Source: a virus (lineage: Duplodnaviria > Caudoviricetes). From it: a stretch of DNA of 60,670 nucleotides. Below are positions 1-60,670 of the stretch, in pieces. Numbering within the stretch: position 1 is the first letter of the stretch; every line of letters starts with the position of its first letter. The notes beneath the pieces were generated by a model. It ran no database searches and was not told the DNA's origin. It worked only from the letters and a program-made list of their open reading frames with translations. A program made the translations under genes and the position numbers. Location of the stretch: positions 1 to 60,670 of the IMG/VR virus record IMGVR_UViG_3300028596_000012; one strand, 5' to 3'.

Positions 1-866
1 GTGCCGCACAGCGTGGTGTCCTGCATGAAGTTGCCCGCGTGCCGGTAGTTGGCACCGGTGTCTCCGCCGATGCGGATCAGGAGGTCCTGATAGACGCTGG
101 CGTTGTCATGCCGAGCCGTAACCGTCAGGCGCACCGTCTTCAGCGTGGTCGGGATGCTGGAGAACGTCACGCTGGCCGTCGTAGAGCCTAGGGTGTTCGA
201 TGCCACCCAGGGCGCCGACTGCATCCAGGCCGAACCGTTCCAGTGCCGCTGGAAACCAGTGTCCGTCTCGTAGATCCGGTCTCCCAGTACCGGATCAGCC
301 GGCCTGTCGGTGGAGCTACACAGAGTCCAGCCGGCCTGTCGCACGAATCCTCGGCGGCTGGTGATCTGCCCGCCGGGGATCGAGACGTCACCGACGTTCA
401 CCCGCGCGTCGGCGATCCGCGCCCAGGCCCCTGGGATGTAGAATGATCCACCCACGTTGAAATCGGAGTCCGCACGCGACGTAGGCGAAGCCGCAGACAC
501 GCCCTGCACCACATCGAAGTACGCGCCAGGAGTTCCAGGGATAGACCCATACTGATCGTCATGGATGCGCAACAGAAGGGTGTCAATCCGAGGGTTTCCA
601 ACGCCTGCGGCCAGCAGAAAGGTATCCGCCGTATCACTCCACGCGAAGTACCCACCCTGCTGCGCGTTCTCGGTCCCCAGAACGTGGAACCCGCCGGGGC
701 TGACCTGAATGGCCCGGGTACCAACCCCTGGCGTCACAACGAACTGCCCAGACCGGACGGCACCCTGTCGGCCGCCAAATACGTGCTCGACCAGGTTTCG
801 GTCGAGCGTGGCGGGGTGCTGGAATCCCGGACTAGCGATGTACCCGGGTACGGCTTGCAGGCCCAT
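1..866 (-). CDS. Minor tail / tail fibre protein, N-terminal part (continues across the circular junction into 60245-60670; about 385 aa in total)
   Basis: Missed by the ORF track. Manual translation from ATG at 866 (GAGGTG upstream) gives MGLQAVPGY...NPRIDTLLLR...IYETDTG...WNGSAW, open to the window edge and in frame with the 60245..60670 ORF through the terminal overlap. Follows the distal tail gene. Confidence 0.8.
   Translation of the reverse strand, partial: MGLQAVPGYIASPGFQHPATLDRNLVEHVFGGRQGAVRSGQFVVTPGVGTRAIQVSPGGFHVLGTENAQQGGYFAWSDTADTFLLAAGVGNPRIDTLLLRIHDDQYGSIPGTPGAYFDVVQGVSAASPTSRADSDFNVGGSFYIPGAWARIADARVNVGDVSIPGGQITSRRGFVRQAGWTLCSSTDRPADPVLGDRIYETDTGFQRHWNGSAWMQSAPWVASNTLGSTTASVTFSSIPTTLKTVRLTVTARHDNASVYQDLLIRIGGDTGANYRHAGNFMQDTTLCG
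9..134. repeat. Terminal direct repeat (assembly overlap), identical to 60545-60670
   Basis: 126 identical bases at both ends, lying inside one gene; indicates a circular or circularly permuted complete genome. Confidence 0.95.
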
Positions 867-874
867 AGCTCACC

Positions 875-1759
875 TCATTCCCAAGCTGGGTATGCGGTTG
901 CGGTGAACCCAGCGGCTGGATCGTAGTCTGCGAACAACTTGATAACGTTGGGGCCTGGGTCCAGGTCCCAGAAGTCTCCTACGATGCTAGCGGAGACAGG
1001 GAACCCGTTGAGCAAAGCCGTCTCGTTGAGGAAGTTGATGATCAGATGGTCACCTGCAGATAGCCCCACATCAAACTTGAGAAGTTCGTTTGTGGTTTCA
1101 TTGGTGACTCTCCATGCACCCTTCACCAACGGTCCGGTAATGTCCAGCACCAGGTTCTTGCTGGACCCCGTTCCGTTATTGGTAACGGTGACCTTTTCGC
1201 CTTCTCCGTCGAGGGTGGTGTCATACTCCAACGGGTATGTACGCGGGTACGTCCGCCCGCCGGACGCGAAACCAGCCACCCCGGCAGACAGAATCTGTGG
1301 AGTCAGACCATACTTCATCGGGTCCGTACACAGGATCGTTGCACCCCAACGGAATCCGGTCGGACCTGCGTACGAGTTGCCGAACCATGCCGGCTCCCGA
1401 GGCCCGGAGAGGTAGGCGGTAACGTACTTCGGCACGGCCTCGTGTCGTTCGAGACGTAGCGGAAGGCCACGCGGGAGCGCGTCCCTGACGATCACGTCCC
1501 AGAGCTCTTCCAGGCGGAGCCGCGACACAGCTGTGACGTACCCGCCCAGGAGGATGATCCGCCCACCGTACGGGAAGTTCTCCGGCGGCACGACGCCGTC
1601 AACTATGCCCTTGGGCGCGAACTGAGCATCGAGCTCCGGAGTTTCACTCCAGCCGGACATCACATCGATGGCGAAGTCGCCCGCCCCGGTAGGCAGGCTG
1701 AGCGCGTCATTGAAGGTGACGTCGTTGAGGATCACCTTGTCCCGGAAGATGGTAGGCAT
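875..1759 (-). CDS. Distal tail (Dit-like) minor tail protein
   Basis: Immediately after the tape measure gene; CTDPMKYG, YPRTYPLEY and 'LDPGPNVI' motifs typical of siphovirus Dit proteins. Confidence 0.8.
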   Translation of the reverse strand: MPTIFRDKVILNDVTFNDALSLPTGAGDFAIDVMSGWSETPELDAQFAPKGIVDGVVPPENFPYGGRIILLGGYVTAVSRLRLEELWDVIVRDALPRGLPLRLERHEAVPKYVTAYLSGPREPAWFGNSYAGPTGFRWGATILCTDPMKYGLTPQILSAGVAGFASGGRTYPRTYPLEYDTTLDGEGEKVTVTNNGTGSSKNLVLDITGPLVKGAWRVTNETTNELLKFDVGLSAGDHLIINFLNETALLNGFPVSASIVGDFWDLDPGPNVIKLFADYDPAAGFTATAYPAWE

Positions 1760-4245
1760 CAGGCAACTCCAGGAACCAGGCTAGATGTACCAGTCGCAAC
1801 ACCGAGGTCCAGCCTCCGGATGGCGGCGGCTCCGATCTCTTCAGCGCTTTGGTGCGGCAAGGTTGTGATGTTCTGGGTGACTACGACCGAAGGCACAGCC
1901 GGAGGCGCCTCTACGGATCCCAGCGCCCCGGTGCCCACGCCCACGGAGGCCTGACCGCCGAGAACAGTTGCAGTTACGTTCGTGGACAAGGCCCCAGGGA
2001 TCTTTCCGGCCAATTCTGCGGCAGCCCTATCCACCAAGTTGGCAGCGGACAGAATGCCCTTGGCCAGGCCCTGGCTGAAGAACTCGCCCAGCCGGATGCC
2101 GACCTTGGACGGGGAGGAGATACCCAAGGCCCCTCGGACCGCTGCGGCAGCTGACTGGGCGATGCTTCGAGCCGCCGAGACAGCCGCCCCTGCCATGTTC
2201 CTGATGCCGTTGATCAGGCCCTGGATCAGTGCCGCCCCCGCGCCCGTCAGGAGACCGCCTAGGTTGCCCAAGGCGCCCTGGATCTGGCCAGGGACGCCCC
2301 GAACCACGCCCAGCAGCGAACTAATGGCGCCCTGGACAGCGGAGACCGCTGCTCGGAAGTATCCACCAATCTGGCTTGCAATCCCAGATAGCGTAGCGAT
2401 CGTGCTCCTGATCCCGCCGATTGCAGACGCTACCGCGTTCCTAGCCGTATTGACCGCGTTGGATATGGTGGCCTGGAATGTGGCCCAAGTCCCGGAGGTA
2501 GCGCTAGAGATAGCGCCCCATACACCGCTGACAATTTCGCCCAGGCTACCGATCCAACCAATGACTACAGATAGGACCGAGATGACGCCATTCAGATACG
2601 TGATCCAGACAGAGAAGATGGGCCCGACCAGTCGCATGGCCGGAACCAGTAGCGTCAACAGGATCTGCGACATCATCACGAACAGCGGTACCAACTGAAC
2701 AAGCAGTGGTCCAAGCTGATCCAGGAGCGGCAGCAGCTGCGGAAGCACTTGTGCCGCAACCTCTTCAAATGCCTGGCCCCACTCCTCGATGAACGGCAGC
2801 AGAGCCGTGAGGGCGGCCAGGAGCACCGTTGACAAGATGGTCGCCAGCCGGCCGATGACCGGAACCAGCGTGGTCAACGCGGATCCGAGGACGCCTCCGA
2901 ATATGGCAGCGATTTGCCCGATGACCGGTGCAAGCTGTGTAAACGCCTCTACGATGCGCGGGAGCGTAGGGCCAAGGCTAGTGCGGAGCGCGTTGGCTAC
3001 GGCCGTTAGCATTGGACTCAGGGCCGAGAACGCAGCACCTAGCACCGGTCCGATCGCGCGAGCGAGGCTCTGGACCAGCGGCCCCAACTCAGAGAAGATC
3101 GGTGTCAGGTTCTGCAGCAGAGACAGGAGAACGTCTCCGCCCGCCTCAGCGACGCCCTGAATAGCCATAGCCAGTGCGTTCAGGATCTCAGAACCCTGGG
3201 CGGAGTTGAAGAACTCCGCCAGCTTGGAGACTACCGATCCCAGACCGTTCGCTAGCGGGGCGGCCGAACTCGACAGGTCGTCCATGCCCTGACCGGCTCC
3301 GCTGAACGCCCGGACCACGGCGCCGATGATGTCACCCAGGCCGGCAAACAGAGCCCCCAGGTTCTTTATTGCCGCCCCGGCGGTGTCCCACATGGCGTTC
3401 AGGTCCAGCTGCCCCAGGAACTCCCCGAAGGTAGCCATAGCCTGCGCAGCACGGTCTCCGAAGCTAGCGAAGAACTTGCCTGCCTGGCCGGCCAGTTGCG
3501 AGAACCCGTTCAGCAGCGGCGTGAATCCGGGCGCCAGGAGAGTCAGGAACTCAGAGACCCCAGCCAGTGCCTTGCCAACTGCGTCGATGAAGGCCGGGCT
3601 ACTAGCGAACCCGAGGATCTGCTTCAGGATCCCGTTGAAACCGGTGGCAACCTGGGTCAGCATGGGTGTCAGGGACTTGATGGCAGGTATCAGCGCGCTG
3701 ACCAGAGGCGCAGTGGCCGCGAAGAAAGCGTTCTGGACTGCCTGCTGGAGCGGCTTAACAGCGGTACCAACGGCGTAGAGAGCCTTGGCAGCAGCCTGCG
3801 CTTCCGGGGCCAGCTTCTTGATGGCCTCTTGGAACTTGGAGGCATCCTGAGCAAAGGCGGCTTTGATAGCATCGCCTACGCCTGACATGGCCAGCTTTAG
3901 GACGACTGCCGCGCCGGCAGCGGCCAGGAGAATGCCTGGAAGTGTTGCTAGGCTTGCCGTTATGATCGGCACAAAGGACTGTGCCACGGCTACCACGCCT
4001 AGTATGGCGCCGTTCAAGACGTTTGCGGCTGCACCGGCAGCCAGGATGATGGCGATGGACTTCGCCAGCGTAGATCCGAACTTCAGCCAGGACCTAGAGG
4101 CACGGTCCGTGTCCCGGTCCACGTCGTCGCCGAACAGGTTGGACAGAGAGACGAAGCGTCCCAGGTCGTCGCGAGCCCTAGCAACACCGCGCGAGTCGTA
4201 CTCGATGCGGATATTGCCCTGCGCCGTTCCCAGGTTGTATGACAC
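1759..4245 (-). CDS. Tape measure protein
   Basis: 828 aa, Ala/Leu/Gly-rich amphipathic repeats, C-terminal LGISSPSK motif, downstream of the tail chaperone. Confidence 0.93.
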   Translation of the reverse strand: MSYNLGTAQGNIRIEYDSRGVARARDDLGRFVSLSNLFGDDVDRDTDRASRSWLKFGSTLAKSIAIILAAGAAANVLNGAILGVVAVAQSFVPIITASLATLPGILLAAAGAAVVLKLAMSGVGDAIKAAFAQDASKFQEAIKKLAPEAQAAAKALYAVGTAVKPLQQAVQNAFFAATAPLVSALIPAIKSLTPMLTQVATGFNGILKQILGFASSPAFIDAVGKALAGVSEFLTLLAPGFTPLLNGFSQLAGQAGKFFASFGDRAAQAMATFGEFLGQLDLNAMWDTAGAAIKNLGALFAGLGDIIGAVVRAFSGAGQGMDDLSSSAAPLANGLGSVVSKLAEFFNSAQGSEILNALAMAIQGVAEAGGDVLLSLLQNLTPIFSELGPLVQSLARAIGPVLGAAFSALSPMLTAVANALRTSLGPTLPRIVEAFTQLAPVIGQIAAIFGGVLGSALTTLVPVIGRLATILSTVLLAALTALLPFIEEWGQAFEEVAAQVLPQLLPLLDQLGPLLVQLVPLFVMMSQILLTLLVPAMRLVGPIFSVWITYLNGVISVLSVVIGWIGSLGEIVSGVWGAISSATSGTWATFQATISNAVNTARNAVASAIGGIRSTIATLSGIASQIGGYFRAAVSAVQGAISSLLGVVRGVPGQIQGALGNLGGLLTGAGAALIQGLINGIRNMAGAAVSAARSIAQSAAAAVRGALGISSPSKVGIRLGEFFSQGLAKGILSAANLVDRAAAELAGKIPGALSTNVTATVLGGQASVGVGTGALGSVEAPPAVPSVVVTQNITTLPHQSAEEIGAAAIRRLDLGVATGTSSLVPGVA

Positions 4246-4258
4246 TTCGCCTCCTCCC

Positions 4259-4519
4259 CTACGGCTTCCGGTACGCGTTCAAGCCTAGCCAGGCATTCAT
4301 CCGTACCATCTTTGCCAGCTTCTTGCTGCTATCGGTCTTGCGGTGAGGGGCATTGACTGCTTCATCAATGTCTGCCTCCATCGTAGAACCGAAGATCCAT
4401 ACCGCCCGGTCCAGGAACTCAGCCGCCGGACGGGCTGTCACCCCTAGTAGGACGCTCGGCCTCGTAGCGAAGTCCTTCGACATCCGGTACGTCCGCCACA
4501 TCGTCTTCGCGTCCCTCAC
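4259..4519 (-). CDS. Tail assembly chaperone, frameshift extension (gpT-like)
   Basis: Overlaps the chaperone 3' end in the +1 frame and directly precedes the tape measure gene. Confidence 0.7.
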   Translation of the reverse strand: MRDAKTMWRTYRMSKDFATRPSVLLGVTARPAAEFLDRAVWIFGSTMEADIDEAVNAPHRKTDSSKKLAKMVRMNAWLGLNAYRKP

Positions 4520-5030
4520 GAAACGGCTCCGCCGCCACCACCCCGCCCTGGAGTCTGGTCATGGCCGCGTTCATGATGGACAACTTGTCCTGTAGGTCCA
4601 CGGCGTGAACGTCGACGCCGTTCTCCAGGACGTGGTGCGGCACCTGATCTCCCGAGCGGCCGTCGTATACGGACGGCTCCACCACGGCCTTCAGAACCAC
4701 CTTGTCAACGAAGTCCAGGAGGTTGGTCCAACGCTCCTTGTCCTTCAGCAGGCTCAGAAGCGCTGCCCGCCCCTCTGCGGTCGAGGGGTTCAACGCCGCC
4801 AGCGTGGCCACCGCGTGGTCCGTCCCCGGACTGCTCTTCCCCGCCACCCGATCGATATGCTCGACCTGGACGATGGCAGACAGGGAGTCAATCCTGTCCG
4901 TGATCCCCATCTCCAGCATGTCCTCGATGGAGATGGCGCGCATGAGGCACTCTTCTCCGGACGGCAGCTTGTGCTCGAACTCTTCGCCGCCGCGCTTGCC
5001 CAGTCCGTACTTCTTGCCATTCTTTCCCAT
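4419..5030 (-). CDS. Tail assembly chaperone (gpG-like)
   Basis: Lies between the major tail and tape measure genes; LPSG motif near the N-terminus. Confidence 0.8.
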   Translation of the reverse strand: MGKNGKKYGLGKRGGEEFEHKLPSGEECLMRAISIEDMLEMGITDRIDSLSAIVQVEHIDRVAGKSSPGTDHAVATLAALNPSTAEGRAALLSLLKDKERWTNLLDFVDKVVLKAVVEPSVYDGRSGDQVPHHVLENGVDVHAVDLQDKLSIMNAAMTRLQGGVVAAEPFREGREDDVADVPDVEGLRYEAERPTRGDSPSGG

Positions 5031-5065
5031 GATCGGCCTCCTTGGGGCTCCTGATCGTGTTGGGT

Positions 5066-5419
5066 CTACAGGGGTCCGTGAACTTCCACGGTCATGGTCG
5101 GACTGATGGAGTACGTCAGCGTCATGTTGCCGGTAACCGGATCCCGGAACCGATCCGCACTGATCGTCACCGTCCGCACCCCGGTGGTCGCTGCCACGGA
5201 GATCGGGACGTCCGGGTTGAAGGCGGTGGCGCTGCCAGGGTTCTGGCTCACCGGGTCATCTAGCGTCACCGTAACCAACGCGCCGGTGTTCACGAAGCGC
5301 AGCTGGTACTTCCCGCCGAACTGCAGCGGGATCGTGTCGGGACCAGCCGTACACGTGTTGGTCAGCGGGTTGGCCACCGGAACCATTGCCGGAGGGTTGA
5401 TGTTCGTCAACGCTGCCAT
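5066..5419 (-). CDS. Small beta-rich virion structural protein
   Basis: ATG at 5419 lies 1 nt after the major tail stop; Thr/Val/Pro-rich. Confidence 0.55.
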   Translation of the reverse strand: MAALTNINPPAMVPVANPLTNTCTAGPDTIPLQFGGKYQLRFVNTGALVTVTLDDPVSQNPGSATAFNPDVPISVAATTGVRTVTISADRFRDPVTGNMTLTYSISPTMTVEVHGPL

Positions 5420-5420
5420 A

Positions 5421-5969
5421 TCAGGCCACCGGGGTAACGGTCTCGTTCTGGACGAATGCCCAGACGCGGTTGAGGGTCGCGACCACCTTGGAGCCGATGC
5501 CACGACCGGACGCCCCGGTCAGGAAGAACTCCTGATCCGAGAAAGTGCCCGTCAGGTCACCGGTTGCCTTGGCGCGGTAGATAACCGGGTGCAGATCGCC
5601 GCCGGAGTCCGAGATGGACTGGCCTTCGATGTAGAAGTACGGCCGCTGGTCCTGCGTGGTCTTGTAGTACGTCTTGACCCGGTTCGGGGCGACGCCCGTC
5701 TCCGCGATGGTCCCGCCGTACATGATCTTGACCGCCTCGAACGGCAGACCACCGCTCTCGGTCTCCCACTCCACCGCCGGGGCGGATTCGTGGGATGCGA
5801 TCTCTTCGTCGTCTCCCCGGAGCGTGTTGCTCTCGGCGACCTCGCTCCAGCTAAGGGACCGGATGTTCGGAAGGTCGACCGTGGTACCGTATGCGGTGTA
5901 GGTGTTGTCCGTGAACGGACGGACCTTCAGATCCCTCATACCATAGGGGAGAGAGATTGGCTGAGTCAT
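5421..5969 (-). CDS. Major tail protein
   Basis: LPYGMRDLKV...LRGDD...PYFYIEGQSISDSGGD pattern of actinophage tail tube proteins; synteny. Confidence 0.85.
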   Translation of the reverse strand: MTQPISLPYGMRDLKVRPFTDNTYTAYGTTVDLPNIRSLSWSEVAESNTLRGDDEEIASHESAPAVEWETESGGLPFEAVKIMYGGTIAETGVAPNRVKTYYKTTQDQRPYFYIEGQSISDSGGDLHPVIYRAKATGDLTGTFSDQEFFLTGASGRGIGSKVVATLNRVWAFVQNETVTPVA

Positions 5970-6199
5970 TGGCTTTTCACCTCATTTCCCATCTCGAGCA
6001 ACGCCGGAGGATTCCGGAATCGCTTCGTTTCCAACAGCTGGCCATCGACCAGGCTGAAGTAGTGGAGGACAACCGCGCCAGGAGTCCAGCCCTTGCAGAT
6101 CCGGGAGTCGCACTTGATCTCCAGGACCTGTGTTCCCGGTACGGCTGGGTTAGGAACCAGCCGCCCGTAGAGCTTGCTACACCTGACGTCGTGGTTCAC
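5966..6199 (-). CDS. Small Cys/His protein, possibly a Com-like zinc-binding regulator
   Basis: C...LEIKCDSRIC...VLHYF; coupled to neighbours by 4-nt overlaps. Confidence 0.45.
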   Translation of the reverse strand: MNHDVRCSKLYGRLVPNPAVPGTQVLEIKCDSRICKGWTPGAVVLHYFSLVDGQLLETKRFRNPPALLEMGNEVKSQ

Positions 6200-6573
6200 T
6201 TGTCCTCGATCTTGAACCGGGAGTCCCGGACGATGTACGACTTGATCTGGTCCTCGGTGAGGAAAGCCTCCAGGAACGACAGCGGAACAACACGGTCGTT
6301 GGCGTCGTCCCAGCGCACAGTCTGAACCGGACCTCCGCCCAGCGGGGTCGGGCCGTCGCCCGCGCGGTCGTTTCCGTCCGGACCTTTCTCCAGGTCGACG
6401 CCGGCCTGCTTCCAGTCCACGATCGAGATCTCCCGATAGTCAACCCCCGGCTGCCCGTACCAACGCACGACCTTCTTGCTGTCGGTCAGACCGGCGTCCT
6501 GAGCCTGCCTCTCCGCATCCTGCTCCTCCGCGCTGACATCAGCATCGAACTGCTCCTTGGTAGCCCTTGCCAT
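6196..6573 (-). CDS. Hypothetical protein (head-tail region)
   Basis: GGAGGT RBS, coupled overlap, acidic. Confidence 0.6.
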   Translation of the reverse strand: MARATKEQFDADVSAEEQDAERQAQDAGLTDSKKVVRWYGQPGVDYREISIVDWKQAGVDLEKGPDGNDRAGDGPTPLGGGPVQTVRWDDANDRVVPLSFLEAFLTEDQIKSYIVRDSRFKIEDK

Positions 6574-6584
6574 TTTCTCACCTC

Positions 6585-7001
6585 CTAGATGGCGTCAGTG
6601 ACGATTCTGTAGGTCTCTGAGCGGAGTACCGCCTGCATCGTTTCGTCGTGCAGGTCCTCGCTGCTCCCCGCCCAGTCAGCCTGAACGAGCGTACCGCCTC
6701 CGGGGATCCGAGCCCCCGCAACAGCCAGCAAGATATCCCGCACCCGCCAGAGCCGCTGAGTAATGTTGCCGTAATGCGGCTCTCGGTCGTAGCACCACAC
6801 ACCCAACGGAACCGGACGCACAAGGGCGTCCCGCCCCGGCGGGCTCTCAGCAACACCCCAGCGGAGCGCTATCCAGTTCGTGTAATGCGCAGCTGGTGAG
6901 TCCCCGGACCAGTTGGTGAACAGGTTGTCACGGGTCAGCCCCATCTGGTTCAGCAACGGGTCGTCGCCCAGTAGCTCCCATACGAAGTCACGCGCGCTCA
7001 C
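6585..7001 (-). CDS. Tail terminator-like protein
   Basis: GTG start overlaps the previous stop; size and synteny upstream of the major tail gene. Confidence 0.6.
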   Translation of the reverse strand: MSARDFVWELLGDDPLLNQMGLTRDNLFTNWSGDSPAAHYTNWIALRWGVAESPPGRDALVRPVPLGVWCYDREPHYGNITQRLWRVRDILLAVAGARIPGGGTLVQADWAGSSEDLHDETMQAVLRSETYRIVTDAI

Positions 7002-7390
7002 AGCCGGCCTCTCGCCCGAAGTCGATCCATCAACCCGGTCAGGTTGGCCATAACACGCGGTCCCCAAATCGGGATAGTCGGCGTGATGATTGCGAACTTA
7101 CCGCCGTTCTTGACTTCCAACCAGATCTGGTAGTTGGCCCGGCCGAACAGGTTCATGACCCAGGATCCAGAGCGCTTGAACACGATGCCGTCCAGGCCGC
7201 CGCGAGCGTTGCCAGTACGGTCCGTCCAAGGCGCGTTGGCCTTCATGTACGCGACAGCCATATCCTTCTGGCGCTCGATCACGACGCCGGCCGCAGCGTC
7301 CACGCGCGGATCCAGCTGTTCAACCTCCCGCAGCAGACCGGCCACGCTGGCCGTGTTCCAGCTAAGGGATCGGCTGCCTCTCCTGGCCAA
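6998..7390 (-). CDS. HK97 gp10-like neck / tail completion protein
   Basis: NAPWTDRTGNAR...YQIWLEV motif. Confidence 0.75.
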   Translation of the reverse strand: MARRGSRSLSWNTASVAGLLREVEQLDPRVDAAAGVVIERQKDMAVAYMKANAPWTDRTGNARGGLDGIVFKRSGSWVMNLFGRANYQIWLEVKNGGKFAIITPTIPIWGPRVMANLTGLMDRLRARGRL

Positions 7391-7784
7391 AACGTGTCAC
7401 CGCCGCTCTGCGCTCGTATCCGTTGTAGGGAAGTATGCCGGATACCTCGTACCGCACACCGTCCGCGTCCAACCAGAAGTCGTTCAGCTCCACCTCAGCG
7501 TCCCAAGGGAGCAGCAGCTGGAACTCGTGCTTCGTCTGGTGCGTATCTTCCCCGCGCTCTCTGGATGTGGCGCCTCGAACGGCGGTCTGGTCGACCAACC
7601 GCCCAATCTGCAGCGGACGGGGGTCCTTTTCCTCCCAGCGCGAGCCAGACCCCGAGCGGTGCATGACGCGTGGTATCAGCGTTACCGCAGCCGGGTTTCC
7701 TGCGATGAAAGCATTGGTGTTTAACCGATTGACGGCGAGTTCAGCGCTGCTGGGACCCACCGGCACCGGAGGGATCACTGGCAT
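7362..7784 (-). CDS. Head-to-tail stopper/closure-like protein
   Basis: 140 aa, C-terminal 'DGVRYEV' beta pattern; synteny. Confidence 0.55.
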   Translation of the reverse strand: MPVIPPVPVGPSSAELAVNRLNTNAFIAGNPAAVTLIPRVMHRSGSGSRWEEKDPRPLQIGRLVDQTAVRGATSRERGEDTHQTKHEFQLLLPWDAEVELNDFWLDADGVRYEVSGILPYNGYERRAAVTRFGQERQPIP

Positions 7785-7786
7785 GG

Positions 7787-9121
7787 CTACCTCAGCCCCA
7801 TATCGACGCCCCAGACCTGGCCAGCCCCGCTTGGCGGTTGCGGCCCTTGAACGGTTAGCGTACGGGCGGATGCCATCTCCATGACGCGTCCGGAGGCCTG
7901 CCGTTTGAATGCGGTGGCGGCTCGGGCGGTCTCTACCGAAGATACGCGAACCAAGGTGCGAGCCTTGGCACGGGTAAGGGTCCGGGCAGTTTCGGTCGTT
8001 ACGGTGCGAGCTAGGGCGGCTGCCTTGGCCCTCCCTGCGGCACGAGCCAACTCTGTGACGGTGACCCGCCCCAACGTAATGGCCTTAGCAGACGCAAGCG
8101 ACCGAGCGGTCTCCGTAACCGTCACACGGTTCGCTGGCGCGGAGGTTCCGCCCTTCAGGATCACCTGTGCCAGAGCCGTCTCGGTGACCCGCCCCAGCGG
8201 CACAGTCTTGAGTCGTCCCAGGGTTCGCGCGGACTCTGTGGAGGTCACGCGCCCGATCGCCGGATAGGTCTTCGTGCGTCCTACGGTCCGAGCCGCCTCC
8301 GTAACCGTGACGCGAGCCGTCGAGGCAGCCTTCTGCCGAGATGCCGGCCTAGCGGACGAAGTCTCCGAGACTCTTCCTACGGCAACGCTCTTCGTTCGGG
8401 CTACGGTACGGGCGGACTCCACTACCGTCACGCGACCTACGGCTACCGTCTTGGCAGCGGTGATGGTCCGCGCGGTCTCCGTTACGGTGACGCGTCCAAC
8501 GTTGCCTGTCAGGCCACCGGCTCCAAGTACCTCCAGCGCCGCAAACGCAGGCGTCGTGTACGAGGGGCTGGATATACCCGTGCTGGCCGTGCCGCTGGAT
8601 CCGCTGTTGGACCATAGTCCAAGTATGTATGTGGCTGCGGAACCCTGTTGGCTAGCAACTGTGGAGCCGCCTGGGGTCCAGGCCGGCGACCCTACTGCAC
8701 CCGTGTTCCAGTCCCCGACATTCATGAACACGGCGCTGTTGGTCCCGGACCGAGCCAGGCTGGCCGTCTGCGCCGTCCCCGAGGTAGCCGTGCCGCCGTA
8801 CCCGGTAACGTTCCCGGCTGCGGTAGCACGGCATCGGTAGTTCCGCCCGCCTACGGATGGCGTGGCCGTCACGGTAACAGATGTCACGCCAACCGCTGAG
8901 GAGGTCCAGATCTGGTTCCGGGTGTGGCTGGCCGAACCCACGTCCGGCCGCTTTGTCCAAGTCAACGTGGGAGAGCTGCTCGGCGTCACATTCGTGACAA
9001 CCGCATCCTCAGCAATAACTGAGAAAACGATGACGTCAGTTGTGGCCGTCGTAAGGGCGGGCATAGCGCGCGTGCCCGTACCCTCCGCCAGATCAACCGA
9101 GGCCCCGATGTTGACTGCCAC
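7787..9121 (-). CDS. Virion fibre/whisker-like protein with about 11 x 20-aa repeats
   Basis: Beta-rich N-terminal domain followed by repeated GRVTVTExARTxxRxK units. Confidence 0.6.
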   Translation of the reverse strand: MAVNIGASVDLAEGTGTRAMPALTTATTDVIVFSVIAEDAVVTNVTPSSSPTLTWTKRPDVGSASHTRNQIWTSSAVGVTSVTVTATPSVGGRNYRCRATAAGNVTGYGGTATSGTAQTASLARSGTNSAVFMNVGDWNTGAVGSPAWTPGGSTVASQQGSAATYILGLWSNSGSSGTASTGISSPSYTTPAFAALEVLGAGGLTGNVGRVTVTETARTITAAKTVAVGRVTVVESARTVARTKSVAVGRVSETSSARPASRQKAASTARVTVTEAARTVGRTKTYPAIGRVTSTESARTLGRLKTVPLGRVTETALAQVILKGGTSAPANRVTVTETARSLASAKAITLGRVTVTELARAAGRAKAAALARTVTTETARTLTRAKARTLVRVSSVETARAATAFKRQASGRVMEMASARTLTVQGPQPPSGAGQVWGVDMGLR

Positions 9122-9124
9122 GGG

Positions 9125-9604
9125 TCAGCTGCTTCGGTAAAAACCGCCGGTTGCGATGACCAGCGTCACGTCGGATCCGTCCGGCGTGATGGCGACCGCG
9201 TGCTGCGAAACGGGAAGCTGAGCGGAGTCCGCGCCACCGGTGGAGTCCGAGTCGTACGCGTTCAACGCGTGGTTGATGGCCGTTCCCGCCCCCAGGGCGG
9301 TCCAGGTCTGGTCCGGGCAGTCGATGTCCACCCAGTCGTTGGTATCGTCAACCGTCCGCGTAATGCCCGACGCGTCGCTGAGAACCTTCCGAACGTAGTT
9401 GGCGTTCGTACCGGAAGTCAGTTCCGCGTTGGAACCGGACGCCTCGATGGCCGCGATGTCGTCCAGGTCGCGCTGGACCGCATCGGACTGCGTGATGTTC
9501 CACAGCGACCAGACCAACACGGAGTTGGTGGGGTCATTGGCGTTGATCCGGACGACGAATTCGCCGACGCGCCCCTTGGTGATGTTGAAGGCCAGGTCAC
9601 CCAC
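9125..9604 (-). CDS. Virion structural protein (collar/fibre-base-like)
   Basis: NYVRK...TWTAL...ITPDGSDVTL pattern seen in phage structural proteins preceding fibres. Confidence 0.55.
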   Translation of the reverse strand: MGDLAFNITKGRVGEFVVRINANDPTNSVLVWSLWNITQSDAVQRDLDDIAAIEASGSNAELTSGTNANYVRKVLSDASGITRTVDDTNDWVDIDCPDQTWTALGAGTAINHALNAYDSDSTGGADSAQLPVSQHAVAITPDGSDVTLVIATGGFYRSS

Positions 9605-10115
9605 GACGCCCCTCCTTGCCTCCGACGACCACCTGGTTCATCGCTGGCGGTACTAGCTCCAGCTCGTAGAACCAGCGGACGTCCGTCTCGCGGGCAGTCC
9701 ACTCCTTGACGGGCTCCCCGGCCGCGTCGTACTTATCGGGCTGCTGGGTGACCTTGTAGGCCACCGGCCCCCGCTGGTGATCGTTGATCACCAGCATATC
9801 GGCATGGATGAAGGTGTGCGCGGTAGACCACGGCTGCTCCTGGGTGCCGCCGGGGCGGACAACAGCGGATTCGTTGACCCGCTTCAGCCAGCCCTCAGAG
9901 ACCGCTGCATTCACCCATGACAGGCCGGCAGTCGTGCGCTCTGGCGGGTCGCCTTCCACCGTGACCCCCAGCAACGGCCAGGCCTCGTGATCGTCGCCCG
10001 GCGTGGCCGGGTTGACCAGCTTCGGCTGGCCCGTCTCGGGATCGAACTTCCGCACGCGCTCCTGGCCTTCCTTGTCGGCCAGCTTACGCACGGTAAGAAT
10101 CTGGAACTCGCTCAC
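9597..10115 (-). CDS. Hypothetical protein
   Basis: RBS GGAGGAG, coding-like codon use, inside the structural operon. Confidence 0.6.
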   Translation of the reverse strand: MSEFQILTVRKLADKEGQERVRKFDPETGQPKLVNPATPGDDHEAWPLLGVTVEGDPPERTTAGLSWVNAAVSEGWLKRVNESAVVRPGGTQEQPWSTAHTFIHADMLVINDHQRGPVAYKVTQQPDKYDAAGEPVKEWTARETDVRWFYELELVPPAMNQVVVGGKEGRRG

Positions 10116-10124
10116 TACTCCTCC

Positions 10125-10721
10125 TTACCGGACGAAGACTTGCACCACAAGGTGGGCGAACGTACCGGTATCCACATCGACCGACAGGTAGCTGCCGTCC
10201 AGGAACGGCACCGGATCCACCCAGACTACGGTGGTTCCCGTGCCCAAGGCTACCGGCAGCGTAGGCCGTTCGGCCGGCGAAGCGAAGATGGAGACACCGT
10301 CGATGTTGACGTCCACGGTCAAACCGCCCGAGCCCACATCCAGCGCAGTCACCCGGATCGACACCACTGCTTGGTCTCGGCCGGTATCGTTGTAAATCCT
10401 GGCCGTTCCCGTGCCGGGCCCACCCGATCCGCCCACGCTCAGATCGTGGCTATAAGCCGCATCTCCAGTAGGTAACCCAGTTACGGTGACCGGCGTATCA
10501 ACGCCGTTAGCGCGGAGAATGTAGTCGCCTGGCTCAGCGTAGAAGTCCACCTTGCCGTCGTCGGAGGTACGCAGCGGGTTGACCTTACGGGCGCCCACGC
10601 TGTCGTAGTAGATCGAGGCCAGGACTTCAGTTCCGCCGTATAGCACCGTTACCGGTACACCGGCCGCAATCCCACCGCCAGGGTATGTGAACGGCTCCGA
10701 GATGAAAGGCAACGGCGCCAT
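10125..10721 (-). CDS. Structural protein with head-binding-like N-terminal domain
   Basis: NPLRTSDDGKVDFYAEPGDY resembles fibre/head-binding N-termini. Confidence 0.5.
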   Translation of the reverse strand: MAPLPFISEPFTYPGGGIAAGVPVTVLYGGTEVLASIYYDSVGARKVNPLRTSDDGKVDFYAEPGDYILRANGVDTPVTVTGLPTGDAAYSHDLSVGGSGGPGTGTARIYNDTGRDQAVVSIRVTALDVGSGGLTVDVNIDGVSIFASPAERPTLPVALGTGTTVVWVDPVPFLDGSYLSVDVDTGTFAHLVVQVFVR

Positions 10722-10724
10722 GGG

Positions 10725-11048
10725 TTACCGCCGTAGCCGGTGGAGCCGAGTGCCAGTGATGACTGTGGGCTCCGTTGCAGAGTCGTCCAGCCGCTGCTTG
10801 AACATGGCCACCATCTTGAGCGCCTTGTCCTGCAACGCCCCGTTAGACCGCGAGGACCCGCCCTCCGCAATGTCGACCAGGGAGGTGTAGTACGCGGCCT
10901 TCTCAGTCCAAATCTCCCAGGCGATGCGCGTCTCGGCCGGGGCTGCCGCCGCATCCAGCCGGCTGTTCAGGGTGGCATCGGTGTAGCGAGTCTCGTCGGG
11001 CTCTGCGATTTGGAGGCGCAGAGACGCTATCTCAGTTGCCGTGGCCAT
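10725..11048 (-). CDS. Head-to-tail adaptor
   Basis: LRLQIAE...YTDATL...W..KAA...EGGSSR pattern; follows the capsid genes. Confidence 0.7.
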   Translation of the reverse strand: MATATEIASLRLQIAEPDETRYTDATLNSRLDAAAAPAETRIAWEIWTEKAAYYTSLVDIAEGGSSRSNGALQDKALKMVAMFKQRLDDSATEPTVITGTRLHRLRR

Positions 11049-11065
11049 GTAGACCTCCCGTGTAA

Positions 11066-11110
11066 GACGAAGCCGCCAGCCGCACGGGGGAACGGTCTGG
11101 CGGCTTCGCC
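11066..11110 (-). terminator. Long hairpin, probable intrinsic terminator after the capsid genes
   Basis: GGCGAAGCCGCCAG...CTGGCGGCTTCGTC stem followed by TT. Confidence 0.65.
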
Positions 11111-11120
11111 GGTCTGCTGA

Positions 11121-11420
11121 CTACGACTGCTGCTCGCGCAGCGCGTCGTTCTCTTCCAGCCGCTTGATGAGCTGCGGCTTGGTACCGCCGACGGGAAGCT
11201 CTCGCTGCCGGCACTCCTCCTGAAGCGCGGGGAGAAGCATCTCTTCGTACGGCACCAGATCGTCGTCGACGACCAGCTCGGTCTCGACCTCCAGTTCGCC
11301 ACGCTCGGCGGATTCCGCCCGCGCGTCCATCGTGGCGACCTGCTCGTCGTACCCGCGCGCCAGAAGGTATGCGCGGTCCGAATCGGACAGCGGCTTGTTC
11401 GGGTCCACGTAACGGCTCAT
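11121..11420 (-). CDS. SAP/HeH-domain small protein
   Basis: LQEECRQRELPVGGTKPQLIKRL matches the SAP motif. Confidence 0.75.
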   Translation of the reverse strand: MSRYVDPNKPLSDSDRAYLLARGYDEQVATMDARAESAERGELEVETELVVDDDLVPYEEMLLPALQEECRQRELPVGGTKPQLIKRLEENDALREQQS

Positions 11421-11433
11421 TGTTTCCCCTCCC

Positions 11434-12597
11434 TTACCAGGCGAACGCAGCGGGAACGGAGTACGCGGAAGCGTGCAGCTGCATGATCGCAGCCGCGCCG
11501 CGCGGTCCGACGGCGGTGCCCATGCCCCGCACGAAGTACGAGTCGATGAGCGGGTAGGACTGCCGGTTGCCCGGCAGGAGGACCAGGCCCCGGAGACCCT
11601 GGTTCTCGTGCTCCCGGATGCCGATGACGTTGGTCTGGGTGTCGTTGCCCCGGACCGCGAACGCCACCATGTAACCGGCGGGGATCTGGCGGTCTGTGAC
11701 CACCAGGTACGGCCCCCACGAGCCGGCGACGTCCATGCCGGCGAACGAGTTGCCCGGAAGCCCGCCCACCAGCGTGAAGCCCGGCGGCAGCATCATGGCC
11801 ATGTTCGCCCCGGCGGACGGGATGAAGTCGTACAGCGACACGGGGTCCACCGCCGCGCCGTAGTCCTTCGCAACGCCCCGCTGGAAGCCCACGATGCCGG
11901 CGTTGGCGTCGATGGGGTTCATGAGGAACACGATGTTGTAACCGTTGGCCCGGTTGTAGCCGTGCTCCTCGACCAGCGCCGCCAGGTCCAGGTGGTCCTG
12001 CGGGTCGAACGCCGTCTGCGAAGCCTGGCCGGAGAACGTGTAGTGCGTGTGGGTCGCCGGGTTGAACGTGTTGCCCCGGTACGGCGGGATGTACATGGAG
12101 TCGGCGTTGTACAGCGCCGTCACCGTGTACGAGGTGCCGTCGATGAGCGTGGTCCGGTTGGCGTTGTTGAAGAGCGCCTTCATGACCATCTCGAACTGGA
12201 GCGCGTTGTCGGCCTCCAGCATCATGTCCATGATGGCGTCCAGCTGGCGCTGGGTGGCACCGGTGCTGTGACCTGGGCCGCCCGCCAGGAACTGGAAGGT
12301 GTACGCGTGCCGGGCGTCGAACCACTCGAACGGGTAAGCCCGCGCGGTCGGCGTGAGAGCCGGTCGCAGGGACTTGGGGATGCCGAACTCGGACGCCTTC
12401 TCGAAGCGCTCCGTGCCGGGCTGGACGATGTCCTCGATGACGGACGTCGTGGTGAAGCTCAGCAGGTTGATGAGCGGCTGCCGGGCCGCGTTGAACTCCG
12501 CCAGGCTCTGCTGGTACGAGGTCCAGATCGCGTTGAGATCCTGGCCATCACGGGTCCTGGTGAGGATATCCCCGGAGGCGTTGTAACCCTGTGCCAT
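11434..12597 (-). CDS. Major capsid protein
   Basis: 387 aa, strongest codon bias in the genome, follows the scaffold and decoration genes. Confidence 0.88.
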   Translation of the reverse strand: MAQGYNASGDILTRTRDGQDLNAIWTSYQQSLAEFNAARQPLINLLSFTTTSVIEDIVQPGTERFEKASEFGIPKSLRPALTPTARAYPFEWFDARHAYTFQFLAGGPGHSTGATQRQLDAIMDMMLEADNALQFEMVMKALFNNANRTTLIDGTSYTVTALYNADSMYIPPYRGNTFNPATHTHYTFSGQASQTAFDPQDHLDLAALVEEHGYNRANGYNIVFLMNPIDANAGIVGFQRGVAKDYGAAVDPVSLYDFIPSAGANMAMMLPPGFTLVGGLPGNSFAGMDVAGSWGPYLVVTDRQIPAGYMVAFAVRGNDTQTNVIGIREHENQGLRGLVLLPGNRQSYPLIDSYFVRGMGTAVGPRGAAAIMQLHASAYSVPAAFAW

Positions 12598-12610
12598 GGT
12601 CTACCCTCCC

Positions 12611-13036
12611 TTACGCCGTCAGGCCTGCCGCAGGCCCGAGGGCCACGCGGATCACCAGGCGCTTGCCGTTGGTCACCGAACCCGTGGCCTCCACGACCTG
12701 TCCCAGGTACTTGGAGGTGGTGGCGGTGTCGTCGATGGTGCCGTCCGTGTGGCCGTACACCTTCGCCCCGTCCGCGAACGCGGTACCGGCGGTCTCGAGC
12801 GCCTCCACGATCTCGCCGTGGGTCATGACGTCGATGACGTCACCGGCGTTCATCGGACGGACCGCGCAGATCACACCGGCGATGTCAGCGGTAGCGCTGA
12901 TACCCGTCCGAATCACGCGGTTGGAGCCGTTGATGGCGACGGCGTAAATCTTGCCGACGTCGACAGCGGCGATCGCAGCGTTCAGGACCGCACGGAATCC
13001 CCCAGCCCGGGGCTCGTACTTGTCAAAGCGTGCCAA
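12611..13036 (-). CDS. Capsid decoration/cement protein
   Basis: MARFDKYEP..GGFRA...AGDVIDVMTHGEIVE; lies between scaffold and capsid. Confidence 0.7.
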   Translation of the reverse strand: MARFDKYEPRAGGFRAVLNAAIAAVDVGKIYAVAINGSNRVIRTGISATADIAGVICAVRPMNAGDVIDVMTHGEIVEALETAGTAFADGAKVYGHTDGTIDDTATTSKYLGQVVEATGSVTNGKRLVIRVALGPAAGLTA

Positions 13037-13093
13037 CTTGCAACCCTCCCTCGGAGGTTCAGTCCCCGTGATCCGCCCTCCGGGCGCGAGGAG

Positions 13094-13750
13094 TTACTGA
13101 CTAGGCCTGCGACGGCTACCGAGAGCAGGAAGACGGCTGACCATTCCCTTGGTGTTGCCGCCGTCGGTACTGCCCGACTTGCCGTTCATGGGTGGCGCTC
13201 CGCCGGCCGGAGGCGTAGCCGTTGGGGCTCCGTCTGGCTTGGCGTCGTCGACCATCCATGGGTACTGCTTCGCCAACTTCTCGGACGCCAGCTTGATCCC
13301 GTCGACGGTCCCGTCATCCGAGATCTGGACCTGCGTCCGGTCCAGAAGCTTGAGCGCGGCAGCGCTGTCCTTCCAGCGGACCTTGTTGTCCCGCAGGAAC
13401 GCCAGCTCAACCGCCTGCTCCTTGAGCTGGTTGGTCAGCCGCTGGTTGGTCTCCGTAAGGGCTGCCGTGTCTCGCTGCAGCCGATCGATTTCCGGGAGAT
13501 CCTTGTCGCGGATGGCCTGCAGCTCACGCTGAGCCTCTTCGCGCTTCTTGTCGGCAGCCGAGAGTTGCACGCGGAGCCGTTCGAACTCTGCCGCGCTCAC
13601 CGTCGCGGGCTGTACCGGCTCCGCAGGCGGTGTGGCGCTCTGGCCACCCTCCGGCGGTGGTGCTACTGCGGTGCCGTCGCCGGCCGTGCCGGCACTCGGT
13701 CCGGGCTGGCCTGGAGCGCCACTCAGTGCGCTCGGTTCGGGCTGGGTCAT
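13094..13750 (-). CDS. Scaffolding protein
   Basis: Pro-rich ends, central coiled coil, position upstream of the capsid gene. Confidence 0.8.
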   Translation of the reverse strand: MTQPEPSALSGAPGQPGPSAGTAGDGTAVAPPPEGGQSATPPAEPVQPATVSAAEFERLRVQLSAADKKREEAQRELQAIRDKDLPEIDRLQRDTAALTETNQRLTNQLKEQAVELAFLRDNKVRWKDSAAALKLLDRTQVQISDDGTVDGIKLASEKLAKQYPWMVDDAKPDGAPTATPPAGGAPPMNGKSGSTDGGNTKGMVSRLPALGSRRRPSQ

Positions 13751-13926
13751 GGTGGTACCTCTCAGTTATACCTTACGCGTAGGCGCAAGGGTAGCGGATG
13801 CGTCCGGTACGATCCGCAAATTAGGCTGCCAGGCTGGGATTGGCTTGCGTACCCTCGGCTTCCGGACCTTCTTCGGGGGCACTTCGTACGCCCCGTCCAT
13901 CCGCTGGCGTGCCCGTTCTCTTGGCT

Positions 13927-15477
13927 TCACGGCAGGGTCACCTCGGCCTCCAGGTACCGAACCCCCGTTGGGTCGGTTCCCAGGTCTCTAATGATCTTCC
14001 ACTGCACCCCGCGCTGCAAGGCTATCTCTCCCTGGCCTCCCTTTGCCCTGGTGTCAGAAACAGCAGACGCCCCAATTCCTCTGCTAACGCGGGTTCGCAT
14101 GACTATCCGTTCATCATCTGCGCTATCCGCAGATAGCGCAAACTCCCGACTCATCTGTTCATCCACGGAAGTCGAGCTATATCCATCTTCCGTCCATTCG
14201 AATCCGCCCAGGTCTCCGTCCAGAGATCCGCCGAACAGCCGGCGAGCGCGGAATATGCCCCGGAACACGTCTACGTCTTGGCCTAGCGGCTGGAACGTAG
14301 GATCCATCTGCGCGATGATCCCGTCCGTACGCGCGTCTTGCTTGCCGTCTACGTCTTTACGGCCGCGTCGTAGGTAGTTGTTGATGAATACGAAGAATGA
14401 CGACTCGTATTCTCTCCAGGCTTTGCGCTGCTTAGGAGTTAGGCTACCGCGCCGAATCAAACCGGTCCGCACGCTGTCCAGGGCTGCCGCGCCAGACAGC
14501 GCCGGAGACTGGGTCACCTCAGGGAGTGCGGGTGCTATCTCGGTAGGCGTGGCCAGAATGGGCGCCGCAGCACCGCTAATGGCAGACTCCGGCGTTAGGT
14601 CTATGCCCTGGCGCTCAGCGAACTTGTCGATGAACTCGTCGAAGTCCCCGTCTACCAAGGCGTCCAGGAACGCGTCGTCGTCTTCGTCGATGACCGACGT
14701 TATGTAGCACAGGCACTGCGGGTGCGGCTTGAGCGGTACCTCCGTCGGCGCAAACATCCGGCCGTTGAGCTCGTCGCAGATGTCCCTACGCGCATGGGAT
14801 TTGCTAGTGTGCCACTCTACCTTAGTAATCCACGGCTTGGCCTGCGCTGCCGCTACGGCCATGGCATGGTAGGCGTTGTTGATCTCCGTACGCGCTAACC
14901 GGAGCGCTGCGTACCGTGGCCCACCCGGAGTATTGGGGTTAACCAGATCCCGGACCTCTCGCGCGAACTCCTGCGCGTTCAGTCCGCGTGCTAGGGCGGA
15001 GTTGACACGCCGTTCCAGTACTCCGCTACTCCAGGCCTGTGCCCGGTACACGCGCTCGCTCAGCGGTTGCCGGCTAGCTCCGCTCAGCCGCGCCTCAACC
15101 GCATCTATGGCACGCGCCTCGGTGGCCTCGAGGCCCTCCGCTACCGCTCGGGCGTCCCGTTCCCGCCCCACAGCCGCGAAGGCTGCCTCGTCGTATCGGC
15201 CGGCCACCTGGATAGCCCGTGCAGCTGCCTCCACCCGGCGTCGTTCCACGACCTTGCCGGTACGCTCGAACAGCTCCGCCTGAGCGTCCAGGATGGCCTT
15301 CTTGATGGCCAGAGCCCGACTGCGTTCTAGGTCTCCCGCCCCGGCGCGCGACATCTGCCCCAGACGACGATTGACATCCCTGTAGGCATCCCGGAGCGCG
15401 CGGAGGATCTCGGCGTCGGCCGCCTTCTGAATGCGGACATACGCCTGTAGCACCTCCTGCGGCTCCGGCTGGGCCAT
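13927..15477 (-). CDS. MuF-like minor capsid protein fused to a C-terminal ADP-ribosyltransferase
   Basis: RLARTE...CDEL...PHPQCLC (MuF), then INNYLR...VFRG...YSSTS...QGEIALQRG (R-S-E, VIP2-like ART). Confidence 0.85.
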   Translation of the reverse strand: MAQPEPQEVLQAYVRIQKAADAEILRALRDAYRDVNRRLGQMSRAGAGDLERSRALAIKKAILDAQAELFERTGKVVERRRVEAAARAIQVAGRYDEAAFAAVGRERDARAVAEGLEATEARAIDAVEARLSGASRQPLSERVYRAQAWSSGVLERRVNSALARGLNAQEFAREVRDLVNPNTPGGPRYAALRLARTEINNAYHAMAVAAAQAKPWITKVEWHTSKSHARRDICDELNGRMFAPTEVPLKPHPQCLCYITSVIDEDDDAFLDALVDGDFDEFIDKFAERQGIDLTPESAISGAAAPILATPTEIAPALPEVTQSPALSGAAALDSVRTGLIRRGSLTPKQRKAWREYESSFFVFINNYLRRGRKDVDGKQDARTDGIIAQMDPTFQPLGQDVDVFRGIFRARRLFGGSLDGDLGGFEWTEDGYSSTSVDEQMSREFALSADSADDERIVMRTRVSRGIGASAVSDTRAKGGQGEIALQRGVQWKIIRDLGTDPTGVRYLEAEVTLP

Positions 15478-15484
15478 TCCTGCG

Positions 15485-15784
15485 TCAACCTCCTGATGAC
15501 TCTGGTTCGGGATCCGGCTTGCTCTGGTCGATGGGGATGTCGATTCCGTGCGCGCTCAACGCCCGGCTCAGAGCTCGGATGAAATTCGCCTGGTCGGAAA
15601 CGACTTTCTCCATGTCGGTGCGCTGTTGATTAACGATTACGTGCGTTTCCTGGCCGACCCTGGCCGCCTCTTCGTTGGTCTTCTTGTTGGGTATCATGAT
15701 CTTGAACGTCACGATCACGCCACCAAGGGCCGTGATCAGGGTGGCCAGGGCCGTGATGATCCCCGCCAGACTGCTACCCGTCAC
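15485..15784 (-). CDS. Small membrane protein
   Basis: One N-terminal transmembrane helix plus a coiled coil. Confidence 0.6.
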   Translation of the reverse strand: MTGSSLAGIITALATLITALGGVIVTFKIMIPNKKTNEEAARVGQETHVIVNQQRTDMEKVVSDQANFIRALSRALSAHGIDIPIDQSKPDPEPESSGG

Positions 15785-17382
15785 AACGCCTCCGGTCCTG
15801 CACCCAGCTCGGAATCCATACGCGAACCCTGCAAGTCCATCGCCGCCTGGGCTTCCGCCGCCAGCGCAGTCTCTTCCCCATCGGGCACCTGGAATCCGAG
15901 GCGCTCCTTGATGAGAACCCGAGCGTACGTTGTGGATATGATCTTGGCCGTCACCAGGTCGATGATCTCCTTCATCACCGCTTCTCGGTTGACCGGGATC
16001 GGGTCGGAGAACACCGGCTCCAGCCGGACGCCCGTATCCGCCACGCCCTCATAGGCAGGGAGCCATCCGGTAACCATGTCGTAGGAGAGTTGGCGGAGCT
16101 TGGAGGCAATCTCCTCCTCCTTCTCCTCGTTCTTGGCCACCATGGGGGCCATCTCGATGGAGAGCGCTACGCCCGAGGCCGGGTTCGCCGCGTCCATGCC
16201 CCCCATGGCGATGCGAGGCGTTCCGGACGTCTCCTGCATCTCGCGCTTGAGGAGGTTGATGTGCTCCTGGGACGGGTTGACCGTGTTGATGCCCTGCACC
16301 CGGCCGAACTGCTTTCCTTCCTCGACCTGTGCCACGGTGGCAGGCGCGATGACCCAGTCAGCGTCGTTTCCGTTGGCATCTTTGACGTTCCCGGAGTCTG
16401 TCCAGTAGAACCCGAGGCCCTGCAGGGCGACTGCGAGCTCCTCGTCGGTGACCGTCTGGTTGACGCCGACCAGCAGCGTCTCCAGGCCCTGCAGTTCCGA
16501 CAGTCCGAACAGCTTCCCGCCCATCCGCTTGTTGCGGAAGTGGTAGACCGGGATGGCCTGGATATCCGTCGGTAGCATCTGGCCCGAAAGCAGCGTTACG
16601 AAGGCCGGACCAGCGAACCGCGCCGGGGCGGGGACTTCCGCCAGGTCCGCCTCGATCATGTTGCGGGCGTCCCACTTGTCCTTCTCCCAGAACGTGAGGC
16701 GCGTGTAGATCCCACCCACTGTGGCGCCCTGGAGCTCGGCCGCCCTCTCCGGCGTCAGGACGCGCTGATACTCCAAGCGCGCCACGATGTCTTCGTCTTC
16801 GTCGTTCTTGATGACGTTGACGATGTAGCAACCGGTCACGCGCTCCGCGTTGGTAGGGTCCGCAATCGGGAAGTACGTTGAAGGCGTCAGCTCGCTAATG
16901 GATAGCCGCTGGCCCTCGGGCTTGGATGGATCGGCCGTCACGTGCAGGATGGCGTCGCCCCGGATCAGCATCCAGCGCTTCAGGCTCAGGAACTTGGCGC
17001 CGAACTCCTCGCGGTCCTGGAGCGCCTTCCACGTCTGCATGAACAGCGCGGCTCCCTCGCCGCCCGCCTCCGGCGTCCCCTGCCCGGCCTCTGTCCCGGT
17101 ACCGGGGGCAGTCTGGATAGCCACCCACTCCAGATCCCTGGCCAGGTACCGGTTCGTGCCCTCGACGATGGAGCGGGCCACAGGAACCAGCCGGCGAAAC
17201 AGCGCGTTCTCGCTGTCGACGCTCATGACCTTCTCGAAGAGCGTGGCCTCGTTGCCGTACATCTCTTCGTACGTGTCGTAGGCGCGCAGCCGCAGCCTGT
17301 CGTCCTCGGCTCCGTCGGGTAGCAGATCGGAGAACGGCTTGCCGAAGTCTGCGACGGTCTGGTATGGGCTCAGCGCAGCCAC
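15781..17382 (-). CDS. Portal protein
   Basis: 533 aa directly after the terminase; SGVALSIEMAPM motif of SPP1 gp6-like portals. Confidence 0.88.
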   Translation of the reverse strand: MAALSPYQTVADFGKPFSDLLPDGAEDDRLRLRAYDTYEEMYGNEATLFEKVMSVDSENALFRRLVPVARSIVEGTNRYLARDLEWVAIQTAPGTGTEAGQGTPEAGGEGAALFMQTWKALQDREEFGAKFLSLKRWMLIRGDAILHVTADPSKPEGQRLSISELTPSTYFPIADPTNAERVTGCYIVNVIKNDEDEDIVARLEYQRVLTPERAAELQGATVGGIYTRLTFWEKDKWDARNMIEADLAEVPAPARFAGPAFVTLLSGQMLPTDIQAIPVYHFRNKRMGGKLFGLSELQGLETLLVGVNQTVTDEELAVALQGLGFYWTDSGNVKDANGNDADWVIAPATVAQVEEGKQFGRVQGINTVNPSQEHINLLKREMQETSGTPRIAMGGMDAANPASGVALSIEMAPMVAKNEEKEEEIASKLRQLSYDMVTGWLPAYEGVADTGVRLEPVFSDPIPVNREAVMKEIIDLVTAKIISTTYARVLIKERLGFQVPDGEETALAAEAQAAMDLQGSRMDSELGAGPEAL

Positions 17383-18954
17383 TTAACGTCTCCTCCCTGT
17401 CCTGGCCTTCCGAGAGCCAACGCCGTGTGGCGTCGACCACGGTACGCCGAAGAATCCCCTGAAAAACCGCCCAAGCGCCTCGGGCGTATGGTTGTCAATC
17501 GGTAGCGGAACCTCTGGGGCAGCTCGGTCCTTGGCCTCCGCCTGCTCCGCAGTCTCCTTGTACCGGTAGGCGCCCATCTCGCGAATCGTGTTCTTGCAAC
17601 GCGGGTGGATCGTAAGCCCTGGCACACGCTCCGGGTGTCCGACCGGGAGGTGTGCCAGCATGGGGTTGGGCTTCAGAAACCGCCGGATCCACTCCAACCG
17701 GTCCTGGATCTCGCCACCGGTCCCGCCCAGGCTCCGGATCTGTAGCACGTTCTGAAAGTCTCGGTTGCCACCTGGGTCTGCAGGGTCCCCATAGAAGGCC
17801 TTGATTCCAATGTCGCCACCAGTTGGCGCCAGGCCCCTACTCTTGATCTCCACGGCCGCCTCGTGTGGCGTACGGGAGCGCTCGTAGTACTCGTGGACGA
17901 CATGGACGCGCTCCTTGTGCGGGTCTACCTGGAGGATCAGCCACACCGTGGGGTTGGTGAAACCGGAGTCCTTACAGGCGTAGGTAGTCCAGCTTCGCTT
18001 GAGCTCCTGCGAGTCCAGGTGCATCTCCGGATCGAAGTCCTTGAACACCCGGCCGATGTACTCGGTGAAGTCTGCCGCTACCTCCTGGCCGAACGACTCC
18101 AGGCTCTGGTCCAGGAACATTGCCCAGATCTCGCTGTCGATCCCGGCCGGCACCAGGCCCATATCGGTCGCTACCAACGGTATCGTCTGTAGCAGGTCGT
18201 CAATCTGCTTGGCCTTCTTGGCTTTCCGGAACAGATCAAGCAGGGCCTCGTCTACCCCCATGGGGTATACGTGCGGGTTGGCCCAGGAGGGCGCACGCCA
18301 CGATGCCCAGTCGGTACGGCGGTCGTCCTGTCCGATCATCCAAAGATCGTAAAACCAGTTCCGCCCCTCCGGCGTAGACCCGAAAAAGGCCCACCCACCA
18401 AAGTCTGCTAGGGTCGGCCGGATGAACTTGTCCCAGACGGACGGCTTGAGCTTGGCCGCCTCCGAGAAGACCACCCCGGAAAGCCCTTCTCCCACCAAAG
18501 TGCCCGGGTACTTAGCGGACTTAGCCCACACCACATACCGGCCTCCGAACATGGAGATTCGCATCTCTCCGGAGAGCGGATTGTTATAACTACCCGGGTG
18601 GTCCATCTGGAATCCGAGCGCCGTGTAGGCATCCCACACCACCCTGAATTCCTTCTCGGCGTCGGAGTACTCCGGCCCCACGATCCAGTACTCGCGGCGG
18701 AGCCCGCGCGCCTTGAGATCGTCGAGCTCTCCCTTGGCCCGTAAAGCCTCGGGAATCAGCTTGTGGCCGCCGGTCTGGGACTTCCCCACCCGTCGGCCGG
18801 CTGCTACCACCTTGTTGCGGGAGGGATCCAGCAGGACGGCTTCCTGCAGTTCATGCGGCTGCCATCCGAGCTCATCCCAGAAGGCGCGCCGGACGCGTCC
18901 CGGTAGAGACGGCGTCGGTAGCAGCCTAGGCCGCTCAACCGTCTCGGCGGTCAC
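17383..18954 (-). CDS. terL: Terminase large subunit
   Basis: Walker A AGRRVGKS, Walker B variant VVFSEAA, STPEG coupling motif, C-terminal nuclease DSG...DPA...DNH. Confidence 0.95.
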   Translation of the reverse strand: MTAETVERPRLLPTPSLPGRVRRAFWDELGWQPHELQEAVLLDPSRNKVVAAGRRVGKSQTGGHKLIPEALRAKGELDDLKARGLRREYWIVGPEYSDAEKEFRVVWDAYTALGFQMDHPGSYNNPLSGEMRISMFGGRYVVWAKSAKYPGTLVGEGLSGVVFSEAAKLKPSVWDKFIRPTLADFGGWAFFGSTPEGRNWFYDLWMIGQDDRRTDWASWRAPSWANPHVYPMGVDEALLDLFRKAKKAKQIDDLLQTIPLVATDMGLVPAGIDSEIWAMFLDQSLESFGQEVAADFTEYIGRVFKDFDPEMHLDSQELKRSWTTYACKDSGFTNPTVWLILQVDPHKERVHVVHEYYERSRTPHEAAVEIKSRGLAPTGGDIGIKAFYGDPADPGGNRDFQNVLQIRSLGGTGGEIQDRLEWIRRFLKPNPMLAHLPVGHPERVPGLTIHPRCKNTIREMGAYRYKETAEQAEAKDRAAPEVPLPIDNHTPEALGRFFRGFFGVPWSTPHGVGSRKARTGRRR

Positions 18955-19125
18955 CGTTGGCCTCCGCCCATCGTTGGTACGCGCGCCTAGCCTTGTGGGC
19001 GGGGCAGCCCTCTACGACTCGGGGCGTTGGCCTCGGGTTGTCAGGGTCGAACGGATCCAGGAACGGCACGCTCCGGTCGCAGATGCAGCGTAGCTCCGGC
19101 GGACACGCCTGACAGCCCTGCTCGC

Positions 19126-19437
19126 TCACGCTGATACCGCCTCGGCCGCAGCAAGCAGAGACTCCGCCCCGGTCTCCAGATAGCAGAAATTCTCTGGCCA
19201 GACGAACCGGCTCCCCGGGATCCCGCACGCGGACTTCATTGGGTGGACCCAGTCAGCGTTCTTTCCCATGTATACCAAGTGGTCGTCGCAGGAGGCGCGC
19301 ATGGCTGCGATCTCGGTCAGGTCCACGCTCATCTGAAATCCGTGCCATGTGGCCGGCTTGGCGCACCAGGTAGCTGGCACGCTCTCCGGCTCGTAGCCAC
19401 AACTCCAGTTCTCAGCCGTTGGCCGCATCGTGCCCAT
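19126..19437 (-). CDS. Hypothetical Cys-rich protein
   Basis: C..PATWH...SCDDH...C pattern; between the terminase subunits. Confidence 0.5.
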   Translation of the reverse strand: MGTMRPTAENWSCGYEPESVPATWCAKPATWHGFQMSVDLTEIAAMRASCDDHLVYMGKNADWVHPMKSACGIPGSRFVWPENFCYLETGAESLLAAAEAVSA

Positions 19438-19996
19438 CTTCCGCCTCCCCCATGATCCGCTTGAAGATGTTGCCCCAGGAGTCCGTGTCAGCGCTGATCT
19501 CGACGCCGGCCTTGAGCCCGCCCCGGTCCAGCATCGAGTTGAGAGCGCGGATCCGGTCCGCATCCTCCGCGTGCGGGTTCATGGCGATAGCCCGTAGCTG
19601 TCCGTAGTAGGCGTTGGCATCAGCGGCTATCCGCTTGCGCACCTCGTCCATAACGGACTTGCTACCCTTGGCGTGGTCCACGCACCGGTCCGCGCCGTTC
19701 ATCGCCCACATAGGGCAACGCCTACGCAACGGGTTCATGTCCACGTCAAGGATGGGCCCGCCCTCGTCGTCACGGAGTTGGCGCTGAGCGCTACACCGGA
19801 GATGGGGAGGCGGTAGCTGGAACGGGTGCCCGATGTCCTCGGATCGCCCGCTCCAGACCAGGCTTCCATCCTTGTGCAGGAACTGATCCAGGTTGGCCTG
19901 GATGAAGTCCCTGTCTGCTGCTGTGTTGGCCGGGCGGGGCGTGTCGGGGTCAAAGCCCTTGGCCCCGACCGCCTTCGTAGGCCTGCCTCGTACCAT
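19412..19996 (-). CDS. Terminase small subunit (probable)
   Basis: C-C-C-H finger plus helical 'RIRALNSMLDRGG'; upstream of terL; TACACT 7 nt before the ATG suggests a leaderless mRNA. Confidence 0.65.
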   Translation of the reverse strand: MVRGRPTKAVGAKGFDPDTPRPANTAADRDFIQANLDQFLHKDGSLVWSGRSEDIGHPFQLPPPHLRCSAQRQLRDDEGGPILDVDMNPLRRRCPMWAMNGADRCVDHAKGSKSVMDEVRKRIAADANAYYGQLRAIAMNPHAEDADRIRALNSMLDRGGLKAGVEISADTDSWGNIFKRIMGEAEDGHDAANG

Positions 19997-20120
19997 GGGC
20001 GCTAGTGTACGCGCTCCTGGTCGTCGAAGTTGCCCAGCTTACGCCAAGCCCAGACTCCGTAACCAATTGCGAATCCGAGCATCCCAACAGCGAGCGCTCC
20101 CAGGAGCCGTCGGTCGCGCT

Positions 20121-20645
20121 TCACTGGTAGGTTCCCGTGCATGTGGCTACGGCGTAGGCGCCTATTGCCTCGCAGGGAAAGGACTTCTCGCCGAAGGAGA
20201 TCTTGGCGGTGATCTTCTGCTTCGAGGATCCGGTCTTGTCCTGTGCCACCATGGATGCCACGACCAGCCCGTCGAAGGGGCCGAGGGTCCTCGTCCAGGG
20301 CAACACGGCGTCGGTCTCGCTACCGCCGGAGCCGTTGATATTGAAGGAGATGTCGGCCTTCCCGATGCCCTCCACCGTCAGCACGATCGGAGGAGACGTA
20401 GAAAGCTTGTTCGCGTAGTTGGAACTCTCCACTATAGGATCTCCACCCGCTTTCGGGGCCGAGGAGGCCAGGATAGCCACCGCACCCAGCCCGCACAGGA
20501 GGATCGACCCTATGAGAATGATCCCCGCGACCAACACCGTCTTGTTGCGGCGCCTCGGCCTGAGCTGCGGAGCCGGTCCGACCCATCCCCGCTCTGTGTA
20601 GGCCGGGTCGCGCGGCGGCCCGAATTCCCTGTTGTCCCCGTTCAT
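20121..20645 (-). CDS. MmpS-like single-pass membrane protein
   Basis: Transmembrane helix, then a beta domain with LPWT and a C-terminal Cys pair. Confidence 0.6.
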   Translation of the reverse strand: MNGDNREFGPPRDPAYTERGWVGPAPQLRPRRRNKTVLVAGIILIGSILLCGLGAVAILASSAPKAGGDPIVESSNYANKLSTSPPIVLTVEGIGKADISFNINGSGGSETDAVLPWTRTLGPFDGLVVASMVAQDKTGSSKQKITAKISFGEKSFPCEAIGAYAVATCTGTYQ

Positions 20646-20658
20646 TGATGCTCCTCAG

Positions 20659-20871
20659 TTAGACGACAGCGTGCCTTGGAACGTACTCCGGGGTCCGCGC
20701 CTTCTTGTGAGAGCAGTGGCCATAGACGCCAGCCATTGGATCCACGGGACAGCTGCACAGTCCAGCCACCTCCTGGACCTCCGGCGGTGCCGAGTCCGCC
20801 CAGTTCAACAACTTGAAGAACAGGAACAGACTTCCGTACAGCGTTAGCGCAAACAGCATGGCGGTGACCAT
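20659..20871 (-). CDS. Small membrane protein
   Basis: AAGGAG RBS, N-terminal hydrophobic helix. Confidence 0.5.
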   Translation of the reverse strand: MVTAMLFALTLYGSLFLFFKLLNWADSAPPEVQEVAGLCSCPVDPMAGVYGHCSHKKARTPEYVPRHAVV

Positions 20872-20973
20872 TGCTTCTCCTTAGATAGCACAGACCCCCG
20901 GGCCAAAGGTACCGGGGGTCTGGCTCTGCCGCTACTGGACCCGCCTGCCTTCCCCAACAGGGCTGCCAGAGCG

Positions 20974-21165
20974 CTAGCTGTTGATCGGCCGTCCGCGCTT
21001 CCCGCGCTTGACTGCCTTGACGGGCGGAACGGGACCGGTGTTGTCCACGGGTCCGACGCGCGGCCCCTTCGGGGAGCCGGCGAGGTTCTGGCTCTGCACC
21101 GTACGCAGCTGCTTGGGCAGGTCCGGGTCGTTGGGGGCCAGCTTGTTTCCGAACTTGTTTGCCAT
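20974..21165 (-). CDS. Small basic protein
   Basis: Start MANKFG with GAGG RBS; K/R/P-rich. Confidence 0.6.
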   Translation of the reverse strand: MANKFGNKLAPNDPDLPKQLRTVQSQNLAGSPKGPRVGPVDNTGPVPPVKAVKRGKRGRPINS

Positions 21166-21178
21166 CAGGCGAACCTCT

Positions 21179-21424
21179 CTAGGCGAACCGCCCCAGGCGG
21201 TCACGGATGAACTTCTGCCCCGACTTGGAGGAGACTGTTGCGCCACCCTTGCCGGTCCGCGCGCCGTGAGCCTCCAGCCCTCGCCGAATGGCGTCCTTGT
21301 CATACCGGCTCTCGCCGACCCTTCGGGTCGTGGGCTTGACGGCAAGCGAGGTCCGGCCGGCGACCGCACCGGCTCGGGGCATCTTAGACAGATCCCCGAA
21401 TGGAGACCTTCTCTTTCCAGCCAT
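21179..21424 (-). CDS. Small basic protein ending in RDRLGRFA
   Basis: GAGGAG RBS; very Arg/Lys-rich. Confidence 0.65.
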   Translation of the reverse strand: MAGKRRSPFGDLSKMPRAGAVAGRTSLAVKPTTRRVGESRYDKDAIRRGLEAHGARTGKGGATVSSKSGQKFIRDRLGRFA

Positions 21425-21432
21425 GGCTCTCC

Positions 21433-21618
21433 TCAGCCTCCGCGCCGCTTGCGGGTGCGTGCGGCCTTCTTGGCCATTCTAGACCGCCCCGCCTTCGTCT
21501 TTCCGGCGTTGGCGATTCGGGCTGCGCCCTCCTTGCCGTACTTGCCGACCAGCTTCTTGTAGACGTCCTGACGGCTCTTGTATACGAACCCATACTTCCC
21601 GCCCCGGTCGCTGACCAC
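21433..21618 (-). CDS. Small basic protein
   Basis: GGGAGG RBS; KEGAARIANA motif, K/R-rich tail. Confidence 0.65.
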   Translation of the reverse strand: MVSDRGGKYGFVYKSRQDVYKKLVGKYGKEGAARIANAGKTKAGRSRMAKKAARTRKRRGG

Positions 21619-21777
21619 GAGGCCCTCCCTTCCAACGCTAACGAGTTGCGACTACCGTACCCCAGGAAGGCTTCGGGTTAATGCACGCAGCCACGTACGC
21701 GTGGAGCTAGGCACCTTACTCGGTGGGAAGGCACGGGTCCTCGTACCCGTGCATCCTCCCGCAGCTAATGCAGCGGA

Positions 21778-22011
21778 CTAGCCCCACCAAACTTCTCCGG
21801 CCTTGGTCTTGGCCTTGTGCTTCCTGGCCCTGTGGCCCTTTGGCCGGCTGCACTTGAGCTTGTTCCCCAATCCGTCCTTGCGAGACGGGTGCTCCGCCCC
21901 GCAGAGTTCGCCAGAACCCAGCTTGGCGTACCCGCCCCGGCGGGCGGCTCGAGCCGAGGGCAGGTCTCGGGTCGCCTTCTGCTGGGTCGGGTTGTAGTCC
22001 AGACGGCTCAC
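21778..22011 (-). CDS. Small basic Cys/His protein
   Basis: C..H...C....H...H pattern, basic. Confidence 0.55.
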   Translation of the reverse strand: MSRLDYNPTQQKATRDLPSARAARRGGYAKLGSGELCGAEHPSRKDGLGNKLKCSRPKGHRARKHKAKTKAGEVWWG

Positions 22012-22117
22012 TTACGCCTCCACAGACGGCTCCAGGGCTTGAGCTCAGCGCCCGCCACTATGGCCATGGCCAAAAGGGACGTGAACCCAATAGCCATAGT
22101 GGCCCATTCCAAGGCGC

Positions 22118-22426
22118 TCATTCCGCCTCCACGGGCAGGCCCTGAATCCGGGGGATCGGAACTGTCTCGGGGTCGTTCTCCAGCTCGATCTCCTTGCGCC
22201 GCCTAGCAAAGGCGGCCTCGGCCTCGACGTCGTTGAGCGTCAGTGGCCCGGCGTACCCGCCCAGGGCGGCGGTGCCCGGCGGATCCGGGTTGGTGAACAT
22301 GACCTCCATACGTTGCTCGTCGACGGTGAGCCCCTCGCGGTCTTTGCGGGTCTCGGGGTCAATGAGCCCCGGTCCGCCAGAAAACTCGCCGTGGTTTTTG
22401 GGGATTGAGCTAGCCGTGTATGCCAT
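22118..22426 (-). CDS. Hypothetical acidic protein
   Basis: GGAGGGG RBS before ATG 22426; first gene downstream of the ori-like region. Confidence 0.6.
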   Translation of the reverse strand: MAYTASSIPKNHGEFSGGPGLIDPETRKDREGLTVDEQRMEVMFTNPDPPGTAALGGYAGPLTLNDVEAEAAFARRRKEIELENDPETVPIPRIQGLPVEAE

Positions 22427-22459
22427 TATTTTCCCCCTCCAATGCACAAGATTTTAGCC

Positions 22460-22828
22460 GAAAAGACGACAAGACGACAAGACGACTTTTTCCCGGAAAT
22501 ACCCCCCGGGAAAAACGCGACCCCGGAAGATCTACTACGACCGTAGTGGTTGATCCTTCCCCGCGACTAGTTTCCTTTTCTATTCGTCTTGTCGTCTTAT
22601 AAGAAGAAAAAAGGAAAGGTTTGCCCTGGTCAAGCCCACAAGACCAATATCAAGACGAATACCCCGACAAGACGATTCGGATTCGTCTCGTCTACTACCA
22701 TTCAGCTACTCTCAGCAATCTGCATTCCTTCTCCGTAGCTAATCAATTACCCAATAATCGCTAAGTAGTCACTCCGTTACTTCGTCTCGCCGTAAGACGG
22801 TATCCGTCTTGTCGGATTAGTCTCGTAG
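22460..22828. repeat. Iteron-like AAGACGAC repeats with an AT-rich core; putative replication origin
   Basis: Three tandem 8-mers at 22463-22486, inverted copies at 22584-22598, further copies at 22651-22675 and 22794-22814; non-coding and next to the primase/helicase gene. Confidence 0.65.
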
Positions 22829-25546
22829 TTACCGGAGAGTAACCGATCCTTGCTTAACCCGGATTCCAACCCGGACTCGGACCTGCTTACCATCGATGTA
22901 TGTCCTATCAATTGGATATCCGGCCTGTGTAAGCTTCCTTCCGAAGGCCACTTTATGGAGCCGATCCTTCTCTCCGACGTCGTTCGTAGCGCACCAGGTC
23001 TGGTAAACCTCGTACAGATCATCGAACGGGGTAGCCGCCACCGGGTCCCGATCAAACACCTCGGCGATCATCTCGGAGAAGTCATTGATAGTGTCGCCAA
23101 TCTCTGCCAACTGCTCCAGTACGGAGTCGGGCATATCCGTCAGCGACTCGTCGGCTAGCCACAGCTGCCAGCCGGCGACCGCCCAGGCGAGGATCGCCTC
23201 CAGGACCTCGGGGGCGCGGAGCTTGCTCTTATATAGGCCATCCTCCTCATCCTGGGACACCTGCTGGGTAAAGGGGATGTTGCGAAGTCGCCGCATGAGG
23301 GCGGGATCCGCGCCATCGATGGTGGGCGTGTTGTTCGTGGCGATCCATGGCGTGAACGCCGGTACGCGGCTGATGTATCCCTTCCCGTAAACGCCGCGCG
23401 CCTCCCACATCCCGTTGCCCGTAGCCCGCTTTACCTGATCGGCGTGCAGGTGCCAGGCGGACGAGACCTCCTCCGCCATGATGAAGCGCTTCGGCAGCGC
23501 TTCGAGCACATCTACCCGTGGGCGCTCATCCTGCGAGGCCCGGAACAGCGAGAGGTTGAACGTAGAGGCGTACCCGCCCAGGGCGGTACGCAGCGCTTCC
23601 GCGAAGGTGGTCTTACCGGTAGAGGTCTTGCCCTTGCAGATGATCAGCGCGCGCGCGGGATTCTCGCCCTGGAGCGAGTACCCAGCGAGCTTCTGTGCCC
23701 AGGCGCGGATCCCCGGATCAGGCAGGAACCGGTCCAGGAACTTCTCCCACAGCTCGTGCTGGGCCCCGGGCACGTACCGGACGCCCGTGGAATACCTGAA
23801 GTAATCCTTGCGGTCTACATCTCGGAACCCTGTTCCATCCATCTTGAGCTCCACGACGCCGTTAGCTACGTGGAGCACATTCATGTTGGCGTCGAACCGC
23901 TCGCCATCTACGGCCACGCCCTTTAAGCTGCGCAGGCCCTTGATAGCGGCGTTCATCTTGTCAATGTTGGAGGACTTGGAAATGAAGCCGATGAACTTGA
24001 GGCGGATGTCATCCTTCTCGATGAAGTTGGCCTCAGCATCCATGGCCCGGACCATATCCATAGTCTCCGCGAGCATCTGGATGCCTTCGGGGTCCGGCCT
24101 CCACAGCCCGTCATCCGCCTGCCAGACATGCCAACCACCTAGCGGTCCGCACCAAATAGCATCGAGATCCTCGCCGCCTAGGTGTCTCCGCAGGCGCTGA
24201 GCGTTTCCGATGTCGTCCTGCTTGAAGTCGAAGGCGCTGCTTCCTCGACCTTTCCGACCAACGCCTTCATCCAGGCCGCCAGAGCCGCGCCCCGTTCCAG
24301 ACCCCGAATTATTGCCTCCACCTCCGTCATTGGCGTTTCCATGGTTATCCCTAGCGCCACGACCGGCGGTGGCAAGCTGGGAGCAGGGGTCTTCCTCCTC
24401 ATACGTCTCTCCTCCATCCTCATCGGTGTACTCGTTGATGATCTTCCCCGCGCCGTCACGCAGGATCCGCCAAAACTCCAACTTAGCTTGGCGTTCCGAG
24501 CGCCGTACCTTCACGGCCTCCAGGAAGGCAGCCTTGATCCGGCCGAGAGCCTTAGCTACGCCGTAGTGCCCAGAGGCGGAGTCCCCCATAACCGCCCACA
24601 CAGCATCACGACACCCGTCGTGCGCTCCGCCATCCTCCCCGGCCGTCCTGATCACGGCCAGGTGCCGGGTAAGCGTCCGCTCCAGTTGCGGACAGATACC
24701 AGACGCGTAGGCGCCCCCGACGCTCCGCCGGTCGCGCGTAGCGGCCCACTCCCGTACCTCGTCGGCCGTAGGTGCGCCGTCCGGCCCTACCGACCCGCTG
24801 CTCGCCCACTGCCGGCCTTCGGTGAGCCCGGATACCCACCCATCCGGCATATCGGGGATCTCGTCGGGGCTAGGCAGCTCGAACTCCGCGTTGGGATCCA
24901 GATCATCTACATCCTCGGGCTTCCATGGCAGCCGGATAGTCCGGCCGTCCGGCGTTACCCAGAAGTACTCAGCGAACGGGGCCTTGTCGTGCTGCGATGG
25001 GCCAACCACCATGTACCGGTGGTCCCAGCGGATGAGGTCTATGCCGCCGGTAACGGGCGGGGCGCCCGATGCACTACCGTTACTCGCAACACCTCCCCCA
25101 TCTGTGATGCCCCAGGCCTTGGCGGCCTTCCCCAGGTTGCCCGGCCAAGCCAGGCCCTCGGGTACGCGGTAGAGGTAGATGCCGCTCAGCGGCGAGCCGG
25201 CCTTGGAGCTTGACTTCCATGTGGGCGGGAGCGTGCCCCACTCGGCTACGGCGCGCTTATATGTTGCGGCGCCTGCCTTCCCGGAGTGCGCATCGACGTC
25301 GAGGCCGATGATGTCCTTGGGGAGCCGTAGCGCGATGTTGCCGGGCGGGTACGCGAGCTTGCCCACGTGAACTACGGCACGCGGCTGAGTCCAGGCGCGC
25401 ACCTCCTCGGCGGTAACGTAGCGGTCGCCCGCCTTTGCGCCGGTGTAGCCTTCCGGTACGGGATCCTTGGAGCGTAGGTTGAGCGGTATGGGGCTCCATC
25501 CGAGCGCCAGGTACTGACGTGCCCACGCCTTGTACGGCGTAGTCAC
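22829..25546 (-). CDS. Bifunctional primase-polymerase / SF3 (D5, P4-like) helicase
   Basis: N-terminal NIALRL..IIGLDVD; DIGNAQRL; Walker A GKTSTGKTT; ATNNTP...DPALMRRL; GTG start overlaps the upstream stop. Confidence 0.92.
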   Translation of the reverse strand: MTTPYKAWARQYLALGWSPIPLNLRSKDPVPEGYTGAKAGDRYVTAEEVRAWTQPRAVVHVGKLAYPPGNIALRLPKDIIGLDVDAHSGKAGAATYKRAVAEWGTLPPTWKSSSKAGSPLSGIYLYRVPEGLAWPGNLGKAAKAWGITDGGGVASNGSASGAPPVTGGIDLIRWDHRYMVVGPSQHDKAPFAEYFWVTPDGRTIRLPWKPEDVDDLDPNAEFELPSPDEIPDMPDGWVSGLTEGRQWASSGSVGPDGAPTADEVREWAATRDRRSVGGAYASGICPQLERTLTRHLAVIRTAGEDGGAHDGCRDAVWAVMGDSASGHYGVAKALGRIKAAFLEAVKVRRSERQAKLEFWRILRDGAGKIINEYTDEDGGETYEEEDPCSQLATAGRGARDNHGNANDGGGGNNSGSGTGRGSGGLDEGVGRKGRGSSAFDFKQDDIGNAQRLRRHLGGEDLDAIWCGPLGGWHVWQADDGLWRPDPEGIQMLAETMDMVRAMDAEANFIEKDDIRLKFIGFISKSSNIDKMNAAIKGLRSLKGVAVDGERFDANMNVLHVANGVVELKMDGTGFRDVDRKDYFRYSTGVRYVPGAQHELWEKFLDRFLPDPGIRAWAQKLAGYSLQGENPARALIICKGKTSTGKTTFAEALRTALGGYASTFNLSLFRASQDERPRVDVLEALPKRFIMAEEVSSAWHLHADQVKRATGNGMWEARGVYGKGYISRVPAFTPWIATNNTPTIDGADPALMRRLRNIPFTQQVSQDEEDGLYKSKLRAPEVLEAILAWAVAGWQLWLADESLTDMPDSVLEQLAEIGDTINDFSEMIAEVFDRDPVAATPFDDLYEVYQTWCATNDVGEKDRLHKVAFGRKLTQAGYPIDRTYIDGKQVRVRVGIRVKQGSVTLR

Positions 25547-25797
25547 GCCTCGGCTCCCCAACGCCCGACCGTCGGAAGGTCTTCCGCTGCAACCCGTGCA
25601 CGCTGGGCGGAACCTTGGGCGGAACCAACAGGTTCCCTACGCCTACGGCGCTGCTCAGTGACGTACCCCCGGAGGAGCAGATCTCGGAACAAAGCATCGT
25701 GCGCGCAGCCATCCGTATCTGCCCACTGCTGAACCTCCTTGATCACCTCCTCCGGTAGGCGGAAGTCAACCTTCGGCCCTATCAATGGCCTTGGCAT
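25543..25797 (-). CDS. Ribbon-helix-helix DNA-binding protein
   Basis: MPRPLIGPKVDFRLPEE...LFRDLL pattern. Confidence 0.65.
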   Translation of the reverse strand: MPRPLIGPKVDFRLPEEVIKEVQQWADTDGCAHDALFRDLLLRGYVTEQRRRRREPVGSAQGSAQRARVAAEDLPTVGRWGAEA

Positions 25798-25862
25798 ATA
25801 TGGCCTCCCGTGAATAAGCGCTAGCGTTTTAGCGGAAGATCCGTAGCCTACGCCGGTCCGGC

Positions 25863-26540
25863 CTAGGCCCCGTAGAGGGCGGTATCGTAGGTAAGCGTCT
25901 GCTCCCCAGGAGCCAGAGGTACCAACGTATATCCGCCGCCTTGGTTCCTGGGGGTGCGGCGGGCTATCTTCTCCCGCTGGGCAAAGGTGAAGCAGTGCCG
26001 TAAGGCGTCGCGTGCGTGCGGCCGGCTGGCCGTCGCGCTCAGGTACCCGCCCCGCACAGCCGGATCCAGCGCAGCATATGCATCGATATCGCGTAGCTTG
26101 CTGTCGGGTACCTCCCCGAGAGCCATGGATGGCCCCTGCTCGGCGAGCCGGCGACGCGGGCGCATATTATATAGCTCCTGCTCCATGGCAGCGTTGAACC
26201 GTACGGGTTCTAGCAACGTAGGGTCCATGCGGTACTGGCGGAGCGTGAAGCTTTCCGCTACCACGGCCAGGCTGTCGAGGGGCGCCCAGTCGCCTTTGCC
26301 GACACCGGGGTACTGCGGCGCCCAGGCTTCCACTAGCGCGATAGCCTCCGCAACCTGGGCGGGTCGTGGACCCATGTACTGACCTGCTGCCCAGAAGGCC
26401 ACGTTGTCTACCAACGTCTGGCCCCGAAACATGAAGTAGCTACTGCGCACGCTCAGCACTGCCCAGCCAGTAGTACCACCGCCATCGAAGCCAATAACGT
26501 TCCATAGACCGGACTCCAGCCCGGTTACGAGCACCCCCAT
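25863..26540 (-). CDS. RuvC-like Holliday junction resolvase
   Basis: IGFDGGGTTGWAV, VVAESF and HARDALRH catalytic motifs. Confidence 0.8.
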   Translation of the reverse strand: MGVLVTGLESGLWNVIGFDGGGTTGWAVLSVRSSYFMFRGQTLVDNVAFWAAGQYMGPRPAQVAEAIALVEAWAPQYPGVGKGDWAPLDSLAVVAESFTLRQYRMDPTLLEPVRFNAAMEQELYNMRPRRRLAEQGPSMALGEVPDSKLRDIDAYAALDPAVRGGYLSATASRPHARDALRHCFTFAQREKIARRTPRNQGGGYTLVPLAPGEQTLTYDTALYGA

Positions 26541-26745
26541 GGTCACTCCTCTATCTGGTCGCGCAAAGCCAAGCAAAACTGAAGCAAAGCCAAATATATC
26601 TGGGTTGCCGAACCGCCCGCAGCCGGTAGCCACGGGCGGTCCCAGGTTTCGCTACTTAGTTGTGTGTGCTACCACTGCGTCGTGTAGATGTCCAACTCTT
26701 TCTTGTCGTTGGCTCTCCACCACTTCCACAGCTTCGCCAGCCACT

Positions 26746-27033
26746 TCATCTCTTCGTCGTCCTGACTGGTCCGGGCGTACGCGGAGCCGTGGTGCCGCGC
26801 GTGTTGGCCGGCCTGGGCGTAGAGGTACGGCGCAGCCGACTAGGGTCGCAGTCGGAGTCCCCCTCGGCCATATCGTCGGCGTCGCAGTCCTCGTACTCGA
26901 TGGGGTCGGTAGGCGGAGGGTCGTCGTCACTCCAGTTGCCACAGCCCGAGAAGGCGGCTCCGCCTCCGCCCGCCAGCGCCGCACTCAACCCGCCCCACAG
27001 CGCCGCGCGCCGCAGGAAGCCGCGCCTATCCAT
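26746..27033 (-). CDS. Putative Tat-exported lipoprotein
   Basis: DRRGFL twin-arginine motif, hydrophobic stretch, lipobox-like FSG-C. Confidence 0.6.
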   Translation of the reverse strand: MDRRGFLRRAALWGGLSAALAGGGGAAFSGCGNWSDDDPPPTDPIEYEDCDADDMAEGDSDCDPSRLRRTSTPRPANTRGTTAPRTPGPVRTTKR

Positions 27034-27066
27034 GGCAGGAAATGCATAGCAGCCAGCAGATCCAGC

Positions 27067-27435
27067 TCATGATCTCATCACCACCGCTCCCAACTCAACC
27101 TTCGCTTCCTGGACCAGGATGGATGAGCTGTCCCGGTCCGACGCCAGCGCCCGCTCCACGGCGCGCCGAATGGCCTCCCGGGACTGCGGCGTATCCACGC
27201 AGCTGCCCCGGATGATCAGCTCGAAGTTGCACCGGCCTTCCTCGGCCGGCTCGTCCTGCCCGTCGGCGGGCGGTTCAGTCGGGTACGGATCCCCCGGCCG
27301 CACGCCCTGTGGGCGGAGTCCGGCCGGGTAGTGTTCGCCCTCCCGCACCCGCTTGACTGTGGGGCCGTGGTTCTCGTCCTTCGGCCATCCGCTTCCCCGG
27401 TCGGACATGCCGTTGGGCTTGTGTACATCCGCCAT
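27067..27435 (-). CDS. Hypothetical protein
   Basis: AGGAG RBS before ATG 27435. Confidence 0.5.
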   Translation of the reverse strand: MADVHKPNGMSDRGSGWPKDENHGPTVKRVREGEHYPAGLRPQGVRPGDPYPTEPPADGQDEPAEEGRCNFELIIRGSCVDTPQSREAIRRAVERALASDRDSSSILVQEAKVELGAVVMRS

Positions 27436-27443
27436 CTGATCTC

Positions 27444-27866
27444 CTAGTCCAGCAATCCGATGAGGCCTGCCCCCATCACCAGCATGCTCCAGCCCATCAG
27501 TATCAGGTAGCACGCGGCAGCCATCTGCATCCACCAGCGCCACCCATTGTTCCAATCCGAGCCTCGTACGGTTCCGCCCGCGTAGCGGTCCGCTGTCCCA
27601 ACCGTACGTCGCACTACGCGGCTTCGCATAGGCATACGCACAACTACCCTCGCCCCGGGGCTCCTGCGTCCGTCTCCGTGCGACGTAGCAGACACCGCCA
27701 CCCACAACGCGGGGTCGTCGGGGTCCCGACGCCGGAACCACCGCCCGCCCACGCGCGCCTTCGGCTCGATCAGCGTTGCGGCCGGGTTGGCTTCCGGGGT
27801 GCCGGGCTCCGGGGCGGGACGTCGCTTGGTGAACGTATCCTTGGCCAGACGGGAATCATAGGTCAT
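27444..27866 (-). CDS. Hypothetical protein with a C-terminal transmembrane helix
   Basis: Tiles the operon; hydrophobic C-terminus. Confidence 0.5.
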   Translation of the reverse strand: MTYDSRLAKDTFTKRRPAPEPGTPEANPAATLIEPKARVGGRWFRRRDPDDPALWVAVSATSHGDGRRSPGARVVVRMPMRSRVVRRTVGTADRYAGGTVRGSDWNNGWRWWMQMAAACYLILMGWSMLVMGAGLIGLLD

Positions 27867-27870
27867 GGCC

Positions 27871-28572
27871 TCAGCTCACGCTCCCCGCGTTGGGTGGAAC
27901 GTTGGCCTCGGACTCGTTTTCGTCATCCAGGTATCGGAAGCCCGGCAGCGGTGCAGGTTCGGGCTCGGCACAGCCCTTGCACCGGCAGTTGCCCGAGTGC
28001 CGCCCGCCCGGAGGCAGCAGAGGCTCCATCGGCGGGTTGCCCATCGTACGATGTTCGGCGCCCAGGTAGCCCTGAACCGTATCGTCCTTGAGCTTCTCCC
28101 GGCGCGCGTCCAGGTCGACGACCGCCCGGAGCGCCATGGCCGCAACCTGAACCAGTTCCGCCTTGAGCCGGTCGTGCGCCTCCTGCGGGCCGTCGGAGGG
28201 GTCCTTGCTGTTGCCGGTCTCCGCCCCGGCCTCCAGGAACTCCTCGGCGATGACGTCGAACCAGGTTGCGGTACCGTTCCGTAGCTCCGCGTCCACCACG
28301 GCGCGCTGGATCTGCGACGCGACGCCGATGGGGCCTGTGATCATCCAGAACCGCCCCGGTCCGCCGCCCCACGGCAAGCTCTGGCCGGGGAACTTGGTGG
28401 TGGCGCGCTTGAGCTCGTCCATCACGGCGTACATGAGCTCCGCGTACTTCATCTGTTCACTGCTGAATGCCTGGGTTTCCATTGCGCCTCCTGGGCTAGG
28501 TTTGGGCGCCCGGTGGGCGATGTGCGGCCCACGCCGAGCGCAGAACGTGTCGTTGCAAAGGTCTGGATCCAT
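27871..28572 (-). CDS. MazG-like nucleotide pyrophosphohydrolase
   Basis: VIAEEFLEA...LKAELVQVAAMA all-alpha NTP-PPase motif. Confidence 0.7.
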   Translation of the reverse strand: MDPDLCNDTFCARRGPHIAHRAPKPSPGGAMETQAFSSEQMKYAELMYAVMDELKRATTKFPGQSLPWGGGPGRFWMITGPIGVASQIQRAVVDAELRNGTATWFDVIAEEFLEAGAETGNSKDPSDGPQEAHDRLKAELVQVAAMALRAVVDLDARREKLKDDTVQGYLGAEHRTMGNPPMEPLLPPGGRHSGNCRCKGCAEPEPAPLPGFRYLDDENESEANVPPNAGSVS

Positions 28573-29717
28573 CAGGTCCGCGCCGCCCCGGGATCCGTCA
28601 GCCACTCTATGGGCTGGATCGGGATAAGCCGCCGGGGCGGATCTCCACGACCGATGAGGCCGTCGACACCCGGCTCGGCCCCAGCATCCCTGTCCCAGTG
28701 CCCCTCACGGTGCCACTCGGTAGACGGGACGTTGTTGGCGGCGAAGCGATTGACGCGCTCTCGGATGGTGCAGCCCCGGTCAAACTTGGCCATGAAGCCG
28801 CAGTGCCCCTCCTGGTAGCACACCGGCTTGAGCGCGTCCGCCATCGCCTGGAACTGCCACCAGTCCGGGTGCCCGGACTTCCACCGATACTGGCTGAATG
28901 ACAGGTTCTCAGACGGGTGCTTTTGGCCCACCTTGCGAGCCAGATGGTCACCATACGCTCGGATCGCCTTGGCGATCTCCGCCATGACCACGCGCCACTC
29001 GAACTGCGCCTGGGTGCACAGGCGCTTGCCGGCCTCCGCGAGCAGCGTCCGCACCGAGACAACCCAGTGGTACCGCGTAGTCATCGCGTGCGGCATCAGG
29101 CCCCGCGCCTCCTCGGCGGGCACGCCAGCGTCCACGAGATTCTGGTACGACTGCTGCGCCTGAAGGATGGCGTCGTCCCAGGCGTCCCGCTGTAGCGCGT
29201 AGGCGTTATCGTCGGGTCCATAGTCCGGGTTCTCGGCCCAGTCGCCGTTCACCCCGTCGACCCCTGTAGCAACGTGCGACGGCACCGGCTTCGCCGCCAG
29301 AGAGGGCGGGTACGCCTGGCGGTCCAGCCACTGCTCGCCATCCACGACCGCGAAGCGCATGCTCTCCTGTGCGATGAACGAGAACCGACTGCGCACGGCC
29401 TGGTGCGTGAAGGCGCGGGTCACGCCCTGGATCAGGAAGTGGAACTGGATGGCCTCCAGAGGACCGTTGAGAACGGTCTCCTGCATGGCCTTCCATGCCG
29501 CCCGGCGGTCTTCGTCGGTAACGTCGGCGAGCCGGCTGATGACCTTACCCTCGTAGATGCCGCACAGCGCGGCTAGGGACCCCAACGGGTCCGGCGTCGC
29601 ATTCAGCAGCACGACCGTGGGGCGGGCTCCGCCCCCGGGGGCACGCGTCTCCTCCGGCATGGGCGTACTGTGGTACTGCGCGCGATCCGCCCACCGCACC
29701 AACTTGTCGCGGCTCAC
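28572..29717 (-). CDS. thyX: Flavin-dependent thymidylate synthase (ThyX-like, divergent)
   Basis: GVTRAFTHQAVRSR-X7-S, EEARGLMP, RLC..AQFEW. Confidence 0.85.
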   Translation of the reverse strand: MSRDKLVRWADRAQYHSTPMPEETRAPGGGARPTVVLLNATPDPLGSLAALCGIYEGKVISRLADVTDEDRRAAWKAMQETVLNGPLEAIQFHFLIQGVTRAFTHQAVRSRFSFIAQESMRFAVVDGEQWLDRQAYPPSLAAKPVPSHVATGVDGVNGDWAENPDYGPDDNAYALQRDAWDDAILQAQQSYQNLVDAGVPAEEARGLMPHAMTTRYHWVVSVRTLLAEAGKRLCTQAQFEWRVVMAEIAKAIRAYGDHLARKVGQKHPSENLSFSQYRWKSGHPDWWQFQAMADALKPVCYQEGHCGFMAKFDRGCTIRERVNRFAANNVPSTEWHREGHWDRDAGAEPGVDGLIGRGDPPRRLIPIQPIEWLTDPGAART

Positions 29718-30055
29718 TCGTTCTCCTCCTCGGCCCTCAAGCGGAGCATCTCCTTCACGGCGGTGTCGGAGTCGATCTGAAGTTCGCTCAGGGCCTGGAA
29801 AAACGGCTCAATAGCAGACTTCAGCGCGGGCAGGGCGGAAGCGGCCATCTGCTGAAAGGCAGTCAGGACGGGCGGAACTACGAGTGCCAGGTTCGCCATG
29901 GCCTCCGCCGAAGCACGAGCCAAGTATTCCTGCTGCTCCTTGGTCAGCGCAGCAGGTACCGGCCTACTGTCGTCCGACGGCACCGGTTCCTCCATGTAGT
30001 TGCCCTGCCCGTCCGTGTAGCTCACGCCCTTCTCCCGGTCGCTCGCGTAGCTCAT
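29714..30055 (-). CDS. Hypothetical protein
   Basis: ATGA overlap with the upstream gene. Confidence 0.5.
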   Translation of the reverse strand: MSYASDREKGVSYTDGQGNYMEEPVPSDDSRPVPAALTKEQQEYLARASAEAMANLALVVPPVLTAFQQMAASALPALKSAIEPFFQALSELQIDSDTAVKEMLRLRAEEENE

Positions 30056-30306
30056 CGGTGGCTCCTGTAACCGCCACGTACGCCTCGGACCTGAGTAACA
30101 TTTCCGCCGACGGTGCTGTTGGTGACGGACTGTGACGACATGCGGCCGTTCTGCATGCCGATCCAAATAGCGCCTCGAAGTAGAACGAACATGCCGATCG
30201 TAGTCATCAGCGCCACCCAGTACTGGTCCGCTATGAACCACCCCACCGGAACACCGAAGACTGCTCCGCCCAGCCAGGCGCTCCGGACGTAACCCCTGAG
30301 CCTCAT
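30052..30306 (-). CDS. Small two-helix membrane protein
   Basis: ATGA overlaps; two hydrophobic segments. Confidence 0.5.
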   Translation of the reverse strand: MRLRGYVRSAWLGGAVFGVPVGWFIADQYWVALMTTIGMFVLLRGAIWIGMQNGRMSSQSVTNSTVGGNVTQVRGVRGGYRSHR

Positions 30307-30761
30307 GCGCCGCCCTCCACTTCGTGCATTTCGTAGTGCTCGATGATGGTCAGCCCGCAGATCTGCGCCACCTGGCGCTCTACGGACGCCCCGGCCGACG
30401 TCGGCCAACCGGGCAGGAAGATGGCCGCCTCGCACGTCAGCATGGCCTTGATGTCGGCGCGCATGTAGCAGCCGTACTTGTGGATGGAGTCGAAATCGCC
30501 ATCCATCCGGGGCACCTCCGCCCCGGTGCACTCGCCCGAGTGGCCGTGGTCGACCTCGTGCGGGTTGACCGGCTCCCAGCCGCGTTCCCGCGCCGCGTCT
30601 GCGAACAGACCGAACGCCTGACGATTTCCGTTGGGCTTCCTGGCGATTGGCCCAGCGATGTACACCCGGGTACCCTTCGCCAGGTAGTGGCTGCCGGGCA
30701 GCCGGTTAGGTACGGTTCCCATGACGCTGTTCTCCAGGTAGTTGCGACGGTCGGCATCCAT
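30303..30761 (-). CDS. DUF4406 / nucleoside deoxyribosyltransferase-like protein
   Basis: VYIAGPI...N..AF...VNP...YMRADIKAMLTCEA..LPGW..SAGASVE. Confidence 0.8.
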   Translation of the reverse strand: MDADRRNYLENSVMGTVPNRLPGSHYLAKGTRVYIAGPIARKPNGNRQAFGLFADAARERGWEPVNPHEVDHGHSGECTGAEVPRMDGDFDSIHKYGCYMRADIKAMLTCEAAIFLPGWPTSAGASVERQVAQICGLTIIEHYEMHEVEGGA

Positions 30762-30863
30762 GCCTATATCACATCCAGTTCAGTCAACAGAAGTATCAGC
30801 ACTACGCTGACAGCCATCCCGACGATGGCCAACGTAGCTAGGCCGCTTAGCAACTTGCGAACG

Positions 30864-31436
30864 CTAATTGGCTCCCTGGCCCGGTTGTGCCGCCCCATTT
30901 TCTTCCTCCCACTCGGCCAGCGCCTTGCGGACGTAGTTGGGGCAATCGGCCTTGCCGCAACGAATCCGACCACCGACCTCGGCGACCTTCTTGTGCCCGC
31001 ATCGCGCGTAGAGACTACCGGGCTCCTCGTTGAAGGCCTTGGAGTCCGGGTTGATGTCGTCGGCCATGGCATCGTAGAGACGGCTCCACCGCGCGCTTCG
31101 CGACTGCGCCTTCAGGTCCTGGGCACCGGTCTGGTTCGGGACGGCAACCAACCGCACGTCCAACGCCAGGGCCACCTCGGCCATGACTCTTCGGGTCTCC
31201 GGGGCCATCTGCGACAGATCCCTCAACAGCCCCCAGGCAGAGTTCATCATCTGCATTTCGGAGGCGTTGGCGTCGTTGGTGATCTCGCCGGATCGCGCCA
31301 CCGCCCGCAGTGCGGCGTTGATGCCGACGGCCAACCGGCCGGCGTCGTCGCGACGCAGCAGGATGATCACCGGGTGCCATTCCCGGCCATCCACCGGCGA
31401 TGCGTGGGCAATAACGTCAGGCTTCAGGTATTCCAT
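30864..31436 (-). CDS. Hypothetical protein with a C-terminal Cys cluster
   Basis: AAGGGGA RBS before ATG 31436; CGH...C....C. Confidence 0.55.
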   Translation of the reverse strand: MEYLKPDVIAHASPVDGREWHPVIILLRRDDAGRLAVGINAALRAVARSGEITNDANASEMQMMNSAWGLLRDLSQMAPETRRVMAEVALALDVRLVAVPNQTGAQDLKAQSRSARWSRLYDAMADDINPDSKAFNEEPGSLYARCGHKKVAEVGGRIRCGKADCPNYVRKALAEWEEENGAAQPGQGAN

Positions 31437-31604
31437 TTTCGTCCCCTTTCTAGGGCTGGCCGGGCGGGTCCCTACCGTTGCCAGAGGATTCAACAGGCGT
31501 CCCTGGTTCGTCCGGCTGGCGGTCCGCCCGGCCAGCGATACAAACCTACTCTGCGGTCGAAAGCTGCCGCTACCTGAATCGGCTAGCGTTTTCACGGCCC
31601 GAGG

Positions 31605-34600
31605 CTAGGCCTCCGGGTCAATCACGGCCAGCTTCATGACCTGGACCGATATGCCGAACCCGGCTCCGCCCGTGCTTCGCTTGCCCAGGACGTAGAGCAC
31701 ATGATGGTTCGGCTGGAGCCCCTGCAGCATCTTGTGGTACCGGGGATAGGTGAAGCGATCGATGCGGACGTAGACGTCTTCGTCGCCGTCGTCGTAGCAC
31801 CGCAGGACGCAGGAGGTAACCAGATCCCGACGCTTCATGGTCTTGATGATCTCCTCCACCTCCTGCCCGGTACGGCTTCGCTGGTTCTCGATGTAGTCCT
31901 GATAGTTGATGCTGGCAATCATCCCCAGCCAACGAACCGTTGCGGCGTCTGGCATTCCGTACAGGTCGTCGGAGGTGCAGTTGGGGGCGGGTAGGTGGAT
32001 CTCTCCGAACCCAATATCGTCCCGTATCTCCGTCAGGACCCGCCCCGTCCGTTTCAGCCCGAAGGGATCCTCGTCGCCAATCTGGTGGCGGAACTTGTCT
32101 AGGGTCTTGGGGCCTATGCCCTTCACCAGTAGCAAGTCGTCAGCGCTGGAGAGGGCGGGCTGCCCGGCTTCCCTAAGCTCTGCCTCCAACGCGAGGATCC
32201 GCTTCACCGTCACCGGACCGACGCCCTTCAGCTGCCCCCAGCCGGCCACGATCACGCGGTCAGAACCCGGTCGGACTACGATCTGCCAGTCGGTGCCGGA
32301 TAGACCGGGGGTTACGCCGAGGACTCGGACTCCGTGCCGTTCGGCATCCTGAACGAGACGGGTCCACTTCTCGGGCTCCGTCTTGCGCAGCTGCGCGGTA
32401 TAGAACTCATACGGGTAGTGGACTTTGAGCCACATGCACCAGAATGCCAGGAGGGAATACGAAACGGAGTGAGGGACGTTGAATACGTAAGATGCAGCGG
32501 TGACGAGTCGTCCCCATACGGCTTTGGCGGTGTCAGCTGATACACCGTGGAGCTTCTGAGCTCTGGCAATGAAGTCCAGGGAGTGGGTGTTGAACTGGGC
32601 CTCGCCCAACTTCTTGGAGATGATTCGTCGGATCTCATGTACCCGCCCCACTTCCAGCCCGCCGAACCGCGCGAGTCCCTTGAGGATCTGTTCTTGGAAG
32701 ATGATCTGCCCGCGCGTAGACTCCGTCAGCTCGTCGATGATGGGGTGGAACCGCGTTGGCTTTTTGGTGCCCCGGTTGACTTCGATGTACTCCGTGGTGG
32801 TGCCGGAGAAGAGCGGCCCGGGGCGGGACAGCGTATTGATATGGGTCAGCACCTCGAATGATGTGGGCTTGATCTCCTTGTTGATCAGGCGGGTAGCCCG
32901 CCCCTCCCACTGGAAGATCCCGATAACGTCGTTGCGCTCGAACGCCTTCAGCGTGTCGGAGTCCTCGGTGCTGATCTTGTAGAGGTCTTCGACCGTAAGC
33001 CCGGCCATCTCCAGCGCGTGCCGGATCATGCCCATCGTAGAGAGCCCAAGGAAGTCCATCTTCAGAAGGCCGAGGTACTCGCAGTCGTACTTGTCCACGG
33101 AGGCGGAGTCCAACTCCCGGCCGTCGGCGTACTTCTTGTGGTACATGGCGCAGACATCAGTGATATCTGAGTTCCCCACCAGGAGGCCGGCTGCGTGGAT
33201 ACTCATCCCCCGGTAGTTGCCTTCTAGGCGCACAGCCTTCATCAGTTCCGGGTACTTGTTCACCACCGCCCGCGCGCTCTCGAAGGTGTTGATGGTATCT
33301 TCCAGCGCCTGATCCGCGCGGGAGTCTCCGCCCGAGCGCTCGATAATCAGGCCCTTCAACGTCTCCGCTGCGTGCTTCGGGATACGGTAAACTCGGGCGA
33401 CGTCATCGATGCTATTACGTCCCTTGTACTTCGTGTAGTTCGCAACGTTAGCAACACGATCGGCACCATATCGGGCGACGGCCAGTTCACGTACCTCGGA
33501 TCGCCGCTCGTCGTCGAAGTCCAGATCAACATCCGGGAGGTCCGTTCGGGTAGGGTCGATGAAACGGTCGAACATCATCAGCGGGTACTCCATAGGATCA
33601 ATCTCTGTGATCCGCAGGAGGTACGCGACCAGGCTGGCAGCCGCGCTGCCGCGAGCCGGCCCGACGGGGATGCCCTTATCCTTGGTAGCCCTGACGATGT
33701 CACTCAGCATCAGGAAGTAGTCCACGAAGTCCTTTTCGCAGATCTGCTCCATCTCGTGCTTCAGCCGGGCAGAGTAGCTGGCCCGTTCTGCCCGGTCAGC
33801 CATGCGTCGATTGCCTTGCCTGATACGATAGGCCCAACCCTCACGGAGCCAATGCCAGATGAGGTCGAGCGAGGTGGCACCACTGCCGAGTACTTCCCTG
33901 GCTTTTGGACTCTCGAGAAGCGCTGCGGCCACGGGAAATCGGAGGCGCTCAGCCTTCGGTAGCACCACGTTGCACCGTGCCGCGATCTCGGCGGATGCGG
34001 CAAGGCCAGCCGATGCAGATCTCCGCGAGAGGCCCGTATCACGGAGCCGTTGCAAAACAACATCATCGTCCGTCGGCGGAGCCAGGCGGATGTCGTACTC
34101 CCAACTGGCCTGCTGCTGGTCCACAGTTCCAGCTCCCCGCCCTGCGGCGTGAAGGATGACCTGCATCTCGTTATCGTCCGGGAGCGGATAGTGACAATCT
34201 GCGGTGGCGACCAGCGGAATCCCAAGCTCGCTACCAAGCCGCTCGTAGGCTTGGTTGATTTCCTTACTCCGCGCCAACTCAGGGAACATCTGAGTTTCCA
34301 GGTAGTACCGATCACCGAATATCTCCTTGAACTTCAGAGCCTGCCTCTTCGCCCTCGCGTAGGACGCGTCCGCCGGATCGATCGTCTTCCCGCCCAGTAG
34401 GCTGCAGGCAAGCAGGGAGTCCGCGCATCCACTGAGCACAATAATGCCCTCTGCGTTCTCCGCAAGGGTTTGCCCAGACACAGTTGGCCACTGGTAGTAG
34501 TCCCTCCAACTCTGCGTCACGATCTGCATCAGGTTGACATACCCAACCTGGTTCATGGCGAGCAATGTCAAGTGGAACTTCCGCCGGGAGCGCTCTCCGC

Positions 34601-34823
34601 CGCTGAGCTCCGTGTACGCCTCCAGACCGAAGATCGGCTTGACGTCGTGCTTGTTCGCAGCCTTCTCCAGCTGCGGGTGCGAAGAGACGTTCCCGTGCTC
34701 AGTAAGCACGGCAGCCTCATAGCCAAGAGACGCCAGGCGCTCTACGTGCTGCGCTGGCGTCCCATAGCCATCCATGAAGCTATATGTGCTGTGGTGGTGC
34801 AGGCTGACGTACTTCACTGCCAC
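31605..34823 (-). CDS. dnaE: DnaE-like DNA polymerase III alpha subunit
   Basis: PHP motif SLHHHSTYSFMDG, GPARGSAAASL, PDVDLDF, SIHAAG, KMDFLGL. Confidence 0.97.
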   Translation of the reverse strand: MAVKYVSLHHHSTYSFMDGYGTPAQHVERLASLGYEAAVLTEHGNVSSHPQLEKAANKHDVKPIFGLEAYTELSGGERSRRKFHLTLLAMNQVGYVNLMQIVTQSWRDYYQWPTVSGQTLAENAEGIIVLSGCADSLLACSLLGGKTIDPADASYARAKRQALKFKEIFGDRYYLETQMFPELARSKEINQAYERLGSELGIPLVATADCHYPLPDDNEMQVILHAAGRGAGTVDQQQASWEYDIRLAPPTDDDVVLQRLRDTGLSRRSASAGLAASAEIAARCNVVLPKAERLRFPVAAALLESPKAREVLGSGATSLDLIWHWLREGWAYRIRQGNRRMADRAERASYSARLKHEMEQICEKDFVDYFLMLSDIVRATKDKGIPVGPARGSAAASLVAYLLRITEIDPMEYPLMMFDRFIDPTRTDLPDVDLDFDDERRSEVRELAVARYGADRVANVANYTKYKGRNSIDDVARVYRIPKHAAETLKGLIIERSGGDSRADQALEDTINTFESARAVVNKYPELMKAVRLEGNYRGMSIHAAGLLVGNSDITDVCAMYHKKYADGRELDSASVDKYDCEYLGLLKMDFLGLSTMGMIRHALEMAGLTVEDLYKISTEDSDTLKAFERNDVIGIFQWEGRATRLINKEIKPTSFEVLTHINTLSRPGPLFSGTTTEYIEVNRGTKKPTRFHPIIDELTESTRGQIIFQEQILKGLARFGGLEVGRVHEIRRIISKKLGEAQFNTHSLDFIARAQKLHGVSADTAKAVWGRLVTAASYVFNVPHSVSYSLLAFWCMWLKVHYPYEFYTAQLRKTEPEKWTRLVQDAERHGVRVLGVTPGLSGTDWQIVVRPGSDRVIVAGWGQLKGVGPVTVKRILALEAELREAGQPALSSADDLLLVKGIGPKTLDKFRHQIGDEDPFGLKRTGRVLTEIRDDIGFGEIHLPAPNCTSDDLYGMPDAATVRWLGMIASINYQDYIENQRSRTGQEVEEIIKTMKRRDLVTSCVLRCYDDGDEDVYVRIDRFTYPRYHKMLQGLQPNHHVLYVLGKRSTGGAGFGISVQVMKLAVIDPEA

Positions 34824-35579
34824 TCTACCTTTGAGCTATAGAGGCCGGCTCGGTAGGCGCGCTCCATCAGGACATCCTCCGAGGCGGAAACCTTGCGGCG
34901 TATGGTATCGAGCTGGACAAGCCTGCCCTCCGAGCACCATAGGCACCCGCCCTCCAGGCAGGTCCGGTCGAAGACCGGCCAGCAGATTTTCCGCTTATCG
35001 CTCGGCTTGGGCATGCTTCCTACGCCTTCCCCTGTGCGGTCGCTTGAGGCTTCGATCGTACCAGCCCGCCGCGACGGTCCTCAGAGATATCGACTGATAC
35101 CCGATCACGTTATGGTTGCTGTCCTCTATCGGTATCATGTGGCGCACGCGCCGACTCGGAGCTCTGGTGCGAATCTGTCGGCAGTCGTACGCCCGGAAGC
35201 ATATCGGGCATCGTTGATAATCCTGCCAATCAACGCCCATCCCGACGCCGTTCCCTGGAGTACGGCAGCCGATCCTGCTGCCGGGCGGTGCAGAAGAAAA
35301 TGCCTATGGGGGAGTCCGTGACTAGGTGCGGCTTGTGATCCGCCCGGTTCCCGCACAGCCCCCACGGCACGTTCGTCAACGGCCAACCTAGTGGCTTCTC
35401 CGGAAGTTCCACCAGTAGCACCCCCACTTCGTGTTGAGGCGTATGCCGCTGATCTTCCGCCAGGATACCTCGTGCCGCAGTACGCAGCCTCCGCCCTTCT
35501 CCGCGTAGATCCACCCGGGGCCGAGCCGTACCATGACGTACGGGCGCCCCTTCGGCACGATCTTCAGTGTCATCCCCAT
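34814..35579 (-). CDS. Run of about four small overlapping Cys/Trp-rich hypothetical ORFs
   Basis: 34814-35014, 34995-35240, 35230-about 35386 and 35388-35579 tile the gap on the minus strand; starts uncertain. Confidence 0.4.
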
Positions 35580-35588
35580 GTAGCTATC

Positions 35589-36137
35589 CTACTTCGCTGC
35601 TGGCGTTGCGCCTACCTGGTTCTGGTAGTGCGAGCCGACGCCGGGGTCGCCGTAGAGACGTTCGGGTCGGGCAGCCAGCGCGAAGAACGAGATCTGCGCA
35701 ATCAGCATGCCGCGCCGAAGCTTAAAGTGCTTCAGGTTGGCGTGGTTCACCAGCTCCAGTGTCAACTGGCCCTTGAACCCGGGATCCACGAACCCGGCGC
35801 TGTGAACCTGGAGGCCCATCCGAGCCCATGTAGACTTGCCCTCCACGCGAGCGCATAGATGGGGCGGGACATGGATTGTCTCCATGGTGTGGGCCAGAAG
35901 GAACCGACCGGGCTCCATGTCCTCCTGTGCAAGCGCCTTGCTCCAGCCCGGAACCGGACCCTTGTACTCCATGAGGTCGTAGGCCAGTCCGGTCTCCGTG
36001 CGGATCTGCCCGCCCAGGCGCAGGTCGTAGGAGGCCGGCTGCAGCTGGCTCTCGTTGAACGGCTCAATCAGGTTGATACCGTTGGCCTCCTGGATCTTCC
36101 GCTGCTCCCGGATCTGCCAATCAACCAACTGCGTCAT
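35589..36137 (-). CDS. dcd: dCTP deaminase
   Basis: LQPASYDLRLG, EGKSTWARMGL, AGFVDPGFKGQLTLEL, HYQNQ. Confidence 0.93.
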   Translation of the reverse strand: MTQLVDWQIREQRKIQEANGINLIEPFNESQLQPASYDLRLGGQIRTETGLAYDLMEYKGPVPGWSKALAQEDMEPGRFLLAHTMETIHVPPHLCARVEGKSTWARMGLQVHSAGFVDPGFKGQLTLELVNHANLKHFKLRRGMLIAQISFFALAARPERLYGDPGVGSHYQNQVGATPAAK

Positions 36138-36577
36138 GTCTGGCCTCGTGCTTCTCTCATCATTTGCTGCTTAGCCAATGCATCGGCAACTTCTCTACTG
36201 GGCCCCCCGACTGCGTTATTAGTCCTCCTGTACTTTTCTGATTCGGCTCGCCTGAAGGCGGTACGTAGGTCGGCCATACGCTGCCTGGCGGCTTCGGACT
36301 CCGGGGCCATGAAGTCCGCGTAGATGATCTCCGCCTGGATAACTGCAGCCATGCCAGTCACCAGGGTAGCAGCGGTCTTGCTCAGCCCGGAGTAGCCGTT
36401 CAACAGCAGGTCGTTGTTGAGCACGGTGACCAGGTTCCCGGTATAGCCGTTCGCCTGCATCCGGTGCAGCTCGATGACCTCCTGCTCTCGCTCCAGGTAC
36501 TTCCGGTTGGCATCCATCAGAACGCCGGTCAGCCGAGCCATTTCCTGGCGGACCTCCGACAACGTTACCCGCCCCAT
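36134..36577 (-). CDS. Hypothetical helical protein
   Basis: Lies between the UDG and dcd genes; ATGA overlap with dcd. Confidence 0.5.
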   Translation of the reverse strand: MGRVTLSEVRQEMARLTGVLMDANRKYLEREQEVIELHRMQANGYTGNLVTVLNNDLLLNGYSGLSKTAATLVTGMAAVIQAEIIYADFMAPESEAARQRMADLRTAFRRAESEKYRRTNNAVGGPSREVADALAKQQMMREARGQT

Positions 36578-36674
36578 CCGCGCTGCCTCCGCTCCATCGC
36601 GTACCGAATCTGCGCCTGGGTGAATAGGATGCTGCGTGCGGGCTCTGCCCAGTCCTTGGGGCGGGTTGCGATCC

Positions 36675-37364
36675 TCATAGGATCTCCATATCCTGCAACA
36701 TCTTGCCAATTTCTTCCCAGTCTCGGCTCATCATCTCCTGCACCCGCTGGCCCCGCCGGAGGCCATAGGCCGGATGGAAGGCCGAGATGATCCACGGTCC
36801 CTTCTCCATCCGTTCCCCCGTCTCCGGGTGACGCGGCTTGTGGAAGGCGTGCCTCGCGTAGCTGACGCTGAGCATCGGGTACTCCGGGTGGATCGCGGCG
36901 TGCGCGACGCTTCCGACGCAGATGATCGCGGGCGGGCTTCCCAGCGCCCGGTACTCCGCCCGCAGGCTCTCCTTGGCGTGGTTGATCGCTGCCAGGTTCG
37001 GTGTCGCGTTGTGCGGCGGGCGGTACTTCACCACGTTCGTGATCCACGCGTTTGCGTCCCATAGCTCGGAATCCTCCTCGTGCGTCATCCCCTCGTGTCC
37101 GTCCGGAGTCATGGCGTACCGGTTAGGCAGCGGCTCCGCCCGCAGGCCGGCAACGTCCATGAGGTGCTTCAGGACCGTACCGGACGGCCCGCAGAATGGC
37201 TTCTCCTGGGCGTTCTCGGTCGCCCCTGGCGCCTCCCCCACGATCATGACGCGCGGCTCGTAGCGTTGGCCTCGGCCGGGCACGAACTGGATACCCGGTA
37301 GCCGGAGGTAGTCCCAGAACGGGTCGGTCTGGATATCCGCGTAAACGTCTCCCAGGCTACGCAT
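36675..37364 (-). CDS. Uracil-DNA glycosylase superfamily protein (family 4-like)
   Basis: MIVGEAPG..E....PF.GPSG, ITNVVKYRPP.N, FHPAY. Confidence 0.88.
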   Translation of the reverse strand: MRSLGDVYADIQTDPFWDYLRLPGIQFVPGRGQRYEPRVMIVGEAPGATENAQEKPFCGPSGTVLKHLMDVAGLRAEPLPNRYAMTPDGHEGMTHEEDSELWDANAWITNVVKYRPPHNATPNLAAINHAKESLRAEYRALGSPPAIICVGSVAHAAIHPEYPMLSVSYARHAFHKPRHPETGERMEKGPWIISAFHPAYGLRRGQRVQEMMSRDWEEIGKMLQDMEIL

Positions 37365-38112
37365 GTCCGTCCACGCATTCGTGGCAGGGGCAGGCGTTCT
37401 GCGACGCAGCCGTTACGCTGTGGGCTACTCCACGATCCAGCGGCTCCGGGTGCTTGTTGTCCCAGCCGTCCGCAGGACCCTTGATGATCTTGTTGTTGGT
37501 GTTCTGGAGCACCGTCCGGAGCGTGGCCCTGGTGCAGGCGATGCACTTCTCCCGTCCGCACATCGGCCAAGGCTGATCCCCGGCACCCCTGACCAAACGC
37601 TCGGTTGTGCCGTCGGGCCGGGTGATGGTTTCCAGGACGACGCCCTGAGGCCGGGGCTTTGTCCGGCCCTGCCATCGTTCGCCATCCACCATGGGCGCAT
37701 CCCCCAGCCGGCCGGGCGGAGGCTGCTCCCCGTCCATCATGGCGATCGTGAGGAAGCAGTGGGCAATGAGATCCATGAGGATCTCGCGCGGCTGTTCTCC
37801 GGCCAGACTCCGCCCCTCCCAGAGGGATTTCTTCAGCTTACCGATCTTGCGCCAGATGTCCGCGAACTGCCCACGGACGCCGAGCGCCCGGTGGTTCTCG
37901 TTCTCGTTGTCGTTGTAGTCCGCCGCCTTACGCGCGAACGTCTCCCAGAACTCCGGCATCAGGCGGTCCCGGATATACCGCCCGTCCGCGCCGGTGGGCT
38001 CCCCCTTGTCGAGCCAGCCTATGGGCTGCTCTTCGTCGCCGTATTCCAGATGGCGCCCGAAGTCTCTGACGTTCTCCGCCGCACTGCGTACCGCGTCCCC
38101 AAGGTCGCTCAT
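37357..38112 (-). CDS. Nucleotide modification associated domain 1 (DUF1599-like) protein with a C-terminal Cys-rich part
   Basis: RKAADY...IWRKIGKLK...E..REILMDLIAH; TAATG coupling to the SDR gene. Confidence 0.65.
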   Translation of the reverse strand: MSDLGDAVRSAAENVRDFGRHLEYGDEEQPIGWLDKGEPTGADGRYIRDRLMPEFWETFARKAADYNDNENENHRALGVRGQFADIWRKIGKLKKSLWEGRSLAGEQPREILMDLIAHCFLTIAMMDGEQPPPGRLGDAPMVDGERWQGRTKPRPQGVVLETITRPDGTTERLVRGAGDQPWPMCGREKCIACTRATLRTVLQNTNNKIIKGPADGWDNKHPEPLDRGVAHSVTAASQNACPCHECVDGHA

Positions 38113-38843
38113 TACCTGCCTCCGTTGATTTCCACTATGGAGCCGTTGAGGGCGGCCGGTCCGAACAGCACGTCGCAGATCACCTGCGCGACCTCTTCGG
38201 GGGTGGCCGGCCTGCCGAGGGCGGAGGAGGCGCGCTCGTAGGCTTCCGCGTACTCCGGCGTCCACCCGCGCAACTGTGTCACGCGCGCATCCACATACTC
38301 GGTCATCCTGGTGCCGGACACCTTGCCCGGTGCGACCGCGTTGATCCTCCAACCGCTGCCGGCGAGTTCCCGCGCGAGCACCTTCACCGTCATGTCCAGA
38401 GCGGCCTTACTGGCGCAGTAGGCCACCGAGGTACGCATGGGCCGCCGGGCGGCGTCGGAGCTAACCGCAACCACGGAAGGCTTGTACGACATCGAAGTCT
38501 GGGCATGGAGATCCATCAGAACCTGCATCGTCTGGACGAATCCCCAGACGTTGATGTTCATGGTGTGGTCCCAGTTCTCCTTGAACAGGTGCTCCGCCCA
38601 GTCCAGCTGGTTGAACCCAACGGAGTAGACCAGGTGCGTGGGGCGGATACCGAAGAGCGCATCACGCAACCGCACGTAGTCATCGATGTGGAAGTCCTTG
38701 ATGCCGAAGGCGTAGGTCTCAATCCCCATATCCGCCCCGGTCATGTTGGCAACGGCCGCCCCGATGCCGGAGCTTCCGCCCAGCACCACGACGCGCCGCT
38801 GGTCGTGCCCGAACGGGTCTGCACGATACTCAGGTGTCTCCAC
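38112..38843 (-). CDS. Short-chain dehydrogenase/reductase
   Basis: GGSSGIG, VSS, YCASK (YxxxK), INAVAPG, NGG. Confidence 0.93.
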   Translation of the reverse strand: METPEYRADPFGHDQRRVVVLGGSSGIGAAVANMTGADMGIETYAFGIKDFHIDDYVRLRDALFGIRPTHLVYSVGFNQLDWAEHLFKENWDHTMNINVWGFVQTMQVLMDLHAQTSMSYKPSVVAVSSDAARRPMRTSVAYCASKAALDMTVKVLARELAGSGWRINAVAPGKVSGTRMTEYVDARVTQLRGWTPEYAEAYERASSALGRPATPEEVAQVICDVLFGPAALNGSIVEINGGR

Positions 38844-39507
38844 TTACTTGTCCCCTTTTCCATTCGGCAACGGCGATACGAACCATTTCGTACGCCTGAG
38901 CCGCGTCCCCCCAACGCTTGACCCGTCCGCGCGTAACGGCGGAACGGTGCTCCCACTTCATATTGTACGGCTGATTCCTCAGCAATACTACGGGAACGTC
39001 GTACGCAATAGCGAGCATCGCCTGCGACGGAAGGTCTTCCAGGGCGCAAGCGACCCGCCCGTCCGCCTGCCGCTTGAGCTCGCGGTACTTCTCGTCTCCG
39101 TCGGCCGGATCGAACAGCAGGGCATCGTAGCCGATATCGTTGCGCCGCAACCACTCCCGCGTGTCTGGGTCGATGTTGTCCAGGCGGAGGTATGGTCGGG
39201 TAGTGCAGACCCAGACCTCTGCGGCTAACTCCAAACGGATACGGCGGATCATCGCTGAGGCCCCATCCAGGCAAGGCATACTCCGCTTCATGCCGCCCTG
39301 CCGGTAGGCCAGCTTGACCTCTCGGTAGACCTCCTTGGTCACCCCCATCAGGTCATGGATAGGCTGGCCGTTCGTAGCCTCCTGCTCCCGGGGCATCGGC
39401 TTCCCCAGGTATAGCTCGGCGAACTGCAGGAACCACTGATGGTACGCAGCCAGAGTCCCGTCAATGTCAACTGACACAATGGGGATGCCATATCCGTTGG
39501 TACGCAT
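38830..39507 (-). CDS. HAD-family phosphatase (5'(3')-nucleotidase-like)
   Basis: VDIDGTL, CTTRP, LED, QPYN motifs. Confidence 0.85.
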   Translation of the reverse strand: MRTNGYGIPIVSVDIDGTLAAYHQWFLQFAELYLGKPMPREQEATNGQPIHDLMGVTKEVYREVKLAYRQGGMKRSMPCLDGASAMIRRIRLELAAEVWVCTTRPYLRLDNIDPDTREWLRRNDIGYDALLFDPADGDEKYRELKRQADGRVACALEDLPSQAMLAIAYDVPVVLLRNQPYNMKWEHRSAVTRGRVKRWGDAAQAYEMVRIAVAEWKRGQVSGDT

Positions 39508-39509
39508 GA

Positions 39510-40316
39510 TTACCTCCGCGCGATCTTCTGTGCCGCCTCGTATGCCTCGTGAGACAGCACCCCTTTCTTCCAGGATCCGTACCGCCCCAGGCCGACGATC
39601 CGGTCTCCCCAGCAGGTGCAGTTGTGCCGGATGGGCTTGGTGACTTCGGCCACGGATACCGGAGGCTTCCGCGCCTCGGGCCACTCGCATGTCGTATGGC
39701 CGAAGACGTTGGATAACCGATACCACGCACGGTCTGGATCCCCGTTGCATATCACCGTATCTGGCGGGCAGGAGATCGGGCAGTGCCGCCCCAACTCCGG
39801 GGCATCCCCTGCAGCCCAGACCTTCTGCGACAGGAACTCGTGTCGGTCGTCGTCGCAGATTGCCGGGGCGGGGATCGTGTTGACGATGGCGCCCCAGTAC
39901 TTCCTTGCGGACGGGTTACCGAACTGCGACCGCATCCAATGCGGAGTAATGCGGACATCCGTCACCTGGTACTCGTATCGCTCGTATGCATCGAAGTACG
40001 CCATGCGGATATCCCAGGCGTAGTGGTGGCCCTCCAGCGTTGCCGGGGAAACCTGACCGGGCGGGACCGTACCGCCGTAGACCTTCTCCGCGTAACCCTC
40101 GGCAGTTCCGACCAGCTTGTACTCGATCTTGGACCGTCGCTCGTAAAGGCCAGGGATCGGCATGTGGAGGTACTGCGCGCCGAACATCTGGCTAGGACGC
40201 TTCCGGGAGTAGATGGTCACATCCCAGCCGGCCTCGTTGAACGCGTGCGCCGCGAACATCCCCGCCGGACCGCAGCCCAGGATGGCAGCCTTCTTCGGCT
40301 TCCTACTGAAAATCAC
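39510..40316 (-). CDS. FAD/NAD-dependent oxidoreductase (UDP-galactopyranose mutase/amine-oxidase-like fold)
   Basis: ILGCGPAG, GAQYLH, VNTIP, GRYGSWK; GGAGG RBS before GTG 40316. Confidence 0.8.
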   Translation of the reverse strand: MIFSRKPKKAAILGCGPAGMFAAHAFNEAGWDVTIYSRKRPSQMFGAQYLHMPIPGLYERRSKIEYKLVGTAEGYAEKVYGGTVPPGQVSPATLEGHHYAWDIRMAYFDAYERYEYQVTDVRITPHWMRSQFGNPSARKYWGAIVNTIPAPAICDDDRHEFLSQKVWAAGDAPELGRHCPISCPPDTVICNGDPDRAWYRLSNVFGHTTCEWPEARKPPVSVAEVTKPIRHNCTCWGDRIVGLGRYGSWKKGVLSHEAYEAAQKIARR

Positions 40317-40430
40317 CCGCACTCCTCCCAGAAGTGTTCCCACTCCCGCTTCTGACGATCGTAGATGTACGTTGCGACTCCGCCCAGGGCGGCGCATAGA
40401 CCCGCGATCGCAGCCGTGGCTATGGCCCGC

Positions 40431-40682
40431 CTAGCCCATTGCTTCATAGCGCTCCGCCGCCTCTGCTCGTACCGCGTCCACGTTCGGCGCGTATGAGTTT
40501 ACGATGATGGAGATGGCCTCTGCAAGACCCAGGGTGTGGCCCTGAAGCCGGATGTCATCATCCACTGGGTTTTCCCAGTCGACCTCCATAAGCTCTACGT
40601 AGCAACCCATCAACTGGTCCCAGAGCATCTCCAGGAGGGACTTGCCCGCGCAGTCCGGGCGGTGCGTAGTCATGTAGCTCAT
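40431..40682 (-). CDS. Hypothetical protein
   Basis: Acidic helical ORF; start uncertain. Confidence 0.5.
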   Translation of the reverse strand: MSYMTTHRPDCAGKSLLEMLWDQLMGCYVELMEVDWENPVDDDIRLQGHTLGLAEAISIIVNSYAPNVDAVRAEAAERYEAMG

Positions 40683-40816
40683 CCTATCGTTCGTAACCCG
40701 GCAGGATAGGTCGCGGTCGATGGCCCTTACGCAGGCAGCAGCGCGTACGCTTGCCCCCGTCTGGCAAACGTCCATCTGCTGCCTCCGTAAAAGCCGTCGA
40801 AACATTTGCCTAGAAA

Positions 40817-40862
40817 GGGGAGAGGCACCCCGACATCGGCGGAATTTGGGGTACCTCTCCCC
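40817..40862 (-). terminator. Intrinsic terminator
   Basis: GGGGAGAGG...CCTCTCCCC stem followed by TTTCT on the minus strand. Confidence 0.6.
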
Positions 40863-40931
40863 GCTCCTACGCTGCTACATACCCAGTTCTACCGTACCAC
40901 CCGACGGCAGAGATAGCAGCGCCTCAGCACG

Positions 40932-41507
40932 CTAGAACGGCGGCTCGTTGTCGTCGTCGGCCCCGGCGTCGTCTGCGTCGTTCGCGTCGTCGGACCCGCT
41001 ACCGCTGTCGTCGCCGGCCGGTGCCATGTACTTGATGGACTCGTACTCCGGCTTTTTGCGGTCCGGCCGGATGGAGGCGGTGAGCACCAGGCCCTCGATC
41101 TTGATCGGCCCGATCTTGGTGACCTGCTCGATCGGCCCGCCCTGGGCGTTGGTCCGGTCCGTCGGGGCCGTGATCGTCATGGTACGGAACTGCCTGGCGG
41201 TCACGCCGAGCGCGTCCAGGAGCGGCCGGACGCGCCACGCTGTGGAGCCATCCTCCTTGACGATGATGTAGTCCCGGCAGTAGTACCCCTTGTAGGGCTT
41301 GGTCTTCGCGTTGTGGGGCTCCAGCGTGAGGTGGACGATCAGCTGGTTGAAGCCGCCGGACGAGACCGTCTTGTCCATCCGCACGTTCCACTGGTACACG
41401 CCCTTGGGCGGACGTTCCCCAGTGTACTCCGGGTACTGATTGCCGTCGTCCTCGTAGTCGTCCAGAGCGGACTCGAGATCCGCCCCGCCCCACGTTACCT
41501 TCGCCAT
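40932..41507 (-). CDS. Single-stranded DNA-binding-like protein (DUF669-like)
   Basis: PPKGVY motif, acidic tail ending DDDNEPPF, follows the AAA ATPase. Confidence 0.75.
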   Translation of the reverse strand: MAKVTWGGADLESALDDYEDDGNQYPEYTGERPPKGVYQWNVRMDKTVSSGGFNQLIVHLTLEPHNAKTKPYKGYYCRDYIIVKEDGSTAWRVRPLLDALGVTARQFRTMTITAPTDRTNAQGGPIEQVTKIGPIKIEGLVLTASIRPDRKKPEYESIKYMAPAGDDSGSGSDDANDADDAGADDDNEPPF

Positions 41508-41611
41508 TGCGCACCTGCTTTCTGTTTACCTGTCACCAGGCGATGGTTGCCTACGGGGCGGGCACCCCAAGGCTGGAAACCGAAATGCCCGCCCCTCCCC
41601 CAGAAGGGGCC

Positions 41612-42436
41612 TTACGCCGCGAGCCCAGCGCCCGCAACGAGTTCATGGATCTCAACGCCCGTGGTATCTTCCTGGACCTTGGGAAAGACGTTGAGTTGGT
41701 CCTTGGCCATGATGGTCTGGCCGTTGTCCGGGTTATAGCGCTGCTCCCAGAGGATCCGGCGCGCTACTTCTCCGCTCGGCACCTCAATGGTCTTGGTGCC
41801 CTGCTTGGCTTTCTTCATCTTCTCCCGTACTGCCATGTACCCGATGGAGGACATGAGACCGCAGATGAAGTTGCCCAACTTGTACTCTCGGCCCTCCAAA
41901 TGCGGCCGGATCCACTCGGAGGCGTCGTCCGCGTCACCTATCTGCGCGTGGGCGGTGAACACCACCGACGTAGGGAGATCGCACAACGCCGCAACAGCGT
42001 TCTTCAAGGCGTTCTGCTGCTTGAAGTAGTCCGGCTTGTCGGGCTGGAAGGCGTTGACCCGCTTGGTGTTGTCCTGCTCCCAGGCCTCCTTGGCGTTGGC
42101 CAGAGTCATCTTCTGCTGCAGGATGGTCAAGCCGTCGGCGATGATCCACTTGTAGTTCTTGTGGCCGCCGTCCTTGAGCCAGTGTACACCGGCCATGAGC
42201 TCTCGCTCGTCCGCCACCGGCCGAACCTGGCACTTGCGCCCGAGAGTCTTCGCAGTGGCATAACCGGGGTCGAAGCCCAACAGGAGCGCGGAGGGGAGTT
42301 CGCTCAACAGGGCAGTCTTGCCGCAACCTGGAGCACCGTAGATCATGAGGTTTGCGGACGGGGTGCTATCACCGATGTCGGTAATGCCCTCCGCCCACTC
42401 CGCCATTGTCATGGCGGGTACACGTGGTGGCGCCAT
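41612..42436 (-). CDS. AAA_24 / Sak4-like recombination ATPase
   Basis: IYGAPGCGKT, IIADGLT, FTAH, AKD. Confidence 0.85.
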   Translation of the reverse strand: MAPPRVPAMTMAEWAEGITDIGDSTPSANLMIYGAPGCGKTALLSELPSALLLGFDPGYATAKTLGRKCQVRPVADERELMAGVHWLKDGGHKNYKWIIADGLTILQQKMTLANAKEAWEQDNTKRVNAFQPDKPDYFKQQNALKNAVAALCDLPTSVVFTAHAQIGDADDASEWIRPHLEGREYKLGNFICGLMSSIGYMAVREKMKKAKQGTKTIEVPSGEVARRILWEQRYNPDNGQTIMAKDQLNVFPKVQEDTTGVEIHELVAGAGLAA

Positions 42437-42511
42437 ATTCCCCTTCTCTCACCTGTTACCTGTCACCTGTTGTTCGGGGAGATTCATCCTACCGCGCTCC
42501 GGCGGTTGCCG

Positions 42512-43186
42512 CTAGACGATGCGCGCCCTGAGCTCTTCATTGCTACCGAGGTACTGCGCCGCCACGTTTCGCTTGCCGGCGATGAGGGCGTTGTCGGTGA
42601 ACTGGATGCCGGCCGGATTCCAGCCAACGTACCCATCCGTCCACCAAGAGGGCTGGATAGCCTTTGCCTGCTGAGAAGCGTACGGCCGGGCGGGATCCTT
42701 CCGAACCGCCTCCGGCACCCAGTGTGCCTCTTCGAGGACCGGGCAAGCGCGCGATCCGTCGTGGCCCTCCATGTTGGCCGTCCAGAACCTCTTGGAAGTA
42801 TACACGGAAAGCGTCTTGCCTTCCGTAATGGCATTCCAGGCCTCCACGAAGAACATGAAGTCGAACCACTTCAGCCCATCCTGCTCCACATCCACGTAGG
42901 CGGCCCATTTCTCGACGGCCCCGGTGTTGATGAGCAGATCCATGAACAGCCCCGCTTGCGCGTGCTGATGACCGGGAACCAGGTACCAGTACACGGCCGG
43001 GACCAGACGGGGCTCCGCCAACAACGCATCGGCATTTTCCTGGAACATGGGGTCCTCGAAGGACCAGCCCTCCCGAGAGGATCCGCCCGCCTTCAGCTTC
43101 ACCATTCCGAATCCCTCGTCGGCGATCTGCTTAGCTGGAACTCGCACGCCCTGCCAGTGCGTCCAGTCGGTAGCCCATACGGTCAT
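42512..43186 (-). CDS. Glycoside hydrolase family 25 (lysozyme-like), catalytic domain only
   Basis: DWTHWQG, KAGG, DP.F..N, YWY, DVE, IQFT. Confidence 0.75.
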   Translation of the reverse strand: MTVWATDWTHWQGVRVPAKQIADEGFGMVKLKAGGSSREGWSFEDPMFQENADALLAEPRLVPAVYWYLVPGHQHAQAGLFMDLLINTGAVEKWAAYVDVEQDGLKWFDFMFFVEAWNAITEGKTLSVYTSKRFWTANMEGHDGSRACPVLEEAHWVPEAVRKDPARPYASQQAKAIQPSWWTDGYVGWNPAGIQFTDNALIAGKRNVAAQYLGSNEELRARIV

Positions 43187-43195
43187 TGACGTCTC

Positions 43196-44356
43196 CTAAC
43201 GGTGGTCGGCGTACGGGTCCCGGACTACGAACGCGGCCTGCTTGAAGTCCTCGACTGCTTCGGATCCACCCGCCTCATCCAGTTCGCACATCTCGAAGAA
43301 GGGGCAACGGAACGCACCCTGGTTGCAGGTACGGTCCGGAACCTTGGTCACAGGCAGGATACCGGACCGGTACGCCTGCATCAGGAGGCCTTCCTTCTGG
43401 AGCCGGATCAGCTGCTGGTTGCGCTCTGGGCGGGTACGGTGAACCGGGTACCGCAGGAAGTTCTCGGCCGGCTGCGTCTTGGAGCGCTCGCCGATCACCG
43501 TAACGCCCCAGCCAGAGGCCAAGCCCTGCAACTGTTCCAGCTTCATCTTGGCCAGAGCAGATGACGTGATGGGAGACCTAGCACGCCCCTCCGGGGTCTC
43601 TACCAGCCAAGTGCTGAGTTGCTCAGCGTAGTGGGCCTTGATAGGCTTGTTGGTAGCGAAGCCTTCCGCGTCCTTAGGGCGGTCGTCGGGTAGCGCCTTG
43701 CGCATGAAATTGTACTCGATGCCCCATAGCTGCTCATTGGGACCGATCTTGCCGGCGTCCCGGAGGTACCGCCCGGCCACCGCCCAGTAGCTGCCGGCCT
43801 GCGGGTCTAGTGTGAGGTGCCCGGTTGCGATCTGTCCAGCCGTCTTGTGCTCATCCAGCCAGATGTGGCCGGTATCCGCATGCCGCCATACCGAGTCGAA
43901 CGTCCCGACGTACCGCAGCAGCAACCCCTCCGGGGTCTCCTCGTATAGCATCTGGTCCTTGGGCCAGGGGACGTCAAGGCTGAACGTCATCTCCGGACTA
44001 AGCACCAGCTTGTGCTCGTCTTCCCCGTAGAGCTTGACGTACCCCTCCATCATCACGGTGCCGAGCTTCTTGGCGTCCACCCAGACGGCTTCCCGCTCTT
44101 CGTCCCACTTCTCGACCGTGCGGATAGAGCGCATGTCCTCATCCGCCCACTTCTGCCACGTCTCCGCCGGGTGCGGGCCTCGCTTCGTACCGGGGCCACA
44201 GTACCAAGCGGCAAGAGCCTCGTGGATGCCCGAGCCGAACCAGAGCGCGTCCGCCTCCGCGCCGCGTTCCCGTAGGCCTTCGCGCCACGCCCACCACCAG
44301 CGCTGGGGGCATCGCCCCAGATCCCTGCGCTCGGACGTCCTAAGAATCGGTACCAC
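43196..44356 (-). CDS. Cas4/RecB-like PD-(D/E)xK exonuclease
   Basis: RTSER....CPQRW, FGSGIHEAL, GTFD...DEHKT, C-terminal C..CPF..MC; AAGGGGA RBS before GTG 44356. Confidence 0.85.
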   Translation of the reverse strand: MVPILRTSERRDLGRCPQRWWWAWREGLRERGAEADALWFGSGIHEALAAWYCGPGTKRGPHPAETWQKWADEDMRSIRTVEKWDEEREAVWVDAKKLGTVMMEGYVKLYGEDEHKLVLSPEMTFSLDVPWPKDQMLYEETPEGLLLRYVGTFDSVWRHADTGHIWLDEHKTAGQIATGHLTLDPQAGSYWAVAGRYLRDAGKIGPNEQLWGIEYNFMRKALPDDRPKDAEGFATNKPIKAHYAEQLSTWLVETPEGRARSPITSSALAKMKLEQLQGLASGWGVTVIGERSKTQPAENFLRYPVHRTRPERNQQLIRLQKEGLLMQAYRSGILPVTKVPDRTCNQGAFRCPFFEMCELDEAGGSEAVEDFKQAAFVVRDPYADHR

Positions 44357-44538
44357 TACGTCCCCTTCCATTGCTACGTAAGCCCTCCCACGTTGCCGGC
44401 TCGACCTATCCGGACCTCTTTCAGCCGGATGCGCCCGGTCTGACGGGTACAGCCCCGCGTCGTGCTGGTGGTAGCGCGCTCCGTACCGTGCCATCCAAGG
44501 TTTTCAGCACGGGCTGGCTTCGCGTTTGCGGGCTTACG

Positions 44539-45006
44539 TTATGCGTTCAGATCAAAATTCTCGGTCACGACCGTCTGGGTACAGCTTGGGCAGTTCCACA
44601 CCCAGTCCACGCCCTCAACCCGCCATACCGTGCCGTTGGAGACATTGGTGGCGAGGATCCAGGCGCACGACCAGCACGGCATGCCGGCCTGCTTCCAGGA
44701 GTTGACGTAGCTGCCACCGCCGGACGGGTAGAACCGGATCCGGAAACGCATGTTCGGCGACATCGAGTACGGCGCAACGATCTGGATGTCTTCGCAGGCC
44801 GACCCGCCAGGTGACGTCAACTGCGGACCGTAGGCGTACCAATCGCCGGAGCCGGTGTAGGTGCCGCCGCCGTACGCCGCACCGATGCCGGTCCAGTAGT
44901 ACGTGCACGAAGGGAACTCCGAAGAGTCGTCCGCTGCTGCAGGCGAAGCAGCCACCCCGACTCCGGCCAGTACTAGCGCCAACACGAGCAGGATACGTTT
45001 GATCAC
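44539..45006 (-). CDS. Secreted Cys/Trp/Gly-rich protein
   Basis: Sec signal peptide MIKRILLVLALVLAGVGVAASPAAA; six Cys; AAGGGGA RBS. Confidence 0.75.
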   Translation of the reverse strand: MIKRILLVLALVLAGVGVAASPAAADDSSEFPSCTYYWTGIGAAYGGGTYTGSGDWYAYGPQLTSPGGSACEDIQIVAPYSMSPNMRFRIRFYPSGGGSYVNSWKQAGMPCWSCAWILATNVSNGTVWRVEGVDWVWNCPSCTQTVVTENFDLNA

Positions 45007-45043
45007 TTCAGTCCCCTTACCGGCAGGAGCTTCCTGCCTCAGC

Positions 45044-45127
45044 TGGCGTTGAGGCTTCGAACCTCTGCCGGAGTCCTTAAGGTCATACCCGGCTGTCCAG
45101 GAGAGCGCTAGCTTCTCTCCAACGCCA
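45044..45127 (-). ncRNA. tRNA-like element 2 (acceptor stem and T-arm, non-canonical inner arms)
   Basis: TGGCGTT/AACGCCA stem, GGAGAG/CTCTCC arm, GCCGG/CCGGC arm, GAGG-TTCGAAG-CCTC T-arm. Confidence 0.5.
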
Positions 45128-45234
45128 CGCCCAACCTAACCGCGAAGTAGGTTGAGCCGCCACCACTTTTGTTCGCCACACGCACGGGGGTCCTATGCGC
45201 ATATGCTCCCTATAGCCTTAAGTGGACTGCTCCG

Positions 45235-45304
45235 TTGCCCCGCCAGGAATCGAACCTGGGACTTCCCTGCCTTCAGGTCGGTCTGCCACTGACCGTACGG
45301 GGCA
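45235..45304 (-). ncRNA. tRNA-like element 1 with a shortened anticodon arm (no 7-nt loop)
   Basis: TGCCCCG TA CGGTC AGTGGCA GACCG A CCTG AAGG CAGG GAAGTC CCAGG TTCGATT CCTGG CGGGGCA A. Confidence 0.75.
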
Positions 45305-45311
45305 AAACTTG

Positions 45312-45797
45312 CTAGAAGGGTGCCGGCGTACGGGTTTGGGGCTTGGCCCGGCCGCGCCCCGTGGCCTTGGCCGGCGTCGCCTTCGCCGGGGCAGGCGCGG
45401 GTGCCGGTGCCGGCGCGGGCTCCTCGGTCTTCGCGGCGGACTTCGCGGCGCGCGTGGCAGCCGCCTCCTCCTTGGCCAGCGCCTTGGCGGCAGCCGCCTC
45501 CTCGCGCTCCTTGGCCCGCGTGGCCTTCTCCTCCTCGCGCGCCAGACGGGCGGCCTCGGCCTCCTCCGCCCGCGCGGCCCGCAGTTCCTCGGTGGCGGCA
45601 CGGTTCTCCGGCGACGCCTGGAACGGGATACGCAGGAAGACCGCGAGCCGCACGCCGTCCTCGAAGGCCTGCTGCTTGGTCTTGGCGACCGCCGGGTTGT
45701 AGCCGGTCTTCTCCACCAACCACGGCGCGAACCGCTGCTGGAGCGGGGTCGCCGGCTTGTCGGCGTACTCGGTGTAGTCCTTCTCTTCGTCGGCCAT
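45312..45797 (-). CDS. Ala/Lys/Glu-rich protein, histone-like tail, ends PAPF
   Basis: Strong codon bias, AAGGAG RBS, PAPAPAPAK repeats. Confidence 0.75.
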   Translation of the reverse strand: MADEEKDYTEYADKPATPLQQRFAPWLVEKTGYNPAVAKTKQQAFEDGVRLAVFLRIPFQASPENRAATEELRAARAEEAEAARLAREEEKATRAKEREEAAAAKALAKEEAAATRAAKSAAKTEEPAPAPAPAPAPAKATPAKATGRGRAKPQTRTPAPF

Positions 45798-45877
45798 GAT
45801 GTCTTGCTCTCCTTCGTTGGTTTTCTATCTGAAGCTCTACGCAAGCTTACTGGACAACTGAAACTGCCGTAACTTGT

Positions 45878-46075
45878 TCAGCGCCTAACTTTCATGACTC
45901 GCAATCTTACCCCACGCTTGGCCTTGGTGGATTCCTGGACCTCCTCCTCGTTCGCCAGCCAGTGCTCCCATATGCCGGACTCGTACCGGCGTCCGGATAG
46001 GAACCCGCCCCACCACATGGCAAGCACGGCAGGGAGCAACGTACCCAGGAAGCATACCCATCCGAGCGCGCTCAT
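45878..46075 (-). CDS. Small membrane protein
   Basis: ATGA overlap with the helicase gene; N-terminal transmembrane helix. Confidence 0.5.
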   Translation of the reverse strand: MSALGWVCFLGTLLPAVLAMWWGGFLSGRRYESGIWEHWLANEEEVQESTKAKRGVRLRVMKVRR

Positions 46076-48087
46076 AGCTTCGCCGCTACTCTCCGGCTGA
46101 ACTCCAGGCCTCGCCTGCCATCCAGCACCTCATGGTTGGTCATTGCCAGTTCTAGATTGGTTGCGGCGATGTGCTCCTCCACCGTTCCCAGACTCCGCAG
46201 GTAGTGGTAGAACACAGGCCTGGGGCGGGATACCCGGTGAATCCGGTCCTCCACCTGCTCCATGTTGTCGGGAACCAAGTCCTCGTCCAGCATGATCATG
46301 TGGTCCGCCGTGTCCAGCGTGATGGCGACACCGCCCGCCTTCAGGTTGAGGAACATGACGTGCGGAGAGTCCGTGCCGACCTCCTGGTTGAAGCGCGCGA
46401 TGGTATCCTCCCGGCGCTGGCCGGTAACCCGCCCGGTCAGCTCGCAGACCATATCGCTGCCGCCGCGTCGCTTGATCCAGTCCTTGTCCATCTTGGCGCG
46501 CAGAGCAGTCTGGAAAAGTGCCAGAACAGAAGTGAACTGGCTGACCACCACAACCTTCTCGGTGGGATCCTCGGGGAATCCCCACTCATCCAGGATTCCC
46601 ATCAGGTAGTCGAACTTGTTGGACGGCATCTTGGGGACGAACTCGTCATCTGGACCCAACCGGCCGGAGGCGGTAGCGAACTGCTTCAGACGAGTTAGCT
46701 CCGCAAGGATGCCGATCGGGTTGAGGTCTCCGCCCTCCATCTTTGCATGGCCCTGGCCCTGGATTTGGTCGTATAGCCTTCGTTGCTCGCCGTCCATGGG
46801 TAGCCATACCCCGACCAATTCTCGGTCGTGTACGTTGGAATCAGAGGCGTTTGCTGCCCCAGGCAGCGGAGTCCCGACGTAAGTCTTGGCCGGCATGTCG
46901 GGCGCTACCTCGACCTTGGTGCGCCGAAGCATTACCCGGTTGAGCTCGTGGTAGAGCGCCTTCTCGTTCTTGGGCTCGCCAATTTGCCGGCTCCCGCCCC
47001 AGCCGTTGCTCACCTCGTAGTGCATCTCGATCCAGCGCCACTTGGAGGAGTAGACCTTGGGCAGCATCCAGTTCAGGTAGCCCCACAGCAGGAAAGGCTT
47101 GCCGTGCATGGGGGTCCCGGTCATCGGTATGCGTAGCCCGCCGGGGCGGACCTTCAGGCACTCCGCCCCGATTCGAGCCTGCGTCTGGGAGGCATTCCGG
47201 TGCAACAGAATCCGGTCCGCCTCGTCCATCACGACTGCGCCGTACTCCAGCGCGAACAGCTGGGGAAAGTTAGTATCTTCCTGGACCTTGATCTGCTCCG
47301 AGGAGAAGTCCTGCGAGTGCTCGAAGTTGGTGACGCAGTCCAAAGACTTCCGCCCCGCCTTCCACTGCGTGAGCTTCTGGCACCGGGGACAGACCCACCA
47401 CCGCTTGATCCTCAGCATCTCCGGGTGAACCACCAGGAAAGCGCTTTCCGGACGGTATGCCATCCAGAGATCGCTGCCCGGTTCGGCCTTGACCGCCCGT
47501 GTGAACTCATCCAGGATGCGGTCTCGGACGGCCCGTCCGTCCGGCACCGTGATCGCTTGCGCGCCGGGCCACCAGCGCGGGATCTCGTTTTTCCAGACCG
47601 CGTGCGTAGCCGTCTTGGGGGCCACCACCAGGTACGGGCCGGGGACGCCGGACTCGATGATCCCGCCCAGGGCCTCCAGGGTCTTGCCCAACCCGGGCTG
47701 GTCACCGATCAGCACGTTCCGCCCCTCCGCGATGAAGCGGGCGGCCACGCGCTGATACGTCCGGGAAGCCATTGCCTTGGCGAGAACCGGGGAGACGTCA
47801 GGCACCCGCAGCAAATCTGCGTCGGAGGCGGAGCCAAGCGCCAGCAAGCGCTTCTCCTCCTCGATGGCCGTCCGAGCCCAAGAGGAAAGCGCTTTCCCGA
47901 CCCGCAACTGGTCACCGAATCGACCCCGGAGCGCGTGGCACGCAGCCAGGCTCAACGGTATCATCCAGTGGGCTGGCTGGGCACCCTTCTTGGGCTCGAA
48001 CCGCGCGCCAGGAACCGTCTTGGCTAGGCCAGGCGTATACCCGCCCTCCAGCCGTATCCGGTCCCTGTCGAGCTCTATGGAGATCAC
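46072..48087 (-). CDS. SNF2-family DNA helicase
   Basis: GDQPGLGKT, VVAP, MDEAD, TGTP, LRRTK, Q..DRIHR. Confidence 0.92.
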   Translation of the reverse strand: MISIELDRDRIRLEGGYTPGLAKTVPGARFEPKKGAQPAHWMIPLSLAACHALRGRFGDQLRVGKALSSWARTAIEEEKRLLALGSASDADLLRVPDVSPVLAKAMASRTYQRVAARFIAEGRNVLIGDQPGLGKTLEALGGIIESGVPGPYLVVAPKTATHAVWKNEIPRWWPGAQAITVPDGRAVRDRILDEFTRAVKAEPGSDLWMAYRPESAFLVVHPEMLRIKRWWVCPRCQKLTQWKAGRKSLDCVTNFEHSQDFSSEQIKVQEDTNFPQLFALEYGAVVMDEADRILLHRNASQTQARIGAECLKVRPGGLRIPMTGTPMHGKPFLLWGYLNWMLPKVYSSKWRWIEMHYEVSNGWGGSRQIGEPKNEKALYHELNRVMLRRTKVEVAPDMPAKTYVGTPLPGAANASDSNVHDRELVGVWLPMDGEQRRLYDQIQGQGHAKMEGGDLNPIGILAELTRLKQFATASGRLGPDDEFVPKMPSNKFDYLMGILDEWGFPEDPTEKVVVVSQFTSVLALFQTALRAKMDKDWIKRRGGSDMVCELTGRVTGQRREDTIARFNQEVGTDSPHVMFLNLKAGGVAITLDTADHMIMLDEDLVPDNMEQVEDRIHRVSRPRPVFYHYLRSLGTVEEHIAATNLELAMTNHEVLDGRRGLEFSRRVAAKL

Positions 48088-48253
48088 GACGCCTCCTGAG
48101 ATTCTACGCAGTAAGTGATCTCCAGAGATCCATCCAGTATGGCCATGAGCATGTCCACGGCATCCGGCGTCCGGTCCATATGGAGGAACTCGACCGTCAA
48201 TTCAGACATCTCCTCCAGGGAGTAGTCCGGGATCTCAAGCGCTAGACGGATCT

Positions 48254-48547
48254 TCATCCCCATGGCCTCTCAAAGTGGTCCAGCGGCTCGATTTCGTCGG
48301 CCTCCCAGTCGGCCTGCTCCGGGGAGGTCTCGTACTCCCGGATCCGCGCGGCCTTTTCGGCGGCTTCCAGGGCAGAGCCTTCCAGGAAAGCCCGGTCGCA
48401 CTCCGCCTCGAAGGCTGCTGCATCCCCGCGCCAGGCCTGCCGTCCGGCGGCTGCTACGTGCTCCGTATCCGCGTCGTAGCATTCCGCGTCCTCGCGGTCC
48501 ATGGCAACCTGGTCCTCGCGGCGGAACGGGTGCGGGCGGTTTCCCAT
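48254..48547 (-). CDS. Hypothetical acidic protein
   Basis: TAATG coupling, GGAGG RBS. Confidence 0.55.
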   Translation of the reverse strand: MGNRPHPFRREDQVAMDREDAECYDADTEHVAAAGRQAWRGDAAAFEAECDRAFLEGSALEAAEKAARIREYETSPEQADWEADEIEPLDHFERPWG

Positions 48548-48804
48548 TACGGACACACCTCCAGGAAGTCATCCTCCTGGATGTGCATTAGGCACATGAC
48601 GTACTCCATGTCGCCCAGCTTCAGGAGGTATGCCCCGGCGAGCGGGCGGGACTCCAGGTACGATCCACCGCTGGATTTGGCGACCTCCTCGCAGTCCTGG
48701 CAGAAATCCTCCGCGAACCAGTCCGCGCGGACCTGCTCGATCTCATCCGCCGGGGTGTGCTCGCCCTGCGGGAACCAGTCCACCAGCAAGTGATCCTTCG
48801 GCAT
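48547..48804 (-). CDS. Hypothetical CxxC/CxxH protein
   Basis: AAGGGGA RBS; directly under a promoter cassette. Confidence 0.6.
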   Translation of the reverse strand: MPKDHLLVDWFPQGEHTPADEIEQVRADWFAEDFCQDCEEVAKSSGGSYLESRPLAGAYLLKLGDMEYVMCLMHIQEDDFLEVCP

Positions 48805-48943
48805 TTCCGTCCCCTTCCGTCTCCAACGTCACTGACTCTACGCCACTGGCGCGCGGAACGCTACCCGTAGACCAGCACTGCGGCGCATAGACCGGCGCTG
48901 GCCGCCGAGAGAACGGCGACCAGCAGCATCAACGGCCAGACCC

Positions 48944-49813
48944 TCATTCCGACACCTTCTGCGCACGCTTCCGGAGGGACCCGCCCACCCGCACGATGTC
49001 GTCCAGCCGGCAAGCCTTGAAGCCCTCGGGAGAGACGAACTGCAGCGTCCGCCCGGACGGGGCGTCAACCAATCGGAAGTACTTGGAGGACCGGTCCGTC
49101 ACCTGGGCGGTCTCCGTGCCCCGGGTGATCCGGTTGGTCCACTCGATGGTCTTGCCGGCGAGGATAGAGGCCAGCTCGGCCTCCGTAGCCGTACCTGGGT
49201 CAAACGGCAGCTTGGACCGCTTGGGGGCTCCGCCCTCCGCCGCCTTGGCCTTGTTGAAGGTCCGGTTGCGCACTACGCGCTCCAGATCCTTTTCCGCCTC
49301 TGCGACGGGGCGGGTCCCGAGCTTGATGGCGGCGGAGACGTTCCGGACCTTGGTAACGCGGTCCCCGATGGCGTGGGCGGTCTCCTCGTAGTTGAAGACT
49401 CCGGCGTCCCACGTCACCGTCAGCGCCTCCTGGCCCCGGGTGAAGGTGGCGGTCACCCGCCCGGCTTCGCCAGCCACCAGGGACGCGTAAACCCACCCGG
49501 AGTCCATCAGAGCGGCCTGGATCTTGAGAGCCTTGGCCGCGCCCTTCGCGTCCGCCTCCGCCTCGGCAGCGTTGGAGCTAGGGGCTTCCGGGATGTACTC
49601 CCCGCCGGGGCTGTCGGCGTCCTGCGGGAGGAGATCCTGCTCGGCGTTGGCCAGCCGGTACTCCTCCGCGCGGGAGGCCTTCTTCTCCGCGTTCAAGATC
49701 GCGTTCAGGAGGTCGCCCTTGCGCTGCTTGGATACCGACTTGACGCCCAGGACCAGTAGGCGCGTCTTCAACTCCGGTATGGTCATCTGGCCGTAGTTCT
49801 CGCTGGTGGTCAT
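48944..49813 (-). CDS. Early protein with an N-terminal Rho_N/HeH-like motif
   Basis: MTIPELKTRLLVLGVKSVSKQRKGDLLNAI. Confidence 0.65.
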   Translation of the reverse strand: MTTSENYGQMTIPELKTRLLVLGVKSVSKQRKGDLLNAILNAEKKASRAEEYRLANAEQDLLPQDADSPGGEYIPEAPSSNAAEAEADAKGAAKALKIQAALMDSGWVYASLVAGEAGRVTATFTRGQEALTVTWDAGVFNYEETAHAIGDRVTKVRNVSAAIKLGTRPVAEAEKDLERVVRNRTFNKAKAAEGGAPKRSKLPFDPGTATEAELASILAGKTIEWTNRITRGTETAQVTDRSSKYFRLVDAPSGRTLQFVSPEGFKACRLDDIVRVGGSLRKRAQKVSE

Positions 49814-49900
49814 GGTGTCCCCTTAGGTAGGCCTTCTCCAACGTTGCTTACGTTACTCCACCACCGGGGGATTGGCTACCCCCGGTGGCAAGATTTTTTG

Positions 49901-50260
49901 CTACTTGGTGATCGCGACGTACGCGCTCCACAGCGTCCCAATCAGCGCGTACGCGCTCCGCGCCTCCGCTGTGACCTTGACCGCGCGCTCTGCGTAGGTA
50001 CGGCACCAGTCCGCCCGGTCGGCCGTCGGCCGCGCAGCGAACTCCTGGGCTGCCCGCTCCAGGCTGGAGGCGATGGCGGCCTGCTCGCTCTCCGCGCGAG
50101 CCAGGTCCATCAGCGCGATGGAGATCTGGAGAAGCAGATGCGCTTCGCCGTCTCGGTGACCGTCGGATGCGTCCTGGTACATCCGGTCCACGTCGTGCTG
50201 GCTGGTTCCCAGCATCATCCCGTTGAGGGCGGTCTGGTAAAGGCTGAACGTCGCGTCCAT
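49901..50260 (-). CDS. Hypothetical helical early protein
   Basis: AAGGGGA RBS before ATG 50260. Confidence 0.6.
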   Translation of the reverse strand: MDATFSLYQTALNGMMLGTSQHDVDRMYQDASDGHRDGEAHLLLQISIALMDLARAESEQAAIASSLERAAQEFAARPTADRADWCRTYAERAVKVTAEARSAYALIGTLWSAYVAITK

Positions 50261-50346
50261 CTTGGTCCCCTTAGCTCGGTCTTGCTCCAACACCAACTAC
50301 GTTACGCCACCGGGGCGGGATTGGCTACCCGCCCCGGCAACTTTTC

Positions 50347-50817
50347 TCAGGGCTTGACGCTCCGGAGGGTCGTCACGGTCGCGGCCTTCTTCGCGGGAGC
50401 CCGCTTGGCCGGGGCGCGCCGGATCGGCTTGGGCTTGGCCATCAGGACGGCCGTGGCCACCGCCATCATGGCGTCCACCGGCACCGGCATCAGGTGGGCG
50501 CTGACGACGCCTTCCCCGGCGCGGAGGGCCAGCTCGACGATGTGCCAGTAGCTGACCCATCCGGCCACACCGGCCACCAGCGCCACCATCAGCTTGATCC
50601 ACCAGACGCGCGGCGCGTGCTGGAAGAGGTGGACCGTAAGCAGGAGGGCCACGGCCGGCCACGCGCTGACCGCCCGGCCGATCGCGGTGGGCTCCGCCAC
50701 CAGGACGTTCGCGGCTACGGAAGCCGCCGCCCCCAGCAGGAACGTCCCGCCCGCCCAGCGCTTGGTGGTCCGCGCGGCCTGCTCCGCCTTCTCCGCCACC
50801 GTCATCCGCTTCGCCAT
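50347..50817 (-). CDS. DUF2637-like membrane protein
   Basis: SVAANV, SAWPAVALL, SYWH, P..VD motifs; four transmembrane helices. Confidence 0.7.
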   Translation of the reverse strand: MAKRMTVAEKAEQAARTTKRWAGGTFLLGAAASVAANVLVAEPTAIGRAVSAWPAVALLLTVHLFQHAPRVWWIKLMVALVAGVAGWVSYWHIVELALRAGEGVVSAHLMPVPVDAMMAVATAVLMAKPKPIRRAPAKRAPAKKAATVTTLRSVKP

Positions 50818-50952
50818 CTCGATCCCCTTAGGTAGGTATTTCTCCAACACAACGAACGTTACTCCAGGCTGGGTATCCCCGCTACCCCTCCGGCAAGATT
50901 TTTTGCTGCTGCCCCGGTCCCGGGGGCCTTTCGACCCCCGGTCCTGCGTGGG

Positions 50953-51282
50953 CTACGCCGCAACCAGCTCGCGGAGGTCCTGGCGGATGGCCCTGAGCTC
51001 GCGCTTCTGCTCGTGGGAGAGGTCGTTGTTGCAGGTGAAGCAGGTGGGCCGGATGTTGGTCCGGACGTACCGCCCGCCCAGGCACCCCGGGACGATCCGG
51101 TCCACGTTCATGGTCTCGTAGGAGACCAGTCCCTCGCAGCGGTCCATCGCCGCCGCGCACTGGACCTTCTCGCCATTCCCGCCGAAGCCGGCCTCCGGGC
51201 TCAGCAGCCACATCCGCCGCGCCGCGCGGTCCCGAGCGTTTCCGCGTCCGCCGTCGCCGTTCGCGTTCGTCGACTTCTTCAT
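50953..51282 (-). CDS. HNH-like endonuclease domain protein
   Basis: VDRIVP...GG.Y...NIRPTCFTCN. Confidence 0.75.
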   Translation of the reverse strand: MKKSTNANGDGGRGNARDRAARRMWLLSPEAGFGGNGEKVQCAAAMDRCEGLVSYETMNVDRIVPGCLGGRYVRTNIRPTCFTCNNDLSHEQKRELRAIRQDLRELVAA

Positions 51283-51417
51283 CTTGGTCCCCTTAGCTCG
51301 TGTTCTCCAACAACACGAACGTTACCCTGGGGCCAAGTTGGCGCGCTACCCCCTATGGCAACTTTTTCCAAGATTCTTTTGGAGCGTCATAGGATGCAGC
51401 GCAGACCCCCGGAAACG

Positions 51418-51444
51418 AAGCAGGAGCCCCGGAGGGCTCCTGCG
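51418..51444 (-). terminator. Intrinsic terminator
   Basis: GCAGGAGCCC/GGGCTCCTGC stem followed by TTCGTTT, after gene 51456-51767. Confidence 0.65.
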
Positions 51445-51455
51445 GTAGGGAAGGC

Positions 51456-51767
51456 CTAGGCCCCCATCGCTCGGAGCCCCTCACTGGCGTTCCGGACCTT
51501 CTTGGCGCTGCCGTTGGTGGCCTGAGCGGTCCCGGAGAGGAAGGCTCCCCGTGCTGCGTCCCAGATCATCGTGACGTTGACCGCGCCCTTGGCGCGGAGG
51601 GTGGTGATGCCGTCCTTGGTGCTGACGGTGACCTTGAAGCCGTCCGGGGCCTGCGCCTTGACTGCGTCGGCCTTGGCCTTGCCGGCTGCGCGGATCGGGA
51701 CCGTGATCCGCATCCCAGCGCGGGAGGTGCCGGCGCGGGGCTGTGTGCTCTGGTCGTTGGTGGTCAT
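51456..51767 (-). CDS. Hypothetical basic early protein
   Basis: AAGGAG RBS; own promoter cassette. Confidence 0.65.
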   Translation of the reverse strand: MTTNDQSTQPRAGTSRAGMRITVPIRAAGKAKADAVKAQAPDGFKVTVSTKDGITTLRAKGAVNVTMIWDAARGAFLSGTAQATNGSAKKVRNASEGLRAMGA

Positions 51768-51842
51768 CTTGGTCTCCTTCGTTGTCGCTCCCCTTACGAC
51801 ACGAACGTTACTCCAACTAGGCCCAGCCTGGCTACAACTTTG

Positions 51843-52547
51843 TCAAGATCCTTGTACTGGAGAGCGCTCTCTGTCGATCAGATGCCTGATCATCCGGCGC
51901 CCAACGTAGCTTCCGTATATTGGAGGGATGGCTTCCGCCAGCTCAGACATGGTCATCCAGTCTATCTCCATGACGTCCTGCCATACCTTCTTTTCTCCCA
52001 TCCCGAGACCACATCCTCGACCGTACACGCCAACCACTCCAGACCATCGTTTCTCTTTACCTCTGTGGTATCGGCTCTGCCGGTAAAGCGGGTCCCGATC
52101 CTGCCAGGAGTGATCACAAGGCGGAGCTACCAGAGGGAAGTTCACCTCGAAGCCACGGTGACGACGGACGCGTAAGCCAAACGAGCTGCCACAGAGCCAT
52201 ACGGAAGAGGATAGCAAAGAGCTGCCCTCTACATTCTCGATGCTATACGGCTTGCCCGTAGCCATAAGCAACAGGCGTGTATCTGGTATCAGATCCAGAT
52301 GCCCCCCTCTCGCCCAGGATGGCGTGATTGCCGATGCAACCTGACAAGGCGGGCTGGCGTGGTATGCATCAAATGTGGACATGAAGTCTAAGTCTGACAT
52401 GACTTCCAAAGCGTCAGCCTTGATGAACTCGAAAGGGTATCTAGGCTGCGCCTTATGGTCCACGCCAACCACTTCAAATCCTGCTGCAGCAAGACCAGCG
52501 GCCATTCCTCCGGCCTTGCAAAATAGGTCCAGCAATCTATACGCCAT
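51843..52547 (-). CDS. DNA cytosine-C5 methyltransferase (compact)
   Basis: LDLFCKAGG (motif I), SPPCQ (IV), IENV (VI), RRHR (VIII), EAIPP.Y (X). Confidence 0.85.
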   Translation of the reverse strand: MAYRLLDLFCKAGGMAAGLAAAGFEVVGVDHKAQPRYPFEFIKADALEVMSDLDFMSTFDAYHASPPCQVASAITPSWARGGHLDLIPDTRLLLMATGKPYSIENVEGSSLLSSSVWLCGSSFGLRVRRHRGFEVNFPLVAPPCDHSWQDRDPLYRQSRYHRGKEKRWSGVVGVYGRGCGLGMGEKKVWQDVMEIDWMTMSELAEAIPPIYGSYVGRRMIRHLIDRERSPVQGS

Positions 52548-52671
52548 TATAGGACTTACCTCCGAGCCTAATTCTACCCAGGCCGCCACATGACGCAGGT
52601 AGGGGCGGAGCCTTCTTAGCGTCCGCCCCCACCGCGTCTCCCCGGGGGCTCGTGGCCCCCGGGGGCGTCTC

Positions 52672-53697
52672 TCAGCCTAGCGCTCCGCGCACCACCCGCG
52701 TGGTCTCACGCTCGTCCGGCGTGCGGTCGTCCAGACGCCGGGACGGAGCGCTGCCGTCCAGGGCTACGGAGTCCGCCGCGCTCCGGCCCGCAGCCCGCGC
52801 AGCCTGCGCCTCCGGACGTTCTGCCCGCTCCCAGCGCCGGATGTCGGCCTTGGTGAGGCGGTAGGGCTTGGGGGCCCTCTTGCCCTTCTCCGTGGGCGCT
52901 ACGGCCCCAGCCGGGACCGGCCTGGCGTCCGGGTAGAGCGCGTAGAACGCCTCCGCCACGCGCTCCTCCCGGCCGTGGAGCGCCGGGAGCCCGCCGATCC
53001 GGTCAGCCGCGTCCCGCACCCGCCGCAGGCGCGCGTGGAACCGGTTCAGGAAGCCGTCCGCGTAGTTCTTGCGGTAGAGCTTGGCGTTGACACCCCGCCC
53101 GCTCAGGGCAGCGGTCTCCCCGCGCGCCGCGCACTCGGCCTTGTACAGCTTGGCGACCTTGCCGTGGGCGGGGCCGTCGTTGAAGGCGGAGCCCCACAGC
53201 TGGTTGGCGATCCGGTTGCGCTCCAGACCCGCGCGGCGCATCCGGTAGCAGTTCTCCTGGTCGGACGCGCTGGGGTCCGGCTTGGGTTCCAGGTGCTCCC
53301 CGAAGGCCATACGCGCGTTGGTGAAGAGAAGCTCCGCCATCCGGATGTCGCTTTCGTAGCCCACGACCGTGGCCTTCACAAGGTACTTGGTGCCGTCCCA
53401 GGCGTACGTGCTACGCACCCGGATTCCAACGTGACGGGCCGCCCACTCCAGGAGCGTTGCGTAGTGGGAGGCGAACTCGTCCGACTCGGTAACGTCCATC
53501 TGCTCTGTCACCGGGGCCAGCGTCTGCGGGTCGGCGGCGATCTTCGCCTCCTCCTCCACGCGGTACTTCCGCATGAGGGCTTCGGCCTTGGCACGCGCCG
53601 CGTCCGCCTCACCGGGCGGGGTCGTGGGGCGCTCGGCCATGTCCAGCAGCACGCGCACCTGGTTCAGGTACTTGGCCCGGAGGTCTTTGTCAGTCAT
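52672..53697 (-). CDS. DUF2786-domain protein
   Basis: VRVLLDMAE......EADAARAKAEALMRKY; VVGYESD. Confidence 0.8.
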   Translation of the reverse strand: MTDKDLRAKYLNQVRVLLDMAERPTTPPGEADAARAKAEALMRKYRVEEEAKIAADPQTLAPVTEQMDVTESDEFASHYATLLEWAARHVGIRVRSTYAWDGTKYLVKATVVGYESDIRMAELLFTNARMAFGEHLEPKPDPSASDQENCYRMRRAGLERNRIANQLWGSAFNDGPAHGKVAKLYKAECAARGETAALSGRGVNAKLYRKNYADGFLNRFHARLRRVRDAADRIGGLPALHGREERVAEAFYALYPDARPVPAGAVAPTEKGKRAPKPYRLTKADIRRWERAERPEAQAARAAGRSAADSVALDGSAPSRRLDDRTPDERETTRVVRGALG

Positions 53698-53782
53698 TTC
53701 GGTCCCCTTGGGTAGTACGTCTCCAACGTCACTGACTCTACGCCAAGGGGCGGGCAATGGCTACCCGCCCCCGGCATCAATT

Positions 53783-53998
53783 TCAGATGTGCGCCGTACG
53801 AGCCAGCGTAGCGGCCTTGACGTAGTCCCCGGCGCGGTAGGCGGCCTGAGCCTTGAAGATCTTGTCGTTCATCAGGCGCCTGCTGGCGGATCCGGCACGG
53901 GTCTGCGTCACCATCTTGGTGAGAGCGGCCTGGATAGCGTTGGTGGCCTGCTGCTTGAGCGGAACCAACTTAGCCGGGTTTGCCTTGGCCTTGTTCAT
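53783..53998 (-). CDS. Small basic early protein
   Basis: GGAGGT RBS; own promoter cassette. Confidence 0.6.
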   Translation of the reverse strand: MNKAKANPAKLVPLKQQATNAIQAALTKMVTQTRAGSASRRLMNDKIFKAQAAYRAGDYVKAATLARTAHI

Positions 53999-54053
53999 CT
54001 CTACCTCCTGGTTGACGTTCCCCTTACGCCAACTACGTTACGCCACCCTGGGG

Positions 54054-54278
54054 TCATCCGGTAGGGGTTCCGGCAACTTTCTCCGCCGCGTCGAACTCGA
54101 TCCAGCGCTTCAGCGTAGCCTCCGTCATGCCCTTCCAAGATTCCTGCCGAGCCTCGGACCGATATCCTTCCCGGATCTTCTCCACCAGGTCCACCAGAAG
54201 CTGCTCCTCCATCTCGGTGAGGTAGGAGTTCAACGCCTGGAGCGCCTCGTAGACTTCCTTGTCGGTGTTGGCGGCCAT
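54054..54278 (-). CDS. Hypothetical acidic protein
   Basis: Adjacent to the upstream ORF, GGGGAG RBS. Confidence 0.55.
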   Translation of the reverse strand: MAANTDKEVYEALQALNSYLTEMEEQLLVDLVEKIREGYRSEARQESWKGMTEATLKRWIEFDAAEKVAGTPTG

Positions 54279-54279
54279 G

Positions 54280-54537
54280 TCAGATCATCTCCCCGATGCC
54301 CTGCATGAGGGAAAGCACCCGGCTGGCATTCTCAGAAGCCTTCCCCTTTGCCTCGTTGGCCAGCGAGATAGCGGACCCCATCCGCCCCGGGTTGAACCCC
54401 CGCGCCGACAGGCCCTGCAGCCCATCCGCAATCTGATCCAGGTGCGCCACCAGCCCGCGCTGCATGACGTTTGCTTCCTCTGCCTGGTTCTTCAGCTGCT
54501 GAAGTAGGGCCTGCGCCTCTGATGCTGAAACGTCCAC
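54280..54537 (-). CDS. Hypothetical helical-hairpin protein
   Basis: AAGGGGA RBS; heptad pattern. Confidence 0.55.
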   Translation of the reverse strand: MDVSASEAQALLQQLKNQAEEANVMQRGLVAHLDQIADGLQGLSARGFNPGRMGSAISLANEAKGKASENASRVLSLMQGIGEMI

Positions 54538-54815
54538 TTGCGTCCCCTTCTAGGAGGGCGGGAGCCTCGGTTGGGCCCCCGCCCGGTTGCCTCTTAGAGC
54601 CGTCCGCCGTTCCGAAGCCTGAAGCCCCGGCTGGTCATCGTCCAGTCGCAGTCCGCGTGAACCGCCCGCAGCGCCACCTGAGCGCAAACGATGAGGATCT
54701 TAAATCCCAGACCCATGGTTCCCTTCCCGGAGGCGACTTGCCCCCTTCACCAATGACTATACGCCATTGGCGTAGCAAACGGAACCCCGGGTTGCCCCGG
54801 GGCTCCGCCCTCCGG

Positions 54816-55751
54816 CTACCAGGCCTGCTTGCCGGCGCAGATCGGTCCCATGCCGCGCTCGATGCTCTCCTCCTTGGTCAGGTCTCGGTGGCACCGGACG
54901 CAAACCCCGTAGAGCTCGCCGAACGCCTCGGCGTCCTCGGGCGTCATCAGCCAGGAGGCCTTGACACCAGCCTTGGCAGCTCCGCCTGCGTAATCCCAGC
55001 TGAGCTTGGCGCTGGCGGACTTCTCGCCGGTCAGCGGGATGCTGGTGAGAACGATATCCGGGCCAGCCGGCCAGTCGGAAGTCTCCAGCACCAGGCGCTT
55101 GAAGTAGAGGCGGCGGCCGTCGCCCTGTGCCCGGTTGAACTGGCCCTTGAAGATCTCCCCGGTCTCCGGGTTACGGAAGATACCGTCGGTCGTCGCCAGG
55201 TCGTTAGCGTTGGAGCTAGGGGCGAATACGGCCGCCGTACGCGCCTCCATGCGCTTCACGTCCTTGGCGTCGTACGCCGCGCCGTCAGAGTAGACCTCGT
55301 GGAAGTCGCTGCGGACCTTGGCGGAGCGCTCCTCGCGCACCCGGTCCTTGAGGCGGTCGATCTCCTGGGAAGCCAGACGGGTGCTGACGATCACGTCCCA
55401 GCGGAACTCGGGGGAGACTCCGCCCAGCTGCTCCAGCAGGTCGTAAATGAAGTCGTACTGCGGACCGCTGCCGCCGAAGCCGGCCTCGATCTGCCGCCCC
55501 TTGGGGGTGACCCGGACAGCCTGCCGAGCCGGGGCGGTAGCGGTGAACGCCCCCCGGTTGCTGCGGGGGAGGATGCCCTCGCGCTCCATGTCGCGGATAC
55601 CGGCGTCGATCTTGGCCAGCTCACCGGTGGTGAGGATGACGTCGCCGTAGGTCTTCTCTCCGCCCTTGGCGCCCGCGCAGCAGGCCCGTACGTCCAGGAT
55701 GGTCGGGTGGTAGATGTTCTCGGTTCCGTGGTTCCCGCACTTGATGCTCAT
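54816..55751 (-). CDS. DUF6011-domain protein
   Basis: C-terminal GVCVRCHRDLTKEESIERGMGPICA. Confidence 0.8.
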   Translation of the reverse strand: MSIKCGNHGTENIYHPTILDVRACCAGAKGGEKTYGDVILTTGELAKIDAGIRDMEREGILPRSNRGAFTATAPARQAVRVTPKGRQIEAGFGGSGPQYDFIYDLLEQLGGVSPEFRWDVIVSTRLASQEIDRLKDRVREERSAKVRSDFHEVYSDGAAYDAKDVKRMEARTAAVFAPSSNANDLATTDGIFRNPETGEIFKGQFNRAQGDGRRLYFKRLVLETSDWPAGPDIVLTSIPLTGEKSASAKLSWDYAGGAAKAGVKASWLMTPEDAEAFGELYGVCVRCHRDLTKEESIERGMGPICAGKQAW

Positions 55752-55883
55752 CTTCGTCCCCTTGCCCTAGCGCCTGCTCTGCCCTTGCAACACGAACGTT
55801 ACCCTAAGGCAACTCCAATGGCTACAAAAATCTTGAACTGGCGTCCTAGCTTCCTAGGATGGTTGTGTTTACCAGTGCAAAAG

Positions 55884-55937
55884 GAAGCAGGGCCCAGGCG
55901 GCTCGGGGGAACCGGTTGAAGCCCTGGACCCTGCTTC
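55884..55937 (-). terminator. Terminator ending the late operon
   Basis: GAAGCAGGGTCCAGG...CCTGGGCCCTGCTTC stem followed by CTTTTG. Confidence 0.7.
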
Positions 55938-56065
55938 TGGCGGACTAGGCGTGTTGGAGGCCACCCGGTTCCACCGGCGCGGAGCTCATTGGCGTAAGGG
56001 GACGACAACCGCTCTCCGCGCGCTTCCTATCTACCATACCTCCGGCGGCCGAACTGCCGCTGCTC

Positions 56066-56434
56066 CTACTTCATGACTCCCTCGGAAGGGGCGGTCGGCA
56101 CCGGATCCACCTTGGGCGTCACCTGGGGGCGGACCGCCAGGAGACCGAGCGCCGCGACCGCGATGGCCTGCAACGCGTTCACCTGCTCCGGCGTGACCTC
56201 GAAGCCGTACGCCACCAGCACGCCGGCCGCAGCCGCGATCAGACCGTTGAACAAGGCCGGATTGAACGGCCGGACCATGACGCCGTTGAGAACGCCCACC
56301 AGAGCGGTGAGAACGCCCATGATGGCAGCGGCCTGGAGGTCCGACAGACCGTCCAGCTGCAGCATGACCAGGTAGCTCAGGACCGCACCGACCAGCGTCA
56401 CGATCAGAGACGGGTCCCTACCGAAGATCTTCAT
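56066..56434 (-). CDS. Holin
   Basis: MKIFGRDP...several transmembrane helices...RPQVTP, typical of actinophage holins. Confidence 0.75.
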   Translation of the reverse strand: MKIFGRDPSLIVTLVGAVLSYLVMLQLDGLSDLQAAAIMGVLTALVGVLNGVMVRPFNPALFNGLIAAAAGVLVAYGFEVTPEQVNALQAIAVAALGLLAVRPQVTPKVDPVPTAPSEGVMK

Positions 56435-56475
56435 ATGCCCCTCCTTGGGGTTTCAGGTACCTCTCCGGAGGATAC

Positions 56476-56799
56476 CTAGCAGCCCAACGTGCGTCGGTAT
56501 TCCGCCCACAGGGCGGCCACGTTCTGCCCAGCCGGAGTTTGGGGCGGAGTCTCCTTGTACAGCTCGTCGAACGCGACTACCAGCTGGCAGGACTGCTTCC
56601 GCGCCGCCACCTGCGCGGCTGCCTGCGCCTTGCGCTCGGACTGCTTCCGTTCGTTGTCCACGTACAGCGTGAACATGATATTCAGGCCCGTAGCAACGAC
56701 GAATACCATGACTAGCACCACGATTGGGTACCAGCCGTGGACCTGAACCACCACGCGTGCCGGAGGCTTTTCGAGCCTGACTTTGTCTTCCGCCGCCAT
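56476..56799 (-). CDS. Membrane protein (lysis region)
   Basis: One transmembrane helix, coiled coil, Cys pair with a terminal LGC. Confidence 0.65.
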   Translation of the reverse strand: MAAEDKVRLEKPPARVVVQVHGWYPIVVLVMVFVVATGLNIMFTLYVDNERKQSERKAQAAAQVAARKQSCQLVVAFDELYKETPPQTPAGQNVAALWAEYRRTLGC

Positions 56800-56829
56800 G
56801 GGATCTCCTGCTCTACTTGAAAATGATCA

Positions 56830-57099
56830 TCAAGACGTAGGCGACGAGGAGGGCTGTGGCTGTGGCGGCGGAGACCCAGATGGCGGTCCGGGGATAGGTG
56901 GAGCCGCCGGGGGAGGCTCCACTCCAGACTGGCGCATCGCCAGGAACGCGAACGGCATTGGTACCAACACCATGGCGAAGAACAGGATCAACAACCATGG
57001 ATCGGGCTTGGACTTCAACATCTCGTTGATGAACCCACCGGCCCCCAACAACAGAGCCACTGTGTCCCTGGTGTAACGTTGGATTTTGTCTGGGCTCAC
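56830..57099 (-). CDS. Membrane protein (lysis region)
   Basis: AAGGAAGGA RBS, two transmembrane helices, Pro/Ser tail. Confidence 0.6.
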   Translation of the reverse strand: MSPDKIQRYTRDTVALLLGAGGFINEMLKSKPDPWLLILFFAMVLVPMPFAFLAMRQSGVEPPPAAPPIPGPPSGSPPPQPQPSSSPTS

Positions 57100-57118
57100 G
57101 CACGTGTCCGTCCTTCCT

Positions 57119-57925
57119 TCACTTCGAATAATTCACAGTCAGCACAGGAGGCGCATAACCAGATCCAACGCCTGCCGCGTATCCGTAGAACTCTCTGGAT
57201 GAACTGGGGGCCTCCAGGGCGACGCCCTTCCCCCAGCCGTCTCGTATCGCTGTGGCAAATTCTAGCGGCATCCAGACTTCGCGGAACTGTGGCTTGCCGA
57301 AGTGATGGTTCGTAATGCGTTGCCTGGGGATCCCGCCGCCCGCCCAGGTCGCGGGCTCAGAGCTGTAGTTATGAATTCCGAAGTATATCTGGACTCCAGA
57401 GTTGTACCACGCGTGCACGTTGGTCATCGACAGCCGGACGCTGTTCACGGTGCTGCCGGACAAGGCGGAAGCTATGGAAGCGTGGTCGAATCCGATCAGG
57501 CTCTGGTTCCTGCCGTTGAAGGCGTCCCCGGATGAACCGTAGTAGAGGTGCGTCACGCCTAGGTCGGTCCGGGCGGCCCCGCTCTGCCGGTACGACTGCG
57601 ACCAGATGGCCGGCCAGGAGTCCTCCTGTGTGACGATAGGGGCCGTCGGAGCAGCCGGGGCGGTCGCGGACGTGTCCGAACCAGGCGTCCCGGTGGCCCA
57701 CTCCCGATAGACGTAGGCAGTCCCAGCCGTGTTCAGGTGCCGTCCACGCATCCGCCCGTCCGGGAACAGCCAGAGGTTCGTCGGGTCTGACTCGGACGGA
57801 TCCTCATTGACTACAGGGATCCGGAATGGCATAGAGGTACCCTGTGTTGCAATTCGCCGAATCTCGTTGATCTCAGCGATGAACCGCCCCAGGGGGTCGC
57901 CGTCTTTGCGCAGCGGGGCTGTCAC
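57119..57925 (-). CDS. Minor tail protein
   Basis: Beta-rich C-terminal domain (SLIGFD...PVLTVNYSK). Confidence 0.7.
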   Translation of the reverse strand: MTAPLRKDGDPLGRFIAEINEIRRIATQGTSMPFRIPVVNEDPSESDPTNLWLFPDGRMRGRHLNTAGTAYVYREWATGTPGSDTSATAPAAPTAPIVTQEDSWPAIWSQSYRQSGAARTDLGVTHLYYGSSGDAFNGRNQSLIGFDHASIASALSGSTVNSVRLSMTNVHAWYNSGVQIYFGIHNYSSEPATWAGGGIPRQRITNHHFGKPQFREVWMPLEFATAIRDGWGKGVALEAPSSSREFYGYAAGVGSGYAPPVLTVNYSK

Positions 57926-59067
57926 ACTACGCCTCCAGCGTCTACCTCGGGAAGGGTGTAGTCCGTGAGGTCCACGATGACCTTGACGGACCCAGCCCCA
58001 GAGTTGCTGACTTCCTTGGAGACTACGCGTGCCGCCGAGAGATCGATGTCAGTCAACCGGTCCTTGATTTGGAGACGTCCCCGGTCTCCTACCTGATAGG
58101 AGTCCGGGTCAATCTGTCCCCAGTTGTGCTCCACAGGTATAGTCTGCGTACCATCGGAGTAGAACTTACGCGCCCGTCGAGCGTGCGAGAACAGCGTGTT
58201 GCGTTCGATGACCGACGGGTAGCTGGCGCTACCGTCCAGACGCAGAACGCCCGCACCGCCCAGGTTGGGCAAGAAGTCATAGCTGAACATCTGGTCGGGC
58301 GGCTGGCCCGCACCCGTCGTCCAGAAACGGTTGTATTGCTGGGATGCATCCTCTGTGACGTCACCAGGCTCGCAGTTGGACCCTCTCTGGGTGCTCTTGA
58401 AATGCAAGCCATCAATGAATGATCCACGCTCCGGATATCCCAGATCTAGGCTGAGACGAGGAAGCCCGTTGGTCGTGTTGGGCTTGATGCCCAGGGTCCA
58501 CTCGAAACCGCCGTCGCGATTGGCCATGCTATCAATGGCGTTTCCTGCCCGGATCATCTGCGTTCCGTAGAAGTTCAGATCTCGGTACTTGCCAGACAGC
58601 AAGGAGAAGTCGTAGTCGATGGGCGGGCAACCGGTTACCGCCCCGAACAGCGTTACGTCCTGCACCAGGGTGCGCGCAATGATCAGCTGGTCCTGGTTCA
58701 CGAAGGTGTAGAACCGATCGGAGTCCGTAAACGGATCCATGATGACCATGTACAGCCAGGAGCGCCACTCCACAGCAGTGATGTCTATCTGACCGCTCCT
58801 GCGGTTCCAGGTCCGCTTGATGATCGGACCGCCCCAGGGGTATGAGTTATCCGACTGCTTCTTGACGTATATGGCCGAGGCCCATGGCGTCGTAGCCTCC
58901 TTGATGGAGGCGCGCGGAACATCATCCTCGGGTACGGTGATCTTGGCGGTCAGCTGCCCGTTACCGCCCAGCACCCAGTTCCACTTGGCGTCGATGAGAT
59001 CCAGCTTCGGGTGAAGCATGTTCCCAAGCACCGGGTGGCAGGAGATGAAGCGGTAACGGGAAGCCAT
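57922..59067 (-). CDS. Minor tail (baseplate hub/Tal-like) protein
   Basis: WGGPIIKR, GGFEW, LGYP, YQVGD motifs of actinophage Gp37-like tail proteins. Confidence 0.75.
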   Translation of the reverse strand: MASRYRFISCHPVLGNMLHPKLDLIDAKWNWVLGGNGQLTAKITVPEDDVPRASIKEATTPWASAIYVKKQSDNSYPWGGPIIKRTWNRRSGQIDITAVEWRSWLYMVIMDPFTDSDRFYTFVNQDQLIIARTLVQDVTLFGAVTGCPPIDYDFSLLSGKYRDLNFYGTQMIRAGNAIDSMANRDGGFEWTLGIKPNTTNGLPRLSLDLGYPERGSFIDGLHFKSTQRGSNCEPGDVTEDASQQYNRFWTTGAGQPPDQMFSYDFLPNLGGAGVLRLDGSASYPSVIERNTLFSHARRARKFYSDGTQTIPVEHNWGQIDPDSYQVGDRGRLQIKDRLTDIDLSAARVVSKEVSNSGAGSVKVIVDLTDYTLPEVDAGGVV

Positions 59068-59070
59068 GAC

Positions 59071-59901
59071 TCAGGCCGCCGGAACCTGAAGGATGAGGTC
59101 GTCGCCGTAGCGCCAGCCCTCCACGCCGAAGACCTCCATCAGGTCGTTCCAGACGGCCGCAGTGAGGTTGTCGCTCGGCGCCCGGCAAACCCGCGACAGC
59201 GCGTTCAGCGAGTTTGTCTTGCCCTTGAGAGTGTCGTAGAGGAACGGGCCGATGACCTCGCCCTCACCGGTGATCAGCGCGACGACCTTCTGGGCCTTGC
59301 CCTGGGCATCGTTGCTGTTGGCTTCGATCGTGTACATCTCTTCGTCTCCCGACTTTTGCCCAGAGCTGCTGGGAGGAGTTGACCCGACGCTAGCCAGGTA
59401 CTGCTCCTTAGTCTCCCCGCGCCGGACGCTCAGCTGCTTGTTGGTGGCCTCACGGCTGTTGACCAGGTTGCGCTTCCGCGCGTCGTGGTCGTGCCACTTG
59501 TGCGTGTCGTCCGCGACGGTACGGGTGTTCCTGATGAAGTCCAGGCGCTCGGCCTTGCCCTTGCCGTTCCAGCCGATGTACTCCGCCTGGACGTCGCGGC
59601 GCGGGTCCGAGTGGTCGTAGAACAACCGCTCGAAGTTGGCCCAGTCCGCCACCATGTCAGCCGTGGACTTGGATGTATCCACAGCCGAGGACAGCAGGTT
59701 CGAGCCGGCTGCCGGCATCTGGTCGAACCAGTCTCGGTTCGTGTACCCGCCTGGCTGCGGCAGTTCCTTGATGCCGATGTGGTACGTGTTGGACTTGAAG
59801 TGACTCTGGTCACCGTTGATGCCGGAGTGCACCGCCGTGGGGCGGGTCTTGACCACCTCTGCGGCGTAGTGCTGCATCTCTGGAGTGGGTGCAGACGTCA
59901 C
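59071..59901 (-). CDS. Endolysin, probable Zn-peptidase (M15-like)
   Basis: SGINGDQSH...YH...AVD...EYIGW...HKWHDH. Confidence 0.65.
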   Translation of the reverse strand: MTSAPTPEMQHYAAEVVKTRPTAVHSGINGDQSHFKSNTYHIGIKELPQPGGYTNRDWFDQMPAAGSNLLSSAVDTSKSTADMVADWANFERLFYDHSDPRRDVQAEYIGWNGKGKAERLDFIRNTRTVADDTHKWHDHDARKRNLVNSREATNKQLSVRRGETKEQYLASVGSTPPSSSGQKSGDEEMYTIEANSNDAQGKAQKVVALITGEGEVIGPFLYDTLKGKTNSLNALSRVCRAPSDNLTAAVWNDLMEVFGVEGWRYGDDLILQVPAA

Positions 59902-60191
59902 GATTCCACCTCCTCCACAGGGTTCTCACCCGGTAGCGCCCAGACGTCCCAGTCCTGGCTGTTGGCGGCATGCAGCGCCTTGCTCTGGATGAAGCGACGC
60001 GGACTTTCGTCACGGCAGACGAATGCGCCGCGCTCTTTGTCCCAGTCGTAGACCCAAGCCAGCGCCTGCGGAACGTGGGCAGCCACGGCCCCCTTGGGGA
60101 ATCGAGACTCTCGCTCCACGCCGTCCATTGGCCCGCCAATGCAAAGACCCACATTGGTGTACCTGCCACTGTGGTGCTTTTCTTCGCTCAT
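59898..60191 (-). CDS. Hypothetical protein
   Basis: GGAGGT RBS; IGGPMDG motif. Confidence 0.55.
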   Translation of the reverse strand: MSEEKHHSGRYTNVGLCIGGPMDGVERESRFPKGAVAAHVPQALAWVYDWDKERGAFVCRDESPRRFIQSKALHAANSQDWDVWALPGENPVEEVES

Positions 60192-60244
60192 AACACCTCC
60201 CCGTGCTACTAGTTGCCTAACTCTATCTCGGAAAGCAGGCTTGG

Positions 60245-60670
60245 CTACTCCCAGCCCTCCAGCACGAACTGCGAACCAGTGATGAAGGATCCCGCTAGCG
60301 GCAGGACAGTCAGGGACGTGTAGGCGTTGGAGCCGTGGTACGTAGTTGTTCCGTTCCAGGTCAGCATGTGCCCGCCCACGGTGCCGGTAAAGCCGGACCG
60401 CACCACGGCCGTCAGGTTGTTGGCGTGCGGCGAGTTCCAGCCCTGGAACAGCGCCTCGGCGGTGGTGAACTGTCCGGAAACCACCGAAGATCCAGCACAG
60501 AATCCAATGCGGCCAGCGGTCTGTGCGGCACCATTTGCCCCGCCCAGCGTGGTGTCCTGCATGAAGTTGCCCGCGTGCCGGTAGTTGGCACCGGTGTCTC
60601 CGCCGATGCGGATCAGGAGGTCCTGATAGACGCTGGCGTTGTCATGCCGAGCCGTAACCGTCAGGCGCAC
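60245..60670 (-). CDS. Tail fibre / receptor-binding protein, C-terminal part (joins 1-866)
   Basis: GGDTGANY...TSLTVLP...GSQFVLEG beta-sandwich; continuous with the N-terminal part across the overlap. Confidence 0.8.
   Translation of the reverse strand: MRLTVTARHDNASVYQDLLIRIGGDTGANYRHAGNFMQDTTLGGANGAAQTAGRIGFCAGSSVVSGQFTTAEALFQGWNSPHANNLTAVVRSGFTGTVGGHMLTWNGTTTYHGSNAYTSLTVLPLAGSFITGSQFVLEGWE

Follow-up and report, generated by a model that had tools for sequence, protein, structure and literature searches.

A candidate pyrimidine nucleotide supply and sanitation module around a divergent ThyX-like protein in an actinophage genome

Organization of the gene block

The window, meaning the whole stretch of DNA that was analyzed, is a virus record of 60,670 bases from a soil phage, with a G+C content of 63.7% and an estimated completeness of 92%. 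Nearly all of its genes lie on the minus strand, including every gene given with coordinates below. The original prediction described a run of FAD oxidoreductase, HAD phosphatase, short-chain dehydrogenase/reductase (SDR), Nmad1/DUF1599-like, uracil-DNA glycosylase (UDG), dCTP deaminase, DnaE, DUF4406, variant ThyX and MazG-like genes, and these identities hold except for the Nmad1/DUF1599-like and MazG-like assignments. From the flavoprotein through the dCTP deaminase, the gene coordinates show neighbors that either overlap or lie a few bases apart, which bears out the tight coupling that had been claimed. The phage also encodes a C5-methylase-like gene.

The flavoprotein (39510-40316) is a virus-only protein of 268 amino acids that carries a Rossmann GCGPAG motif and a GDAP motif, matches phrog_8720 (2e-86) and is labeled 'oxidoreductase' in SEA-PHAGES records. 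No Pfam or NCBIfam model scores above its own cut-off, and the AlphaFold model (pLDDT 96.1) displays the two-domain fold of FAD enzymes. A total of 460 relatives were detected at E ≤ 1e-5, and none turned up when 185,579 species genomes were scanned by pattern. Identity to phage records is 32-48% in 60 listed of 126 and below 60% in all 126. The invariant residues particular to the family are GAQYLH, WYR, EW, C233/C235 and GRxGxWxK. In the PDB, Foldseek places the protein closest to UDP-galactopyranose mutase and to flavin monooxygenases of the PHBH type (TMq ∼0.55).

The HAD phosphatase (38830-39507) starts 2 bases past the flavoprotein stop and contains a DIDGT motif. While the window protein scores 18.6 bits against Pfam NT5C, under the cut-off of 24.8, 27 of 43 family members match this model at E ≤ 1e-3 (best 4e-12), deoxynucleotidase is the top Pfam match of the family, and D15 and D17 are invariant, consistent with an NT5C-like, deoxyribonucleotidase-like enzyme. 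A second match is to phrog_415, a phosphatase of 'polynucleotide kinase' type (4e-15). The next gene (38112-38843) encodes a classical, FabG-like SDR (adh_short, 3.5e-23; phrog_3142). The protein predicted to be Nmad1/DUF1599-like (37357-38112; phrog_10271) consists of a conserved core of ∼90 residues and a variable, Cys-bearing tail. It has no Pfam match even at E 10, and none of 32 family members match DUF1599, leaving as leads an Atlas link to DUF1599 at 0.87 and weak structural similarities. Residues 43-127 of the core are helical, with mean pLDDT per ten-residue block of 89-98 except for values of 79 and 70 across residues 61-80. Foldseek returned no match at E ≤ 1e-3; the top match is 2p06 (E 0.45), and DCTPP1, HisE and DR2231 are among the top 50, all at E > 1e-3. 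An all-alpha NTP-pyrophosphatase fold is possible but unproven.

The UDG (36675-37364) is family-4-like, with a GEAPG motif, 73.3 bits against Pfam UDG, and 91.7 against TIGR00758, under the cut-off of 125.3. The dCTP deaminase (35589-36137) matches PF22769 (7.9e-36) and scores 141.3 against TIGR02274, over the cut-off of 92.8. DnaE-type DNA polymerase III alpha (31605-34823) contains the PHP domain, polymerase core, fingers and HhH. The DUF4406 protein (30303-30761; PF14359, 59.9 bits; phrog_355, 1e-25) belongs to a family named nucleoside 2-deoxyribosyltransferase in PHROGs. Three hypothetical proteins (36134-36709, 30864-31595 and 29714-30241) are lineage-specific, with no family found and no occurrence in 80 related loci. 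The gene formerly called MazG-like (27871-28482; phrog_2831, function unknown) has no Pfam match at E 10 and no similarity to a genuine phage MazG used for comparison, its Atlas lead of 0.86 being the sole support for the name. Marginal matches occur in 3 of 45 relatives, and the gene lies outside the conserved module.

The ThyX-like protein

The ThyX-like protein (28572-29717) scores 92.9 bits against Pfam Thy1, above the cut-off, and 68.9 against the TIGR02170 equivalog of NCBIfam, below the cut-off of 87.9, so that thymidylate synthase activity is not assured. The profile of its family matches ThyX structures in the PDB at ∼2e-20. In alignments to these structures, the RHR motif reads RSR in the window protein and R[Q/S/E/N]R in all 26 family members, the canonical His and Ser of GH.S, the His of LEH and the His of SEHA are all replaced, and Phe stands in place of the Tyr of S.RY. 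Relative to Mycobacterium tuberculosis and Corynebacterium glutamicum ThyX, the family retains the Q.S.R nucleotide motif, the two Arg residues that flank the lost His of RHR, and two more Arg residues later in the sequence. A C-terminal extension of ∼130 residues carries three Cys residues conserved at 90% or more (C234, C300 and C316) and one that is often present. In M. tuberculosis ThyX, the RHR residues and Ser71/Arg190 bind FAD, as described in a review (PMC6514825). The family is a distinct subfamily with a divergent cofactor site and preserved nucleotide-binding residues. The description of the gene as a ThyX variant was right, and the divergence exceeds what had been stated. A search for ThyA (PF00303) found none in the window or in 45 relatives, which leaves the ThyX-like gene as their sole thymidylate-synthase-like gene.

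Conservation of the block in related phages

Synteny was assessed in 80 IMG/VR loci chosen by the flavoprotein gene, and counts were taken from the 50 in which 9.9 kb or more of sequence follows this gene downstream. DnaE is present in 50/50 loci, the HAD gene adjoins the flavoprotein gene in 47, and the Nmad-like and SDR genes are found in 39 and 30, respectively. UDG (17/50), DUF4406 (9/50) and dCTP deaminase (6/50) are accessory genes. A Thy1 match is present in 44 of 45 flavoprotein-bearing records, including 31/31 of those at least 90% complete; conversely, the flavoprotein is found in 35 of 38 records chosen by the ThyX-like gene (30/31 of those at least 90% complete). In Microbacterium phages, the flavoprotein and ThyX-like genes are direct neighbors. 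These counts are confounded by the common ancestry of the phages. A dCMP deaminase is present in 14/45 relatives' records, and the frequency of deaminases that convert cytosine to uracil nucleotides fits dUMP as the substrate.

The same gene order is annotated in clusters D, DV, DG, EF and their kin, running from an oxidoreductase through a deoxyribonucleotidase/phosphatase, in some cases a methyltransferase, a hypothetical protein and a FabG-like reductase, to DnaE-like and ThyX-like genes. Examples include Mycobacterium phages PBI1, PLot and KandZ, Gordonia phage Xenia2, Microbacterium phage Crestdrop and Streptomyces phage Lizz. In cluster D relatives, a SAM methyltransferase lies inside the block. 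According to the Xenia2 table (PMC11385102), the cluster sets of these gene families overlap without being identical, and many actinophages carry their own DnaE in clusters for which that table does not list the flavoprotein gene family. Co-occurrence across phages, which had been set as a test, is positive for the flavoprotein, NT5C-like HAD, DnaE and ThyX-like genes, and often for the SDR and Nmad-like genes. Of the predicted pathway built around DnaE, what stands is a packed, recurring module around the polymerase; the dCTP deaminase, DUF4406 and UDG genes are not part of its constant core, and DnaE itself is also common elsewhere.

The conserved flavoprotein, HAD and SDR genes, with the methyltransferase where present, could also be a sub-block unrelated to DNA precursors that merely rides in an early replication operon beside DnaE and a ThyX that is divergent but otherwise ordinary. 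Such a sub-block would convert a nucleotide or nucleoside into a small molecule, or destroy one, for example in the synthesis of a nucleoside-type effector or the removal of a host defence nucleotide or signal. The four enzymes resemble a tailoring set, the block is virus-only, the HAD protein also matches phrog_415, and the flavoprotein fold is generic, with UDP-sugar mutase, hydroxylases and renalase all at TMq ∼0.5. However, the two-way co-occurrence and, in some lineages, direct adjacency link the flavoprotein to the ThyX-like gene, and the leading Pfam match of the HAD family is a deoxynucleotidase. This explanation is judged improbable.

Pathway markers and restriction sites

The family search of the window found no ThyA-type (PF00303), TGT/DpdA (PF01702), PurZ (PF00709) or RNR (PF02867) proteins, in agreement with the reported lack of ThyA-type, TGT/DpdA and PurZ markers; no dUTPase was identified. 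The frequent occurrence of GGATCC and GTCGAC had been taken as a sign of chemical protection, which the counts contradict. Under a Markov model of the window, GGATCC occurs 50 times against 45.0 expected and GTCGAC 18 times against 17.2, while CCGCGG is absent against 35.9-38.6 expected (z approximately -8.2 to -8.5), with no other hexamer in the genome scoring lower. Palindrome tests across 44 related loci gave z ≤ -3.5 in 124 of 1371 cases, compared with 318 of 46,495 for non-palindromic words. At least one A/T-containing palindrome is avoided in 26 of the 44 loci, and AGCT is absent from three related loci against 50-64 expected. Such avoidance argues for restriction-sensitive DNA, and leaves room for small or partial modifications that keep restriction enzymes active.

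These counts bear on the proposal that a non-canonical, C5-substituted deoxyuridylate, such as a hydroxymethyl- or hydroxy-type nucleotide, is the joint product of the His-less ThyX-like protein and the flavoprotein. DnaE would incorporate it, and the competing canonical nucleotide would be drawn down by the NT5C-like phosphatase together with a pyrophosphatase. In relatives with the methyltransferase, the product may be methylated further. This proposal would account for a ThyX-like protein with an altered cofactor site and intact nucleotide site, its near-obligate pairing with a virus-only flavoprotein that has heteroaromatic hydroxylases among its nearest folds, the adjoining dNMP phosphatase and the cluster D methyltransferase. 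It also fits the missing markers of known pathways and the literature searched, in which no demonstrated function for the block in actinophages was found. On the other hand, the sequence analysis gave no direct sign of an altered base, and the ORFs scanned include no kinase that would phosphorylate a modified dNMP. The suggested removal of the canonical nucleotide by MazG is unsupported, as the identity is unverified and the gene is not conserved. The strong palindrome avoidance in the window and its relatives includes T- and C-containing sites and would be unexpected if either base were globally shielded, and the C5-methylase-like gene offers an ordinary means of protection. A modified pyrimidine is considered unlikely, though it retains appreciable weight.

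Proposed role in nucleotide supply and sanitation

The best reading, to which we give about an even chance, is that the block is a replication-linked module for pyrimidine dNTP supply and sanitation in a lytic actinophage, arranged around a two-part ThyX-like system, with canonical DNA to which the C5-methylase-like gene of the phage may add 5mC. Uracil nucleotides would be made by dCTP deaminase, or by dCMP deaminase in some relatives, and a pyrophosphatase would yield dUMP; candidates for this step are a host enzyme, a bifunctional deaminase and the helical Nmad-like protein. Conversion of dUMP to dTMP would then fall to the ThyX-like enzyme. A flavoprotein partner that provides or regenerates the redox or flavin function is proposed because several residues that contact the cofactor in canonical ThyX are missing from the ThyX-like protein. 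Unwanted dNMPs would be trimmed by the NT5C-like phosphatase, and UDG would keep uracil out of the DNA made by DnaE. We infer all substrates and products of this scheme, the partnership of the flavoprotein with the ThyX-like protein, and what the SDR and Nmad-like proteins do.

Several features count against nucleotide supply. Plain dTMP synthesis does not call for the SDR, the cluster D methyltransferase or the Nmad-like protein, a dUTPase is missing from the genes identified, and the ThyX-like family lacks the His of RHR in all 26 members and, by the structure alignment, the His and Ser of GH.S and the His of SEHA. A dNMP phosphatase beside a thymidylate-synthase-like enzyme is also reminiscent of phages that exclude a canonical nucleotide.

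Comparison with known systems

Phages with hmC (T4), hmU (SPO1), uracil (PBS2) or thymidine hypermodified via 5-hmdU bring together an enzyme of the thymidylate synthase family, a deaminase, nucleotide hydrolases and a phage polymerase, and the window block shares this general logic. In contrast, the base-replacement phages use ThyA-family hydroxymethylases, for which the window has no ThyA counterpart, and a modified base is documented in all of these phages, whereas in the window phage it would be a prediction from gene content. Hypermodification via 5-hmdU, a pathway described in PMC8989533, uses the 5-HMUDK kinase and transferases, neither of which is among the window ORFs scanned.

The window has no close DNA match to any isolate, the one matching segment being a 200-base stretch of DnaE at 77-79%. 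Compared with the annotated blocks of clusters D, DV, DG, EF and their kin, the window block gains genes for dCTP deaminase, UDG and DUF4406 along with several orphans, but has no methyltransferase. The flavoprotein shares the Rossmann FAD domain and the GxGxxG and GD motifs with two-domain FAD enzymes of the glutathione-reductase-2 type, such as UDP-galactopyranose mutase, p-hydroxybenzoate hydroxylase-type monooxygenases and renalase (Foldseek probability 1.0, E ∼5e-8). However, its 268 residues compare with 360-390 in those enzymes, and identity is 9-14% at the modest TMq given above. The ThyX-like protein has in common with the flavin-dependent thymidylate synthase ThyX (FDTS; PF02511; 2af6/3gwc, 3fnn and 1kq4) the Thy1 domain, the nucleotide-site Arg residues and Q.S.R, and differs in the lost RHR His, the other replaced His and Ser residues, the Cys-bearing extension and a score below the TIGR02170 cut-off. 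Unlike FDTS ThyX, it pairs near-obligately with a separate flavoprotein.

Conservation of the gene block

The run of minus-strand genes at 27871-40316 contains a conserved but so far uncharacterised module, and its ThyX is a genuine variant. The block encodes a flavoprotein (39510-40316), a HAD protein (38830-39507), an SDR (38112-38843), a protein initially named Nmad-like (37357-38112), a UDG, a dCTP deaminase, DnaE (31605-34823), a DUF4406 protein, and a ThyX-like protein (28572-29717). The tight coupling that had been noticed is evident from the coordinates, with overlaps or gaps of a few bases at each junction from the flavoprotein gene to the dCTP deaminase gene. In annotated isolates, the gene order is oxidoreductase, deoxyribonucleotidase/phosphatase, in some cases a methyltransferase, a hypothetical protein and a FabG-like reductase, then a DnaE-like polymerase and a ThyX-like synthase.

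Conservation was assessed with tblastn searches of the window proteins against 80 IMG/VR loci, and synteny was counted only in the 50 loci whose sequence extends 9.9 kb or more downstream of the flavoprotein gene. DnaE is present in all 50 loci, HAD in 47, the Nmad-like gene in 39, and SDR in 30, followed by UDG (17), DUF4406 (9), and dCTP deaminase (6). Since the ThyX-like gene often lies past the flank of the locus, whole records were searched for it instead. Among the 45 flavoprotein-bearing records compared, all drawn from contigs 43 kb or longer, 44 contain a Thy1 match, including 31 out of 31 with a completeness of 90% or more. For the reverse direction, the ThyX-like gene was used to pick 80 loci, from which the 38 that lie on contigs 46 kb or longer and outside the first set were taken; the flavoprotein is found in 35 of these 38 records and in 30 of the 31 with a completeness of 90% or more. 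Both counts carry shared ancestry and do not represent independent events. The co-occurrence expected of the pathway genes holds for a core of flavoprotein, HAD, DnaE, and ThyX-like genes, often joined by SDR and the Nmad-like gene; UDG, DUF4406, and dCTP deaminase are accessory. The flavoprotein and ThyX-like genes abut in Microbacterium phages, as they do in the related locus L084.

The flavoprotein contains the Rossmann motif GCGPAG and belongs to phrog_8720. Its relatives number 460 at E ≤ 1e-5, and 126 isolated phages match it, infecting Gordonia (46), Microbacterium (36), Mycobacterium (32), Streptomyces (9), Arthrobacter (2), and Nocardia (1). In IMG/VR, 174 related stretches were confirmed with the flavoprotein as query and 408 with the ThyX-like gene. 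A search of 185,579 species genomes with two peptide patterns, which divergent cellular relatives could escape, returned no relative of the flavoprotein. The block is widespread among actinophages and carries only generic annotation names. In our literature search, the block genes were named only in genome announcements, and no study of their function came up; the Xenia2 announcement gives overlapping phage-cluster sets for the block gene families (PMC11385102). Several carriers grow on harmless laboratory hosts, namely Mycobacterium smegmatis, Microbacterium foliorum, and Gordonia, and hence the role of the block is directly testable.

Genomic context

The window is a single virus record of 60,670 bases with an estimated completeness of 92% and a G+C content of 63.7%, and almost all of its genes lie on the minus strand. 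The record has the appearance of a lytic actinophage whose host lives in soil. Its only DNA-level match to isolated phages is a 200-base stretch of DnaE, 77-79% identical in two Microbacterium phages, and a search of public sequencing runs with words from the window gave matches in soil-metagenome contigs only; one of the matching sets contains every sampled word and may be the source, and three others share small portions. Elsewhere, the record encodes a Prim-Pol/D5 primase-helicase, a PD-(D/E)XK nuclease, an SNF2 helicase, and an AAA_24 ATPase. A compact ORF at 51843-52589 (minus strand, ∼230-248 aa) resembles a C5-cytosine methyltransferase, with motifs I (DLFCKAGG), IV (PPCQ), and VI (ENV); it scores 23.4 bits against the Pfam DNA_methylase cut-off of 22 and is short for that family.

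The 191-aa protein at 40932-41507 (minus strand), present in 15 of the 80 related loci, matched no family in a Pfam search; its very acidic C-terminal tail ends in ...NEPPF and resembles the tails of single-stranded DNA-binding proteins. The gene at 42512-43186 (minus strand) has a weak match to glycoside hydrolase family 25 (lysozyme-like; 26.2 bits, cut-off 27), although it is placed among the replication genes, after the AAA_24 ATPase on one side and before the PD-(D/E)XK nuclease on the other. A Pfam scan of the lineage-specific ORFs at 29714-30241, 30864-31595, 36134-36709, and 40431-40805 gave no credible match.

Assignment of the block proteins

The flavoprotein, HAD, SDR, UDG, dCTP deaminase, DnaE, DUF4406, and ThyX-like calls of the original prediction stand; its MazG-like call does not, and its Nmad1/DUF1599-like call remains a lead. 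Family models back the SDR, the family-4-like UDG, the dCTP deaminase, DnaE, the DUF4406 protein, and the ThyX-like protein. The dCTP deaminase exceeds the TIGR02274 equivalog cut-off (141.3 bits, cut-off 92.8). The UDG translation contains a GEAPG motif and scores 73.3 bits with Pfam UDG, above the threshold of 24.3, and 91.7 bits with TIGR00758, below the threshold of 125.3. A specific role of the SDR as a FolM or pteridine-reductase-type folate enzyme was considered and found no support, no such model being among the best 25 of 207 NCBIfam matches. The DnaE of the window is one ORF of 1072 aa, whereas in Microbacterium phage Crestdrop the annotation of the DnaE-like polymerase (8858-12221 of that locus) is split between two neighbouring CDS, genes 56 and 57.

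The HAD protein scores 18.6 bits against Pfam NT5C (PF06941), sub-threshold for a cut-off of 24.8. At the level of the family, 27 of 43 members match NT5C at E ≤ 1e-3, the KandZ orthologue reaches 31.9 bits, and both aspartates of the DxDxT nucleophile motif (D15 and D17) are invariant; the family profile found no relative among PDB sequences. The flavoprotein, HAD, and SDR might also be read as a set that handles another nucleotide-derived small molecule, a reading that appears quite improbable.

None of the 32 members of the Nmad-like family (the window copy and 31 relatives) has a Pfam match, PF07659 included, and the family profile found nothing among PDB sequences. The structure model places the helical core with good confidence; a Foldseek search with it gave no significant match (best E 0.45), in a list that includes MazG-type enzymes. 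The Atlas score of 0.87 to DUF1599 clusters is, like the fold, a lead only. Nmad1 and DUF1599 are members of the all-alpha NTP pyrophosphatase clan, for which a MazG-like fold of four helices is expected. The C-terminal half of the protein is a poorly modelled tail with CxxC-type cysteine pairs (CIAC, CPCHEC), and tails vary widely in length between relatives, whose ORFs are between 95 and 461 aa long. The gene at 27871-28482, named MazG-like, matches no Pfam family at E 10, with PF03819 and PF01503 included in the search, and has no similarity to a genuine phage MazG, the PRA-PH MazG of Crestdrop. An Atlas lead of 0.86 is all that connects it to MazG, and its matches among the relatives are marginal, in 3 out of 45.

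Restriction sites and the proposed DNA modification

The block had been proposed to encode an undescribed DNA-modification pathway around the phage DnaE. The absence of markers of known pathways is confirmed for the window: ThyA-type hydroxymethylase (PF00303), DpdA/TGT of the 7-deazaguanine pathway (PF01702), and PurZ of the 2-aminoadenine pathway (PF00709) are all unmatched, and the positive controls matched.

The argument that frequent restriction sites indicate chemical protection is contradicted. Both GGATCC (50 observed, 45.0 expected under a Markov model) and GTCGAC (18 observed, 17.2 expected) occur in the window at expectation, and CCGCGG (SacII-type) is absent where 35.9-38.6 sites are expected, the lowest z of all hexamers. 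For the relatives, the analysis covered the 44 of 80 loci that are 18 kb or longer and free of N, and words with an expected count of at least 8. A z of -3.5 or lower is reached in 124 of 1371 tests of palindromes, compared with 318 of 46,495 tests of non-palindromic words. Avoidance affects CCGCGG in 26 loci and GCCGGC in 18, the latter not avoided in the window (80 observed, 74.7 expected). At least one A/T-containing palindrome is avoided in 26 of the 44 loci, among them CATG (12), TGCA (10), CTCGAG (7), GAGCTC (5), AGCT (4), and GATC (4); three related loci have no AGCT where 50-64 are expected.

It follows that block-bearing phages experience restriction pressure at sites in which every base is represented, a result that argues against a general chemical shield and is compatible with small or partial modifications. 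The same avoidance counts against a ThyX-like and flavoprotein pair that makes a non-canonical C5-substituted deoxyuridylate for incorporation by DnaE, a reading with which an NT5C-like phosphatase would accord and which we regard as unlikely. No result supports a new DNA modification. A cautionary outcome is that phages of this kind depend strongly on avoiding sites, and hence finding common restriction sites in a genome does not by itself point to chemically protected DNA.

The ThyX-like protein and its proposed partner

Of the block proteins, the ThyX-like one is of greatest interest. ThyA is missing from the 45 relatives as well as from the window, leaving the ThyX-like gene as the only thymidylate-synthase-like gene. 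A dCMP deaminase occurs in 14 of the 45 relatives, and judging from gene content a dCMP or dCTP deaminase probably provides the uracil nucleotides in a sizeable minority of them. The reading we prefer, at about even chances, is a replication-linked module for pyrimidine supply and sanitation in which a two-part ThyX-like system is central and the DNA is canonical. Here we infer the substrates, the products, and the partnership of the flavoprotein with the ThyX-like protein. A predicted complex of ThyX-like residues 40-381 with the flavoprotein, built from the respective family alignments, scored 0.16 against a mark of 0.32 in a run without controls and is neutral on binding.

A more specific proposal, which we hold to be doubtful, is that the ThyX-like protein, with its lost His and its Cys-bearing extension, would pair with the virus-only flavoprotein of 268 aa in a two-component flavin system of a kind not described before, with C5 of deoxyuridylate as the target. 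The product would be dTMP, reached by a new division of labour, or, in a bolder form, a non-canonical pyrimidine nucleotide. In the bolder form, that nucleotide would be favoured with the help of the NT5C-like phosphatase and of the helical protein resembling a pyrophosphatase, and DnaE would write it into the DNA of cluster D/DV/EF-type actinophages.

Comparison with known flavin-dependent enzymes

The flavoprotein model (pLDDT 96.1) resembles two-domain FAD enzymes. Among viral models, Foldseek detected one close relative, the rest being unnamed or generic FAD enzymes. The likeness to Group A flavin monooxygenases and UDP-galactopyranose mutase is one of fold only (TMq about 0.55); the flavoprotein is ∼100 residues shorter than these enzymes, whose full architecture has three parts, and no family model passed.

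The alignment of the ThyX-like family comprises the window copy and 25 of 28 extracted ORFs, with two near-duplicates and one ORF of 669 aa omitted, and its profile matches the solved ThyX structures 3fnn, 2af6, and 3gwc at about 2e-20. The Thy1 domain of the window copy scores 92.9 bits against a Pfam gathering score of 24.8. Its TIGR02170 equivalog score is 68.9 bits, under the cut-off of 87.9. The call of a ThyX variant is upheld by the RHR(X7)S signature, which reads RSR in the window and R[Q/S/E/N]R in the family, the His being lost in 26 of 26 members. Both arginines of RHR, the serine, the Q.S.R stretch, and two later arginines are retained; R109, R111, Q117, S119, R121, R205, and R232 are invariant and align with nucleotide-binding positions of solved ThyX. 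Elsewhere, GH.S...LEH of ThyX becomes L..P.E., THE becomes THQ, S.RY becomes S.RF, and SEHA becomes C.Q.

Relative to ThyX, the family has gained a C-terminal extension of ∼130 aa. At least 90% of members conserve C234 in the domain and C300 and C316 in the extension, in the contexts RLCTQAQ, PVCY, and DRxCxIR, and a fourth cysteine, in GxCxF, is often present; the pattern suggests that these cysteines may form a metal site. Some distant members carry additional CxxC inserts.

The first His of ThyX has a role in folate stacking. In Mycobacterium tuberculosis ThyX, the RHR residues together with Ser71 and Arg190 hold FAD, according to a review (PMC6514825). Of these, the profile alignment shows Ser71 and the His of RHR to be replaced in the ThyX-like protein. 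If the proposed pairing is true, a ThyX relative that lacks canonical cofactor residues and is always accompanied by its own flavoprotein would represent a new mode of flavin-dependent pyrimidine methylation and, with lower probability, the first case of a modified base made by way of ThyX.
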